From: Eledone cirrhosa
Lineage: Eukaryota
Assembly (NCBI GenBank): GCA_964016885.1
Contig: OZ024741.1
Span: forward strand, 241,614,001-241,678,000
DNA: 64,000 nucleotides
Direction: 5' to 3'
The notes beneath the pieces are model-generated. The model saw nothing but the letters and a program-made list of their open reading frames with translations. It had not been told where the DNA came from and did not search any database. The first letter of the stretch is position 1, and the number at the start of each line of letters is the position of its first letter. This document shows positions 1 to 64,000 of the stretch, piece by piece. Made by a program: the position numbers and the translations under genes.

Positions 1-1260
1 GTGTTGTCAGTGTTGGTGGTAGTTACAGTAGAGGTTGTAGTGGTGTTGTCAGTGTTGGTGGTAGTTACAGTAGAGGTTGTAGTGGTGTTGTCAGTGTTGG
101 TGGTAGTTACAATAGAGGTTGTAGTGGTGTTGTCAGTGTTGGTGGTAGTTACAATAGAGGTTGTAGTGGTGTTGTCAGTGGTGGTGGTAGTTACAGTAGA
201 GGTTGTAGTGGTGTTGTCAGTGGTGGTGGTAGTTACAGTAGAGGTTGTAGTGGTGTTGTCAGTGGTGGTGGTAGTTACAGTAGAGGTTGTAGTGGTGTTG
301 ACAGTTGTGGCAGTGCTGGTAATAGTTACAGTAGAGGTTGTAGTGGTGTTGTCAGTGGTGGTGATAGTTACAATAGAGGTTGTAGTGGTGTTGTCAGTGT
401 TGGTGGTAGTTACAATAGAGGTTGTAGTGGTGTTGTCAGTGGTGGTGGTAGTTACTGTAGAGGTTGTAGTGGTGTTGTCAGTGGTGGTGGTAGCTACAGT
501 AGAGGTTGTAGTGGTGTTGTCAGTGGTGGTGATAGTTACAATAGAGGTTGTAGTGGTGTTGTCAGTGGTGGTGGTAGTTACAATAGAGGTTGTAGTGGTG
601 TTGTCAGTGGTGGTGGTAGTTACAATAGAGGTTGTAGTGGTGTTGTCAGTGTTGGTGGTAGTTACAGTAGAAGTTGTAGTGGTGTTTTCAGTGTTGGTGG
701 TAGTTACAGTAGAGGCTGTAGTGGTGTTGTCAGTGTTGGTGGTAGTTACAGTAGAGGTTGTAGTTTTGTTGTCAGTGGTGGTGGTAGTTACAGTGGAGGT
801 TGTAGTGGTGTTGTCAGTGTTGGTGGTAGTTACAGTAGAGGTTGTAGTGGTGTTGTCAGTGTTGGTGGTAGTTACAGTAGAGGTTGTAGTGGTGTTGTCA
901 GTGTTGGTGGTAGTTACAGTAGAGGTTGTAGTGGTGTTGTCAGTGGTGGTGGTAGTTACAGTAGAGGTTGTAGTGGTGTTGACAGTTGTGGCAGTGCTGG
1001 TAATAGTTACAGTAGAGTTTGTAGTGGTGTTGTCAGTTGTGGCAGTGTTGGTAATAGTTACAGTAGAGGTTGTAGTAGTGTTGTCAGTTGTGGCAGTGTT
1101 GGTGGTAGTTACAGTAGAGGTTGTAGTAGTGTTGTCAGTTGTGGCAGTGTTGGTGGTAGTTACAGTAGAGGTTGTAGTAGTGTTGTCCGTGGTGACAGTA
1201 GTGGTGATAGTTACAGTAGAGGTTGTAGTGGTGTTGTCAATGGTGGCAGTTTTAGTAGTA
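1..1260. repeat. 42-bp tandem repeat with 51-bp variants
   Basis: Unit GTGTTGTCAGTGTTGGTGGTAGTTACAGTAGAGGTTGTAGTG repeated; 9-bp insertion variants at ~300 and 980-1200. Confidence 0.95.
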
Positions 1261-1292
1261 TATGTAGTAGTGACAATACTGGTTATAGTAGT
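3..1292 (-). CDS. Candidate mucin-like Thr-rich exon (partial, runs off window start)
   Basis: Minus frame reads (TTTSTVTTTNTDNT)n with no stop from 1292 to the window edge; all length variants keep frame; preceded by non-repetitive TTITSIVTTTYTTKTATIDN. No start codon or clear splice acceptor found. Confidence 0.45.
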
Positions 1293-2450
1293 ATGGTAAC
1301 AGCAGGAGTGGTAGTCTCAACAGTAGAAGCTGTATTGATAATGTTCTCTGTGGTGAGATGAAGTTGTTTAACCCTAGGTCTGTCCTCTAACACTCAGTAG
1401 ATCATTGGCAAGTAGATCAGTATTTAATCAACCAGACAAATAACAATCCAAAGATCTATAGATACAGATATTAAAAACATAGCTTCAATGTCTCCTGCTA
1501 TACTATCACTGTAAATATATTCCAGTTAAACTATGCACAGCCTATTCTGTAAAGAGGTAGTGTTGGTGCTACAACACAATGAACCCAGTCCACCCTGTAC
1601 GGTGATAGGAGATAGTGTTGGTGCCATGATAAAATGCATCTAGTCCACCCTGTAAGGGGGTAGGAGCAGTACCATGATAAAAAAAAACATGTCTGGTACA
1701 TGCTATGACCTTTTCTGCTGAACCTCATATATGGTTCTGCAGTGAAGCAGTGTACCATCTATGTAGATTTTGGTGTTGTGTGTGGGTTGTAGTTGTTTAC
1801 ACCCATGTCAGACCTGAATGAGCAGATCTATATTTAAAGGTATTCCAGCTATGACCATCACCTTTTGTTTTGTATATCTAAGACTACACAGGAAAGAGAT
1901 GATGGCTAAAACCCTGAAAAAAATATTTTTATTTATAGAAATGTGCAAAATACAAAATAGGTTGACACTTTTCAATAGTTGAGAAATTGTCATAAACACA
2001 GGTTAGAGTAGTGATTTTGTCATCACGAGAAATGGCTATGATGAGGCCTAGAGTATTTAGGCCAGGCCCCTGTTTTCAGTGACTCTGTGGACACTCTTTC
2101 ATTCTGATAATCTGTTAAGACATTTTAACAACCAACATCTTGTTGGCAGTCACTGGCCATTACAATGATGTTACAGCCAGGCTATGGCACTCAGGCTAGT
2201 GATTCTGCTAGACATCAAGGTGATATCTTTTCGCAAGTCGCATCACACACACAACATGTAATTTGTATGAACATTCTGGAACATCACCCATTAATATTGT
2301 TATGGTTGAAAGCAATCATATTCATTAATTGAGGTGATAAATGTTTACAACATAAATGATGTTTTTTTTTTCCTTCTTCCTTCAACACCTCCTGCCTTCT
2401 GCACCAACACACACAAACATTTAATTTTGATTCACATTTATATATATATA

Positions 2451-2790
2451 CATCATCATCATCATCATCGTTTAACGTCCAGTACAACCTGTAAAGTGGT
2501 CATGTTGGTGTCACAACAAAAATGTGCCCAGTCCACCCTGTAAGTTTGTTGTGTTGTTGACACAACAAAAAGCACCCAGTCCACCCTGTTAGATGATGGC
2601 TTTGGTGCCATGATAAAAACATCCAGTGTACACTGTAATGTGATTGGTGTTAGGAAAGGCATCCATTCATAGAAAACAAGCCAAATTATAGATCCATATA
2701 AGCAAGAGATTTTCTCCTAACCTGATTTATTTCATAATATGACGACCCGTCAAACCCATCTAAGTGGGGAAAATGGATGTTAAAAGCTGA
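2451..2790. mobile_element. Decayed RTE-related 3' tail / SINE fragments
   Basis: (CAT)n-CGTTTAACGTCC at 2451-2480 and TTGGTGTTAGGAAAGGCATCC...AAACCCATC...GGATGTTAAAAGCTGATG at 2644-2792 resemble the RTE 3' UTR at 58305-58469. Confidence 0.55.
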
Positions 2791-2814
2791 TGAAGATAAT
2801 ACATATACATGTGT

Positions 2815-2849
<35 letters not shown>

Positions 2850-2959
2850 ATGATCATGTGGCCAATGTTAAAAACAGTAACCCCATGATGAAAAATTGTC
2901 ATACCATCCACCCTTCCTTGTTTGTCCATTCTTGTGTTGTGTGACGTGTTGTAGTGTTG

Positions 2960-5900
2960 TGTGATATTGTGTAGTGTCATGTGGTGTAGTGTGGCGTGGT
3001 GTAGTGTAGTGATATGTAGTGTCATGTGGTGTAGTGTGGTGTAATGTGGTGTGGTGTAGTGTGGTGGGGTATTGTGTAGTGATATGTAGTGTCATGTGGT
3101 GTAGTGTGGTGTAATGGGGTGTGGTATAGTGTGGCATGGTGTTGTGTAGTGATATGTAGTGTCATGTGGTGTAGTGTGGTGTAATGTGGTGTGGTGTAGT
3201 GTGGTGGGGTATTGTGTAGTCATATGTAGTGTCATGTGGTGTAGTGTGGTGTAATGGGGTGTGGTATAGTGTGGCATGGTGTTGTGTAGTGATATGTAGT
3301 GTCATGTGGTGTAGTGTGGTGTAATGTGGTGTGGTATAGTGTGACGTGGTGTTGTGTAGTGATATGTAGTGTCATGTGGTGTAGTGTGGTGTAATGTGGT
3401 GTAGTGTAGTGTGGTGTGGTGTTGTGTAGTGATATGTAGTGTCATGTGGTGTAGTGTGGTGTAATGTGGTGCGGTGTAGTGTGGTGTGGTGTTGTGTAGT
3501 GATATGTAGTGTCATGTGGTGTAGTGTGGTGTAATGTGGTGTGGTGTAGTGTGGCGTGGTGTTGTATAGTGATATGTAGTGTCATGTGGTGTAGTGTGGT
3601 GTAATGAGGTGTGGTGTAGTGTGGCGTGGTGTTGTGTAGTGATATGTAGTGTCATGTGGTGTAGTGTGGTGTAATGTGGTGTGGTGTAGTGTGGCGTGGT
3701 GTTGTATAGTGATATGTAGTGTCATGTGGTGTAGTGTGGTGTAATGTGGTGTGGTGTAGTGTGGCGTGGTGTTGTATAGTGATATGTAGTGTCATGTGGT
3801 GTAGTGTGGTGTAATGTGGTGTGGTATAGTGTGGCGTGGTGTTGTGTAGTGATATGTAGTGTCATGTGGTGTAGTGGGGTGTGGTGTAGTGTGGCGTGGT
3901 GTTGTATAGTGATATGTAGTGTCATGTTGTGTAGTGTGGTGTAATGTGGTGTGGTGTAGTGTGGCGTGGTGTTGTGTAGTGATATGTAGTGTCATGTGGT
4001 GTAGTGTGGTGTAATGTGGTGTGGTGTAGTGTGGCGTGGTGTTGTATAGTGATATGTAGTGTCATGTGGTGTAGTGTGGTGTAATGAGGTGTGGTGTAGT
4101 GTGGCGTGGTGTTGTGTAGTGATATGTAGTGTCATGTGGTGTAGTGTGGTGTAATGTGGTGTGGTGTAGTGTGGCGTGGTGTTGTATAGTGATATGTAGT
4201 GTCATGTGGTGTAGTGTGGTGTAATGTGGTGTGGTGTAGTGTGGCGTGGTGTTGTATAGTGATATGTAGTGTCATGTGGTGTAGTGTGGTGTAATGTGGT
4301 GTGGTATAGTGTGGCGTGGTGTTGTGTAGTGATATGTAGTGTCATGTGGTGTAGTGGGGTGTGGTGTAGTGTGGCGTGGTGTTGTATAGTGATATGTAGT
4401 GTCATGTTGTGTAGTGTGGTGTAATGTGGTGTGGTGTAGTGTGGCGTGGTGTTGTGTAGTGATATGTAGTGTCATGTGGTGTAGTGTGGTGTAATGTGGT
4501 GTGGTGTAGTGTGGCGTGGTGTTGTATAGTGATATGTAATATCATGTGGTGTAGTGTGGTGTAATGTGGTGTGGTGTAGTGTGGCGTGGTGTTGTGTAGT
4601 GATATGTAGTGTCACGTGGTGTAGTGTGGTGTAATGTGGTATGATGTAGTGTGGCGTGGTGTTGTGTAGTGATATGTAGTATCATGTGGTGTAGTGTGGT
4701 GTAATGTGGTGTGGTGTAGTGTGGCATGGTGTTGTGTAGTGATATGTAGTGTCATGTGGTGTAGTGTGGTGTAATGTGGTGTGGTGTAGTGTGGCGTGGT
4801 GTTGTGTAGTGATATGTAGTGTCATGTGGTGTAGTGTGGTGTAATGTGGTATGGTGTAGTGTGGCATGGTGTTGTGTAGTGATATGTAGTGTCATGTGGT
4901 GTAGTGGGGTGTAATGTGGTGTGGTGTACTGTGGTGTGGTGTTGTGTAGTGATATGTAGTGGCATGTGGTGTAGTGTGGTGTAATGTGGTGTGGTGTAGT
5001 GTGGCATGGTGTTGTGTAGTGATATGTAGTGTCATGTGGTGTAGTGTGGTGTAATGTGGTGTGGTGTAGTGTGGCGTGGTTTGTGTAGTGATATGTAGTG
5101 TCATGTGGTGTAGTGTGGAGTAATGTGGTGTGGTGCACTGTGGCGTGGTGTTGTGTAGTGATATGTAGTGTCATGTGGTGTAGTGTGGAGTAATGTGGTG
5201 TGGTGTAGTGTGGCGTGGTGTTGTGTAGTGATATGTAGTGTCATGTGCTGAAGTGTGGTGTAATCTGGTGTGGTGTAGTGTGGCGTGGTGTTGTGTAGTG
5301 ATATGTAGTTGTCATGTGGTGTAGTGTGGTGTAATGTGGTGTGGTGTATTGTGGCGTGGTGTTGTGTAGTGATATGTAGTGTCATGTGGTGTAGTGTGAT
5401 GTATGTGGTGTGGTGTAGTGTGGCGTGGTGTTGTGTAGTGATATGTAATGTCATGTGGTGTAGTGTGGTGTAATGTGGTGTGGTATAGTGTGGCGTGGTT
5501 TGTGTAGTGATATGTAGTGTCATGTGGTGTAGTGTGGTGTAATGTGGTGTGGTGTAGTGTGGTGTGGTGTTGTGTAGTGATATGTAGTGTCATGTGGTGT
5601 AGTGTGGTGTAATGTGGTGTGGTATAGTGTGGCGTGGTTTGTGTAGTGATATGTAGTGTCATGTGGTGTAGTGTGGTGTAATGTGGTATGGTGTAGTGTG
5701 GCGTGGTGTTGTGTAGTGATTTGTTATGTCATGTGGTGTAGTGTGGTGTAATGTGGTGTAGTGTAGTGTGGCGTGGTGTTGTGTAGTGATATGTAGTGCC
5801 ATGTGGTGTAGTGTGGTGTAACGTGGTGTAGTGTAGTGTGGTGTTGTGTAGTGTCATGTGGTATAGTGTGGCGTGGTGTTGTGTAGTGATATGTAGTGTC

Positions 5901-7670
5901 ATGTGGTGTAGTGTGGCATGGTGTTGTGTAGTGTGGAGTGGTGCTGTGTAGTGATATGTAGTGTCATGTGGTGTGGTGTAGGGTGGTGTCGGTGTTCTGT
6001 AGTGATATGTAGTGTCATGTGGTGTAGTGTGGTGTAATGTAGTGTGGTGTAGTGTGGCGTGGTGTTGTGTAGTGATATGTAGTGTCATGTGGTGTAATGT
6101 GGTGTAATGGGGTGTGGTGTAGTGTGGTGTGGCGTTGTGTAGTGATATGTAGTGTCATGTGGTGTAGTGTGGTGTAATGTGGTGTGGTGTAGTGTGGCGT
6201 GGTGTTGTGTAGTGATATGTAGTGTCATGTGGTGTAGTGTGGTGTAATGTGGCATGGTGTGGCGTCGCGTGGTGTTGTGTAGTGATATGTAGTGTCATGT
6301 GGTGTAGTGTGATGTAATGTGGTGTGGTGTGGTGTTGCGTGGTGTTGTGTAGTGATATGTAGTGTCATGTGGTGTAGTGTGGTGTAATGTGGCATGGTGT
6401 AGTGTGGTGTAGTGTTGTGTAGTGATATGTAGTGTTATGTGGTGTAGTGTGGTGTAATGTGGTATGGTGTAGCATGGCGTGGTGTTGTGTAGTGATATGT
6501 AGTATCATGTGGTGTAGTGTGGTGTAATATGGTGTGGTGTAGTGTGGTGTGGTGTTGTGTAGTGATATGTAGTGTCATGTGGCGAAGTGTGGTGTAATGT
6601 GGTGTGGTGTTTGTAGTGATATGTAGTGTCATGTGGTGTAGTGTGGTGTAATATGGTGTGGTGTAGTGTGGTGTGGTGTTGTGTAGTGATATGTAGTGTC
6701 ATGTGGTGTAGTGTGGTGTAATGTGGTGTGGTGTAGTGTGGCGTGGTGTTGTGTAGTGATATGTAGTGTCATGTGGTGTAATGTGGTGTGGTATAGTGTG
6801 GTGTGGTGTTGTGTAGTGATATGTAGTATCATGTGGTGTAGTGTGGTGTAATATGGTGTGGTGTAGTGTGGTGTGGTGTTGTGTAGTGATATGTAATGTC
6901 ATGTGGTGTTGTGAGGTGTAATGTGGTGTGGTGTAGTGTGGCGTGGTGTTGTGTAGTGATATGTAGTGTCATGTGGTGTTGTGAGGTGTAATGTGGTGTG
7001 GTGTAGTGTGGCGTGGTGTTGTGTAGTGATATGTAGTGTCATGTGGTGTAGTGTGGTGTAATGTGGTGTAGTGTGGTGTAATGTGGCGTGGTGTAGTGTG
7101 GCATGGTGTTGTGTAGTGATATGTAGTGTCATGTGGTGTAGTGTGGTGTAATGTGGTGTGGTGTAGTGTGGTGGGGGTGTTGTGTAGTGATATGTAGTGT
7201 CATGTGGTGTAGTGTGGTGTAATGTGGCGTGGTGTAGTGTGGTGGGGGTGTTGTGTAGTGATATGTAGTGTCATGTGGTGTAGTGTGGTGTAATGTGGCG
7301 TGGTGTAGTGTGGCGTGGTGTTGTGTAGTGATATGTAGTGTCATGTGGTGTAGTATGGTGTAATGTGGTGTGGTGCAGTGTGGCATTGGTGTTGTGTAGT
7401 GATATGTAGTGTCATGTGGTGTAGTGTGGTGTAATGTGGTGTGGTGTAGTGTGGTGGGGGTGTTGTGTAGTGATATGTAGTGTCATGTGGTGTAGTATGG
7501 TGTAATGTGGTGTGGTGCAGTGTGGCATTGGTGTTGTGTAGTGATATGTAGTGTCATGTGGTGTAGTGTGGTGTAATGTGGTGTGGTGCAGTGTGGCATT
7601 GGTGTTGTGTAGTGATATGTAGTGTCATGTGGTGTAGTGTGGTGTAATGTAGTGTGGTGTATTGTGGTGG
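2960..7670. repeat. 70-bp minisatellite built from GTGGT/GTAGT pentamers
   Basis: Unit GTCATGTGGTGTAGTGTGGTGTAATGTGGTGTGGTGTAGTGTGGCGTGGTGTTGTGTAGTGATATGTAGT; block 3541-4020 duplicated at 4021-4500. Confidence 0.95.
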
Positions 7671-7889
7671 GGTGTAGTTTTGAATTTGACTTATGTGTTG
7701 TAATGTAGTATAGCGTGTTGTGTGGTGTGGTATGGTGTTGTAGGATATGGTGTAGTATGGTGTGGTATTGTGTGGTATTGTGTGGTGTAGTGTTGGGGTG
7801 TGGTGTCGTGTACTAGTGTAGTATGAGGTAGTATTGTGTTGTTGACACTCCCTACAAACCCACATTGACACACCCTGCACACCCACACA

Positions 7890-8625
7890 AGTGTTGTGTT
7901 GTGTGGTGTGGTATTGTGTGGTGTGGTGTGGTATTGTGTGGTGTGGTGTGGTGTGGTACTGTGTGGTGTGGTGTGGTGTGGTGTGGTGTTGTGCTGTGTG
8001 GTGTGGTGTGGTACTGTGTTGTACCATGTAATACCATCTGGTGTGGTGTGGTGCTGTGTGGTGTGGTATTGTGTGGTGTGGTACTGTGTGGTACCATGTA
8101 ATACCGTCTGGTGTGGTGTGTTGCTGTGTGGTGTGGTGTGGTGTGGTGTGGTGCTGTGTGGTGTGGTGTGGTGTGGTACTGTGTGGTACCATGTAATACC
8201 ATCTGGTGTAGTGTGGTGCTGTGTGGTGTGGTGTGGTGTAGTGTAGTGTGGTGTGGTGTAGTGCTGTGTGGTGTGGTACTGTGTGGTACCATGTAATACC
8301 ATCTGGTGTAGTGTGGTGCTGTGTGGTGTGGTGTGGTGTAGTGTAGTGTGGTGTGGTGTAGTGCTGTGTGGTGTGGTACTGTGTGGTACCATGTAATACC
8401 ATCTGGTGTAGTGTGGTGCTGTGTGGTGTGGTGTGGTGTAGTGTAGTGTGGTGTGGTGTAGTGCTGTGTGGTGTGGTACTGTGTGGTACCATGTAATACC
8501 ATCTGGTGTAGTGTGGTGCTGTGTGGTGTGGTGTAGTGTAGTGTGGTGTGGTGTAGTGCTGTGTGGTGTGGTACTGTGTGGTACCATGTAATACCATCTG
8601 GTGTGGTGTGGTGTAGTGCTGTGTG
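7890..8625. repeat. GTGGT pentamer array with 100-bp higher-order unit
   Basis: GTGTGGTACCATGTAATACCATCTGG recurs at 8181, 8281, 8381, 8481. Confidence 0.9.
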
Positions 8626-8880
8626 AGACTTGAACCAATCAACCATAGCTCTATTATACCATCTTGGCAGTGAACATACTGTGTGTCCTTCATAGTTTAG
8701 CAACAGGGAGTTATCTGGTCGGATGCACCAATCATCATCATCATCGTCATCATCATAACTAACATCATCATCATCATCATCACCAACACCATCTCCAAGA
8801 CCATCATCATCCTCACTGACACCATATCATCACCATCACACCAACATTATCTCGAAGACCCTTATCCTCATCATTAGCAT

Positions 8881-9030
8881 TAGCGTAGTTACCTCCCTTT
8901 ACGTTCTGGGTTCAAATCCCGCCGAGGTTAACTTTGCCTTTCATCCTCACGGGGTTGATAAAATAAAGTACCAGTAATGCACTGGGATAATTGCTAGCCT
9001 TGTGCCAAAAGTAGAAATAATTATCATTAC
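8881..9030 (+). mobile_element. tRNA-derived SINE (family A), in (CAT)n
   Basis: B-box-like GGGTTCAAATCCC followed by GCCGAGGTTAACTTTGCCTTTCATCC...AAAATAAAGTACCAGTAA...GCCTTGTGCCAAAAGTAGAAA; four more copies in the window. Confidence 0.8.
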
Positions 9031-9031
9031 T

Positions 9032-9062
<31 letters not shown>

Positions 9063-9734
9063 GTAGAAAGTAGAAATAATTATCATTACTATCATCATCA
9101 TCATCATCATCATCACCAACAGCATCTCCAAGACCGTCATCATCATAATCAAAGCCATTATCCTCACTGATACCATATCATCATCATCATCACACCAACA
9201 ACATTATCTCCAAGACCATCACCATCATCATCATTATCATCATCATCATCACTGACACCACCATCATCATCATCAACAATATTTGCAGATAACCGAATAA
9301 GACATTAAATAGATTAATCAAGTGTTTTATAAAGCTTTTGGACCCAGTGTGATTGATGCTAGATTGAATAGCCTAACTTTAGTGCACTGATCAACTTCCA
9401 CCAACTACTGCTACCACTGTTGTATCTCCCACTACCCTGTGTCCTCCCACTTTCCACGTACAACATATACTGGTTGGGTATTGAAATGTAAACACCTCTC
9501 CAATAGCAGGTATATGAGAAACAAAAATAAACAATATTTATATTTATATTTGACCTCCTGTCTGACGACACTGCATTGAATAATGACCATTTGATGCCTT
9601 TGAAATGGGCATAATGATGTAATGAAATAAACTGATGTTGAATATGTGATACTATCTCTTCCCTATCTTGATATATATGTATATATATATTTGTGTGTTC
9701 TATTTGTGTGGGGGATGCATATATGTATAAATCT

Positions 9735-10940
<1,206 letters not shown>

Positions 10941-11042
10941 CATACATAAGTACACACTCACTCTATATAACACTTACCTCTCACCATTACCCACATCATA
11001 CCCATGATGTAATTTTTTTCAAATAACTAACAATCTGACTGA

Positions 11043-12830
11043 ATGCATACACACACATACACAAATGTACATACACACACATGCATACACACTCACAAAT
11101 ATACACACACATACACAAATGTACATACACACACATGCATACACACTCACAAATATACACATACATACACAAATGTACATACGCACACATGCATACACAC
11201 TCACAAATATACACATACATACACAAATGTACATACACACACATGCATACACACTCACAAATATACACATACATACACAAATGTACATACGCACACATGC
11301 ATACACACTCACAAATATACACATACATACACAAATGTACATACACACATATGCATACACACTCACAAATATACACATACGTACACAAAAGTACATATAC
11401 ACACATGCATACACACTCACAAATATACACACACGTACACAAATGTACATACGCACACATGCATACACACTCACAAATATACACACACATACACAAATGT
11501 ACATACACACACATACATACACACTCACAAATATACACATACATACACAAATGTACATACGCACACATGCATACACACTCACAAATATACACATACATAC
11601 ACGAATGTACATACACACATATGCATACACACTCACAAATATACACATACGTACACAAAAGTACATATACACACATGCATACACACTCACAAATATACAC
11701 ATACATACACAAATGTACATACGCACACTTGCATACACACTCACAAATATACACACACATACACAAATGTACATACACACACATGCATACACACTCACAA
11801 ATATACACACACATACACAAAAGTACATACACACACATGCATACACACTCACAAATATACACATACATACACAAATGTACATACGCACACATGCATACAC
11901 ACTCACAAATATACACATACATACACAAATGTACATACGCACACATGCATATACACTCACGAATATACACACACATACATAAATGTACATACACACACAT
12001 GCATACACACTCACAAATATACACATACATACACAAATGTACATATACACACATGCATACACACTCACAAATATACACATACATACACAAAAGTACATAC
12101 ACACACATGCATACACACTCACAAATATACACACACATACACAAAAGTACATACACACACATGCATACACACTCACGAATATATACACACATACATAAAT
12201 GTACATACACACACATGCATACACACTCACAAATATACACATACATACACAAATGTACATACACACACATGCATACACACTCACAAATATACACATACAT
12301 ACACAAATGTACATACCCACACATGCATACACACTCACAAATATACACATACATACACAAATGTACATACGCACACATGCATACACACTCACAAATATAC
12401 ACATACATACGCACACATGCATACACACTCACAAATATACACATACATACACAAATGTACATACGCACACATGCAGACACACTCACAAATATACACATAC
12501 ATACACAAATGTACATACGCACACATGCATACACACTCACAAATATACACATACATACACAAATGTACATACGCACACATGCATACACACTCACAAATAT
12601 ACACACACATACACAAATGTACATACGCACACATACATACACACTCACAAATATACACATACATACACAAATGTACATATACACACATGCATACACACTC
12701 ACAAATATACACATACATACACAAATGTACATACGCACACATGCATACACACTCACAAATATACACATACATACACGAATGTACATACGCACACATGCAT
12801 ACACACGCACAAATATACACACACATACAC
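11043..12830. repeat. 54-bp CA-rich minisatellite
   Basis: Unit ATGCATACACACTCACAAATATACACATACATACACAAATGTACATACGCACAC; 18-aa periodicity in the ORF track. Confidence 0.95.
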
Positions 12831-12984
12831 AGACACAGTCACGCAAAGAGTAAATTTTCACTTTTTTTTTCACCCTAATAACATCAAATTTCTCCGTTTT
12901 CAATTGTAAATTAATGGTATAGTTGTGGTGTGGTGGTGTGGTGGTGTGGTGGTGTGGTGGTGTAGTGTTATAGCGGTGGTGTAG

Positions 12985-14310
12985 TGGTGGTTTTAATGGA
13001 ATTGTAGTAGTGTTGTGGTGGTTTTAATGGAATTGTAGTGGTGTAGTGGTGGTTCTAATGGAATTGTTGTGGTGTAGTGGTGGTTTTAATGGAATTGTAG
13101 TGGTGTAGTGGTGGTTTTTATGAAATTGTAGTGGTGTAGTGGTGGTTTTAAAGGAATTGTAGTGGTGTAGTGGTGATTTTAAGGGAATTGTAGTAGTGTA
13201 GTGGTGGTTCAAATGGAATTGTAGTGGTGTAGTGGTGGTTTTAATCGAATTGTAGTGGTGTAGTGGTGGTTTTAAAGGAATTGTAGTGGTGTAGTGGTGG
13301 TTTTAATGGAATTGTAGTGGTGTAGTGGTGGTTTTAATGGAATTGTAGTGGTGTAGTGGTGGTTTTAATGGAATTGTAGTGGTGTAGTGGTGGTTTTAAT
13401 GGAATTGTAGTGGTGTAGTGGCGGTTTTAATGGAATTGTAGTGGTGTAGTGGTGGTTTTAATGGAATTGTACTGGTGTAGTGGTGGTTTTAAAGGAATTG
13501 TAGTGGTGTAGTGGTGGTTTTAATGGAATTGTAGTGGTGTAGTCGTGGTTTTAATGGAATTGTAGTGGTGTAGTGGTGGTTTTAATGGAATTGTAGTGGT
13601 GTAGTGGGGTTTTAATGGAATTGTAGTGGTGTATTGTTGGTTTTAATGGAATTTTAGTGGCATAATGGTGGTTTTAATGGAATTGTAGTGGTGTAGTGGT
13701 GGTTTTAATGGAATTGTAGTGGTGTAGTGGTGGTTTTAATGGGATTGTAGTGGTGTAGTGGTGGTTTTAATGGAATTGTAGTGGTGTAGTGGGGGTTTTA
13801 ATGGAATTGTAGTGGTGTAGTGGTGGTTTTAATGGAATTTTAGTGGCATATTGGTGGTTTTAATGGAATTTTAGTGGCGTAGTGGTGGTTTTAATGGAAA
13901 TGTAGTGGTGTAGTGGTGGTTTTAGTGGAATTTTAGTGGTGTAGTGGTGGTTTTAATGGAATTTTAGTGGGGTAGTGGTGGTTTTAATGGAATTGTAGTG
14001 GCGTAGCGGTGGTTTTAAGGGAATTGTAGTGGCGTAGTGGTGGTTTTAATGGAATTTTAGTGGTGTAGTGGTGGTTTTAATGGAATTGTAGTGGTGTAGT
14101 GGTGGTTTTAATGGAATTTTAGTGGTGTAGTGGTGGTTTTAATGGAATTGTAGTGGTGTAGTTGTGGTTTTAACGGAATTGTATTGGTGTAGTGGTGGTT
14201 TTAATGGAATTTAGTGGTGTAGTGGTGGTTTTAATGGAATTGTAGTGGTGTAGTGGTGGTTTTAAAGGAATTGTAGTGGTAGTGTTGGTGTAGTTGTGGT
14301 TTTAATGGTG
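12985..14310. repeat. 31-bp minisatellite
   Basis: Unit GGTTTTAATGGAATTGTAGTGGTGTAGTGGT (e.g. 13301, 13332). Confidence 0.95.
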
Positions 14311-14654
14311 GTGTCTGTGTACGGGTGTAGTCAGGTTGTAATTGTAGTGTTTCTGAGATGTAGTTGTCGTGGTGTAGTGGTATTGTACTGGTGCCGGTGT
14401 GGTGTAGTGTAGTGGGTGTATTGGTGTGGTGGCATAGTGGTGGTTTCTGTGTGGTGTAGTTCTAGTAGCGTAGTGGTTGTTTTAGGTGTGTTTCTGTAGA
14501 GTTGTTGTAGTGGTGGTGTAGTTGTGATGTGTGTGGTATGGTAGTAGTAGGTGTAGTGGTGGTACTAGTGCAGTGTAGTGGGTGTATGGGTGTGGTGGCA
14601 TAGCAGTGTTGTGGTGTAGTGGTGCTTTGTCTGAAGTAGGGACTTTGATGCTGT

Positions 14655-15355
14655 GGTGGTTCTGTTGTAGTGACAGTGGTGGTCGTGGTGTAATGGAGGT
14701 TTTGTAGTGAGAGTGGTGGTGGTGTAATGGTGGTTCTGTTGTAGTCATAGTGGTGGTGGTGTAATGGAGGTTATGTTGTAGTGACAGTGGTGGTGGTGTA
14801 ATGGAGGTTCTCTTGTAGTGATAGTGGTGGTGGTGTAATGGAGGTTCTGTTGTAGTGACAGTGGTGGTGGTGTAATGGAGGTTCTCTTGTAGTGATAGTG
14901 GTGGTGGTGTAATGGAGGTTCTGTTGTAGTGAGAGTGGTGGTGGTGTAATGGAGGTTCTGTTGTAGTGACAGTGGTGGTGGTGTAATGGAGGTTCTGTTG
15001 TAGTGATAGTGGTGGTGGTGTAATGGAGGTTCTGTTGTAGTGATAGTGGTGGTGGTGGTGTAATGGAGGTTCTCTTGTAGTGATAGTGGTGGTGGTGTTG
15101 TAATAGAGGTTATGTTGTAGTGACAGTGGTGGTGGTGTAATGGAGGTTTTGTAGTGAGAGTGGTGGTGGTGTAATGGAGGTTCTGTTGTAGTGACAGTGG
15201 TGGTGGTGTAATGGAGTTTCTCTTGTAGTGATAGTGCTGGTGGTGTAATGGAGGTTTTGTAGTGTTAGTGGTGGTGGTGTAATGGAGGTTCTGTATTGAT
15301 GGTGGTGGTGGTGTAATGGATGTTTTGTAGTGTTATTGGTGGTGGTGTAATGGAG
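14655..15355. repeat. 37-bp minisatellite
   Basis: Unit GTAATGGAGGTTCTGTTGTAGTGACAGTGGTGGTGGT (14761, 14798). Confidence 0.9.
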
Positions 15356-15410
15356 ATGTAATAGTGGTGTTATAATTGTAGTGCTCATGGTTGTCTTATA
15401 GATATATAGT

Positions 15411-15600
15411 AATAATTGTTTCAACTTTTTGGCACAAGGCCAGCAATTAAACAGTGTTTTACTGGTACTTTATTTTATGGACCTCGTAAGAATGAAAGGC
15501 AAAGTTTACCTCGGCGGGATTCAAACTCAGACCGTATAGAGACGTAACTCTATGCTCCAAAACATGGCGTCCAGCCCTCTACAGATACTGCCAGTCCTAG
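15411..15600 (-). mobile_element. tRNA-derived SINE (family A)
   Basis: Reverse complement of the 8881-9030 element: TTTTGGCACAAGGCCAGC...TACTGGTACTTTATTTTAT...CTCGGCGGGATT. Confidence 0.8.
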
Positions 15601-15609
15601 TAATAATAG

Positions 15610-18600
15610 TAGTGTTGTAGTGGTAGTGGTGTTGTAATGGTGGTGGTGGTATAGTGGTAGTGGTGCTGTACTGGTGGTGGTGTTATAGTGGTAGTGGCGT
15701 TGTACTGGTGGTGGTGTTATAGTCGTAGTGGTAGTGCTGTTGTACTGGTGGTGGTGTTGTAGTGGTATTGGTGTTGTAATGGTGGTGGTGTTCTAGTGGT
15801 AGTGATGTTGTACTTGTGGTGGTGATGTAGTGGTAGTGGTGTTGTACTTGTGGTGGTGTTGCAGTGGTAGTGGTGTTGTACTTGTGGTGGTGTTATAGTC
15901 GTAGTGGTAGTGGTGTTGTACTGGTGGTGGTGTTGTAGTGGTAGTGGTGTTGTACTTGTGGTGGTGTTGTACTTGTGGTGGTGTTGTAGTGGTAGTGGTG
16001 TTGTACTGGTGGTGGTTAAGTTGCAGTGGTAATGTTGTTGTACTGGTGGTGGTGTTGTAGTGGTAGTGGTGTTGTACTGGTGGTGGTGTTGTAGTGGTAG
16101 TGGTGTTGTACTTGTGGTGGTGTTGTAGTGGTGGTGGTGTTGTACTGGTGGTGGTGTTGTAGTGGTAGTGGTGTTGTACTTGTGGTGGTGTTGTAGTGGT
16201 AGCGGTGTTGTACTGGTGGTGGTGTTGTAGTGGTAGTGGTGAGGTACTTGTGGTGGTGTTGTAGTGGTAGCGGTGTTGTACTGGTGGTGGTGTTGTGGTG
16301 GTAGTGGTGTTGTACTGGTGGTGGTGTTGTAGTGGTAGTGGTGATGTACTGGTGGTGGTGTTATAGTGGTAGTGGTGTTGTACTGGTGGTGGTGTTGTAG
16401 TGGTAGTGGTGTTGTACTGGTGGTGGTGCTGTAGTGGTAGTGTTGTTGTACTTGTGGTGGTGTTGCAGTGGTAGTGGTGTTGTACTTGTGGTGGTGTTGC
16501 AGTGGTAGCGGTGCTGTACTTGTGGTGGTGTTATAGTGGTAGTCGTGTTGTACTGGTGGTGGTGTTGTAGTGGTAGTGGTGAGGTACTTGTGGTGGTGTT
16601 GTAGTGGTAGCGGTGTTGTACTGGTGGTGGTGTTGTGGTGGTAGTGGTGTTGTACTGGTGGTGGTGTTGTAGTGGTAGTGGTGATGTACTGGTGGTGGTG
16701 TTATAGTGGTAGTGGTGTTGTACTGGTGGTGGTGTTGTAGTGGTAGTGGTGTTGTACTGGTGGTGGTGCTGTAGTGGTAGTGTTGTTGTACTTGTGGTGG
16801 TGTTGCAGTGGTAGTGGTGTTGTACTTGTGGTGGTGTTGCAGTGGTAGCGGTGCTGTACTTGTGGTGGTGTTATAGTGGTAGTCGTGTTGTACTGGTGGT
16901 GGTGTTGTAGTGGTAGTCGTGTTGTACTTGTGGTGGTGTTGTAGTGGTAGTGGTGTTGTAATGGTGGTGGTGTTGTTGTGGTAGTGGTGTTGTACTTGTG
17001 GTGGTGTTGTAGTGGTAGTGGTGTTGTAGTGGTGGTGGTGTTGTAGAAGTGTTGTACTGGTGGTGGTGTTATAGTGGTAGTCGCGTTGTACAGGTGGTGG
17101 TGTTGTAGTGGTAGTGGTGTTGTACTACTGGTGCTGTTGTAGTGGTATTGGTGTTGTACTGGTGGTGGTGTTGCACTGGTAGTGGTGTTGTACATGTGGT
17201 GGTGTTGCAGTGGTAGTGGTGTTGTACATGTGGTGGTGTTGTAGTGGTAGTGGTGTTGTAGTGGTGGTGGTGTTGTAGTGGTCGTGGTGTTGTACTTGTT
17301 GTGGTGTTGTAGTGGTAGTGATGTTGTACATGTGGTGGTGTTGTAGTGGTAGTGGTGTTGTACTGGTGGTGGTGTTGTAGTGGTAGTGGTGTTGTACTTG
17401 TAGTGGTGTTGTAGTGGTAGTGCTGTTGTACTTGTGGTGGTGTTGTAGTGGTAGTCGCGTTGTACTGGTGGTGGTGTCGTAGTGGTAGTGGTGTTGTACT
17501 GGTGGTGGTATTATAGTTGTTGTGGTGTTGTACTGGTGGTGGTGTTATAGTGGTAGTGGTGTTGTACTTCTGGTAGTGGTGTTGTACTGGTGGTGGGGTT
17601 GTAGTAGTAGTGGTGTTATACTTGTGGTGGTGTTGCAGTGGTAGTGGTGTTGTACTTGTGGTGGTGTCGTAGTGGTAGTGGTGTTGTACTGGTGCTGGTA
17701 TTATAGTGGTAGTGGTGTTGTACTGGTGGTGGTGTTATAGTGGTAGTGGTGTTGTACTTTTGGTGGTGTTGCAGTGGTAGTGGTGTTGTACTTGTGGTGG
17801 TGTCGCAGTGGTAGTGGTGTACTTGTGGTGGTGTTATAGTGGTAGTGAGGTTGTACTGGTGGTGGTGTTGTAGTAGTAGTGGTGTTGTACTGGTGGTGGT
17901 GTTGCAGTAGTAGTGGTGTTGTACTGGTGGTGGTGTTGTAGTGGTAGTGATGTTGTACTTGTGGTGGTGATGTAGTGGTAGTGGTGTTGTACTTGTGGTG
18001 GTGTTGCAGTGGTAGTGGTGTTGTACTTGTGGTGGTGTTGTAGTGGTAGCGGTGTTGTACTGGGGGTGGTGTTGTGGTGGTAGTGGTGTTGTACTGATGG
18101 TGGTTAAGTTGCAGTGGTAATATTGTTGTACTGGTGGTGGTGTTGTAGTGGTAGTGGTGTTGTACTTGTGGTGGTGTTTTAGTGGTAGCGGTGTTGTACT
18201 TGTGGTGGTGTTGCAGTGGTAGCGGTGCTGTACTTGTGGTGGTGTTATAGTGGTAGTGGTGTTGTACTGGTGGTGGTGTTGTAGTGGTATTCGTGTTGTA
18301 CTTGTGGTGGTGTTGTAGTGGTAGTGGTGTTGTAATGGTGGTGGTGTTGTTGTGGTAGTGGTGTTGTACTTGTGGCGGTGTTGTAGTGGTAGTGGTGTTG
18401 TAGTGGTGGTGGTGTTGTAGAGGTGTTGTACTTGTGGTGGTGTTGTAGTGGTAGTGGTGTTGTACTGGTGGTGGTGTTATAGTGGTAGTCGCGTTGTACT
18501 GGTGGTGGTGTTGTAGTGGTAGTGGTGTTGTACTACTGGTGCTGTTGTAGTGGTATTGGTGTTGTACTGGTGGTGGTGATGCACTGGTAGTGGTGTTGTA

Positions 18601-21600
18601 CATGTGGTGGTGTTGCAGTGGTAGTGGTGTTGTACATGTGGTGGTGTTGTAGTGGTAGTGGTGTTGTACTGGTGGTGGTGTTGTAGTGGTCGTGGTGTTG
18701 TACTTGTTGTGGTGTTGTAGTGGTAGTGATGTTGTACATGTGGTGGTGTTGTAGTGGTAGTGGTGTTGTACTGGTGGTGGTGTTGTAGTGGTAGTGGTGT
18801 TGTACTTGTAGTGGTGTTGTAGTGGTAGTGCTGTTGTACTTGTGGTGGTGTTGTAGTGGTAGTGGTGTTGCACTTGTGGTGGTGTCGTAGTGGTAGTGGT
18901 GTTGTACTGGTGGTGGTATTATAGTTGTTGTGGTGTTGTACTGGTGGTGGTGTTATAGTGGTAGTGGTGTTGTACTTGTGATAGTGGTGTTGTACTGGTG
19001 GTGGGGTTGTAGTAGTAGTGGTGTTATACTTGTGGTGGTGTTGCAGTGGTAGTGGTGTTGTACTTGTGGTGGTCTCGTAGTGGTAGTGGTGTTGTACTGG
19101 TGGTGGTATTATAGTGGTAGTGGTGTTGTACTGGTGGTGGTGTTATAGTGGTAGTGGTGTTGTACTTTTGGTGGTGTTTTAGTGGTAGCGGTGTTGTACT
19201 GGTGGTGGTGTTGTAGTGGTAGTGGTGTTGTACTTGTGGTGGTGTTGTAGTGGTAGCGGTGTTGTACTGGTGGTGGTTTTGTGGTGGTAGTGGTGTTGTA
19301 CTGGTGGTGGTGTTGTAGTGGTAGTGGTGATGTACTGGTGGTGGTGTTATAGTGGTAGTGGTGTTGTACTGGTGGTGGTGTTGTAGTGGTAGTGGTGTTG
19401 TACTGGTGGTGGTGTCGTAGTGATAGTGGTGTTGTACTGGTGGTGGTGTTATAGTGGTAGTGAGGTTGTACTGGTGGTGGTGTTGTAGTGGTAGTGGTGT
19501 TGTACTGGTGGTGGTGTTGCAGTAGTAGTGGTGTTGTACTGGTGGTGGTGTTGTAGTGGTAGTGATGTTGTACTTGTGGTGGTGATGTAGTGGTAGTGGT
19601 GTTGTACTTGTGGTGGTGTTGCAGTGGTAGTGGTGTTGTACTTGTGGTGGTTTTATAGTCGTAGTGGTAGTGGTGTTGTAGTGGTAGTGGTGTTGTACTT
19701 GTGGTGGTGTTGTACTTGTGGTGGTGTTGTAGTGGTAGTGGTGTTGTACTGGTGGTGGTTAAGTTGCAGTGGTAATGTTGTTGTACTGGTGGTGGTGTTG
19801 TAGTGGTAGTGGTGTTGTACTGGTGGTGGTGTTGTAGTGGTAGTGGTGTTCTACTTGTGGTGGTGTTTTAGTGGTAGTGGTGTTGTACTTGTGGTGGTGT
19901 TGTAGTGGTAGCGGTGTTGTACTGGGGGTGGTGTTGTGGTGGTAGTGGTGTTGTACTGATGGTGGTTAAGTTGCAGTGGTAATGTTGTTGTACTGGTGGT
20001 GGTGTTGTAGTGGTAGTGGTGATGTACTTGTGGTGGTGTTTTAGTGGTAGCGGTGTTGTACTGGTGGTGGTGTTGTAGTGGTAGTGGTGTTGTACTTGTG
20101 GTGGTGTTGTAGTGGTAGCGGTGTTTTACTGGTGGTGGTGTTGTGGTGGTAGTGGTGTTGTACTAGTGGTGGTGTTGTAGTGGTAGTGGTGATGTACTGG
20201 TGGTGGTGTTATAGTGGTAGTTGTGTTGTACTGGTGGTGGTGTTGTAGTGGTAGTGGTGTTGTACTGGTGGTGGTGTTGTAGTGGTAGTGTTGTTGTACT
20301 TGTGGTGGTGTTGCAGTGGTAGTGGTGCTGTACTTGTGGTGGTGTTATAGTGGTTGTGGTGTTGTACTGGTGGTGGTGTTGTAGTGGTAGTGGTGTTGTA
20401 CATGTGGTGGTGTTGCAGTGGTAGTGGTGTTGTACTGGTGGTGGTGTTGTAGTGGTAGTGATGTTGTACTGCTGGTGGTGTTGTAGTGGTAGTGGTGTTG
20501 TACTGGTGGTGGTGTTGTAGTGGTTGTCGTGTTGTACTTGTGGTGGTGTTGTAGTGGTAGTCGTGTTGTAATGGTGGTGGTGTTGTTGCGGTAGTGGTGT
20601 TGTACTTGTGGTGGTGTTGTAGTGGTAGTGGTGTTGTAGTGGTGGTGGTGTTGTAGTGGTGTTGTACTTGTGGTGGTGTTGTAGTGGTAGTGGTGTTGTA
20701 CTGGTGGTGGTGTTATAGTGGTAGTCGCGTTGTACTGGTGGTGGTGTTGTAGTGGTATTGGTGTTGTACTACTGGTGCTGTTGTAGTAGTATTGTTGTTG
20801 TACTGGTGGTGGTGTTGCAGTGGTAGTGGTGTTGTACATGTGGTGGTGTTGCAGTGGTAGTGGTGTTGTACATGAGGTGGTGTTGTAGTGGTAGTGGTGT
20901 TGTACTGGTGGTGGTGTTGTAGTGGTCGTGGTATTGTACTTGTTGTGGTGTTGTTATGGTAGTGATGTTGTACATGTGGTGGTGTTGTAGTGGTAGTGGT
21001 GTTGTACTTGTAGTGGTGTTGTAGTGGTAGTGGTGTTTCACTTGTGGTGGTGTTGTAGTGGTAGTGGTGTTGTACTTGAGGTGGTGTTGTAGTGGTAGTG
21101 GTGTTGTAGTGGTAGTGCTGTTGTACTTGTGGTGGTGTTGCAGTGGTAGTGGTGTTGTACTTGTGGTGGTGTTGTAGTAGTAGTGGTGTTATACTTGTGG
21201 TGGTGTTGCAGTGGTAGTGGTGTTGTACTTGTGGTGGTGTTTATTTGGTAGTGGTGTTGTACTGGTGGTGGTATTATAGTGGTAGTGGTGTTGTACTGGT
21301 GGTGGTGTTATAGTGGTAGTGGTGTTGTACTTTTGGTGGTGATGTAGTGGTAGTGGTGTTGTACTTGTGGTGGTGTTGCAGTGGTAGTGGTGTTGTACTT
21401 GTGGTGGTGTTATAGTTGTAGTGGTAGTGGTGTTGTAGTGGTAGTGGTATTGTACTTGTGGTGGTGTTGTACTTGTGGTGGTGTTGTAGTGGTAGTGGTG
21501 TTGTACTGGTGGTGGTTAAGTTGCAGTGGTAATGTTGTTGTACTGGTGGTGGTGTTGTAGTGGTAGTGGTGTTGTACTGGTGGTGGTGTTGTAGTGCTAG

Positions 21601-24600
21601 TGGTGTTCTACTTGTGGTGGTGTTGTAGTGGTAGTGGTGTTGTACTTGTGGTGGTGTTGTAGTGGTAGTGGTGTTGTACTGGGGGTGGTGTTGTGGTGGT
21701 AGTGGTGTTGTACTGATGGTCGTTAAGTTGCAGTGGTAATGTTGTTGTACTGGTAGTGGTGTTGTAGTGGTAGTGGTGTTGTACTTGTGGTGGTGTTGTA
21801 GTGGTAGCGGTGTTATACTGGTGGTGATTTTGTGGTGGTAGTGGTGTTGTACTGGTGGTGGTGTTGTAGTGGTAGTGGAGATGTACGGGTGGTGGTGTTA
21901 TAGTGGTAGTGGTGTTGTACTGGTGGTGGTGTTGTAGTAGTAGTGGTGTTGTACGTGTGGTGGTGTTGTAGTGGTAGTGTTGTTGTACTTGTGGTGGTTT
22001 TGCAGTGGTAGTGGTGTTGTACTTGTGGTGGTATTGCAGTGGTAGTGGTGCTGTACTTGTGGTCGTGTTATAGTGGTAGTGGTGTTGTACTGGTGGTGGT
22101 GTTGTAGTGGTAGTGGTGTTGTACATGTGGTGGCGTTGCAGTGGTAGTGGTGTTGTACTGGTGGTGGTGTTGTAGTGGTAGTGATGTTGTACTGGTGGTG
22201 GTGTTGTAGTGGTAGTGGTGTTGTACTGCTGGTGGTGTTGTTGTGGTTGTTGTGTTGTACTTGTGGTGGTGTAGTAGTGGTAGTGGTGTTGTAATGGTGG
22301 TGGTGTTGTAGTGGTTGTCGTGTTGTACTTGTGGTGGTGTTGTAGTGGTAGTGGTGATGTACTGGTGGTGGTGTTATAGTGGTAGTGGTGTTGTACTGGT
22401 GGTGGTCTTGTAGTGGTAGTGGTGTTGTACTGGTGGTGGTGTTGTAGTGGTAGTGTTGTTGTACTTGTGGTGGTGTTGCAGTGGTAGTGGTGTTGTACTT
22501 GTGGTGGTGTTGCAGTGGTAGCGGTGTACTTGTGGTGGTGTTATAGTGGTAGTGAGGTTGTAGTGGTGGTGGTGTTGTAGTGGTAGTGGTGTTGTACTTG
22601 TGGTGGTGTTGCAGTGGTAGTGGTGTTGTACTTGTGGTGGTGTTATAGTCGTAGTGGTAGTGGTGTTGTAGTGGTAGTGGTGTTGTACTTGTGGTGGTGT
22701 TGTAGTGGTAGTGGTGTTGTACTGGTGGTGGTTAAGTTGCAGTGGTAATGTTGTTGTACTGGTGGTGGTGTTGTAGTGGTAGTGGTGTTGTACTGGTGGT
22801 GGTGTTGTAGTGGTAGTGGTGTTCTACTTGTGGTGGTGTTTTAGTGGTAGTGGTGTTGTACTTGTGGTGGTGTTGTAGTGGTAGTGGTGTTCTACTTGTG
22901 GTGGTGTTTTAGTGGTAGTGGTGTTGTACTGGGGGTGGTGTTGTGGTGGTAGTGGTGTTGTACTGATGGTGGTTAAGTTGCAGTGGTAATGTTGTTGTAC
23001 TGGTGGTGGTGTTGTAGTGGTAGTGGTGTTGTACTTGTGGTGGTGTTTTAGTGGTAGTGGTGTTGTACTGGTGGTGGTGTTGTAGTGGTAGTGGCGTTGT
23101 ACTTGTGGTGGTGTTGTAGTGGTAGCGGTGTTTTACTGGTGGTGGTGTTGTGGTGGTAGTGGTGTTGTACTGGTGGTGGTGTTGTAGTGGTAGTGGTGAT
23201 GTACTGGTGGTGGTGTTATAGTGGTAGTTGTGTTGTACTGGTGGTGGTGTTGTAGTGGTAGTGGTGTTGTACTGGTGGTGGTGTTGTAGTGGTAGTGTTG
23301 TTGTACTTGTGGTGGTGTTGCAGTGGTAGTGGTGCTGTACTTGTGGTGGTGTTATAGTGGTTGTGGTGTTGTACTGGTGGTGGTGTTGTAGTGGTAGTGG
23401 TGTTGTACATGTGGTGGTGTTGCAGTGGTAGTGGTGTTGTACTGGTGGTGGTGTTGTAGTGGTAGTGATGTTGTACTGGTGGTGGTGTTGTAGTGGTAGT
23501 GGTGTTGTACTGGTGGTGGTGTTGTAGTGGTTGTCGTGTTGTACTTGTGGTGGTGTTGTAGTGGTAGTCGTGTTGTAATGGTGGTGGTGTTGTTGTGGTA
23601 GTGGTGTTGTACTTGTGGTGGTGTTGTAGTGGTAGTGGTATTGTAGTGGTGGTGGTGTTGTAGTGGTGTTGTACTTGTGGTGGTGTTGTAGTGGTAGTGG
23701 TGTTGTACTGGTGGTGGTGTTATAGTGGTAGTCGCGTTGTACTGGTGGTGGTGTTGTAGTGGTAGTGGTGTTGTACTACTGGTGCTGTTGTAGTAGTATT
23801 GTTGTTGTACTGGTGGTGGTGTTGCAGTGGTAGTGGTGTTGTACATGTGGTGGTGTTGCAGTGGTAGTGGTGTTGTACATGAGGTGGTGTTGTAGTGGTA
23901 GTGGTGTTGTACTGGTGGTGGTGTTGTAGTGGTCGTGGTATTGTACTTGTTGTGGTGTTGTTATGGTAGTGATGTTGTACATGTGGTGGTGTTGTAGTGG
24001 TAGTGGTGTTGTACTTGTAGTGGTGTTGTAGTGGTAGTGCTGTTGTACTTGTGGTGGTGTTGTAGTGGTAGTGGTGTTTCACTTGTGGTGGTGTTGTAGT
24101 GGTAGTGGTGTTGTACTTGAGGTGGTGTTGTAGTGGTAGTGGTGTTGTAGTGGTAGTGCTGTTGTACTTGTGGTGGTGTTGCAGTGGTAGTGGTGTTGTA
24201 CTTGTGGTGGTGTTGTAGTAGTAGTGGTGTTATACTTGTGGTGGTGTTGCAGTGGTAGTGGTGTTGTACTTGTGGTGGTGTTTATGTGGTAGTGGTGTTG
24301 TACTGGTGGTGGTATTATAGTGGTAGTGGTGTTGTACTGGTGGTGGTGTTATAGTGGTAGTGGTGTTGTACTTTTGGTGGTGATGTAGTGGTAGTGGTGT
24401 TGTACTTGTGGTGGTGTTGCAGTGGTAGTGGTGTTGTACTTGTGGTGGTGTTATAGTTGTAGTGGTAGTGGTGTTGTAGTGGTAGTGGTGTTGTACTTGT
24501 GGTGGTGTTGTACTTGTGGTGGTGTTGTAGTGGTAGTGGTGTTGTACTGGTGGTGGTTAAGTTGCAGTGGTAATGTTGTTGTACTGGTGGTGGTGTTGTA

Positions 24601-27600
24601 GTGGTAGTGGTGTTGTACTGGTGGTAGTGTTGTAGTGGTAGTGGTGTTCTACTTGTGGTGGTGTTGTAGTGGTAGTGGTGTTGTACTTGTGGTGGTGTTG
24701 TAGTGGTAGTGGTGTTGTACTGGGGGTGGTGTTGTGGTGGTAGTGGTGTTGTACTGATGGTGGTTAAGTTGCAGTGGTAATGTTGTTGTACTGGTGGTGG
24801 TGTTGTAGTGGTAGTGGTGTTGTACTTGTGGTGGTGTTGTAGTGGTAGCGGTGTTGTACTGGTGGTGGTTTTGTGGTGGTAGTGGTGTTGTACTGGTGGT
24901 GGTGTTGTAGTGGTAGTGGTGATGTACTGGTGGTGGTGTTATAGTGGTAGTGGTGTTGTACTGGTGGTGGTGTTGTAGTGGTAGTGGTGTTGTACTGGTG
25001 GTGGTGTTGTAGTGGTAGTGTTGTTGTACTTGTGGTGGTTTTGCAGTGGTAGTGGTGTTGTACTTGTGGTGGTATTGCAGTGGTAGTGGTGCTGTACTTG
25101 TGGTGGTGTTATAGTGGTAGTGGTGTTGTACTGGTGGTGGTGTTGTAGTGGTAGTGGTGTTGTACATGTGGTGGCGTTGCAGTGGTAGTGGTGTTGTACT
25201 GGTGGTGGTGTTGTAGTGGTAGTGATGTTGTACTGGTGGTGGTGTTGTAGTGGTAGTGGTGTTGTACTGCTGGTGGTGTTGTAGTGGTTGTTGTGTTGTA
25301 CTTGTGGTGGTGTAGTAGTGGTAGTGGTGTTGTAATGGTGGTGGTGTTGTAGTGGTTGTCGTGTTGTACTTGTGGTGGTGTTGTAGTGGTAGTGGTGATG
25401 TACTGGTGGTGGTGTTATAGTGGTAGTGGTGTTGTACTGGTGGTGGTCTTGTAGTGGTAGTGGTGTTGTACTGGTGGTGGTGTTGTAGTGGTAGTGTTGT
25501 TGTACTTGTGGTGGTGTTGCAGTGGTAGTGGTGTTGTACTTGTGGTGGTGTTGCAGTGGTAGTGGTGTTGTACTGGTGGTGGTGTTGTAGTGGTAGTTGT
25601 GTTGTACTTGTGGTGGTGTTGTAGTGCTAGTGGTGTTGTAATGGTGGTGGTGTTGTTGTGGTAGTGGTGTTGTACTTGTGGTGGTGTTGTAGTGGTAGTG
25701 GTGTTGTAGTGGTAGTGGTGTTGTACTTGTGGTGGTGTTGTAGTGGTAGTGGTGTTGTACTGGTGGTGGTGTTATAGTGGTAGTCGCGTTGTACTGGTGG
25801 TGGTGTTGTAGTGGTAGTGGTGTTGTACTACTGGTGCTGTTGTAGTGGTATTGGTGTTGTACTGGTGGTGGTGTTGCAGTGGTAGTGGTGTTGTACATGT
25901 GGTGGTGTTGCAGTGGTAGTGGTGTTGTACATGTGGTGGTGTTGTAGTGGTAGTGGTGTTGTACTGGTGGTGGTGTTGTAGTGGTCGTGGTGTTGTACTT
26001 GTTGTTGTGTTGTAGTGGTAGTGATGTTGTACATGTGGTGGTGTTGTAGTGGTAGTGGTGTTGTACTGGTGGTGGTGTTGTAGTGGTAGTGGTGTTGTAT
26101 TTGTAGTGGTGTTGTAGTGGTAGTGCTGTTGTACTTGTGGTGGTGTTGTAGTGGTAGTGGTGTTGCACTTGTGGTGGTGTCGTAGTGGTAGTGGTGTTGT
26201 ACTGGTGGTGGTATTATAGTGGTTGTGGTGTTGTACTGGTGGTGGTGTTATAGTGGTAGTGGTGTTGTACTTGTGGTAGTGGTGTTGTACTGGTGGTGGG
26301 GTTGTAGTAGTAGTGGTGTTATACTTGTGGCGGTGTTGCAGTGGTAGTGGTGTTGTACTTGTGGTGGTGTCGTAGTGGTAGTGGTGTTGTACTGGTGATG
26401 GTATTATAGTGGTAGTGGTGTTGTACTGGTGGTGGTGTTATAGTGGTAGTGGTGTTGTACTTTTGGTGGTGTTGCAGTGGTAGTGGTGTTGTACTTGTGG
26501 TGGTGTTGCAGTGGTAGTGGTGTACTTGTGGTGGTGTTATAGTGGTAGTGATGTTGTACTCGTGGTGGTGATGTAGTGGTAGTGGTGTTGTACTTGTGGT
26601 GGTGTTGCAGTGGTAGTGGTGTTGTACTTGTGGTGGTGTTATAGTCATAGTGGTAGTGGTGTTGTAGTGGTAGTGGTGTTGTACTTGTGGTGGTGTTGTA
26701 CTTGTGGTGGTGTTGTAGTGGTAGTGGTGTTGTACTTGTGGTGGTGTTGTAGTGGTAGTGGTGTTGTACTTGTGGTGGTGTTGTAGTGGTAGCGGTGTTG
26801 TACTGGTGGTGGTGTTGTAGTGGTAGTGGTGTTGTACTTGTGGTGGTGTTGTAGTGGTAGCGGTGTTGTACTGGTGGTGGTGTTGTGATGGTAGTGGTGT
26901 TGTACTTGTGGTGGTGTTGTAGTGGTAGTGGTGTTGTACTGGGGGTGGTGTTGTGGTGGTAGTGGTGTTGTACTGATGGTGGTTAAGTTGCCGTGGTAAT
27001 GTTGTTGTACTGGTGGTGGTGTTGTAGTGGTAGTGGTGTTGTACTTGTGGTGGTGTTGTAGTGGTAGCGGTGTTGTACTGGTGGTGGTTTTGTGGTGGTA
27101 GTGGTGTTGTACTGGTGGTGGTGTTGTAGTGGTAGTGGTGATGTACTGGTGGTGGTGTTATAGTGGTAGTGGTGTTGTACTGGTGGTGGTGTTGTAGTGG
27201 TAGTTGTGTTGTACTGGTGGTGGTGTTGTAGTGGTAGTGTTGTTGTACTTGTGGTGGTTTTGCAGTGGTAGTGGTGTTGTACTTGTGGTGGTATTGCAGT
27301 GGTAGTGGTGCTGTACTTGTGGTGGTGTTATAGTGGTAGTGGTGTTGTACTGGTGGTGGTGTTGTAGTGGTAGTGGTGTTGTACATGTGGTGGCGTTGCA
27401 GTGGTAGTGGTGTTGTACTGGTGGTGGTGTTTTAGTGGTAGTGATGTTGTACTGGTGGTGGTGTTGTAGTGGTAGTGGTGTTGTACTGCTGGTGGTGTTG
27501 TAGTGGTTGATGTGTTGTACGTGTGGTGGTGTAGTAGTGGTAGTGGTGTTGTAATGGTGGTGGTGTTGTAGTGGTTGTCGTGTTGTACTTGTGGTGGTGT

Positions 27601-30600
27601 TGTAGTGGTAGTGGTGATGTACTGGTGGTGGTGTTATAGTGGTAGTGGTGTTGTACTGGTGGTGGTCTTGTAGTGGTAGTGGTGTTGTACTGGTGGTGGT
27701 GTTGTAGTGGTAGTGTTGTTGTACTTGTGGTGGTGTTGCAGTGGTAGTGGTGTTGTACTTGTGGTGGTGTTGCAGTGGTAGCGGTGCTGTACTTGTGGTG
27801 GTGTTATAGTGGTAGTGGTGTTGTACTGGTGGTGGTGTTGTAGTGGTAGTCGTGTTGTACTTGTGGTGGTGTTGTAGTGGTAGTGGTGTTGTAATGGTTG
27901 TGGTGTTGTTTTGGTAGTGGTGTTGTACTTGTGGTGGTGTTGTAGTGGTAGTGTTGTTGTAGTGGTGGTGGTGTTGTAGAGCTGTTGTACTTGTGGTGGT
28001 GTTGTAGTGGTAGTGGTGTTGTACTGGCGGTGGTGTTATAGTGGTAGCCGCGTTGTACTGGTGGTGGTGTTGTAGTGGTAGTGGTGTTGTACTACTGGTG
28101 CTGTTGTAGTGTTATTGGTGTTGTACTGGTGGTGGTGTTGCAGTGGTAGTGGTTTTGTACATGTGGTGGTGTTGCAGTGGTAGTGGTGTTGTACATGTGG
28201 TGGTGTTGTAGTGGTAGTGGTGTTGTACTGGTGGTGGTGTTGTAGTGGTCGTGGTGTTGTACTTGTTGTTGTGTTGTAGTGGTAGTGATGTTGTACATGT
28301 GGTGGTGTTGTAGTGGTAGTGGTGTTGTACTGGTGGTGGTGTTGTAGTGGTAGTGGTGTTGTATTTGTAGTGGTGTTGTAATGGTAGTGCTGTTGTACTT
28401 GTGGTGGTGTTGTAGTGGTAGTGGTGTTGCACTTGAGGTGGTGTCGTAGTGGTAGTGGTGTTGTACTGGTGGTGGTATTATAGTGGTTGTGGTGTTGTAC
28501 TGGTGGTGGTGTTATAGTGGTAGTGGTGTTGTACTTGTGGTAGTGGTGTTGTACTGGTGGTGGTGTTGTAGTAGTAGTGGTGTTATACTTGTGGCGGTGT
28601 TGCAGTGGTAGTGGTGTTGTACTTGTGGTGGTGTCGTAGTGGTAGTGGTGTTGTACTGGTGATGGTATTATAGTGGTAGTGGTGTTGTACTGGTGGTGGT
28701 GTTATAGTGGTAGTGGTGTTGTACTTTTGGTGGTGTTGCAGTGGTAGTGGTGTTGTACTTGTGGTGGTGTTGCAGTGGTAGTGGTGTACTTGTGGTGGTG
28801 TTATAGTGGTAGTGAGGTTGTACTGGTGGTGGTGTTGTAGTGGTAGTGGTGTTGTACTGGTGGTGGTGTTGCAGTAGTAGTGGTGTTGTACTGGTGGTGG
28901 TGTTGTAGTGGTAGTGATGTTGTACTTGTGGTGGTGATGTAGTGGTAGTGGTGTTGTACTTGTGGTGGTGTTGCAGTGGTAGTGGTGTTGTACTTGTGGT
29001 GGTGTTATAGTCGTAGTGGTAGTGGTGTTGTAGTGGTAGTGGTGTTGTACTTGTGGTGGTGTTGTACTTGTGGTGGTGTTGTAGTGGTAGTGGTGTTGTA
29101 CTGGTGGTGGTTAAGTTGCAGTGGTAATGTTGTACTGGTGGTGGTGTTGTAGTGGTAGTGGTGTTGTACTGGTGGTGGTGTTGTAGTGGTAGTGGTGTTC
29201 TACTTGTGGTGGTGTTGTAGTGGTAGCGGTGTTGTACTGGTGGTGGTGGTGTTGTGGTGGTAGTGGTGTTGTACTGATGGTGGTTAAGTTGCAGTGGTAA
29301 TGTTGTTGTACTGGTGGTGGTGTTGTAGTGGTAGTGGTGTTGTACTTGTGGTGGTGTTTTAGTGGTAGCGGTGTTGTACTGGTGGTGGTGTTGTAGTGGT
29401 AGTGTGGTTGTACTTGTGGTGGTGTTGTAGTGGTAGCGGTGTTGACTGGTGGTGGTGTTGTGGTGGTAGTGGTGTTGTACTGGTGGTGGTGTTGTAGTGG
29501 TAGTGGTGATGTACTGGTGGTGGTGTTATAGTGGTAGTGGTGTTGTACTGGTGGTGGTGTTGTAGTGGTAGTGGTGTTGTACTGGTGGTGGTGTTGTAGT
29601 GGTAGTGTTGTTGTACTTGTGGTGGTGTTGCAGTTGTAGTGGTGTTGTACTTGTGGTGGTGTTGCAGTGGTAGTGGTGCTGTACTTGTGGTGGTGTTATA
29701 GTGGTTGTGGTGTTGTACTGGTGGTGGTGTTGTAGTGGTAGTGGTGTTGTACATGTGGTGGTGTTGCAGTGGTAGTGGTGTTGTACTGGTTGTGGTGTTG
29801 TAGTGGTAGTGATGTTGTACTGGTGGTGGTGTTGTAGTGGTAGTGGTGTTGTACTGGTGGTGGTGTTGTAGTGGTAGTGTTGTTGTACTTGTGGTGGTTT
29901 TGCAGTGGTAGTGGTGTTGTACTTGTGGTGGTATTGCAGTGGTAGTGGTGCTGTACTTGTGGTGGTGTTATAGTGGTAGTGGTGTTGTACTGGTGGTGGT
30001 GTTGTAGTGGTAGTGGTGTTGTACATGTGGTGGCGTTGCAGTGGTAGTGGTGTTGTACTGGTGGTGGTGTTGTAGTGGTAGTGATGTTGTACTGGTGGTG
30101 GTGTTGTAGTGGTAGTGGTGTTGTACTGCTGGTGGTGTTGTAGTGGTTGATGTGTTGTACTTGTGGTGGTGTAGTAGTGGTAGTGGTGTTGTAATGGTGG
30201 TGGTGTTGTAGTGGTTGTCGTGTTGTACTTGTGGTGGTGTTGTAGTGGTAGTGGTGATGTACTGGTGGTGGTGTTATAGTGGTAGTGGTGTTGTACTGGT
30301 GGTGGTCTTGTAGTGGTAGTGGTGTTGTACTGGTGGTGGTGTTGTAGTGGTAGTGTTGTTGTACTTGTGGTGGTGTTGCAGTGGTAGTGGTGTTGTACTT
30401 GTGGTGGTGTTGCTGTGGTAGCGGTGCTGTACTTGTGGTGGTGTTATAGTGGTAGTGGTGTTGTGCTGGTGGTGGTGTTGTAGTGGTAGTCGTGTTGTAC
30501 TTGTCGTGGTGTTGTAGTGGTAGTGGTGTTGTAATGGTGGTGGTGTTGTTGTGGTAGTGGTGTTGTACTTGTGGTGGTGTTGTAGTGGTAGTGGTGTTGT

Positions 30601-33600
30601 AGTGGTGGTGGTGTTGTAGAGGTGTTGTACTTGTGGTGGTGTTGTAGTGGTAGTGGTGTTGTACTGGTGGTGGTGTTATAGTGGTAGTCGCGTTGTACTG
30701 GTGGTGGTGTTGTAGTGGTAGTGGTGTTGTACTACTGGTGCTGTTGTAGTGGTATTGGTGTTGTACTGGTGGTGGTGTTGCAGTGGTAGTGGTGTTGTAC
30801 ATGTGGTGGTGTTGCAGTGGTAGTGGTGTTGTACATGTGGTGGTGTTGTAGTGGTAGTGGTGTTGTACTGGTGGTGGTGTTGTAGTGGTCGTGGTGTTGT
30901 ACTTGTTGTGGTGTTGTAGTGGTAGTGATGTTGTACATGTGGTGGTGTTGTAGTGGTAGTGGTGTTGTACTGGTGGTGGTGTTGTAGTGGTAGTGGTGTT
31001 GTATTTGTAGTGGTGTTGTAGTGGTAGTGCTGTTGTACTTGTGGTGGTGTTGTAGTGGTAGTGGTGTTGCACTTGTGGTGGTGTCGTAGTGGTAGTGGTG
31101 TTGTACTGGTGGTGGTATTATAGTGGTTGTGGTGTTGTACTGGTGGTGGTGTTATAGTGGTAGTGGTGTTGTACTTGTGGTAGTGGTGTTGTACTGGTGG
31201 TGGGGTTGTAGTAGTAGTGGTGTCATACTTGTGGCGGTGTTGCAGTGGTAGTGGTGTTGTACTTGTGGTGGTGTCGTAGTGGTAGTGGTGTTGTACTGGT
31301 GATGGTATTATAGTGGTAGTGGTGTTGTACTGGTGGTGGTGTTATAGTGGTAGTGGTGTTGTACTTTTGGTGGTGTTGCAGTGGTAGTGGTGTTGTACTT
31401 GTGGTGGTGTTGCAGTGGTAGTGGTGTACTTGTGGTGGTGTTATAGTGGTAGTGAGGTTGTACTGGTGGTGGTGTTGTTGTGGTAGTGGTGTTGTACTGG
31501 TGGTGGTGTTGCAGTAGTAGTGGTGTTGTACTGGTGGTGGTGTTGTAGTGGTAGTGATGTTGTACTTGTGGTGGTGATGTAGTGGTAGTGGTGTTGTACT
31601 TGTGGTGGTGTTGCAGTGGTAGTGGTGTTGTACTTGTGGTGGTGTTATAGTCGTAGTGGTAGTGGTGTTGTAGTGGTAGTGGTGTTGTACTTGTGGTGGT
31701 GTTGTACTTGTGGTGGTGTTGTAGTGGTAGTGGTGTTGTACTGGTGGTGGTTAAGTTGCAGTGGTAATGTTGTTGTACTGGTGGTGGTGTTGTAGTGGTA
31801 GTGGTGTTGTACTGGTGGTGGTGTTGTAGTGGTAGTGGTGTTGTACTTATGGTGGTGTTGTAGTGGTAGCGGTGTTGTACTGGTGGCGGTGTTGTGGTGG
31901 TAGTGGTGTTGTACTGGTGGTGGTGTTGTAGTGGTAGTGGTGATGTACTGGTGGTGGTGTTATAGTGGTAGTGGTGTTGTACTGGTGGTGGTGTTGTAGT
32001 GGTAGTGGTGTTGTACTGGTGGTGGTGTTGTAGTGGTAGTGTTGTTGTACTTGTGGTGGTGTTGCAGTGGTAGTGGTGTTGTACTTGTGGTGGTGTTGCA
32101 GTGGTAGTGGTCCTGTACTTGTGGTGGTTTTATAGTGGTTGTGGTGTTGTACTGGTGGTGGTGTTGTAGTGGTAGTGGTGTTGTACATGTGGTGGTGTTG
32201 CAGTGGTAGTGGTGTTGTACTGGTGGTGGTGTTGTAGTGGTAGTGATGTTGTACTGGTGGTGGTGTTGTAGTGGTAGTGGTGTTGTACTGGTGGTGGTGT
32301 TGTAGTGGTTGTAGTGTTGTACTTGTGGTGGTGTTGTAGTGGTAGTGGTGTTGTAATGGTGGTGGTGTTGTAGTGGTAGTGGTGTTGTACTACTGGTGCT
32401 GTTGTAGTAGTATTGTTGTTGTACTGGTGGTGGTGTTGCAGTGGTAGTGGTGTTGTACATGTGGTGGTGTTGTAGTGGTAGTGGTGTTGTACATGTGGTG
32501 GTGTTGCAGTGGTAGTGGTGTTGTACTTGTGGTGGTGTTGTAGTGGTAGTGGTGTTGTAGTGGTGGTGGTGTTGTAGTGGTGTTGTACTTGTGGTGGTGT
32601 TGTAGTGGTAGTGGTGTTGTACTGGTGCTGGTGTTATAGTGGTAGTCGCGTTGTACTGGTGGTGGTGTTGTAGTGGTAGTGGTGTTGTACTACTGGTGCT
32701 GTTGTAGTAGTATTGTTGTTGTACTGGTGGTGGTGTTGCAGTGGTAGTGGTGTTGTACATGTGGTGGTGTTGCAGTGGTAGTGGTGTTGTACATGTGGTG
32801 GTGTTGTAGTGGTAGTGGTGTTGTACTGGTGGTGGTGTTGTAGCAGTCGTGGTATTGTACTTGTTGTGGTGTTGTAGTGGTAGTGATGTTGTACATGTGG
32901 TGGTGTTGTAGTGGTAGTGGTGTTGTACTGGTGGTGGTGTTGTAGTGGTAGTGGTGTTGTACTTGTAGTGGTGTTGTAGTGGTAGTGCTGTTGTACTTGT
33001 GGTGGTGTTGTAGTGGTAGTGGTGTTTCACTTGTGGTGGTGTTGTAGTGGTAGTGGTGTTGTACTTGAGGTGGTGTTGTAGTGGTAGTGGTGTTGTAGTT
33101 GTAGTGCTGTTGTACTTGTGGTGGTGTTGCAGTGGTTGTGGTGTTGTACTTGTGGTAGTGGTGTTGTACTGGTGGTGGTGTTGTAGTAGTAGTGGTGTTA
33201 TACTTGTGGTGGTATTATAGTGGTAGTGGTGTTGTACTGGTGGTGGTGTTATAGTGGTAGTGGTGTTGTACTATTGGTGGTGATGTAGTGGTAGTGGTGT
33301 TGTACTTGTGGTGGTGTTGCAGTGGTAGTGGTGTTGTACTTGTGGTGGTGTTATATTTGTAGTGGTAGTGGTGTTGTAGTGGTAGTGGTGTTGTACTTGT
33401 GGTCGTGTTGTACTTGTGGTGGTGTTGTAGTGGTAGTGGTGTTGTACTGGTGGTGGTTAAGTTGCAGTGGTAATGTTGTTGTACTGGTGGTGGTGTTGTA
33501 GTGGTAGTGATGTTGTACTGGTGGTGGTGTTGTAGTGGTAGTGGTGTTCTACTTGTGGTGGTGTTGTAGTGGTAGTGGTGTTGTACTTGTGGTGGTGTTG

Positions 33601-34660
33601 TAGTGGTAGCGGTGTTGTACTGGGGGTGGTGTTGTGGTGGTAGTGGTGTTGTACTGATGGTGGTTAAGTTGCAGTGGTAATGTTGTTGTACTGGTGGTGG
33701 TGTTGTAGTGGTAGTGGTGTTGTACTTGTGGTGGTGTTTTAGTGGTAGCGGTGTTGTACTGGTGGTGGTGTTGTAGTGGTAGTGGTGTTGTACTTGTGGT
33801 GGTGTTGTAGTGGTAGCGGTGTTGTACTGGTGGTGGTTTTGTGGTGGTAGTGGTGTTGTACTGGTGGTGGTGTTGTAGTGGTAGTGGTGATGTACTGGTG
33901 GTGGTGTTATAGTGGTAGTGGTGTTGTACTGGTGGTGGTGTTGTAGTGGTAGTGGTGTTGTACTGGTGGTGGTGTTGTAGTGGTAGTGTTGTTGTACTTG
34001 TGGTGTTGTTGCAGTGGTAGTGGTGTTGTACTTGTGGTGGTATTGCAGTGGTAGTGGTGCTGTACTTGTGGTGGTGTTATAGTGGTAGTGGTGTTGTACT
34101 GGTGTTGGTGTTGTAGTGGTAGTGGTGTTGTACATGTGGTGGCGTTGCAGTGGTAGTGGTGTTGTACTGGTGGTGGTGTTGTAGTTTTAGTGATGTTGTA
34201 CTGGTGGTGGTGTTGTAGTGGTAGTGGTGTTGTACTGCTGGTGGTGTTGTAGTGGTTGTCGTGTTGTACTTGTAGTGGTGTTGTAGTGGTAGTGGTGTTG
34301 TAATGGTGGTGGTGTTGTTGTGGTAGTGGTGTTGTACTTGTGGTGGTGTTGTAGTGGTAGTGGTGTTGTAGTGGTGGTCGTGTTGTAGTGGTGTTGTACT
34401 TGTGGTGGTTTTGTAGTGGTAGTGGTGTTGTACTGGTGGTGGTGTTATAGTGGTAGTCGCGTTGTACTGGTGGTGGTGTTGAAGTGGTAGTGATGTTGCA
34501 CTGGTGGTGGTGTTGTAGTGGTAGTGGTCTTATACTTGTGGTGGTGTTGTACTTGTGGTTGTGTTGTAGTGGGAATGGTGTTGTGCTTGTGGTGGTGTTG
34601 TTGTGGTAGTGATGTTGTACTTGTGGTGGTGTTGCAGTGGTTGTGGTGTTGTAGTAGCAA
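15610..34660. repeat. 19-kb satellite of 34-bp GT-rich units with higher-order blocks
   Basis: Unit GGTGGTGTTGTAGTGGTAGTGGTGTTGTACT(T/G)GT; rare variants recur at 1.4-3.0 kb spacing. Confidence 0.95.
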
Positions 34661-34951
34661 TAGTGATATATTGTATTAAATTGTTTTTTTCGTTCTCTTT
34701 CCTAAAGCTCATAGCGCCACACACCACCACCCTCACTCTACACCTCCACACTACCACTCCCTACACACCACCACACTCCCATGCAGACCCCCCCCCCCAC
34801 AAACACACACACTGTCACTCCCTACACACCCACCACCATCACACCCCTCCTCACCCAACCATACATTATCTAAATTGTTAGCAGGGAGTACATCCTTTTT
34901 TTTATTGTGGGTTAAGATAACATGCTGAAGTAGAGGTTTTTATATGAATCT

Positions 34952-35410
34952 GGTGATGGTGGTGGTGGTGGTGGTGGTGAAGGTGGTGGTTGTGGTGGTG
35001 GTGTTGGTGGTGGTGTTGAGGGTGAAGGCGGTGGTGCTGGTGGTGGTGGTGGTGAAGGTGGTGGTTGTGGTGGTGGTGGTGGTGGTGGTGTTGAGGGTGA
35101 AGGCGGTGGTGCTGGTGGTGGTGAATGTGGTGGTTGTGGTGGTGGTGGTGGTGAAGGTGGTGGTGGTTGTGGTGGTGAAGGTGGTGGTTGTGATGGTAGT
35201 GGTGGTCGTGGTTGTGGTGGTGAAGGTGGTGGTTGTGGTGGTGGTGGTAGTGTTGAGGGTGAAGGCAGTGGTGGTGGCGGTGGTGATCGTGGTGGTGGTT
35301 GTGGTGGTGAAGGTGGTGGTGGTTGTGGTGGTGAAGGTGGTGGTGGGTTTGATTTAGTGATGGTGATGGTGTAGATGGTGTGGTTGATGTAGTGATGGTG
35401 GTGGTGTTGT
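34952..35410. repeat. Degenerate (GTG)n repeat
   Basis: GTG trinucleotide runs with AAG interruptions. Confidence 0.9.
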
Positions 35411-35799
35411 GAGACTAAAGCAGTGGTTATAGAAATGGTGGTGGCAGAGTGGCAGTATTATGATAAAGTTTAAAGTGATAGGGATGTTTCAAGATTGTAA
35501 TTACCTTTTCCCTCATATTTTTTACTAACCCCCATAAAAAACAGGCACACATCCCAATACCTTACCTGAGCCCCCAGGGTGGTGAAAAATATGTTGTGCA
35601 ATATTTTTCTCCAATTTAAATTCCACAATGTAAATTGCACTTTAATGCCATCCCAATTACCATTGTTCTTTTGTTGTTGTCATCATTTCTTCATCATATA
35701 GCCTGATCACCATTACACATCATCACTAACACATTACCATCATTATGGCATCATCTACACATAATCACACCTCATTATCATTGTCACAACAGCACCATG

Positions 35800-38700
35800 G
35801 CATCAGCAATGCACAAACACACGTCACCATCACCACACGTCATCATCACAACATCACTATCATATCAACAACAGACATCACACATCATCACCATCACAAT
35901 CAGAACATCACCATCACCACACATCCTCATCATCAGAACATCACTATCATATCAACAACACACATCACACATCATCATTATCACCATCACAATCAGAACA
36001 TCACCATCACCACACATCCGCATCACAACATCACTATCATATCTACAACACACATCACGCATCATCACCATCACCATCACAATCAGAACATCACCATCAC
36101 AACAGCATCATCACAACATCACCATCATATCAACAACACACATCACGCATCACCACCATCACCATCACAATCAGAACACCACCATCACAACAGCATCATC
36201 ACAACATCACCATCACAACATCATACATCACACATCATCATGATCATCACAACATCATCATCACAACATCACCATCACCACACATCATCATCACAACATC
36301 ACCATTATATCAACAACACACATCACACATCATCACCATCACCATCACCATCACAATCAGAACATCACCATCACAACAGCATCATCACAACATCACCATC
36401 ATATCAACAACACACATCACGCATCATCACCATCACCATCAGAACATCACCATCACAACATCACCATCATATCAACAACACACATCACACATCATCACCA
36501 TCACCATTGTATCAACAACACACACATCATCATCATCATCACAACATCACCATCACAACATCATCATCACAACATCACCATCACAACATCACACACATCA
36601 TCATGACCATCTCAACATCATCATCACAACATCACCATCATATCATCACAATCACAACATCACCATTATATCAACAACACACATCACACATCACCATCAC
36701 AACATCACCATCACACATCACAACATCACCACCACAGCATCATCACAACATCACCATCACAATATCACCATCACAACATCACCTACACAACATCGTCATC
36801 ACAACATCACCATCAAAACATCATCATCACAACATCACCATCACAATATCACCATCACAACATCACCTACACAACATCGTCATCACAACATCACCATCAA
36901 AACATCATCATCACAACATCACCTACACAATATCACCATCACAACATCACCATCACAATATCACCATCACAACATCACCTACACAACATCGTTATCACAA
37001 CATAACCATCAAAACATTGTCATCACAACATCACCATCACAATATCACCATCACAACATTACCTACACAACATCGTTATCACAACATCACCATCAAAACA
37101 TTGTCATCACAACATCACCATCACAATATCACCATCACAACATCACCTACACAACATCGTCATCACAACATCACCATCAAAACATCATCATCACAACATC
37201 ACCTACACAATATCACTATCACAACATCACCTACACAACATCATCATCACAACATCACCTACACAACATCGTCATCACAACATCACCAACACAACATCGT
37301 CATCACAACATCACCATCAAAACATCATCATCACAACATCACCTACACAACATCGTCATCACAACATCACCATCAAAACATCGTCATCACAACATCACCA
37401 TCACAATATCACCATCACAACATCACCTACACAACATCGTCATCACAACATCACCATCAAAACATCGTCATCCAACATCACCATCACAATATCACCATCA
37501 CAACATCACCTACACAACATCGTCATCACAACATCACCATCAAAACATCGTCATCCAACATCACCATCACAATATCACCATCACAACATCACCAACACAA
37601 TATCACCATCACAACATCACCTACACAACATCGTCATCACAACATCACCATCAAAACATTGCCATCACAACATCACCATCACAATATCACCATCACAACA
37701 TCACCATCACAACATCACCATCACAATATCACCACCACAACATCCCCTACACAACATCGTCATCACAAATCACCATCACAATATCACCATCACAACATCA
37801 CCTACACAACATCGTCATCACAACATCACCATCACAATATCACCATCACATCACCTACACAACATCGTCATCACATCACCATCAAAACTTTGTCATCAAA
37901 ACATCACCATCACAATATCACCATCACAACATCACCTACACAACATCGTCATCACAACATCACCATCAAAACATCGTCATCACAACATCACCTACACAAT
38001 ATCACCATCGCAACATCACCTACACAACATCGTCATCACAACATCACCTACAAAACATCGTCATCACAACATCACCATCACAACATCACCATCACAACAT
38101 CACCTACACAACATCGTCATCACAACATCACCATCAAAACATTGTCATCACAACATCACCATCGCAATATCACCATCAAAACATCACCATCACAACAGCA
38201 CCATCAAAACATCACCATCACAATATCACCATCACAACATCACCTGCACAACATCGTCATCACAACATCACCATCAAAACATCGTCATCACAACATCACC
38301 ATTACAATATCACCATCACAACATCACCAACACAACATCGTCATCACAACATCACCATGAAAACATCGTCATCACAACATCACAATATCACCATCACAAC
38401 ATCACCAACACAACATCGTCATCACAACATCAAAACATCGTCATCACAACATCACCTACACAATATCACTATCACAACATCACCTACACAACATCATCAT
38501 CACAACATCACCTACACAACATCGTCATCACAACATCACCAACACAACATCGTCATCACAACATCACCATCAAAACATCATCATCACAACATCACCTACA
38601 CAACATCGTCATCACAACATCACCATCAAAACATCGTCATCACAACATCACCATCACAATATCACCATCACAACATCACCTACACAACATCGTCATCACA

Positions 38701-40860
38701 ACATCACCATCAAAACATCGTCATCCAACATCACCATCACAATATCACCATCACAACATCACCTACACAACATCGTCATCACAACATCACCATCAAAACA
38801 TCGTCATCCAACATCACCATCACAATATCACCATCACAACATCACCAACACAATATCACCATCACAACATCACCTACACAACATCGTCATCACAACATCA
38901 CCATCAAAACATTGCCATCACAACATCACCATCACAATATCACCATCACAACATCACCATCACAACATCACCATCACAATATCACCACCACAACATACCC
39001 TACACAACATCGTCATCACAACATCACCATCACAATATCACCATCACAACATCACCTACACAACATCGTCATCACAACATCACCATCACAATATCACCAT
39101 CACATCACCTACACAACATCGTCATCACAACATCACCATCAAAACTTTGTCATCAAAACATCACCATCACAATATCACCATCACAACATCACCTACACAA
39201 CATCGTCATCACAACATCACCATCAAAACATCGTCATCACAACATCACCTACACAATATCACCATCGCAACATCACCTACACAACATCGTCATCACAACA
39301 TCACCTACAAAACATCGTCATCACAACATCACCATCACAACATCACCATCACAACATCACCTACACAACATCATCATCACAACATCACCATCAAAACATT
39401 GTCATCACAACATCACCATCGCAATATCACCATCAAAACATCACCATCACAACAGCACCATCAAAACATCACCATCACAATATCACCATCACAACATCAC
39501 CTGCACAACATCGTCATCACAACATCACCATCAAAACATCGTCATCACAACATCACCATCACAATATCACCATCACAACATCACCAACACAACATCGTCA
39601 TCACAACATCACAATATCACCATCACAACATCACCAACACAACATCGTCATCACAACATCAAAACATCGTCATCACAACATCACCTACACAATATCACCA
39701 TCACAACATCACCTACACAACATCGTCATCACAACATCACCTACACAACATCGTCATCACAACATCACCATCACAACATCACCATCACAACATCACCTAC
39801 ACAACATCGTCATCACAACATCACCATCAAAACATCGTCATCACAACATCACCATCACAATATCACCATCACAACATCACCTACACAACATCGTCATCAC
39901 AACATCACCTACACAACATCGTCATCACAACATCACCATCACAACATCACCATCACAACATCACCTACACAACATCGTCATCACAACATCGCCATCAAAA
40001 CATCGTCATCACTACATCACCATCACAATATCACCATCACAACATCACCTACACAACATCGTCATCACAACATCACCTACACAACATCGTCATCACAACA
40101 TCACCATCACAACATCACCATCACAACATCACCTACACAACATCGTCATCACAACATCACCATCAAAATATCGTCATCACAACATCACCATCACAATATC
40201 ACCATCACAACATCACCTACACAACATCGTCATCACAACATTACCTACACAACATCGTCATCACAACATCACCATCACAACATCACCATCACAACATCAC
40301 CTACACAACATCGTCATCACAACATCACCATCAAAATATCGTCATCACAACATCACCATCACAATATCACCATCACAACATCACCTACACAACATCGTCA
40401 TCACAACATTACCTACACAACATCGTCATCACAACATCACCATCACAACATCACCATTACAATTTTAGCATCAGAATATCACTATCAAAACATCATACCA
40501 TCATCATCACATCACCATCACAATATCACCAACACAACATCATCATTACAACTTTGTCATCATCATCATCACCATCTAAAGATCATCATCACAACATCAT
40601 CATCATCACCATATCACCATCACATCACCGCCACAACATCACTATCAAATTTCCACCAGCACATCACCACTACCACAACATCTTCATCACAACATCACAT
40701 TTTCACTATATCACATCATCACCACCACAACATCACCACCTCAACAACATAACATCATCATCACAACATTGCCATCACAACATAACCATCACAACCTCAT
40801 ATCATCCCCTCACATCACTCCCATCATATCACTGTCATATCTCCAGAAACATCACCACAC
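35800..40860. repeat. 14-bp ACAACATCACCATC satellite
   Basis: 14-bp unit and variants; a block near 37200-38400 is repeated 1253 bp downstream (TCATCCAAC at ~37468 and ~38721). Confidence 0.9.
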
Positions 40861-40865
40861 AGCAT

Positions 40866-40990
40866 TATCTGGGTTCAAATCCCGCCGAGGTTAACTTTGC
40901 CGTTCATCCTTACGGGGTCGATAAAATAAAGTACCAGTAACGTACTGGGTAATTGGTGGCCTTGTGCTAAAAGTAGAAACAATTATCATT
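40866..40990 (+). mobile_element. tRNA-derived SINE (family A), 5' truncated
   Basis: CTGGGTTCAAATCCCGCCGAGGTTAACTTTGCC...AAAATAAAGTACCAGTAA...AAAAGTAGAAAC. Confidence 0.8.
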
Positions 40991-41724
40991 TCACAATGTC
41001 ACCATGGAAGCCTCTACATGTTCATTTACCTTGCTAGAAATAGCAGCCAGATCTCCATCAAATCAACTGAAATAAAGGCCAGGTTGGAAAATATGTGTCT
41101 GGTTACCCTGCACAAAAAAAAAAAAGCCACAATCGTCATGAAAGAAATGCTTTTGATCATATGTCTACAGAATCAGGGTTGATACAGAGCATACAATAAT
41201 ACAAACATGATCATCATCATCATAGTTGTCATGATGATGATCATCATCATCATGATCTTGATTATTGGCATCATCATCATCATCATTATCATCATCACCA
41301 TCACCACCACCACCACCACCGCCACAACCATATGTAAACTACATAATCACTGCAATAATCATATTAAGTGTTGTTTAGAATTGAACTTCTCACTGTCTCG
41401 TGAATTCGCTTAATCAACACCCAATTTAGCAATTCTCTTTTTCTTTGATTTGGAACACGATAATGGTTGTAGAGGCGGTGGTGGTGGTAGTAGTAGTAGT
41501 AGTAGTGGGGGGGGGGGGGGGGTTAGTGATGTTGTATAGTTGCTGTTAATATCATTGATTCTGTCCTTTTATACAAGTCTGTGCCTGTTTATATACATAT
41601 ATACTATATATATATGTATATATATGCATGTAGATTTATATATATATAAATATACACATATATATACATATATATATATATACACATATATATATATATG
41701 TGTGAGTGTGTGTATATATATACA

Positions 41725-41808
<84 letters not shown>

Positions 41809-41817
41809 TGTGTGTAT

Positions 41818-41851
<34 letters not shown>

Positions 41852-41857
41852 GTAGAA

Positions 41858-41960
41858 GAAAGAGTCAAAGCTTGACACCTGAGCTCTTTTGACAGTTAGT
41901 TCCAGTCTGGAAATAGCTGTCAAAATGGCAAGAGCTCAGTCATCAGGCCCTGATTCTTTC
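41858..41960 (-). other. Decayed hammerhead-like fold-back element
   Basis: Minus strand: outer stem GAAAGAATCAGGGC/GCTTTGACTCTTTC, CTGATGA core, long stem II (CTGAGCTCTT...AAGAGCTCAG); GAAA box missing. Confidence 0.45.
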
Positions 41961-42084
41961 TAATATAGTCAAACATGGCGAGGAGGGTGATTTTCGACAC
42001 CCTGCAGGACAAAAAACGTGACAAGGGACAGAAGAACTCATAAGAGTCAACAGCCATTCGAAAGTGTGTAAATATGTATATACA

Positions 42085-42330
42085 CATGACCGTGCAGTTA
42101 AACCACTGGGAGGGAAGGACCCCTAGCCTTTGTCAGGGCATTCTTCTAGGAGAAGGCAAGTCAGGAAACTGGGATAACTCCGATATAAAACCTGCGGCTC
42201 AGTAGTTACCGATGATGTTGATCTTTTCTTCTTTTCGGGTTATAGCTACTGTCACTCAGAGAGTGGGATTGGCTCAGTGCACAGTCTTTCCTCACTTTAA
42301 AAAATATCTTCATGCACAGGCATTGCACGA
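42085..42330 (+). mobile_element. Dispersed repeat, possibly RTE-type 5' region
   Basis: CCCTAGCCTTTGTCAGGGCATTCTTCTAGGAGAAGG...ACTCCGATATAAAACCTGC...GAGAGTGGGATTGGCT matches the reverse complement of 60490-60698. Confidence 0.55.
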
Positions 42331-42335
42331 TAGAA

Positions 42336-42532
42336 TTAATTAATTGTTTCTACTTTTGGCACAAGGCCAGCAATCACCTGGTACATTACTGGTACTTTAT
42401 TTTATCGACCCTGTAAGGATGAAAGGCAAAATTAACCTTGGCGGGATTTGAACTCAGAATGGAAAGGGCCATAACTCTATGTGTCAAAGCATGACGTCCG
42501 ACCCTCTACCGATACTGCCAATCCACCGCCCA
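42336..42532 (-). mobile_element. tRNA-derived SINE (family A), near full length
   Basis: Reverse complement of family A including tRNA-like head (GGCGGTGGATTGGCAGTATCGGTAGAG...GAGTTCAAATCCC). Confidence 0.85.
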
Positions 42533-43218
42533 AATTAATTAATAATTATTAATAATGGTATATCGTGCAATGGCCATACTCGATAATGAGGAGTCAGCCA
42601 TCATATCATATATATATTTATATGTATTTGAGTTTTGAATTTTTAAAGAAATGTGTTATGTTTATAAATAAATAAAAGCCATAGCTATGAATGAAACTGG
42701 CAGCTAACGCCACCAAGCAGTGCTCAGCAGAAGCAAGGAGGACAATAGTTGATGCATTTTGAGCTGAACTGGTTCTCGTGAGGATGATCTCTTTTGTTCT
42801 TGCAACTGCCGAACTTTGAAAACAGGCGAAAATATATAGTTTTTTCATGTGTGTAAATGAGGTGATTAATCTCATTTGCATATGAAGCTGTATAAGTTGG
42901 CTCAACTTCATCATCATCATCATCATCATCATCATTTTACGTCTGCTTTTCCCTCCTTGCAAGGGTGTGATGGGTCCTATTCAGCACAGCATCTCTCCAC
43001 TTAAGTTGTACATATATATATATATATATATGAAACTATTTCTATATATATATACAGAGTGGGTGACCTAGACTGTGCCAGTGTGTATATATATCACCTA
43101 AACAACGACAACGGAACATATTAGTAGTATTACAGATATCGCATTATTGAACACTTTGGCTGCTTAGTGCACTTCATCATTTTATGTCCACTTTTCCCTG
43201 CTTGCAAGGGTGACACTT

Positions 43219-43268
<50 letters not shown>

Positions 43269-43346
43269 TATATTATAATTTGAGATTAAACTCTCAGTCG
43301 TTTACAATAAATCAGCTCCAAGAAAGGGGCATTTCCGAGCAGTTAA

Positions 43347-43754
43347 ATACATTAATATATATAATAAACACAAAACGTCTTTGCATTGTAACAGACAAAG
43401 TTAGCCTTTAATGAAATAAACTAATTAAAGTGAATACAATTTGTCTGTCTCGATATAAGTCAATAAAGACAAGCTTATATTGGCAAAGGCCGTGATTCCT
43501 GGACAAATCTAAATTTCAAAATCCAAACCCGCTCCGTAGATGAATTTGAATTTCGAAACCTAAATATGTTTCGCAACGATGGTACGTGAATTGAAAAATA
43601 AAGAGAATCGAAATGGAATTGAAATAAAAAGTCTTTATTGACTTATATCGAGACAGACAAATTGTATTCACTTTAATTAGTTTATTTCATTAATAGCTAA
43701 CTTTGTCTGTTACAATGCAAACACGTTTTGTGTTTATCATATATATTAATGTAT
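43347..43754. repeat. Fold-back element with ~124-bp inverted arms
   Basis: 43347-43470 is the near-perfect reverse complement of 43631-43754; (TA)n directly on the right and ~80 bp to the left. Confidence 0.9.
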
Positions 43755-44270
43755 ATATATATATATAAAGTTATGAAATGAAAGGACCTGTGTGGTTATT
43801 AAAAACAATGTTTAGGATGGTGGTATGGACGGAACAGGAGGAGAAAGGAAGAAAGGAGTTTCCATCATCAGCTGTAAATGTTTTCCGGACCAATATTTCA
43901 GCGCTGAATTACAGGACATCGGTGTATTTTGGGTGCGCCCGAGGCCTTTTATTAAACAAAAGGCCAGGTGGAAAAGGAGAGAGAAAGAGAGAAAAAAAGG
44001 AGAAAGAAAAGGAGAGTGGGAAAGGAGGAAGAACAGGGGGGGGGGGGTGAGATCAGGAGAGAGGAAGAAGGGGGAAGGGGAAAAAATAGGAAAGGAATAG
44101 GAGAAAAAAAGTGTACAGGTCCCATCATGGGAAGACACAGGTGAAAGAAACATGCAAAAAAGTAACAGTGGAAAAATAGGAAAAGTAAGTTGTGGCCAAC
44201 CTGGGAGACTTTAGCCTGGTGGTCAGCTATGACTCAGAGCTGGTATAATCGTGCTGCCTCTCACATAGAC

Positions 44271-44304
<34 letters not shown>

Positions 44305-44384
44305 CAAAGAGTTGGGACCTGATGACTGAGCTCTTGCCATTTCAACAACTAGTTCCAGACACACACACATATGTGTGTGCGTGT

Positions 44385-44427
44385 GTATATATATATAGAG
44401 AGAGAGGGGGGAGAGAGGGAGAGAGAG

Positions 44428-44462
<35 letters not shown>

Positions 44463-44488
44463 AGATAGAGAGGGGGAGAGAGAAAGAA

Positions 44489-44555
<67 letters not shown>
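44385..44555. repeat. (TA)n/(GA)n microsatellite
   Basis: Seen directly. Confidence 0.95.
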
Positions 44556-44560
<5 letters not shown>

Positions 44561-44914
44561 TAAAAGCCAAACAATGCATGTCTTAAGTAACTCATTTCAT
44601 ATAAGTTTAAGATTAAGATGTTTTTTTTTTTATAATGTAGGAACTGTATCCCCAATTGGTAGATGAAATAAGCTGCCACATTACCAGTACCACTTGCAGA
44701 AATAATTAATTGTATGTTCTGGTCAGTTTAATCCTGAGTTAGTTTTAATGGTCCTTTCTTGATATTCAATGTCCTTTGAGATTTTTCTTTTCATGAAGAA
44801 ATTAGCAGAAGGTTAAAATTAGAATTTATAATGATCATAGTATACTTCTTCATCTAACTCTAGTGTCTTTGTTTCCCTTAAGGCGGGAGGCTCAGCAGGT
44901 CAGTGGTTATTTGG

Positions 44915-45135
44915 TTCCATTGGTGTTAAGTGACTAAAAATACAAAACTTTCTCTGGACAGGTTGCCAGTCCATCACAAGGTTAATTCACAATGTCAGCT
45001 GGTACTCATGGCCAGCTGAGTGTACTGAAGTAATGTGAAATGAAGAGCTTTGCTCAAGAACACAGCACACAACCTGGTCTAGGAATCAAACCCACATTAT
45101 GATCATAAATCCAACACATTAGCAATGTACCTTCG
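44915..45135 (-). mobile_element. Old tRNA-derived SINE (family B)
   Basis: Reverse complement similar to 47617-47885 (GTGTTCTTGAGCAAAG...TACACTCAGCTG...TGTGATGGACTGGC..CCTGTCCAG). Confidence 0.7.
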
Positions 45136-46339
45136 CAGTGTAATTTGGAGATGTGAGTTAATTTTGAGGCAATTTTAAAGCATTATAATAGTTTTTAATT
45201 TAGAAATTATTTTTAAAAAAAATAAACAATACATATGATTAAAATATAGTTTTTATTTGAATTTTCAGTCTTAAAAGATCCTTTACACACAATAGTAAGT
45301 TTTAATAAGTTGTCATTTAAGCTTCTGTTTTTGCAATGAAGGAATCACATGTGTTTCATTCAAGGTCAGAGCATGACTGCAAGATGGATAAACTTACCAG
45401 TAGTGTTACTGGTACCCCCATCAGCATGTTTCAGCCAGTTTAGCCCTGGAACAGTTTTACCAGTTCTTTACAACCATTATAATTTCTAACTTCTGACAAC
45501 TTCTTCATATATCTTATATTTGGAGAACCACTATTCTTTTAAACATGATACATTGAAAATTTTGTGTTCCAGTTATATATTTTTTATCCATTGATTTTTA
45601 AAAATATTTTTTCATTTGAATTCTACTATTATGTAGCAGCAACACACTAAATGTTAAACGTCTAGGAAGAATCAGCAAAAACTGACCCAAGGCTAAATTG
45701 TATGGTTTCTTAGGCAAATGTATTTTACCATGTTTAGCTCAACTGTGAATAATATTAGGAAGATATAAAATATGGGGAAGTACAGCAGTAATTCTAAGGG
45801 TCACACAATGTCATGCAAGTATTTTCATGAGAATTACATTAATGTGGAATACTTAGCCAGTTCAGTTAACCCTTTAGCATTAAATTGGCCATATCTGGCC
45901 ATAAGCTTCTCACCTCTTTCTGTTCAAACAAGCCATAACCAACCACTTATAACAATGTTAAGGTATTGTTCTCAAAATAAATAATATCAAAATTTCATAG
46001 ATTCGATATTATGTGAGATAATTATGTGAAAATACATTAGTAAATATAGAGTAATTTAAATTCTAAAGGGTTAAATGAATAATTGGAAGAAGTAATCATT
46101 AAAACTGACAAAGATCCATTGATGTGCCCCTGTGAAGATGGGATGGTCATGGTCTGATCATAACTTTGCTTAATGAGGGCTGAATTGGAGTTTAAACTAC
46201 AAGATTAACAACAATCCTGCATCTTGTTCTTCACCAATTTTATGTCTGTTTTTCTACATTAGCATTGGTTCAATGAGATCGAGAGCTTATCTCAGTTTCA
46301 AGTGTTGTTTCACAACCACGAGTACAAGCCTGGATGCTA

Positions 46340-46505
46340 GTTTGATGCTAGCTTACCCCCCCAAGATGCTGCTGATACTTATTCTTAACCATGTAGATTG
46401 AAGCACTGTGAAATATACAGCTTTTCTCAAGGACACAATGCATCACACTGACCAAAAATTGAACTCGTGACCTTGCAATTGTTAACCACTAGACTGCGTG
46501 CCTTC
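46340..46505 (-). mobile_element. Old tRNA-derived SINE fragment (family B-like)
   Basis: Minus strand TAGTGGTTAA...GGTCACGAGTTCAATT...TGTGTCCTTGAGAAAAG...TTTCACAGTGCTTCAATCTAC. Confidence 0.55.
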
Positions 46506-47219
46506 AGACAGACAACTCTGCAACAATGTTTTTTGTATTTTTCTGAAGACGACCTCAAAAGATACGATTACGTCTATTTCTTCGACATTAAGCAATATTA
46601 ATGATTCTAGTGAAGCCTTTAATTAACTTAATGACAACAACAGCTACAACAACAAGGATATTTCTTGAAGAAGTTTCTTGGCTCTTGAAGACCACTAGAA
46701 AAACAACAACGACAACTGCAGCAATAACAACAACACGTAACCAGTATGGCCTGTGTCTACTGGGGCAGACAGAATGTGGAAATGAAAGAGAGATGAAAGA
46801 TGTCTGTAAGGTTGGATGTTGTCTTTGAGGCTGAAAGTAACAAACACGAACACTAAAGAGGCAACAAGATATAATAATAATAATAATGATGATGATAATA
46901 ATAATGATTTCATTTATTGGCCACAATGATGATGATGATGATAATAACAAAAATAAGACAAAAATATAAGACAAATAAGCAAAAAAAAGAAAAAAAGTTC
47001 AAGAGAGATTTATAAAAACGTGACTTGATTTGTTAAAGATGATGTAATTATTGGCTGGTCAAAGTTTTGTATCTAGAGGTACGGTGGTGGTGGGTGGGGT
47101 GGGGGGTGTAGGGAGGAGTGGGGGGGGGGATGGTTAGTCAGGTCGCTGAGTTAATAGGCTGGAGTGTTGTAGTGTGTAGTGGTAATATACTGGTGTATGG
47201 TTGTGTATAGGGAGTATAT

Positions 47220-47545
47220 CAGGTGATGTCTGGGTGTGTGTGGAAGTGTACAGAGGAGGTATATGGTGGAATATGGTGTAATGTAGTGTAGGATGTGGTG
47301 TATGTTGGTGTGATGTGTTGTATGGTGTCCTGTGGTGTGGTGTGGTGTAGTGTGGTGTGGTGTGGTGTGATTGTGGTGTGGTGTATGATGTAGTGTGGTG
47401 TGGTGTAGTGTAATGTAGTATGGGTTATGGTGTGGTGTTGTGTGTTGTAGTGTGGTGTAATGTGGTGTGGTGTTTGATGTAGTGTGGTGCGGTGTAGTGT
47501 AATGTAGTATGGGTTATGGTGTGGTGTGGTGTATAGTGTATGCTG
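47220..47545. repeat. Degenerate GTGGT pentamer repeat
   Basis: Seen directly; a similar tract lies at 47895-48165. Confidence 0.8.
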
Positions 47546-47616
47546 TAGCATGTTTATATACTCTGCTGTATATGGCTATATAGTGGAATACATTGTTGTA
47601 CCATGATATATGATGC

Positions 47617-47885
47617 ATGGCTAGTAGTTAGGGTGGCTGACTTAAAGTCGTGGGTTAAATTTCTGGATCAGGTTGTGTGTTGCATTATTGAACAAAATAC
47701 TTCATTTAACATTGCTCCAATACACTCAGCTGGAAATGAATACCAGCAGTAGTTGGAAGTTGAACTTTGTGATGGGCTGACGTCCTTTCCAGGGGGAGTG
47801 GTGTACACTCATCCTCTTAATACCAATGAAATTGGGATAAGCACTGGCCTAATGAGCTTCTGAGCTTGAGACAGACTTTAGACTT
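47617..47885 (+). mobile_element. Old tRNA-derived SINE (family B) with Meta/V-like central domain
   Basis: tRNA-like head TGGCTAGTAGTTAGGGTG...GTGGGTTAAATT, then GTGATGGGCTGACGTCCTTTCCAGGGGGAG...GAAATTGGGATAAGCACTGGCCTAATGAGC and an AGACTTT tail; domain assignment is from memory and tentative. Confidence 0.65.
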
Positions 47886-48647
47886 TGTTTTTCAGATGGT
47901 CATGTCTTGTGGGGTGTGGTTAAGTCTAGTGTTGTGGTTATATTTGGGGAGATGTGGTGATGTCTGGTGTGGTGTGGTGTGGTGATGTCTGGTGTGGTGT
48001 GGTGTGGTGATGTTTGGTGTGGTGATGTCTTGTGGGGTGTTGTTAAATCTGGTGTTATGGTTATGTTTGGGGAGATGTGGTGATGTCTGGTGGTGGTGTG
48101 GTGATGTCTGGGGAGATGATGTGATATCTGGTCGGTTGTGGTGATGTCTTGTGGAGTGTGGTAATGTCGATATGTAATTTGTCATTATAATGTTTGGTTT
48201 CATTTTGTATTATTAGCTATGATGTAAATTCAAGAATTTTCATAATGTGGGGGACATGTTGAAGTAATTCAAAATGTCTGCGTTTTCTGACAATTTTGGA
48301 GATAAAATAAAAATTATTATTTTGGGGATCCAGCTGGATCATTTGAAAACAGTTGAGTCTTATAAGGCCGTCTAAAAGGTGTGTCTGAAGACACTAACCC
48401 TACAACCCTCCCAGGAATAAAGGGCAAAGAAAAAGAAAAAGAATGAAGAGATTTTTTAGGATGAATTTTTTTCAGAATTACACAAGCTGCATCATCTAGT
48501 TTCATTTGTATAAGGTTTGTCTTATTATGGAATTTTCCAGTTTATATCAAATTTGATTCATTTCTCTTTTTATCTAAAAACAAACAAACAAAAGATATAG
48601 GTAGTTTGGTAATATGCTTCTACTCTATATAGTTCTAAAGCAAACTT

Positions 48648-49217
48648 GTGAAGGGAAATTCAAATACTTATATAATAATAATGAAAATTATTGTGTACAG
48701 TGCTCAGGTGCACTACAACTCATCCAAGGTGTATGTATAGTGTTGGCGAATTTCAGGAAGCATGGAAGTTTTGAAGATTGCAATGTCCTGACAGCTAACA
48801 CTGGATCCTTCAAAACTTCAATGCTTTCTGAAATTCGCCAACACTACATCTGATATTCCCCTCCATACACATGCACGCATGTGTCTGTGTGTACATCATG
48901 ACTCATACACTGTTCACTTTACTGACATTTGTACATTATTCTATGTAATATACATGCACCTTTAGTGAGTTGTAGTGCACCTGAGTACTGTACACAATAT
49001 TTTTTGTGAATTGGCAGTATCAGTAGAGGGTCGGACACCATGCTTTGCAGCTTAGTAAGCCCCTTTACAGTCTGAGCTCAAATCCCGCCGAGGTTAACTT
49101 TGACTTTCATCCTTACAGGGTCAATAAAATAAAGTACCAGTAATGCACTGGGATAATAGCTGGCCTTGTGCCAAAAGTAGAAACAATTATTATATAAGTA
49201 TTTGAATTTCCCTTCAC
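48648..49217. repeat. Nested inverted duplication containing LINE-like 3' ends
   Basis: Arms 48648-48722 / 48966-48996+49187-49217 and inner arms 48738-48776 / 48809-48847; SFKTSMLSEIRQHY resembles a CR1/L2-type ORF C-terminus. Confidence 0.75.
49006..49190 (+). mobile_element. tRNA-derived SINE (family A)
   Basis: GTGAATTGGCAGTATCAGTAGAGGGTCGGAC...CAAATCCCGCCGAGGTTAACTTTG...GGCCTTGTGCCAAAAGTAGAAAC; interrupts the right arm of the inverted repeat. Confidence 0.85.
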
Positions 49218-50049
49218 CCTTTCAACATAATGTTTATTCTCAGTGTCTGGATTCCTTTCTGTGGAGTTGTTGTTGGCTACATAGATACTAGCTTCAGTGT
49301 TGTATGACAGATTTAGAAGGTATAATTTTTACTTTCAATAAAAGTAATTTTCTACTGTTGATTTCTAAGTAATGATACTTTTCCAATTTTTGTACAGCTG
49401 TAACTTAATTTTAAATTGTTTCTATTAAATAATTTTCTATAATGGTGGTTCATTGGGAAAGGTTTAATAATGAAGTAAGAGGTAAAAGTAATACTGCTAT
49501 TTCAATTACGTAGACTTATTTACCACTGAAATAAGCCAACCACCTATTTTATGTCTCTAGGTAAAAATCCAAACCCTCTTTATAAGCTGAGGCAGGTAAT
49601 TAATGCATTATGTCTAAATGCTATGGTTTTGAAATTCTCAAGAAGTTTTATTATTTCGATATTTAAAATGTTTTAAGTGTCATTTAGAGTATAGTTTCTG
49701 ATTCACAGCACCAATACATAATGATTTTTTACCAATTTCCGACCGGTTGGAAGGCAATATTCATTCAAAATATATCAAAAAGAATAGGAAATATGAATTT
49801 CACATCAAAAGTGAAACTGGTGAAATATTCCTCTCTAAAGTGAAAATATTTTAGCACCCCATTTATGTAGAATATTAAAGTTGATGAAAATCAGCAAAAC
49901 TTTGACCTCGAATATAAGCAGACTCCCATTTTACCATTGATCTTTTGTCACATATTTCTTGGCTTATATATGTGTATATATGGTGTAAATATCTAGTAAT
50001 TATATATCTATACAAACATCACAAACGCTACATACACACATACACATGT

Positions 50050-50128
<79 letters not shown>

Positions 50129-50271
50129 TAAGCACACACATACACATATATATGCCTAGGTGGTTAAGAAGAGTGCTTCAGAACTGTTTCTTTTTCAGAT
50201 TCCGTCACATTGATTGGCACCAAGGGAAAGTGTCTTCTACTATAGTCCTGGTCAAACTAATGCCTTATTAT

Positions 50272-50495
50272 TTGCAAGCAGATCTGGAGAAAGCTTTTGA
50301 CAGTGTCCCATGTCATAATCTGATGGGCTCTTAAAAAGTTGATGAGTGGCTTGTGAAGGCTGTACAAGGCATGTATAAGGGAGCAGTCAGCAAAGTTAGG
50401 GTTAACAACAACTATAATGAGGAATTTAGCGTACAGGTTGGTGTCCATTAGGGCTCTGTTCTTAGCCCTCTCCTGTTTATCATTGTACTATAGGC
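50272..50495 (+). pseudogene. Decayed RTE LINE RT fragment (5' part, split by hAT)
   Basis: DLEKAFDSVP...VDEWLVKAVQGMYKGAVSKVRVNNNYNEEFSVQVGVH*GSVLSPLLFII aligns with the RT of 55863-58298. Confidence 0.85.
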
Positions 50496-53438
50496 TAGGG
50501 GTTCTCAACCTTTTTTTCGCTGTGGACCACCAAAATAAGTAATTTTTTCCTGTGGACCATCTAAACTTTTAAATCTTTTGTAATAGAACTGCTACTTATA
50601 AGCATCAGTAGATGTTTTTTTTCAATGAATTAGAAAATGCTATTATCATGTCGCAGTGCCTAAAAATCTACACAAATAAACAGCTGAAGTCGTACTTATG
50701 CGAATAATAAGAACAGCGCTTTAAGTCAAATGCATGAATCAAAAAAGAATTTGCTATTGAACCAACCAACGCATAACTTATTCGTTATTAATTTGAATTT
50801 TTTCGACTTCATATCTCAGCGACAAATATGAAGCATTGATGATGAGAATAAGTTTCTACTTCTAATTGGTAAGATCGATTTGATTGGTCAATACCATTTT
50901 CACTTTGCAATGAAAGTTCCTTTTTTGTTCCCCTAAGGGACATGTTTTAGCACCAAGACGACAGAGAACAAACAAATGAGAACACCAATACGAAAACCAA
51001 TTTGAAAATGTCTATTTTTTCAATAAAGCTTTATTTGATAGAATCGAGTAGAAAAAGGTTACAGAGTCCTGGAAAATACTCCCTATGATTCAGATGAAAT
51101 GGAAAGCTGTACAGTTTAAATATGATAATGTGTAGGGTAAGTTAAAAAAATGCGAAGATTTAAGTTGGGATCAGTACAAAAGGTTGTGTAAACATTTGAG
51201 GGAATACAACAAATTGAATTGAATTAAAAATGTCAACGACAACACAATTACGCCAAGTCATCAGACAACACGTAAAAAAACTGTCAATGAGACCCTTGTG
51301 CTTGTTTTTGATCCACAAGTTTAGAAATCCTCGGCTCTATGTGGCTCAAGTGAAGTCTCAAATCGGCATTGTTGTCGAGGATCAAACGCCTCCGCTGCTT
51401 TGTGTATATGTGGAGGACAATGGAAAATCCCTTTTCAGCCAAGTAAGATGTAGGGAGATTTATTATGAAAGGCTCGACTTCTTCAAACAGCTTTGGATAT
51501 TCTTGACAATGATTTAACCAAGCCTCGACCCAGTTAGTTTCAGAAAATTTATGCAGATTATCATCTACCGTCGCCTCACAGAGCTCCATCTGAAGACATT
51601 CTGGTTGAACAAGTATGTCGTTCACAGACATTGTGTGAAGAGAATCCACAAAAATTGGGATATTTAAAACCAAAAGATCTTCAAAACGATTATTGAAGTT
51701 TTCGTGAAGGAAAGATAGATGCTCGATTATAGATTTGTGCAAGTCATTATCTACCACAACAGTTTTTAAGCTCTCAAACTGAGAAAAGTTATGATCTTCA
51801 ATTTGAATGTTCCATAGAACGAGCTTTTTCATGAAAGCCCTTATCAAGTGTTTGGCACGTACAACGTTGATGTTCTGCTTTTGCAAAGAAAGATTGAGAT
51901 CATTTAATTTTTGAAAGATCTCATGTAAGTACAAAATTGCGGGTTTTTTCTCAGAAAGTGATGCTGTCATAATTGGATCAGTCTGTTGAAGAAATTCTAT
52001 GACTTTATCAAAGAGTGCAACAAAACGTCCAAGGCAGCTTCCCATTGATAGCCAGCGTATATCTGTTGAATACAACAGATGGTTGAACGTTTCATCTTTA
52101 CAAACTTCTTGGAAAAGCCTGTCCTGAAGACCAGATCTTTTGATCTTGTTGACTGCGGAAACAATTGTGTTAAGGATTTCAGAAAATGTATAATTTCCGA
52201 TTTTTTTTGCTATTAAATTTTCTCGATGGAGTACGCAATGAGTTGTGAAGATGTGATTAAATTCTATCCATCTTGCAACAAAACCCTAGGATTTTCCAAC
52301 CATAGAGGCTGCTCCATCAGAGCATATTGATATAATGTGGAGATCAATGTCATTTTTAGTGAGAAAATCCATGACTGCATTGTAGATCATCTCTCCAGTG
52401 TTTTTCAGTACAGTTGTCATAAAAAGTAGGTTTTCACAAAAGCAAGCACAACACATTGGTTGTCAAAAGTGCTGTCATCCACCGTCAACGAAAATCTGCA
52501 GTGTCGCAATTCTTCTACAACTGTAGATTTCACATCTTCAGCTATTTCAGAAATGCGGAAAGATTCCGTGCTGTTGGAAAATGGAATAGTTGCTAAAACC
52601 GAGGCAGCGTTCGACACATTAGCAACTTTATATCCTTCAAGTATTGAGGGCCTAATCAGGTCTTCGCCAATGGTATGTGGGCGTCCCTGTTTTGCTATCA
52701 TGAGCGAAATGTTGTAGGAAAATTTTCAGTGATGCAGATGACGCTTTTTTTTGTGAAGATATTCTTCGAAGTACTTCTTAGGCTTGCCATATAAATCGGG
52801 ATGGACTTGTTTTTGATGATACAATAATTTCAAAGGTTTCATTGAGTCGTTAGTTAATATTTTTGAGCAGATGATACACTGTGGTAATGAAGGATCTTCT
52901 GCGCTGGATAAAAAACCATATATGATATAATATGAGTTATATCGTCTACAAAATCGTTTTTCCGATTCGGTGAACGAAGAATTTAGAGAACGTTTTTCCA
53001 TATCACTGACAATAAAATTTCTACAGACTACAATTAGACTAACACTTGCGTAAAAATGTACATACCTGGAGAGATAATATGTTATATTGGGTAAGCCGTA
53101 AGAACTGCTGTTTCGCTAGAAATCCTCAATTCAAAAGTCAGGTAGAAAACACGATCGTGTCGACCGGCTGAGAACACGCGATTTGTTGTGTATTTTTATG
53201 TGCGCTAACATCTGTACGCATCTGTACTTGTCTGGTATGCGTCCGTGTATGATTGAATAGCTAATCGTCCATTAGGAAAGGTATGCTCTCAAGTGCACTC
53301 ACAGGTGCGAGGTGTGATGAGGCATGTTTCATTTGTGTGACATGTGCATGTACAGAAAAATTTAAATTTTTCAGGTGGTCCACAGAAAATTTTATGTAGA
53401 CAACTGGTGGTCAACATGGACCAGGTTGAGAACCCCTG
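50496..53438 (-). mobile_element. Full-length hAT transposon, Buster/Charlie subfamily
   Basis: TIRs TAGGGGTTCTCAACCT (50496) and AGGTTGAGAACCCCTG (53423-53438); 8-bp TSD CTATAGGC at 50488-50495 and 53439-53446 with central TA. Confidence 0.95.
51284..53001 (-). pseudogene. Buster-type hAT transposase, frameshifted
   Basis: BED finger PQCIICSKILTNDSMKPLKLLYHQKQVH, IAKQGRPHTIGEDLIRP, FSLTVDDST, CSDGAASM, HCVLHREN, IRWLS, PTSYLAEKGFS and C-terminal QAQGSH; split across several ORFs. Confidence 0.9.
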
Positions 53439-53446
53439 CTATAGGC

Positions 53447-53915
53447 TATAGTAGAGGAGTTTGAGACTGGCTGCCCAGCACGCAGATGATCTTACACTCA
53501 TAGCACAGTCTATGGTGGAAGTAGAGAAGAAATTCTGAACATAGAAGCAGAGCCTAGTAACAAGGGGTCTTAAAGTCAATATGACAAAGATTAAGGTCCT
53601 AGTAAGTAGAAGAGAAAACAGAACCCAGATCCCCTCAGGGAAATGGCCTTGCTCAGTATGTAGGAAAGGTGTAGGTAGGAACTCCATCCTCTGCCCCAAA
53701 TGCAAACTATGGGTACACAAGAGATGTAGTGGGATCTCAGGAAGTTTAACTAAGAATGTAGGCTTTACATGTAGCAGTTGCACCAGGGCAGTAAGCAGCA
53801 AATGACCACAGGAAATAAGCGATATCAAATTCTGGGAAGGTTTGGTAGAGGCAGTAGAGAGCTTCTACTACTTGAGTGACCAAATTAGCAGTGGAGGTAG
53901 GTGTTCTGAAAGTAC
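53447..53915 (+). pseudogene. Decayed RTE LINE RT fragment (3' part)
   Basis: Continues after the TSD: IVEEFETGCP...ADDLTLIAQS...GKWPCSVCRKGVGRNSILCPKCKLWVHKRCSGI...; contains stops. Confidence 0.85.
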
Positions 53916-54719
53916 AGTATACTTGTGTTTCTGTGTATAAGTGGAAGTTGGTATAACATGAATCTACACACTCATGAACACACCTAAACATAAACACATA
54001 AACATGAGTATGTACACACATTCACACATACACATACACATACATGCGCATACATACATACAAACAAACAAACACAGCAATATCGCACAAAATATCAAGT
54101 ATCAAATGATATTGAATGATATCAAGAAGCTTAACCTGACTACAATATATCATATGAAGATGTTATCTTTCTCTCTTTCCCTTCCTCTCTCTCACACACA
54201 TATATATATTGGTAATCATCATGATGCTGGCATGAGTTGGATGGGTCAAGTCGATACTTAAATGAAGCTGCACATATATGTGTATGTGTGTGTGAGAGAG
54301 CAGATACAATATGTTTCATCATCATCATCAATTTTAAGTCCATTTTTTAATGTTAGCATGGGTTAGACGATTTGTCTTGTTGTGAAACAAGTCAGATTAA
54401 ATGACCATGTCTTACTCATACAGAACAGCTTCGTTTCTATGGCTGAATGCCCTTCATAATGCAAATCATATTTACTGTGTGAAGACTGGGTGATTTTTAT
54501 TGGGGCACCAAGACGACCCCTTGTGGACTGAGTTGTACCTGTAATTTAAGTGACCAGCCTTTTCACACAACATTTCATGCTGAATATCTCTGATAACTAC
54601 ATAAAGGCTACCTGGGTCTATGGATTGCTCAACCACTTGCATATTAATCTAATGAACAGGCTGTTACATTTTTAGTATGACTGGAGCACTTATTGTCAGA
54701 ACCAACAAAGATTCGACAG

Positions 54720-54755
<36 letters not shown>

Positions 54756-54794
<39 letters not shown>

Positions 54795-57700
54795 GGTTTA
54801 GCGTCCGTGTTCCACGCTTGCATGGGTTTGGACGGGGGTTTTCCCACTTGAGGCAAGAGTGATTGTCTTGCTTGCATAGGACTGTCTGGCGGGTTTTCTA
54901 CAGTTGGATGCCCTTCCTAACACCAACCACATTTACAGTGTGGGGCTGGGAGGTTTTTACCGTGTTGCCTACACGGCCACATTACAGCGTGGACTGTCTG
55001 GCGAATTTTCTACAGCTGGATGCCCTTCCTAACACCAACCACATTTACAGTGTGGGGCTGGGAGGTTTTTACCGTGTTGCCTACACGGCCACATTTACAG
55101 CGTGGACTGTGTGTTTTTTGTCGTGACACCTACACGACCTCATTTGTTTCGGCCTGGATGTTGTGGGACCAACATAACTTTACATTGAAAGGGGCGGTGT
55201 GGGTGGGGTGGAGGTGGTGGGACGGGGGTGTGTTTTGATAGAGATGCCTACTGACTGTAGTAGGTTTTTACTTTGTATTTAGGTAAGGCGGGTCTTCTCT
55301 ATTACTGAGTACCGCCAAAGGTCTCGGTCCAGTGACATTGTCTTGGAGAGGTGTAAGCGTGTGAGGTCGGAATTTATCAGCTCGTCCCATGTTTTTCTGG
55401 GTCTGCCTACTCCGTGGCTACCGCCTATCTTTATTGCCCTGCACTTTGTTATACAGCTGTCGTCTTTCATGCGCATCACGTGACCGTACCAACGTAGCCT
55501 TCTCTCGAGTAAACAACATCTGATCCCTCTTATTTCTAATTTTTTCCTTAGTTCGTTTATGCTTTGGCGTTCACGTATATTACTATTGCACATCCAGCGG
55601 AGCATGCAAGCTTCGTTCCTCTCTAGTCTGCGTATATCCTCTGCACACAATGCCCAGGTCTCACTGCCATGCAGCATTGCTGTTCGTATGCAGGCATCGT
55701 ATAACCTGCCTTTCATTTTTAGGGAGAACCCTCTAGCGGCTAATAGTGGTATAAGCTCTCTGAACTTTTTCCATCCAGTTCTGACTCTAGCTACTGTACT
55801 TTCAGAGCACCCTCCCCCACTGCTGATTTTGTCACCCAGATAACGGAAGCTGTCCACTATTTCTATAGAACCCTCTGCGCAGTTGAAGGAGCTAGTATTT
55901 GTGGGCACTTGCTGCTACTTATTGCACCAGAGCACCGGCCACATGTAAAATCTATGTTCTTAGTTAGCTTACCTGTGATCCCACTACATCTTTTATGCAC
56001 CCATACTTTGCATTTGGGACATAAAATGGAGTTTCTACCTACGCCTTTCCTGCACACTGAGCATGGCCATTTCCCAGATGGGACCGCCGCCTTATTTTCT
56101 TTCCTACAAACTAGAACTTTAGTCTTAGCCAGGTTAATTTTAAGGCCTTTTGATTCTAGGCCGTGCTTCCATGTTTGGAATTTCTTCTCTAGTTCGGTCA
56201 TTGATTCAGCTATGAGCGTTAGATCATCTGCGTATAGGAGTTCCCATGGGAAACCGGTCTTGAACTCCTCTGTTATAGCCTGAAGGGCAATAATAAATAG
56301 TAGGGGGCTAAGAACAGAGCCCTGATGGACACCAACTTTTACGCTAAACTCTTCACTATATTCGTTGTTAATTCTAACCTTACTGACTGTTTCTTTATAC
56401 ATGGCTTGTATAGCTCTCACAAGCCATTCGTCAACACCTAGTTTTCTAAGAGACCACCAGATAATGGAACGGGGGACTCTGTCGAAGGCTTTCTCCAAGT
56501 CGACGAAAGCTAAGTATAGGGGTTTACTTTTAGCTAGGTACTTCTCCTGTAGTTGTCGTACAATGAAAAGAGCGTCTGTGGTACTTTTGCCTGACACAAA
56601 CCCGAACTGCATTTCATCTAGATCAATTCTCTCTCTGATTAGTTGCGCTATTACTTTTTCCGTGACCTTCATGACCTGGTCGATTAATTTAATGCCTCTA
56701 TAGTTACTCCTATCTAGGGCATCTCCTTTTCCCTTATAGCAGTTAACGATGATGCTGCTACGCCAGTCCTTCGGAACAACCCCATTCTGTACGACTTGGT
56801 TAACTATCCGGGTGACCATGGTGTGTCCCACCGAACCAGATGCCTTCAGCATCTCAGCAACTATTTCCGAAGGCCCAGCCGCCTTACCCGTCTTCATATC
56901 TTTGATTGCCTTACTTATTATACTACCTTCAACTAACACTGCTGGTCCCTCTATTGGATCGATCTGGGGGCGACTGTCTTTCTCCCATTTGTTCTCCTCA
57001 TTTAGAAGCCTTTCGTAGTGACACTTCCAAGCTACCTTCTTATCAGCGTCGGTGATGGCAAGTATGCCATCATCGTTAAGTACACACTTCTCCCCGACAA
57101 TATCACGGTTTTCCTTGACACATTGCCTGGCAATCCTGAACACCTCACGTTTTTGGTCCTCACGTTGTAGAACATGCTTGAACTTTCTTTCCTCTGCTTC
57201 CCTTCTTGCGAAGTACACTTGTCTCCTAGCTTCCCTCCTGGCCACTTGATAGTCTTCTCTACTTCCCCCATCCCGCCATACTTTCCAAGCCTGCTTTTTG
57301 GCCTTAATTGACTCCTCCACCTTACTGTTCCACCACCATGTTACTCTCCTCCTACCTACAGGCCTGCTCCAGCCACAGACTTCGTCTGCCGCCGTCAGCA
57401 GGTTTGCTCTCAGGAATTCCCACTGTTCCTCTATATTATACGACTCTAATTGCTCTTCCTTACTGTCGAAAGCGTCAAATAATATGCTTTGAAATTTATT
57501 TCTGGCTATGGGGTCCTTTAGCTTCCATATTTTTCTCCTGAGGATAGTCCTCTTCCGCTGTCTAGTACGTCTCGTCCTGACTATGAGGTCGCTAATTATC
57601 AGTCTATGTTGGGAGGTGAATTCTTCATGGGGGTGGGATTTAGTGTTAACAACAGACACTCTGTCACGTCTTCTGGTAAGGATATAATCTACCTGGCTTT

Positions 57701-58298
57701 TATGTTCCCCCGATCTATAGGTGATCAAGTGATTGTCTCGTTTTTTGAAGTTAGTGTTACAGATAGTTAAGTTATTTGCGTCGCAGAATTCCAGGATTCT
57801 GGAGCCTTCCTCATTTCTAGTACCGAACCCATAGCCTCCATGGATTCCGTCATAGCCGTCACAATGTTGTCCAACGTGACCATTTAGGTCGCCTGCAGTA
57901 ACTATATAGTCACTGTCGGTTATTTGGGAGGTAGCGAGCATCAGTGTCTCGTAGAATCTGTCTTTTATAGCGCCGGGCAGTCCGGATTGGGGTGCGTACG
58001 CAGATATTACTGTCACCGTAGTTTTATTGAGGACAAGTCTTATTTTAATTATTCTGTCGTTCACTCTATTTACGTCTATTATCTTATCTGCCCACTTTTC
58101 TGCTACCATGATTCCTACCCCACCCCACCCATTGTCATTTCCCACCCAGAAAAGCTTATAGCATCGTTCTTTACCCACGATGAATCTAGCCGACCCTCCC
58201 CTCCACCTGGTCTCTTGAATACAACAAACATCGACCTCCTTACGTTCAAGCATTTCTACAACCTCGTTAGAGCGACCCTTTAAGGTGCCTACATTCAT
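54756..58298 (-). mobile_element. RTE-clade LINE, 5' UTR missing, near-intact ORF
   Basis: APE+RT ORF, ~490-bp 3' UTR ending in (GAT)n, embedded in (TA)n. Confidence 0.95.
55279..58298 (-). CDS. RTE ORF: AP endonuclease + reverse transcriptase + PHD finger, single 1-nt frameshift near 55899
   Basis: NVGTL, CIQETRW, GDLNGHVG, SQVDYIL, SQHRLI (APE); NYRGIKL, QFGF, AFVDLEKAFD, GVHQGSVLSPLLF, LLYADD, FRYLG (RT); RRLRWYGHVMRM, GRPRKTW (RTE C-terminus). Confidence 0.9.
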
Positions 58299-58304
58299 AT
58301 ATAT

Positions 58305-58469
58305 ACTGTAAATGTGGTTGGTGTTAGGAAGGGCATCCAGCTGTAGAAAACCCGCCAGATAGTCCTATGCAAGCAAGATAACCACTCTTGCCTCAAGTGG
58401 GAAAACCCCCGTCCAAACCCATGCAAGCGTGGAACACGGACGTTAAACGATGATGATGATGATGATGAT
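58305..58469 (+). mobile_element. Inverted 3' end of the same RTE family
   Basis: Near-identical reverse complement of ~54770-54938 including (GAT)n tail. Confidence 0.9.
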
Positions 58470-58736
58470 ATATATATATATATATTAGTAAAAGGAAAAG
58501 AAAATGCTGACCTATTTTTCCCAGTGAAAAATAGTTTAATTAGGACTAAGTATAAATTAGTAATAAGTATTGGTTAGTATTCAGTTTTAGTTTTAAGTTT
58601 TTACCGGTTGCACATTTCTAATGCTTTTCAAAAATAATTTTGAGATAGAGCGTTCATGATGTTTGCTCCTTTACTAATATATCACAACTCGTGTGTTACA
58701 CCTCTATTGTTTTTAAATATATATATATATATATAT

Positions 58737-59368
58737 ATAAGAGGGATTAGATGTTGTTTACTCGAGAGAAGGCTACGTTGGTATGGTCACGTGATACGCA
58801 TCAAAGACGACAGCTGTATAACAAAGTGTAGGGCAATAAAAATAGATGGTAGCCACGGAGTAGGCAGACCCAGAAAAACCTGGGACGACCTGATAAACTC
58901 CGACCTCACACACTTACACCTCTCCAAGACAATGTCACTGGACTGAGACCTTTGGCGGTACTCAGTAATAGAGAAGACCCGCCTTACCTATGTACAAAGT
59001 AAAACCTACTACAGTCAGTAGGCATCTCTAACAAAATACACCCCCACCCCATCCACACCGCCCCTTTCAATGTAAAGTTATGTTGGTGCCACAACATCCA
59101 GGCCGAAACAAATGAGATCGTGTAGGTGTCACGACAAAAAAACACACAGTCCACGCTGTAATGTGGCCGTGTAGGCAACACAGTAAAAACCTCCCAGTCC
59201 ACACTGTAAATGTGGTTGGTGTTAGGAAGAGCATCCAGCTGTAGAAAACCCGCCAGACAGTCCTATGCGAGCAAGACAATCACTCTTGCCTCAAGTGGGA
59301 AAACTCCCGTCCAAACCCATGCAAGCGTGGAACATGGACGTTAAATGATGATGATGATGATGATGATA
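58737..59368 (+). mobile_element. 5'-truncated RTE copy (ORF end + 3' UTR)
   Basis: IRGIRCCLLERRLRWYGHVIRIKDDSCITKC..., nearly identical to 55279-55535; (GAT)n tail; flanked by (TA)n. Confidence 0.92.
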
Positions 59369-59684
59369 TATATACATGTATGTACATAATAACTATTGTT
59401 AGATTTTATCATACTGATGAACATCATTTTCATGAGTATTAAATAATAGTGTTGGGAAAGTAGAAAAAGCCACTACTATGCAGATATAAATATAAGGAAG
59501 GTCTTTGCCTTGAAATATTAGGAATTATATATTAGAAAAACATTATTTTGTTTTGTTTTGTCATCATTTTTACCCCAGTTCCATCTTTATATTTCTATCC
59601 ACATTGTACAGCTTTCTTAACTCTTTAATATTTATTACATATCTCACAATATAAACTATACAATTTTGTTATCATGATCATTAT

Positions 59685-60066
59685 TATTTTATATCCTTTC
59701 TTCTATATTTGCAAGGGTTGAACAGGTCTTCTCTATTACTGTGTCACACCATTATTTGTGGTCCTTTGTCATCTCCTTTCTCATCTCTTTTGTTGTGTTC
59801 AGCCTCATAAGATAAGATTTCCTGGCTTCTTCCCACATTTTCCTAAGACTTTCTCTTCAGCAGGCTGTTTCCATTTCGAGTGCTCAGCTTTTCTTTATAA
59901 AACTGACAACTTCCATACACATAACATCTCAATACTTGTGCAGTATGCTCTCTTGAATATGGCATCTAATTCCTCACATGTGCAGCAGTTTTTGTCTTGG
60001 TTTATTGGTGCTCTGTTGTTCCTGCGCATTAACTTTACATCTAGAAAAGCCTGCATGGTTCATTTC
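59685..60066 (-). pseudogene. Ancient RTE ORF 3' fragment
   Basis: Minus strand ...QEQQSTNKPRQKL..GIRCHIQESILHKY*DVMCME...RKMWEE...WCDTVIEKT aligns to the RTE C-terminus. Confidence 0.7.
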
Positions 60067-60289
60067 TTGACATATAAAACAAAACACACAAGCACAAAAA
60101 TAAACACACACATACAAACACACACACATATAAATACACATACATACAATGACCCACACCTCACATATATACATACAATCCTACAAACATATACAATTAT
60201 TGACCTATGCATAAACACTACCATACACTCATACACATCTGCATACATACACATTCATATATATATATATATATATATATTCATACATG

Positions 60290-60694
60290 GGTGCTGCCAA
60301 CTCGTTTTCGAGTATGACCACTACTTTATATCCATGTAGGAGAACCCCTACTGAAGCACTGAACGAGTGTGACTTTTTAGTCCAGCTAGTGACTTGAAAA
60401 CTCTGGTACAAACACTACACTTGTGACAATTATTGACACATAGTGCGGTACCATGTGATGACAAGTGCAGAGAGATCTCCAGATATAAAGCAATGCCTGT
60501 GCCGTGAAACTTTTATAGTGAGCAAAGGCACTGCACAAAGCCAGTCCCACTCTCTTAACCAAGATGATATTTACTAAAAAGAAGAACAAGTCAACATCAT
60601 TGGATACCATCAGGGTTGCAGGTGTTATATCAGAGTTTTCCTTCTCCTAGAATTCTGCCTTGACAAAGGCTAAGGGGTCATCTCACCCGGTGAT

Positions 60695-60698
<4 letters not shown>
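60290..60698 (-). mobile_element. Dispersed repeat (same family as 42085-42330)
   Basis: Shared CCTTCTCCTAGAA..TGCCTTGACAAAGGCTA and GCCAGTCCCACTCTC motifs. Confidence 0.55.
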
Positions 60699-60759
<61 letters not shown>

Positions 60760-61308
60760 GTAAGTATGTATACGTACATACATATATGTATACATATGCA
60801 CAGTATATATATATATATATACATATAAGCACACATATATATATGTACGTATGGGTTTAGCAAACATTTATTATAATGCTCGGTTTGTTCGGTAAACCCA
60901 TACGTACATATATACGTACATTGTTGTAGTGCACCTGAGCACTTTACATAATAATTTCATTATTATTATATATATATATGTGTGCATGTATGTATATATA
61001 TATACATACTACTGTGCGTCTGTATACATATATGTATGTACGTATACATACTTACATTTAAGTATTAGCCGTACTAAGAGTGAGAAATGAAATTTCATTT
61101 TTTCCATTGATATATATATATATATATACACACTGACACACATACACACACACACACACATATATGTATATATATGTATATATAAATGTATAAAGATATG
61201 TGTGTATATATACATATATATGTGTGTGTGTTTGTTTGTGTGTGTGTTTGTGTGTGTTTGTGTGTTTGTTTGTGTGTGTGTTTGTGTGTGTGGGTGTGTG
61301 TGTGTGTT

Positions 61309-61385
<77 letters not shown>

Positions 61386-61536
61386 ATCACATTGTAAAGG
61401 AGATAAAGCTTAAAGGAAGAAGATAAAGTTTGTGTTCAGTGTAATACTTGATGTAGCTATGATGTAGGCTTGATAGACAAATAGACAGGTAAATAGATGG
61501 AGAGGTGGGGGGTGGGGAGACTGGCAGGTAGATAAG

Positions 61537-61567
<31 letters not shown>

Positions 61568-61568
61568 G

Positions 61569-61672
61569 GGAGAAAGTATGACCCCGACGGCAGAGCTCAA
61601 GCCGTTTCGATGGCTATTTCTGAACTAAAGTCGAAACGGCTTAAGCTCTGCCGTCGGGGTCATACTTTCTCC
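61569..61672. repeat. 42-bp-stem hairpin in (TA)n
   Basis: GGAGAAAGTATGACCCCGACGGCAGAGCTCAAGCCGTTTCGA pairs with TCGAAACGGCTTAAGCTCTGCCGTCGGGGTCATACTTTCTCC (one mismatch); 20-nt loop. Confidence 0.9.
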
Positions 61673-61980
61673 TATTACCCACTCTACTACTCTAAGTATT
61701 GAGTACTCTGGTGCGTTATGGTCCATCTGGTTCCTTACCACAACTCCTTCGTTATATATATATATATATTCATGTTTCCAAATGGAGCTACATATATTTG
61801 TATGTGTGTTTATGTACATATGTGTTTTAGCAGGAAAAACCGAAGTTAAATGAGGATGATGATGATAATACAGGTATATTAAAATATATATATATATAAA
61901 ATTCAAAGGGTATATATATATATATATATAATTAGACATAGTCACAGTTACATATATGAGTTTGGCAACCATTCACGGTT

Positions 61981-62021
<41 letters not shown>

Positions 62022-62077
62022 GTATAAAATATAAAATGTATAAAATATATATCTATAAAATATAAAATATAAAATTA

Positions 62078-62182
62078 TTTATAAAACTGTTTATATATTG
62101 TATTTTGTCTGATGAAGGCATACCATATTTTAATTTGGTATCCCTGAAATATGTATAATGAAATAAATATGGTTTTATAAAT
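62078..62182 (+). other. Degenerate minimal hammerhead-like motif
   Basis: CTGATGA (62109), stem II AGGCATACCA/TGGTATCCCT, GAAA TATG TA; outer arms TTTATAAAAC/GTTTTATAAA. Confidence 0.5.
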
Positions 62183-62355
62183 ATAGTTTCCATTTATTAA
62201 TATCGTATATATATATATATATATATATATATGAGTATAGACATAGAATATTCGAAAATATTCTGTATGTTTATAATAAACATTTTGAAGACCTAATCGC
62301 TATAGAATAGAATACGTCACGTATTACAATTAGATTCTCGATAAAAGCAAGGGAA

Positions 62356-62398
62356 GTAATCTACGCGTTTCATTCTTGTTAGAATTCATCAGGACTAC
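62356..62398 (-). ncRNA. Minimal type I hammerhead ribozyme (inverted copy)
   Basis: Reverse complement of GTAGTC-CTGATGA-ATTCT AACA AGAAT-GAAA-CGCG-TA-GATTAC. Confidence 0.88.
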
Positions 62399-62789
62399 AT
62401 ATCCAGTGCTTTTATCGAGAATGACACAGCTAGAGACTTATAGAATACTTAGCTGTGTACTGGAACTGGTTTGAAAGAGCGGTTGCCGGTCCGGCAGAAA
62501 TTAGAAATTGGAATAAATGCTCTGAAATAGCGATATATATGTGAGTATAGACATAGAATATTCGAAAATATTCTGTATGTTTATAATAAACATTTTGAAG
62601 ACCTAATCGCTATAGAATAGAATACGTCACGTATTACAATTAGATTCTCGATAAAAGCAAGGGAAGTAATCTACGCGTTTCATTCTTGTTAGAATTGACC
62701 GGCAACCGCTCTTTCAAACCAGTTCCAGTACACAGCTAAGTATTCTATAAGTCTCTAGCTGTGTCATTCTCGATAAAAGCACTGGATAT

Positions 62790-62832
62790 GTAGTCCTGAT
62801 GAATTCTAACAAGAATGAAACGCGTAGATTAC
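62790..62832 (+). ncRNA. Minimal type I hammerhead ribozyme
   Basis: Stem I GUAGUC/GAUUAC, CUGAUGA, stem II AUUCU/AGAAU, GAAA, palindromic ACGCGU stem III, GUA cleavage triplet (cut after 62826). Confidence 0.9.
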
Positions 62833-63099
62833 TTCCCTTGCTTTTATCGAGAATCTAATTGTAATACGTGACGTATTCTATTCTATAGCGATTAGGTCTT
62901 CAAAATGTTTATTATAAACATACAGAATATTTTCGAATATTCTATGTCTATACTCACATATATATCGCTATTTCAGAGCATTTATTCCAATTTCTAATTT
63001 CTGCCGGACCGGCAACCGCTCTTTCAAACCAGTTCCAGTACACAGCTAAGTATTCTATAAGTCTCTAGCTGTGTCATTCTCGATAAAAGCACTGGATAT

Positions 63100-63142
63100 G
63101 TAGTCCTGATGAATTCTAACAAGAATGAAACGCGTAGATTAC
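63100..63142 (+). ncRNA. Minimal type I hammerhead ribozyme
   Basis: Identical copy, +310 bp. Confidence 0.9.
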
Positions 63143-63409
63143 TTCCCTTGCTTTTATCGAGAATCTAATTGTAATACGTGACGTATTCTATTCTATAGCG
63201 ATTAGGTCTTCAAAATGTTTATTATAAACATACAGAATATTTTCGAATATTCTATGTCTATACTCACATATATATCGCTATTTCAGAGCATTTATTCCAA
63301 TTTCTAATTTCTGCCGGACCGGCAACCGCTCTTTCAAACCAGTTCCAGTACACAGCTAAGTATTCTATAAGTCTCTAGCTGTGTCATTCTCGATAAAAGC
63401 ACTGGATAT

Positions 63410-63452
63410 GTAGTCCTGATGAATTCTAACAAGAATGAAACGCGTAGATTAC
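63410..63452 (+). ncRNA. Minimal type I hammerhead ribozyme
   Basis: Identical copy, +620 bp. Confidence 0.9.
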
Positions 63453-63719
63453 TTCCCTTGCTTTTATCGAGAATCTAATTGTAATACGTGACGTATTCTA
63501 TTCTATAGCGATTAGGTCTTCAAAATGTTTATTATAAACATACAGAATATTTTCGAATATTCTATGTCTATACTCACATATATATCGCTATTTCAGAGCA
63601 TTTATTCCAATTTCTAATTTCTGCCGGACCGGCAACCGCTCTTTCAAACCAGTTCCAGTACACAGCTAAGTATTCTATAAGTCTCTAGCTGTGTCATTCT
63701 CGATAAAAGCACTGGATAT

Positions 63720-63762
63720 GTAGTCCTGATGAATTCTAACAAGAATGAAACGCGTAGATTAC
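63720..63762 (+). ncRNA. Minimal type I hammerhead ribozyme
   Basis: Identical copy, +930 bp. Confidence 0.9.
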
Positions 63763-64000
63763 TTCCCTTGCTTTTATCGAGAATCTAATTGTAATACGTG
63801 ACGTATTCTATTCTATAGCGATTAGGTCTTCAAAATGTTTATTATAAACATACAGAATATTTTCGAATATTCTATGTCTATACTCACATATATATCGCTA
63901 TTTCAGAGCATTTATTCCAATTTCTAATTTCTGCCGGACCGGCAACCGCTCTTTCAAACCAGTTCCAGTACACAGCTAAGTATTCTATAAGTCTCTAGCT

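What the first reader, a model, noticed from the sequence alone, without database searches (positions are those of the whole stretch)
62697..64000. Tandem 310-bp non-coding monomers each encoding a complete hammerhead ribozyme: candidate retrozyme / circular RNA family
Seen: each monomer has GTAGTC-CTGATGA-ATTCT AACA AGAAT-GAAA-CGCG-TA-GATTAC, i.e. the full catalytic core (CUGAUGA, GAAA, GUA cleavage triplet) with stems I and II. Stem I is extended past an internal loop by a perfect 16-bp helix (62766-62781 ATTCTCGATAAAAGCA / 62839-62854 TGCTTTTATCGAGAAT). Four copies on + look identical by eye and the array runs off the window. Established: type I hammerheads in tandem repeats of a few hundred nt define animal non-LTR retrozymes, which yield circular RNAs, and minimal hammerheads occur in Penelope-like element (PLE) pseudo-LTRs. 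Inference: read-through transcription would be cut at 62826/7, 63136/7, 63446/7 and 63756/7 into 310-nt monomers that could circularise and be copied by rolling-circle reverse transcription using a PLE RT in trans. I cannot tell whether this family is already catalogued.
Basis: partly seen in the sequence, partly recalled or inferred. Interest (0 to 1): 0.92.

Follow-up and report, generated by a model that had tools for sequence, protein, structure and literature searches.

The report
Ribozyme RNA-circle parasite, two-armed insertions
A 310-base self-cutting RNA has spread to well over a thousand places in this animal genome, and the shape of its insertions suggests that a Penelope-type jumping-gene enzyme copied it round and round from an RNA circle, a route that had been proposed for such elements but, in the papers read, not shown.

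Summary
The four + copies are one arm of a two-armed insertion: an inverted arm of 1.5 units lies just upstream (62232-62696), the + arm ends 231 bases past the window, both outer ends sit in (TA)n, and no protein gene is attached. The family has 16,981 ribozyme cores and at least 1,006 insertions. Arms lie back to back. Their outer ends fall at two fixed sites about 35 nt apart, one of each per insertion (45 of 45 and 19 of 20 loci); inner ends are random and joined by microhomology. This is the Penelope-like element (PLE) 'inverted copy plus tail' signature, shared with an autonomous PLE of this genome. Units are nearly identical within a locus and about ten times more different between loci (30 haplotypes in 55 loci), and locus-fixed changes are enriched for A>G: best explained by rolling-circle reverse transcription of monomer circles. 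Stem III is only a 6-nt palindrome, so cleavage should need two ribozymes. Some loci show mixed templates. Expression, cleavage, circles and the partner PLE are not shown. Verdict: a new, young animal retrozyme family with unusually informative insertions.

The parts
62206..62231 (.). (TA)n target, left side of the insertion
   Evidence: TA runs flank the outer ends at nearly all loci examined
62232..62696 (-). Inverted arm, 1.5 units; its outer (3') end is the 'A' site, monomer position 130 (position 1 = first base after the cut, window 62827); boundary blurred by TA microhomology out to 62223
62342..62407 (-). Hammerhead of the inverted arm; predicted cut between 62362 and 62361
   Evidence: HH9, 23 bits, below gathering score; position arithmetic
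62696..62697 (.). Inner junction: the two truncated 5' ends (monomer positions 286 and 181) meet bluntly
62697..64000 (+). Sense arm, identical 310-nt units; 4.95 units in all, ending 231 bases beyond the window at the 'B' site (position 165) in (TA)n
   Evidence: L031 2697-4231
62766..62854 (+). Ribozyme domain of unit 1: 16-bp helix (62766-62781 / 62839-62854), 3-bp helix, stem I, core, stem II; repeated every 310 bases
   Evidence: compensatory changes against a sister family
62790..62832 (+). Type I hammerhead; predicted cuts after 62826, 63136, 63446, 63756 (and one more past the window)
   Evidence: GUA intact in 602 of 602 crossings at 62 loci
62820..62825 (+). Palindromic stem III (ACGCGU): cannot close within one unit, can pair between two ribozymes
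   Evidence: same design described in PMC4209133 and PMC7229834
62885..62991 (+). 3' domain shared with sister families (77% over 97 nt with one of them), holding both end sites; inferred binding and start region for the PLE protein
62956..62991 (+). 'Tail' between the A site (position about 130, followed by an AU repeat that can pair with a TA target) and the B site (position about 165); present in every unit, used at the outer ends

Best explanation
A young non-autonomous retroelement (animal non-LTR retrozyme) moved in trans by an endonuclease-bearing Penelope-like element. Steps: (1) transcription through an arm gives multimers (inferred). (2) Two ribozymes pair through their ACGCGU palindromes and cut after GUA; 310-nt monomers are ligated into circles, which are then stable because a lone ribozyme cannot close stem III (structure shown, chemistry inferred from described retrozymes). 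(3) The PLE protein binds the 3' domain and cuts both strands of a (TA)n tract (target shown, enzyme inferred). (4) Each DNA end primes reverse transcription, one at site A (about 130) and the other at site B (about 165) (shown as fixed paired ends; priming inferred from the in vitro work on a Poseidon element). (5) Both cDNAs run around the circle for about five turns on average and stop at random (lengths and ends shown; circle inferred). (6) The two inner ends are joined through 2-5 nt of microhomology or a few added bases (shown). The result is a ready-made back-to-back pair of arrays, itself able to give new circles. I put PLE-driven insertion at about 0.93 and the monomer circle as the main template at about 0.7.
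For: Ends: 19 of 20 two-armed loci chosen without regard to their ends have one A (121-139) and one B (163-169) end, p 2e-5 against independent ends; 35 of 35 plus 10 of 10 B-anchored two-armed loci with a visible far end have A there. An autonomous PLE of the same genome (938-aa ORF, RVT_1 + GIY-YIG; C-x4-C-xx-C before the endonuclease) also sits in (TA)n with two fixed ends, one of each in 5 of 5 back-to-back copies. A one-sided 30-40 bp tail with an inverted truncated copy is described as PLE-specific and equals the distance between two RT start sites (PMC8557442; PMC11167929). Circle: 445 of 501 full units equal their locus majority; mean pairwise difference 0.34 within against 3.67 between loci; 30 haplotypes in 55 loci; rare variants fill all units of both arms (L060, L065, L081 and others). 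112 inner ends are spread evenly over the monomer (chi-square p 0.57) with 3 near the cut site against 4 expected. 602 of 602 crossings of the cut site keep GUA, 551 with the reference junction, 46 with a variant fixed in its locus, 5 others. Arm lengths are compatible with an exponential (p 0.57 and 0.10) and do not rise with variant load (rho 0.17, p 0.23). Locus-fixed substitutions are A>G in 9 of 25 against 2 of 53 for variants inside loci (p 4e-4; 7 of 23, p 0.003 after dropping one artefact and one site of unclear polarity), as expected if an edited RNA base is copied into every unit. Microhomology of 2 nt or more at 26 of 44 junctions without an insert against 18% by chance. RNA structure is under selection: 11 of 49 pairs change on both sides against a 61%-identical sister family.
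Against: No RNA, cleavage or circle was observed. No autonomous PLE sharing sequence with the monomer was found among 35 GIY-YIG loci, and the control PLE has a 67-nt tail, not 35. Six loci do not fit a pure monomer circle: L083 has the same T-then-C order at position 204 in both arms, L074 and L172 switch haplotype in mid-arm, and L064, L065, L087 (the three longest arrays) repeat a variant in separated units. L035 has no B end and arms of different haplotypes; a sister-family locus, L161, has two B ends. The A>G test was made after seeing the data, rests on 25 sites, is not significant against T>C (7:3, p 0.12), and selection for A-U to G-U changes in helices could give it too. In vitro, Poseidon used uncut RNA and did not need its ribozyme, and 8 of 9 Xenopus retrozyme dimers did not cleave. 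Inner ends show an excess at positions 6-30 (17 against 9, p 0.008, post hoc), which could be trimmed cut ends rather than pausing at the helix.
Confidence: 0.7

Rival explanations
1. Same PLE-driven twin priming, but the usual template is an uncut linear multimer (or a multimeric circle) transcribed from an existing array; the ribozyme is slow or dispensable.
For: L083 carries a two-unit pattern in the same register in both arms, and L065, L074, L172 can be read as copies of mixed multimers. Uncut RNA was the main substrate for Poseidon in vitro (PMC11167929). 31 of 46 loci carry a U-U mismatch at the base of stem II and stem III is minimal, so cleavage may be weak.
Against: Linear copying can only shorten arrays and should let units drift apart, yet within-locus difference is about a tenth of between-locus difference and 30 haplotypes each fill their own loci. 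Single-unit variants are almost never shared between loci. A>G excess is in locus-fixed, not single-unit variants. No locus-fixed change hits the 16 invariant core and stem III positions (0 of 25, only about 1.3 expected).
Confidence: 0.18
2. Insertions start as one to two units per arm and the arrays grow afterwards as satellite DNA by unequal exchange, as proposed for vertebrate retrozymes.
For: The three longest arrays (19 to over 24 units) repeat variants in separated units, so some later growth or conversion is likely. The model is put forward in 10.64898/2026.07.22.740005. Older sister families have arms of at most 2.1 units in 24 loci.
Against: 57 of 62 loci have no recurrent variant. 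Loci with no variant at all already reach 8-12 units per arm. Lengths from 0.2 units upward fit one exponential and do not track variant load. Older families are shorter, not longer, which is the wrong direction for growth with age.
Confidence: 0.07
3. These are tandem pseudo-LTRs of a protein-coding PLE that lies next to them.
For: They carry every PLE end signature, and the genome holds many PLEs (10,597 GIY-YIG candidates).
Against: This locus ends in (TA)n on both sides; no other sequence lies between the two ends at the 70 loci with both ends visible (22 + 36 + 12); 36 sister-family loci show no attached shared ORF.
Confidence: 0.03

Closest known systems
Animal non-LTR retrozymes (coral, mussel, axolotl; Cervera and de la Pena 2020, PMC7229834; Li et al. 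2026, 10.64898/2026.07.22.740005)
   Same: Non-coding tandem units of 150-450 bp, low GC, one type I hammerhead per unit, thousands of copies, PLEs in the same genome. Weak palindromic stem III as in axolotl HHR_Amex1; U-U at the base of stem II as in HHR_Amex2.
   Different: Back-to-back two-armed insertions, a PLE tail, fixed paired ends and (TA)n targeting are not described for retrozymes in the parts read ('inverted' and 'microsatellite' occur 0 times in PMC7229834; 'tail' 0 times in the 2026 preprint). Circles are shown there and only inferred here. No pLTR homologue was found here, unlike 24 of 57 Xenopus families.
Endonuclease-bearing Penelope-like elements (Penelope/Poseidon, Neptune, Naiad; PMC8557442, PMC3846280, PMC11167929)
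   Same: Inverted 5'-truncated copy, head-to-head; 30-40 nt tail at one end; two start sites downstream of a hammerhead; AT-rich or (TA)n targets; microhomology at 5' junctions.
   Different: No ORF. Both arms are long perfect concatemers. The tail is called optional or 'often at one end' in those papers; here one-of-each pairing is almost strict (64 of 65 two-armed loci, 45 of them chosen by their B end).
Non-autonomous Chlamys elements such as MRC1 (passage in PMC8557442)
   Same: Non-autonomous PLE derivatives with multicopy head-to-tail insertions.
   Different: Green-algal; that clade is reported to lack canonical hammerheads, and its non-autonomous members resemble the 3' ends of autonomous families.
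L1 twin priming (recalled, from no call)
   Same: Both target ends prime cDNA and the products join by microhomology, giving an inversion.
   Different: L1 primes at a poly(A) end and at a variable internal site on a linear RNA; here both starts are internal and fixed, there is no poly(A), and both arms exceed unit length.

Membership tests
Animal non-LTR retrozyme | Tandem non-coding unit of about 150-450 bp with low GC | tested here: met
   310 bp, tandem; the 2-kb bin that holds it is 32% GC
Animal non-LTR retrozyme | Type I hammerhead with intact core in each unit | tested here: met
   below the Rfam gathering score; covariation
Animal non-LTR retrozyme | No protein gene; dispersed at many loci | tested here: met
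Animal non-LTR retrozyme | Self-cleavage of the transcript (as monomer or dimer) | not testable with these tools
   folding predicts that a dimer is needed
Animal non-LTR retrozyme | Expressed as linear and circular monomer RNA | tested here: inconclusive
   only assembled contigs of runs of unrecorded kind could be laid; they cannot show RNA ends or circles
Insertion made by an endonuclease-bearing PLE | Inverted 5'-truncated copy in head-to-head arrangement | tested here: met
   20 of 22 loci of the first set and 36 of 40 of the second are two-armed, always minus then plus
Insertion made by an endonuclease-bearing PLE | 30-40 nt tail at one end (two RT start sites) | tested here: met
   A about 130, B about 165; 19 of 20 and 45 of 45
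Insertion made by an endonuclease-bearing PLE | AT-rich / microsatellite target, variable target duplication | tested here: met
   (TA)n at the outer ends; one clear 13-14 bp duplication at L032, most others unreadable inside pure TA
Autonomous PLE (these units as its pLTRs) | RT plus GIY-YIG ORF between the repeats | tested here: not met
Derivative of a known resident PLE | Sequence homology to the pLTR of an autonomous PLE | tested here: inconclusive
   none among 35 GIY-YIG loci out of 10,597 candidates
Viroid-like or HDV-like circle with RNA-RNA replication | Ribozymes on both polarities | tested here: not met
   a hammerhead scan of both strands found the motif on the sense strand only; other ribozyme families gave no Rfam hit

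The most novel reading that the evidence does not exclude
These insertions are a fossil record of the whole cycle: a PLE protein dimer holds one small RNA circle, its two reverse transcriptases start at two fixed sites (one per target strand, which would explain the PLE tail in general), each rolls around the circle several times, and A-to-I edits made on the circle become fixed in every unit of the new arrays. A dimer-only ribozyme keeps the monomer circle closed and so allows long arrays, whereas sister families with a self-sufficient stem III give arms of at most about two units. Near-identical single-haplotype 310-nt cycles in runs labelled as three other organisms leave open, at low odds, that the circle moves between species.
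Probability: 0.35. Interest if true: 0.85.

Novelty: new member of a known kind. Interest (0 to 1): 0.62.

Why it matters
How animal retrozymes get back into the genome is an open point in the papers read: circle templates, tandem cDNA and a PLE helper were proposed (PMC7229834, PMC4209133), while a 2026 preprint leans on local satellite growth. This family gives countable footprints for the first view: the PLE-specific tail and inversion on a ribozyme repeat with no ORF, arrays that look made at insertion, and a monomer bottleneck. The near-strict one-A-one-B pairing also bears on PLE biology: it suggests that the two start sites seen in vitro are shared out between the two target ends in one complex. 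A 310-nt RNA with mapped start sites and resident PLEs with long open frames makes both questions testable in vitro. About 0.18% of the assembly (16,981 x 310 bases) is this one repeat, mostly as long inverted arms that would give double-stranded RNA if read through.

Tried and rejected
Rfam at gathering score: no hit. Sequencing runs: no RNA holder listed; four runs laid as contigs show no molecule ends, so expression was not tested. Search for the partner PLE: monomer and profile against 35 GIY-YIG loci found only sister retrozymes and chance hits; a loose-end motif from run X1 had 0 matches in the assembly; three sister families (36 loci) had no attached shared ORF; end spacings of other resident hammerhead elements did not single out a partner. 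A 30-codon frame in the 3' domain is out of frame in the sister family (alignment): rejected as coding. Arm-length difference between A and B arms (4.0 against 6.8 units in the B-anchored set) was dropped: that set was cut at 7.5 kb from the B end, and the first set shows none. Six apparent arm discordances at positions 126-127 are artefacts of masking 12 bases at the outer end; only L035 and L074 are real. Automatic target-duplication calls are mostly chance matches in TA runs. Assembly artefact was rejected: loci have distinct haplotypes and flanks, and run X1 holds the repeat in 560 records at very high depth. PMC9977147 passages were uninformative; one search returned nothing relevant. Only 20 of the 60 further loci planned for the A>G test were obtained, so that test rests on 46 loci with three or more units. 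Earlier scan notes held nothing for this genome or sequence.

Full report
Observation. The array is as described: period 310, 100% identical, 62697-64000, with a type I hammerhead at 62790-62832 and the 16-bp helix 62766-62781 / 62839-62854 (z -6.3). Rfam finds it only below threshold (HH9, 23 bits, E 0.009). I number the monomer from the first base after the predicted cut (position 1 = 62827). The neighbouring genome stretch shows the + arm ending 231 bases past the window at position 165, in (TA)n. So the locus is: (TA)n, 1.5 units on minus, 4.95 units on plus, (TA)n; no ORF.

The ribozyme. Stems I and II form with probability about 0.9-1.0 in the folded monomer circle, but stem III does not form at all: it is the palindrome ACGCGU, which pairs with a second copy at -7.5 kcal/mol. 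Such ribozymes are described as working in pairs, which allows cutting in multimers and spares monomer circles (PMC4209133, passages; axolotl data in PMC7229834, parts 2-4 of 6 read). A sister family, 61% identical, keeps the helices with changes on both sides in 11 of 49 pairs, against 1-3 for slid controls; this is in effect a two-lineage comparison, so the shuffle counts are not probabilities.

Family size. The genome (G000, 3.0 Gb, host not named by any search; the repeat landscape recalls a cephalopod mollusc, untested) holds 16,981 matches to the core pattern and 1,006 exact junctions of position 165 with TA, controls 0. In the first 31 Mb of C1, 11 of 18 loci carry that junction (listings), which gives roughly 1,500-2,000 insertions.

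Architecture. Set 1: 22 loci from the listing of perfect matches. Set 2: the first 40 of the 100 listed B junctions, 8 kb each. Set 3: the next 20, 2 kb each. In set 1, 20 loci are two-armed and 2 single-armed; 19 of the 20 have one end at 121-139 (A) and one at 163-169 (B), p 2e-5 against independent ends; L035 is the exception. In set 2, 35 have two arms with a visible far end and all 35 have A there; 4 are cut off or hit a gap, 1 is single-armed. In set 3, 10 of 10 visible far ends of two-armed loci are A; 8 are cut off, 2 single-armed. Arms always run minus then plus, so 3' ends face outwards. The commonest A ends are 130 exactly and 131-139 (blurred by an AU repeat that matches the target); B ends centre on 165. 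From the A side, the 100 listed matches show no clear A-A pair once loci of a haplotype that mimics the junction are set aside. The 112 inner ends are even over the monomer (p 0.57), 3 near the cut site against 4 expected, with a post hoc excess at 6-30 (17 against 9); 26 of 44 junctions without an insert overlap by 2 nt or more against 18% by chance, and 12 of 56 have inserts.

This is the PLE signature. [quoted passage not shown] In vitro the tail is the stretch between two internal RT start sites, the enzyme cuts and extends both strands, and a dimer is predicted (PMC11167929, parts 1-2 of 4). An internal control: a resident PLE with a 938-aa frame (RVT_1 just under its cut-off, GIY-YIG over it; nearest Atlas clusters carry GIY-YIG; Neptune/Nematis-type cysteine motif) inserts in (TA)n with two fixed ends 67 nt apart, one of each in 5 of 5 back-to-back copies. 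It shares no sequence with the monomer, and the true partner was not found.

Template. Of 501 full units in sets 1 and 2, 445 equal their locus majority; mean pairwise difference is 0.34 within and 3.67 between loci; 55 B-anchored loci with a full unit hold 30 haplotypes. Rare changes, including a 2-nt deletion, fill all units of both arms. All 602 crossings of the cut site keep GUA and show no unit-to-unit scars, which argues against end-to-end jumping between linear monomers. Arm lengths run from 0.2 to over 24 units, fit an exponential (p 0.57, 0.10, uncensored arms only) and do not track variant load. Locus-fixed substitutions are A>G in 9 of 25, variants inside loci in 2 of 53 (p 4e-4; 7 of 23, p 0.003 after two sites are dropped); 6 of the 7 lie in predicted helices and none follows a G. 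That fits A-to-I editing of a template base copied into every unit (editing preferences recalled), but the test is post hoc, A>G against T>C is only 7:3 (p 0.12), and selection on structure is an alternative. Together these point to a monomer bottleneck at most insertions, that is, a circle.

Against a pure circle. 5 of 62 loci have recurrent variants, plus L172 in set 3. L083 has T then C at position 204 in both arms: both arms from one molecule with starts in the same unit, but a template of at least two units. L074 and L172 switch between existing haplotypes in mid-arm (template switch or mixed multimer). L064, L065 and L087, the three longest arrays, repeat variants in separated units (later exchange, or multimeric template). 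Poseidon used uncut RNA in vitro and 8 of 9 Xenopus dimers did not cut (10.64898/2026.07.22.740005, parts 1-3 of 5). No RNA evidence was obtained.

Relatives. Three older sister families share the 3' domain. Two were parsed (units 314 and 319 nt, about 5% diverged): same minus-plus layout and mostly one A and one B end, with one B-B case (L161) and several eroded ends; arms reach at most 2.1 units in 24 loci. Both have a longer stem III that can close within one unit. An unrelated 490-nt family with a palindromic 6-nt stem III has a 6-unit arm at L057. The link between dimer-only ribozyme and long arms is therefore a lead from four families, confounded by age.

Comparison and novelty. It meets the sequence-level features of animal non-LTR retrozymes; cleavage and circles are untested. 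It works like a PLE insertion but is not a PLE pLTR. Searches found no paper on this family or on tail-bearing two-armed retrozyme arrays; the library lacks most subscription journals, supplements were not seen and no repeat library was searchable. Unchecked notes of this scan report PLE-type ends on other non-coding repeats in other genomes, so the architecture is probably widespread. Verdict: new member of a known kind, of above-average interest because its insertions speak to how retrozymes and PLEs integrate. Interest 0.62.

Noticed in passing
window 62099-62205 (+): A second, unrelated hammerhead (core at 62109) of another abundant element; its 3' end abuts the (TA)n into which the retrozyme inserted. 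Relatives end about 49 or 139 nt after the core pattern, one of each in back-to-back copies at L082 and L091.
   Followed up: partly
window about 60697-61110: Inverted-repeat fragment related to a 490-nt hammerhead repeat family (86% over 139 nt with L057).
   Followed up: partly
L057 1395-5025: An unrelated retrozyme, unit about 490 nt, palindromic stem III, same minus-plus two-armed layout with a 6-unit arm and ends about 56 nt apart.
   Followed up: partly
runs X4, X5, X6 laid on window 62697-63330: Each of three runs labelled as other organisms holds exactly one 340-nt contig (310 + 30, i.e. a closed cycle in a 31-mer graph, my inference), depth 18-34, of a haplotype that is a minority in run X1. 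Kind of library unrecorded; contamination is the likelier cause, spread between species is not excluded.
   Followed up: no
L089 7552-8001, L149, L104 and related loci: Two sister families and the pLTR hammerheads of some resident PLEs have U and A at core positions 3 and 8 instead of C and G, keeping the pair.
   Followed up: no
L074, L172: Haplotype switches in register in the middle of an arm; a possible route to recombinant circles.
   Followed up: partly
C1 loci listed; L081: A haplotype with C>T at position 131 carries in every unit the sequence that the commonest A-end junction makes with the TA target; it may have been captured from a junction.
   Followed up: no
window 55866-58364 (-): 833-aa open frame of a LINE-type element: endonuclease, RT and PHD finger.
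   Followed up: partly
window 51287-52285 (-): 333-aa open frame without Pfam hit; looks like a DNA transposase fragment by recall.
   Followed up: no
window 61575-61670: Small perfect-looking hairpin element next to a TA run, seen by eye; a similar sequence occurs in L118.
   Followed up: no
window 15607-34653 and 2946-8569, 35824-40799: Very long simple satellites (34-bp unit over 19 kb; 70-bp and 14-bp units) with extreme strand skew.
   Followed up: no
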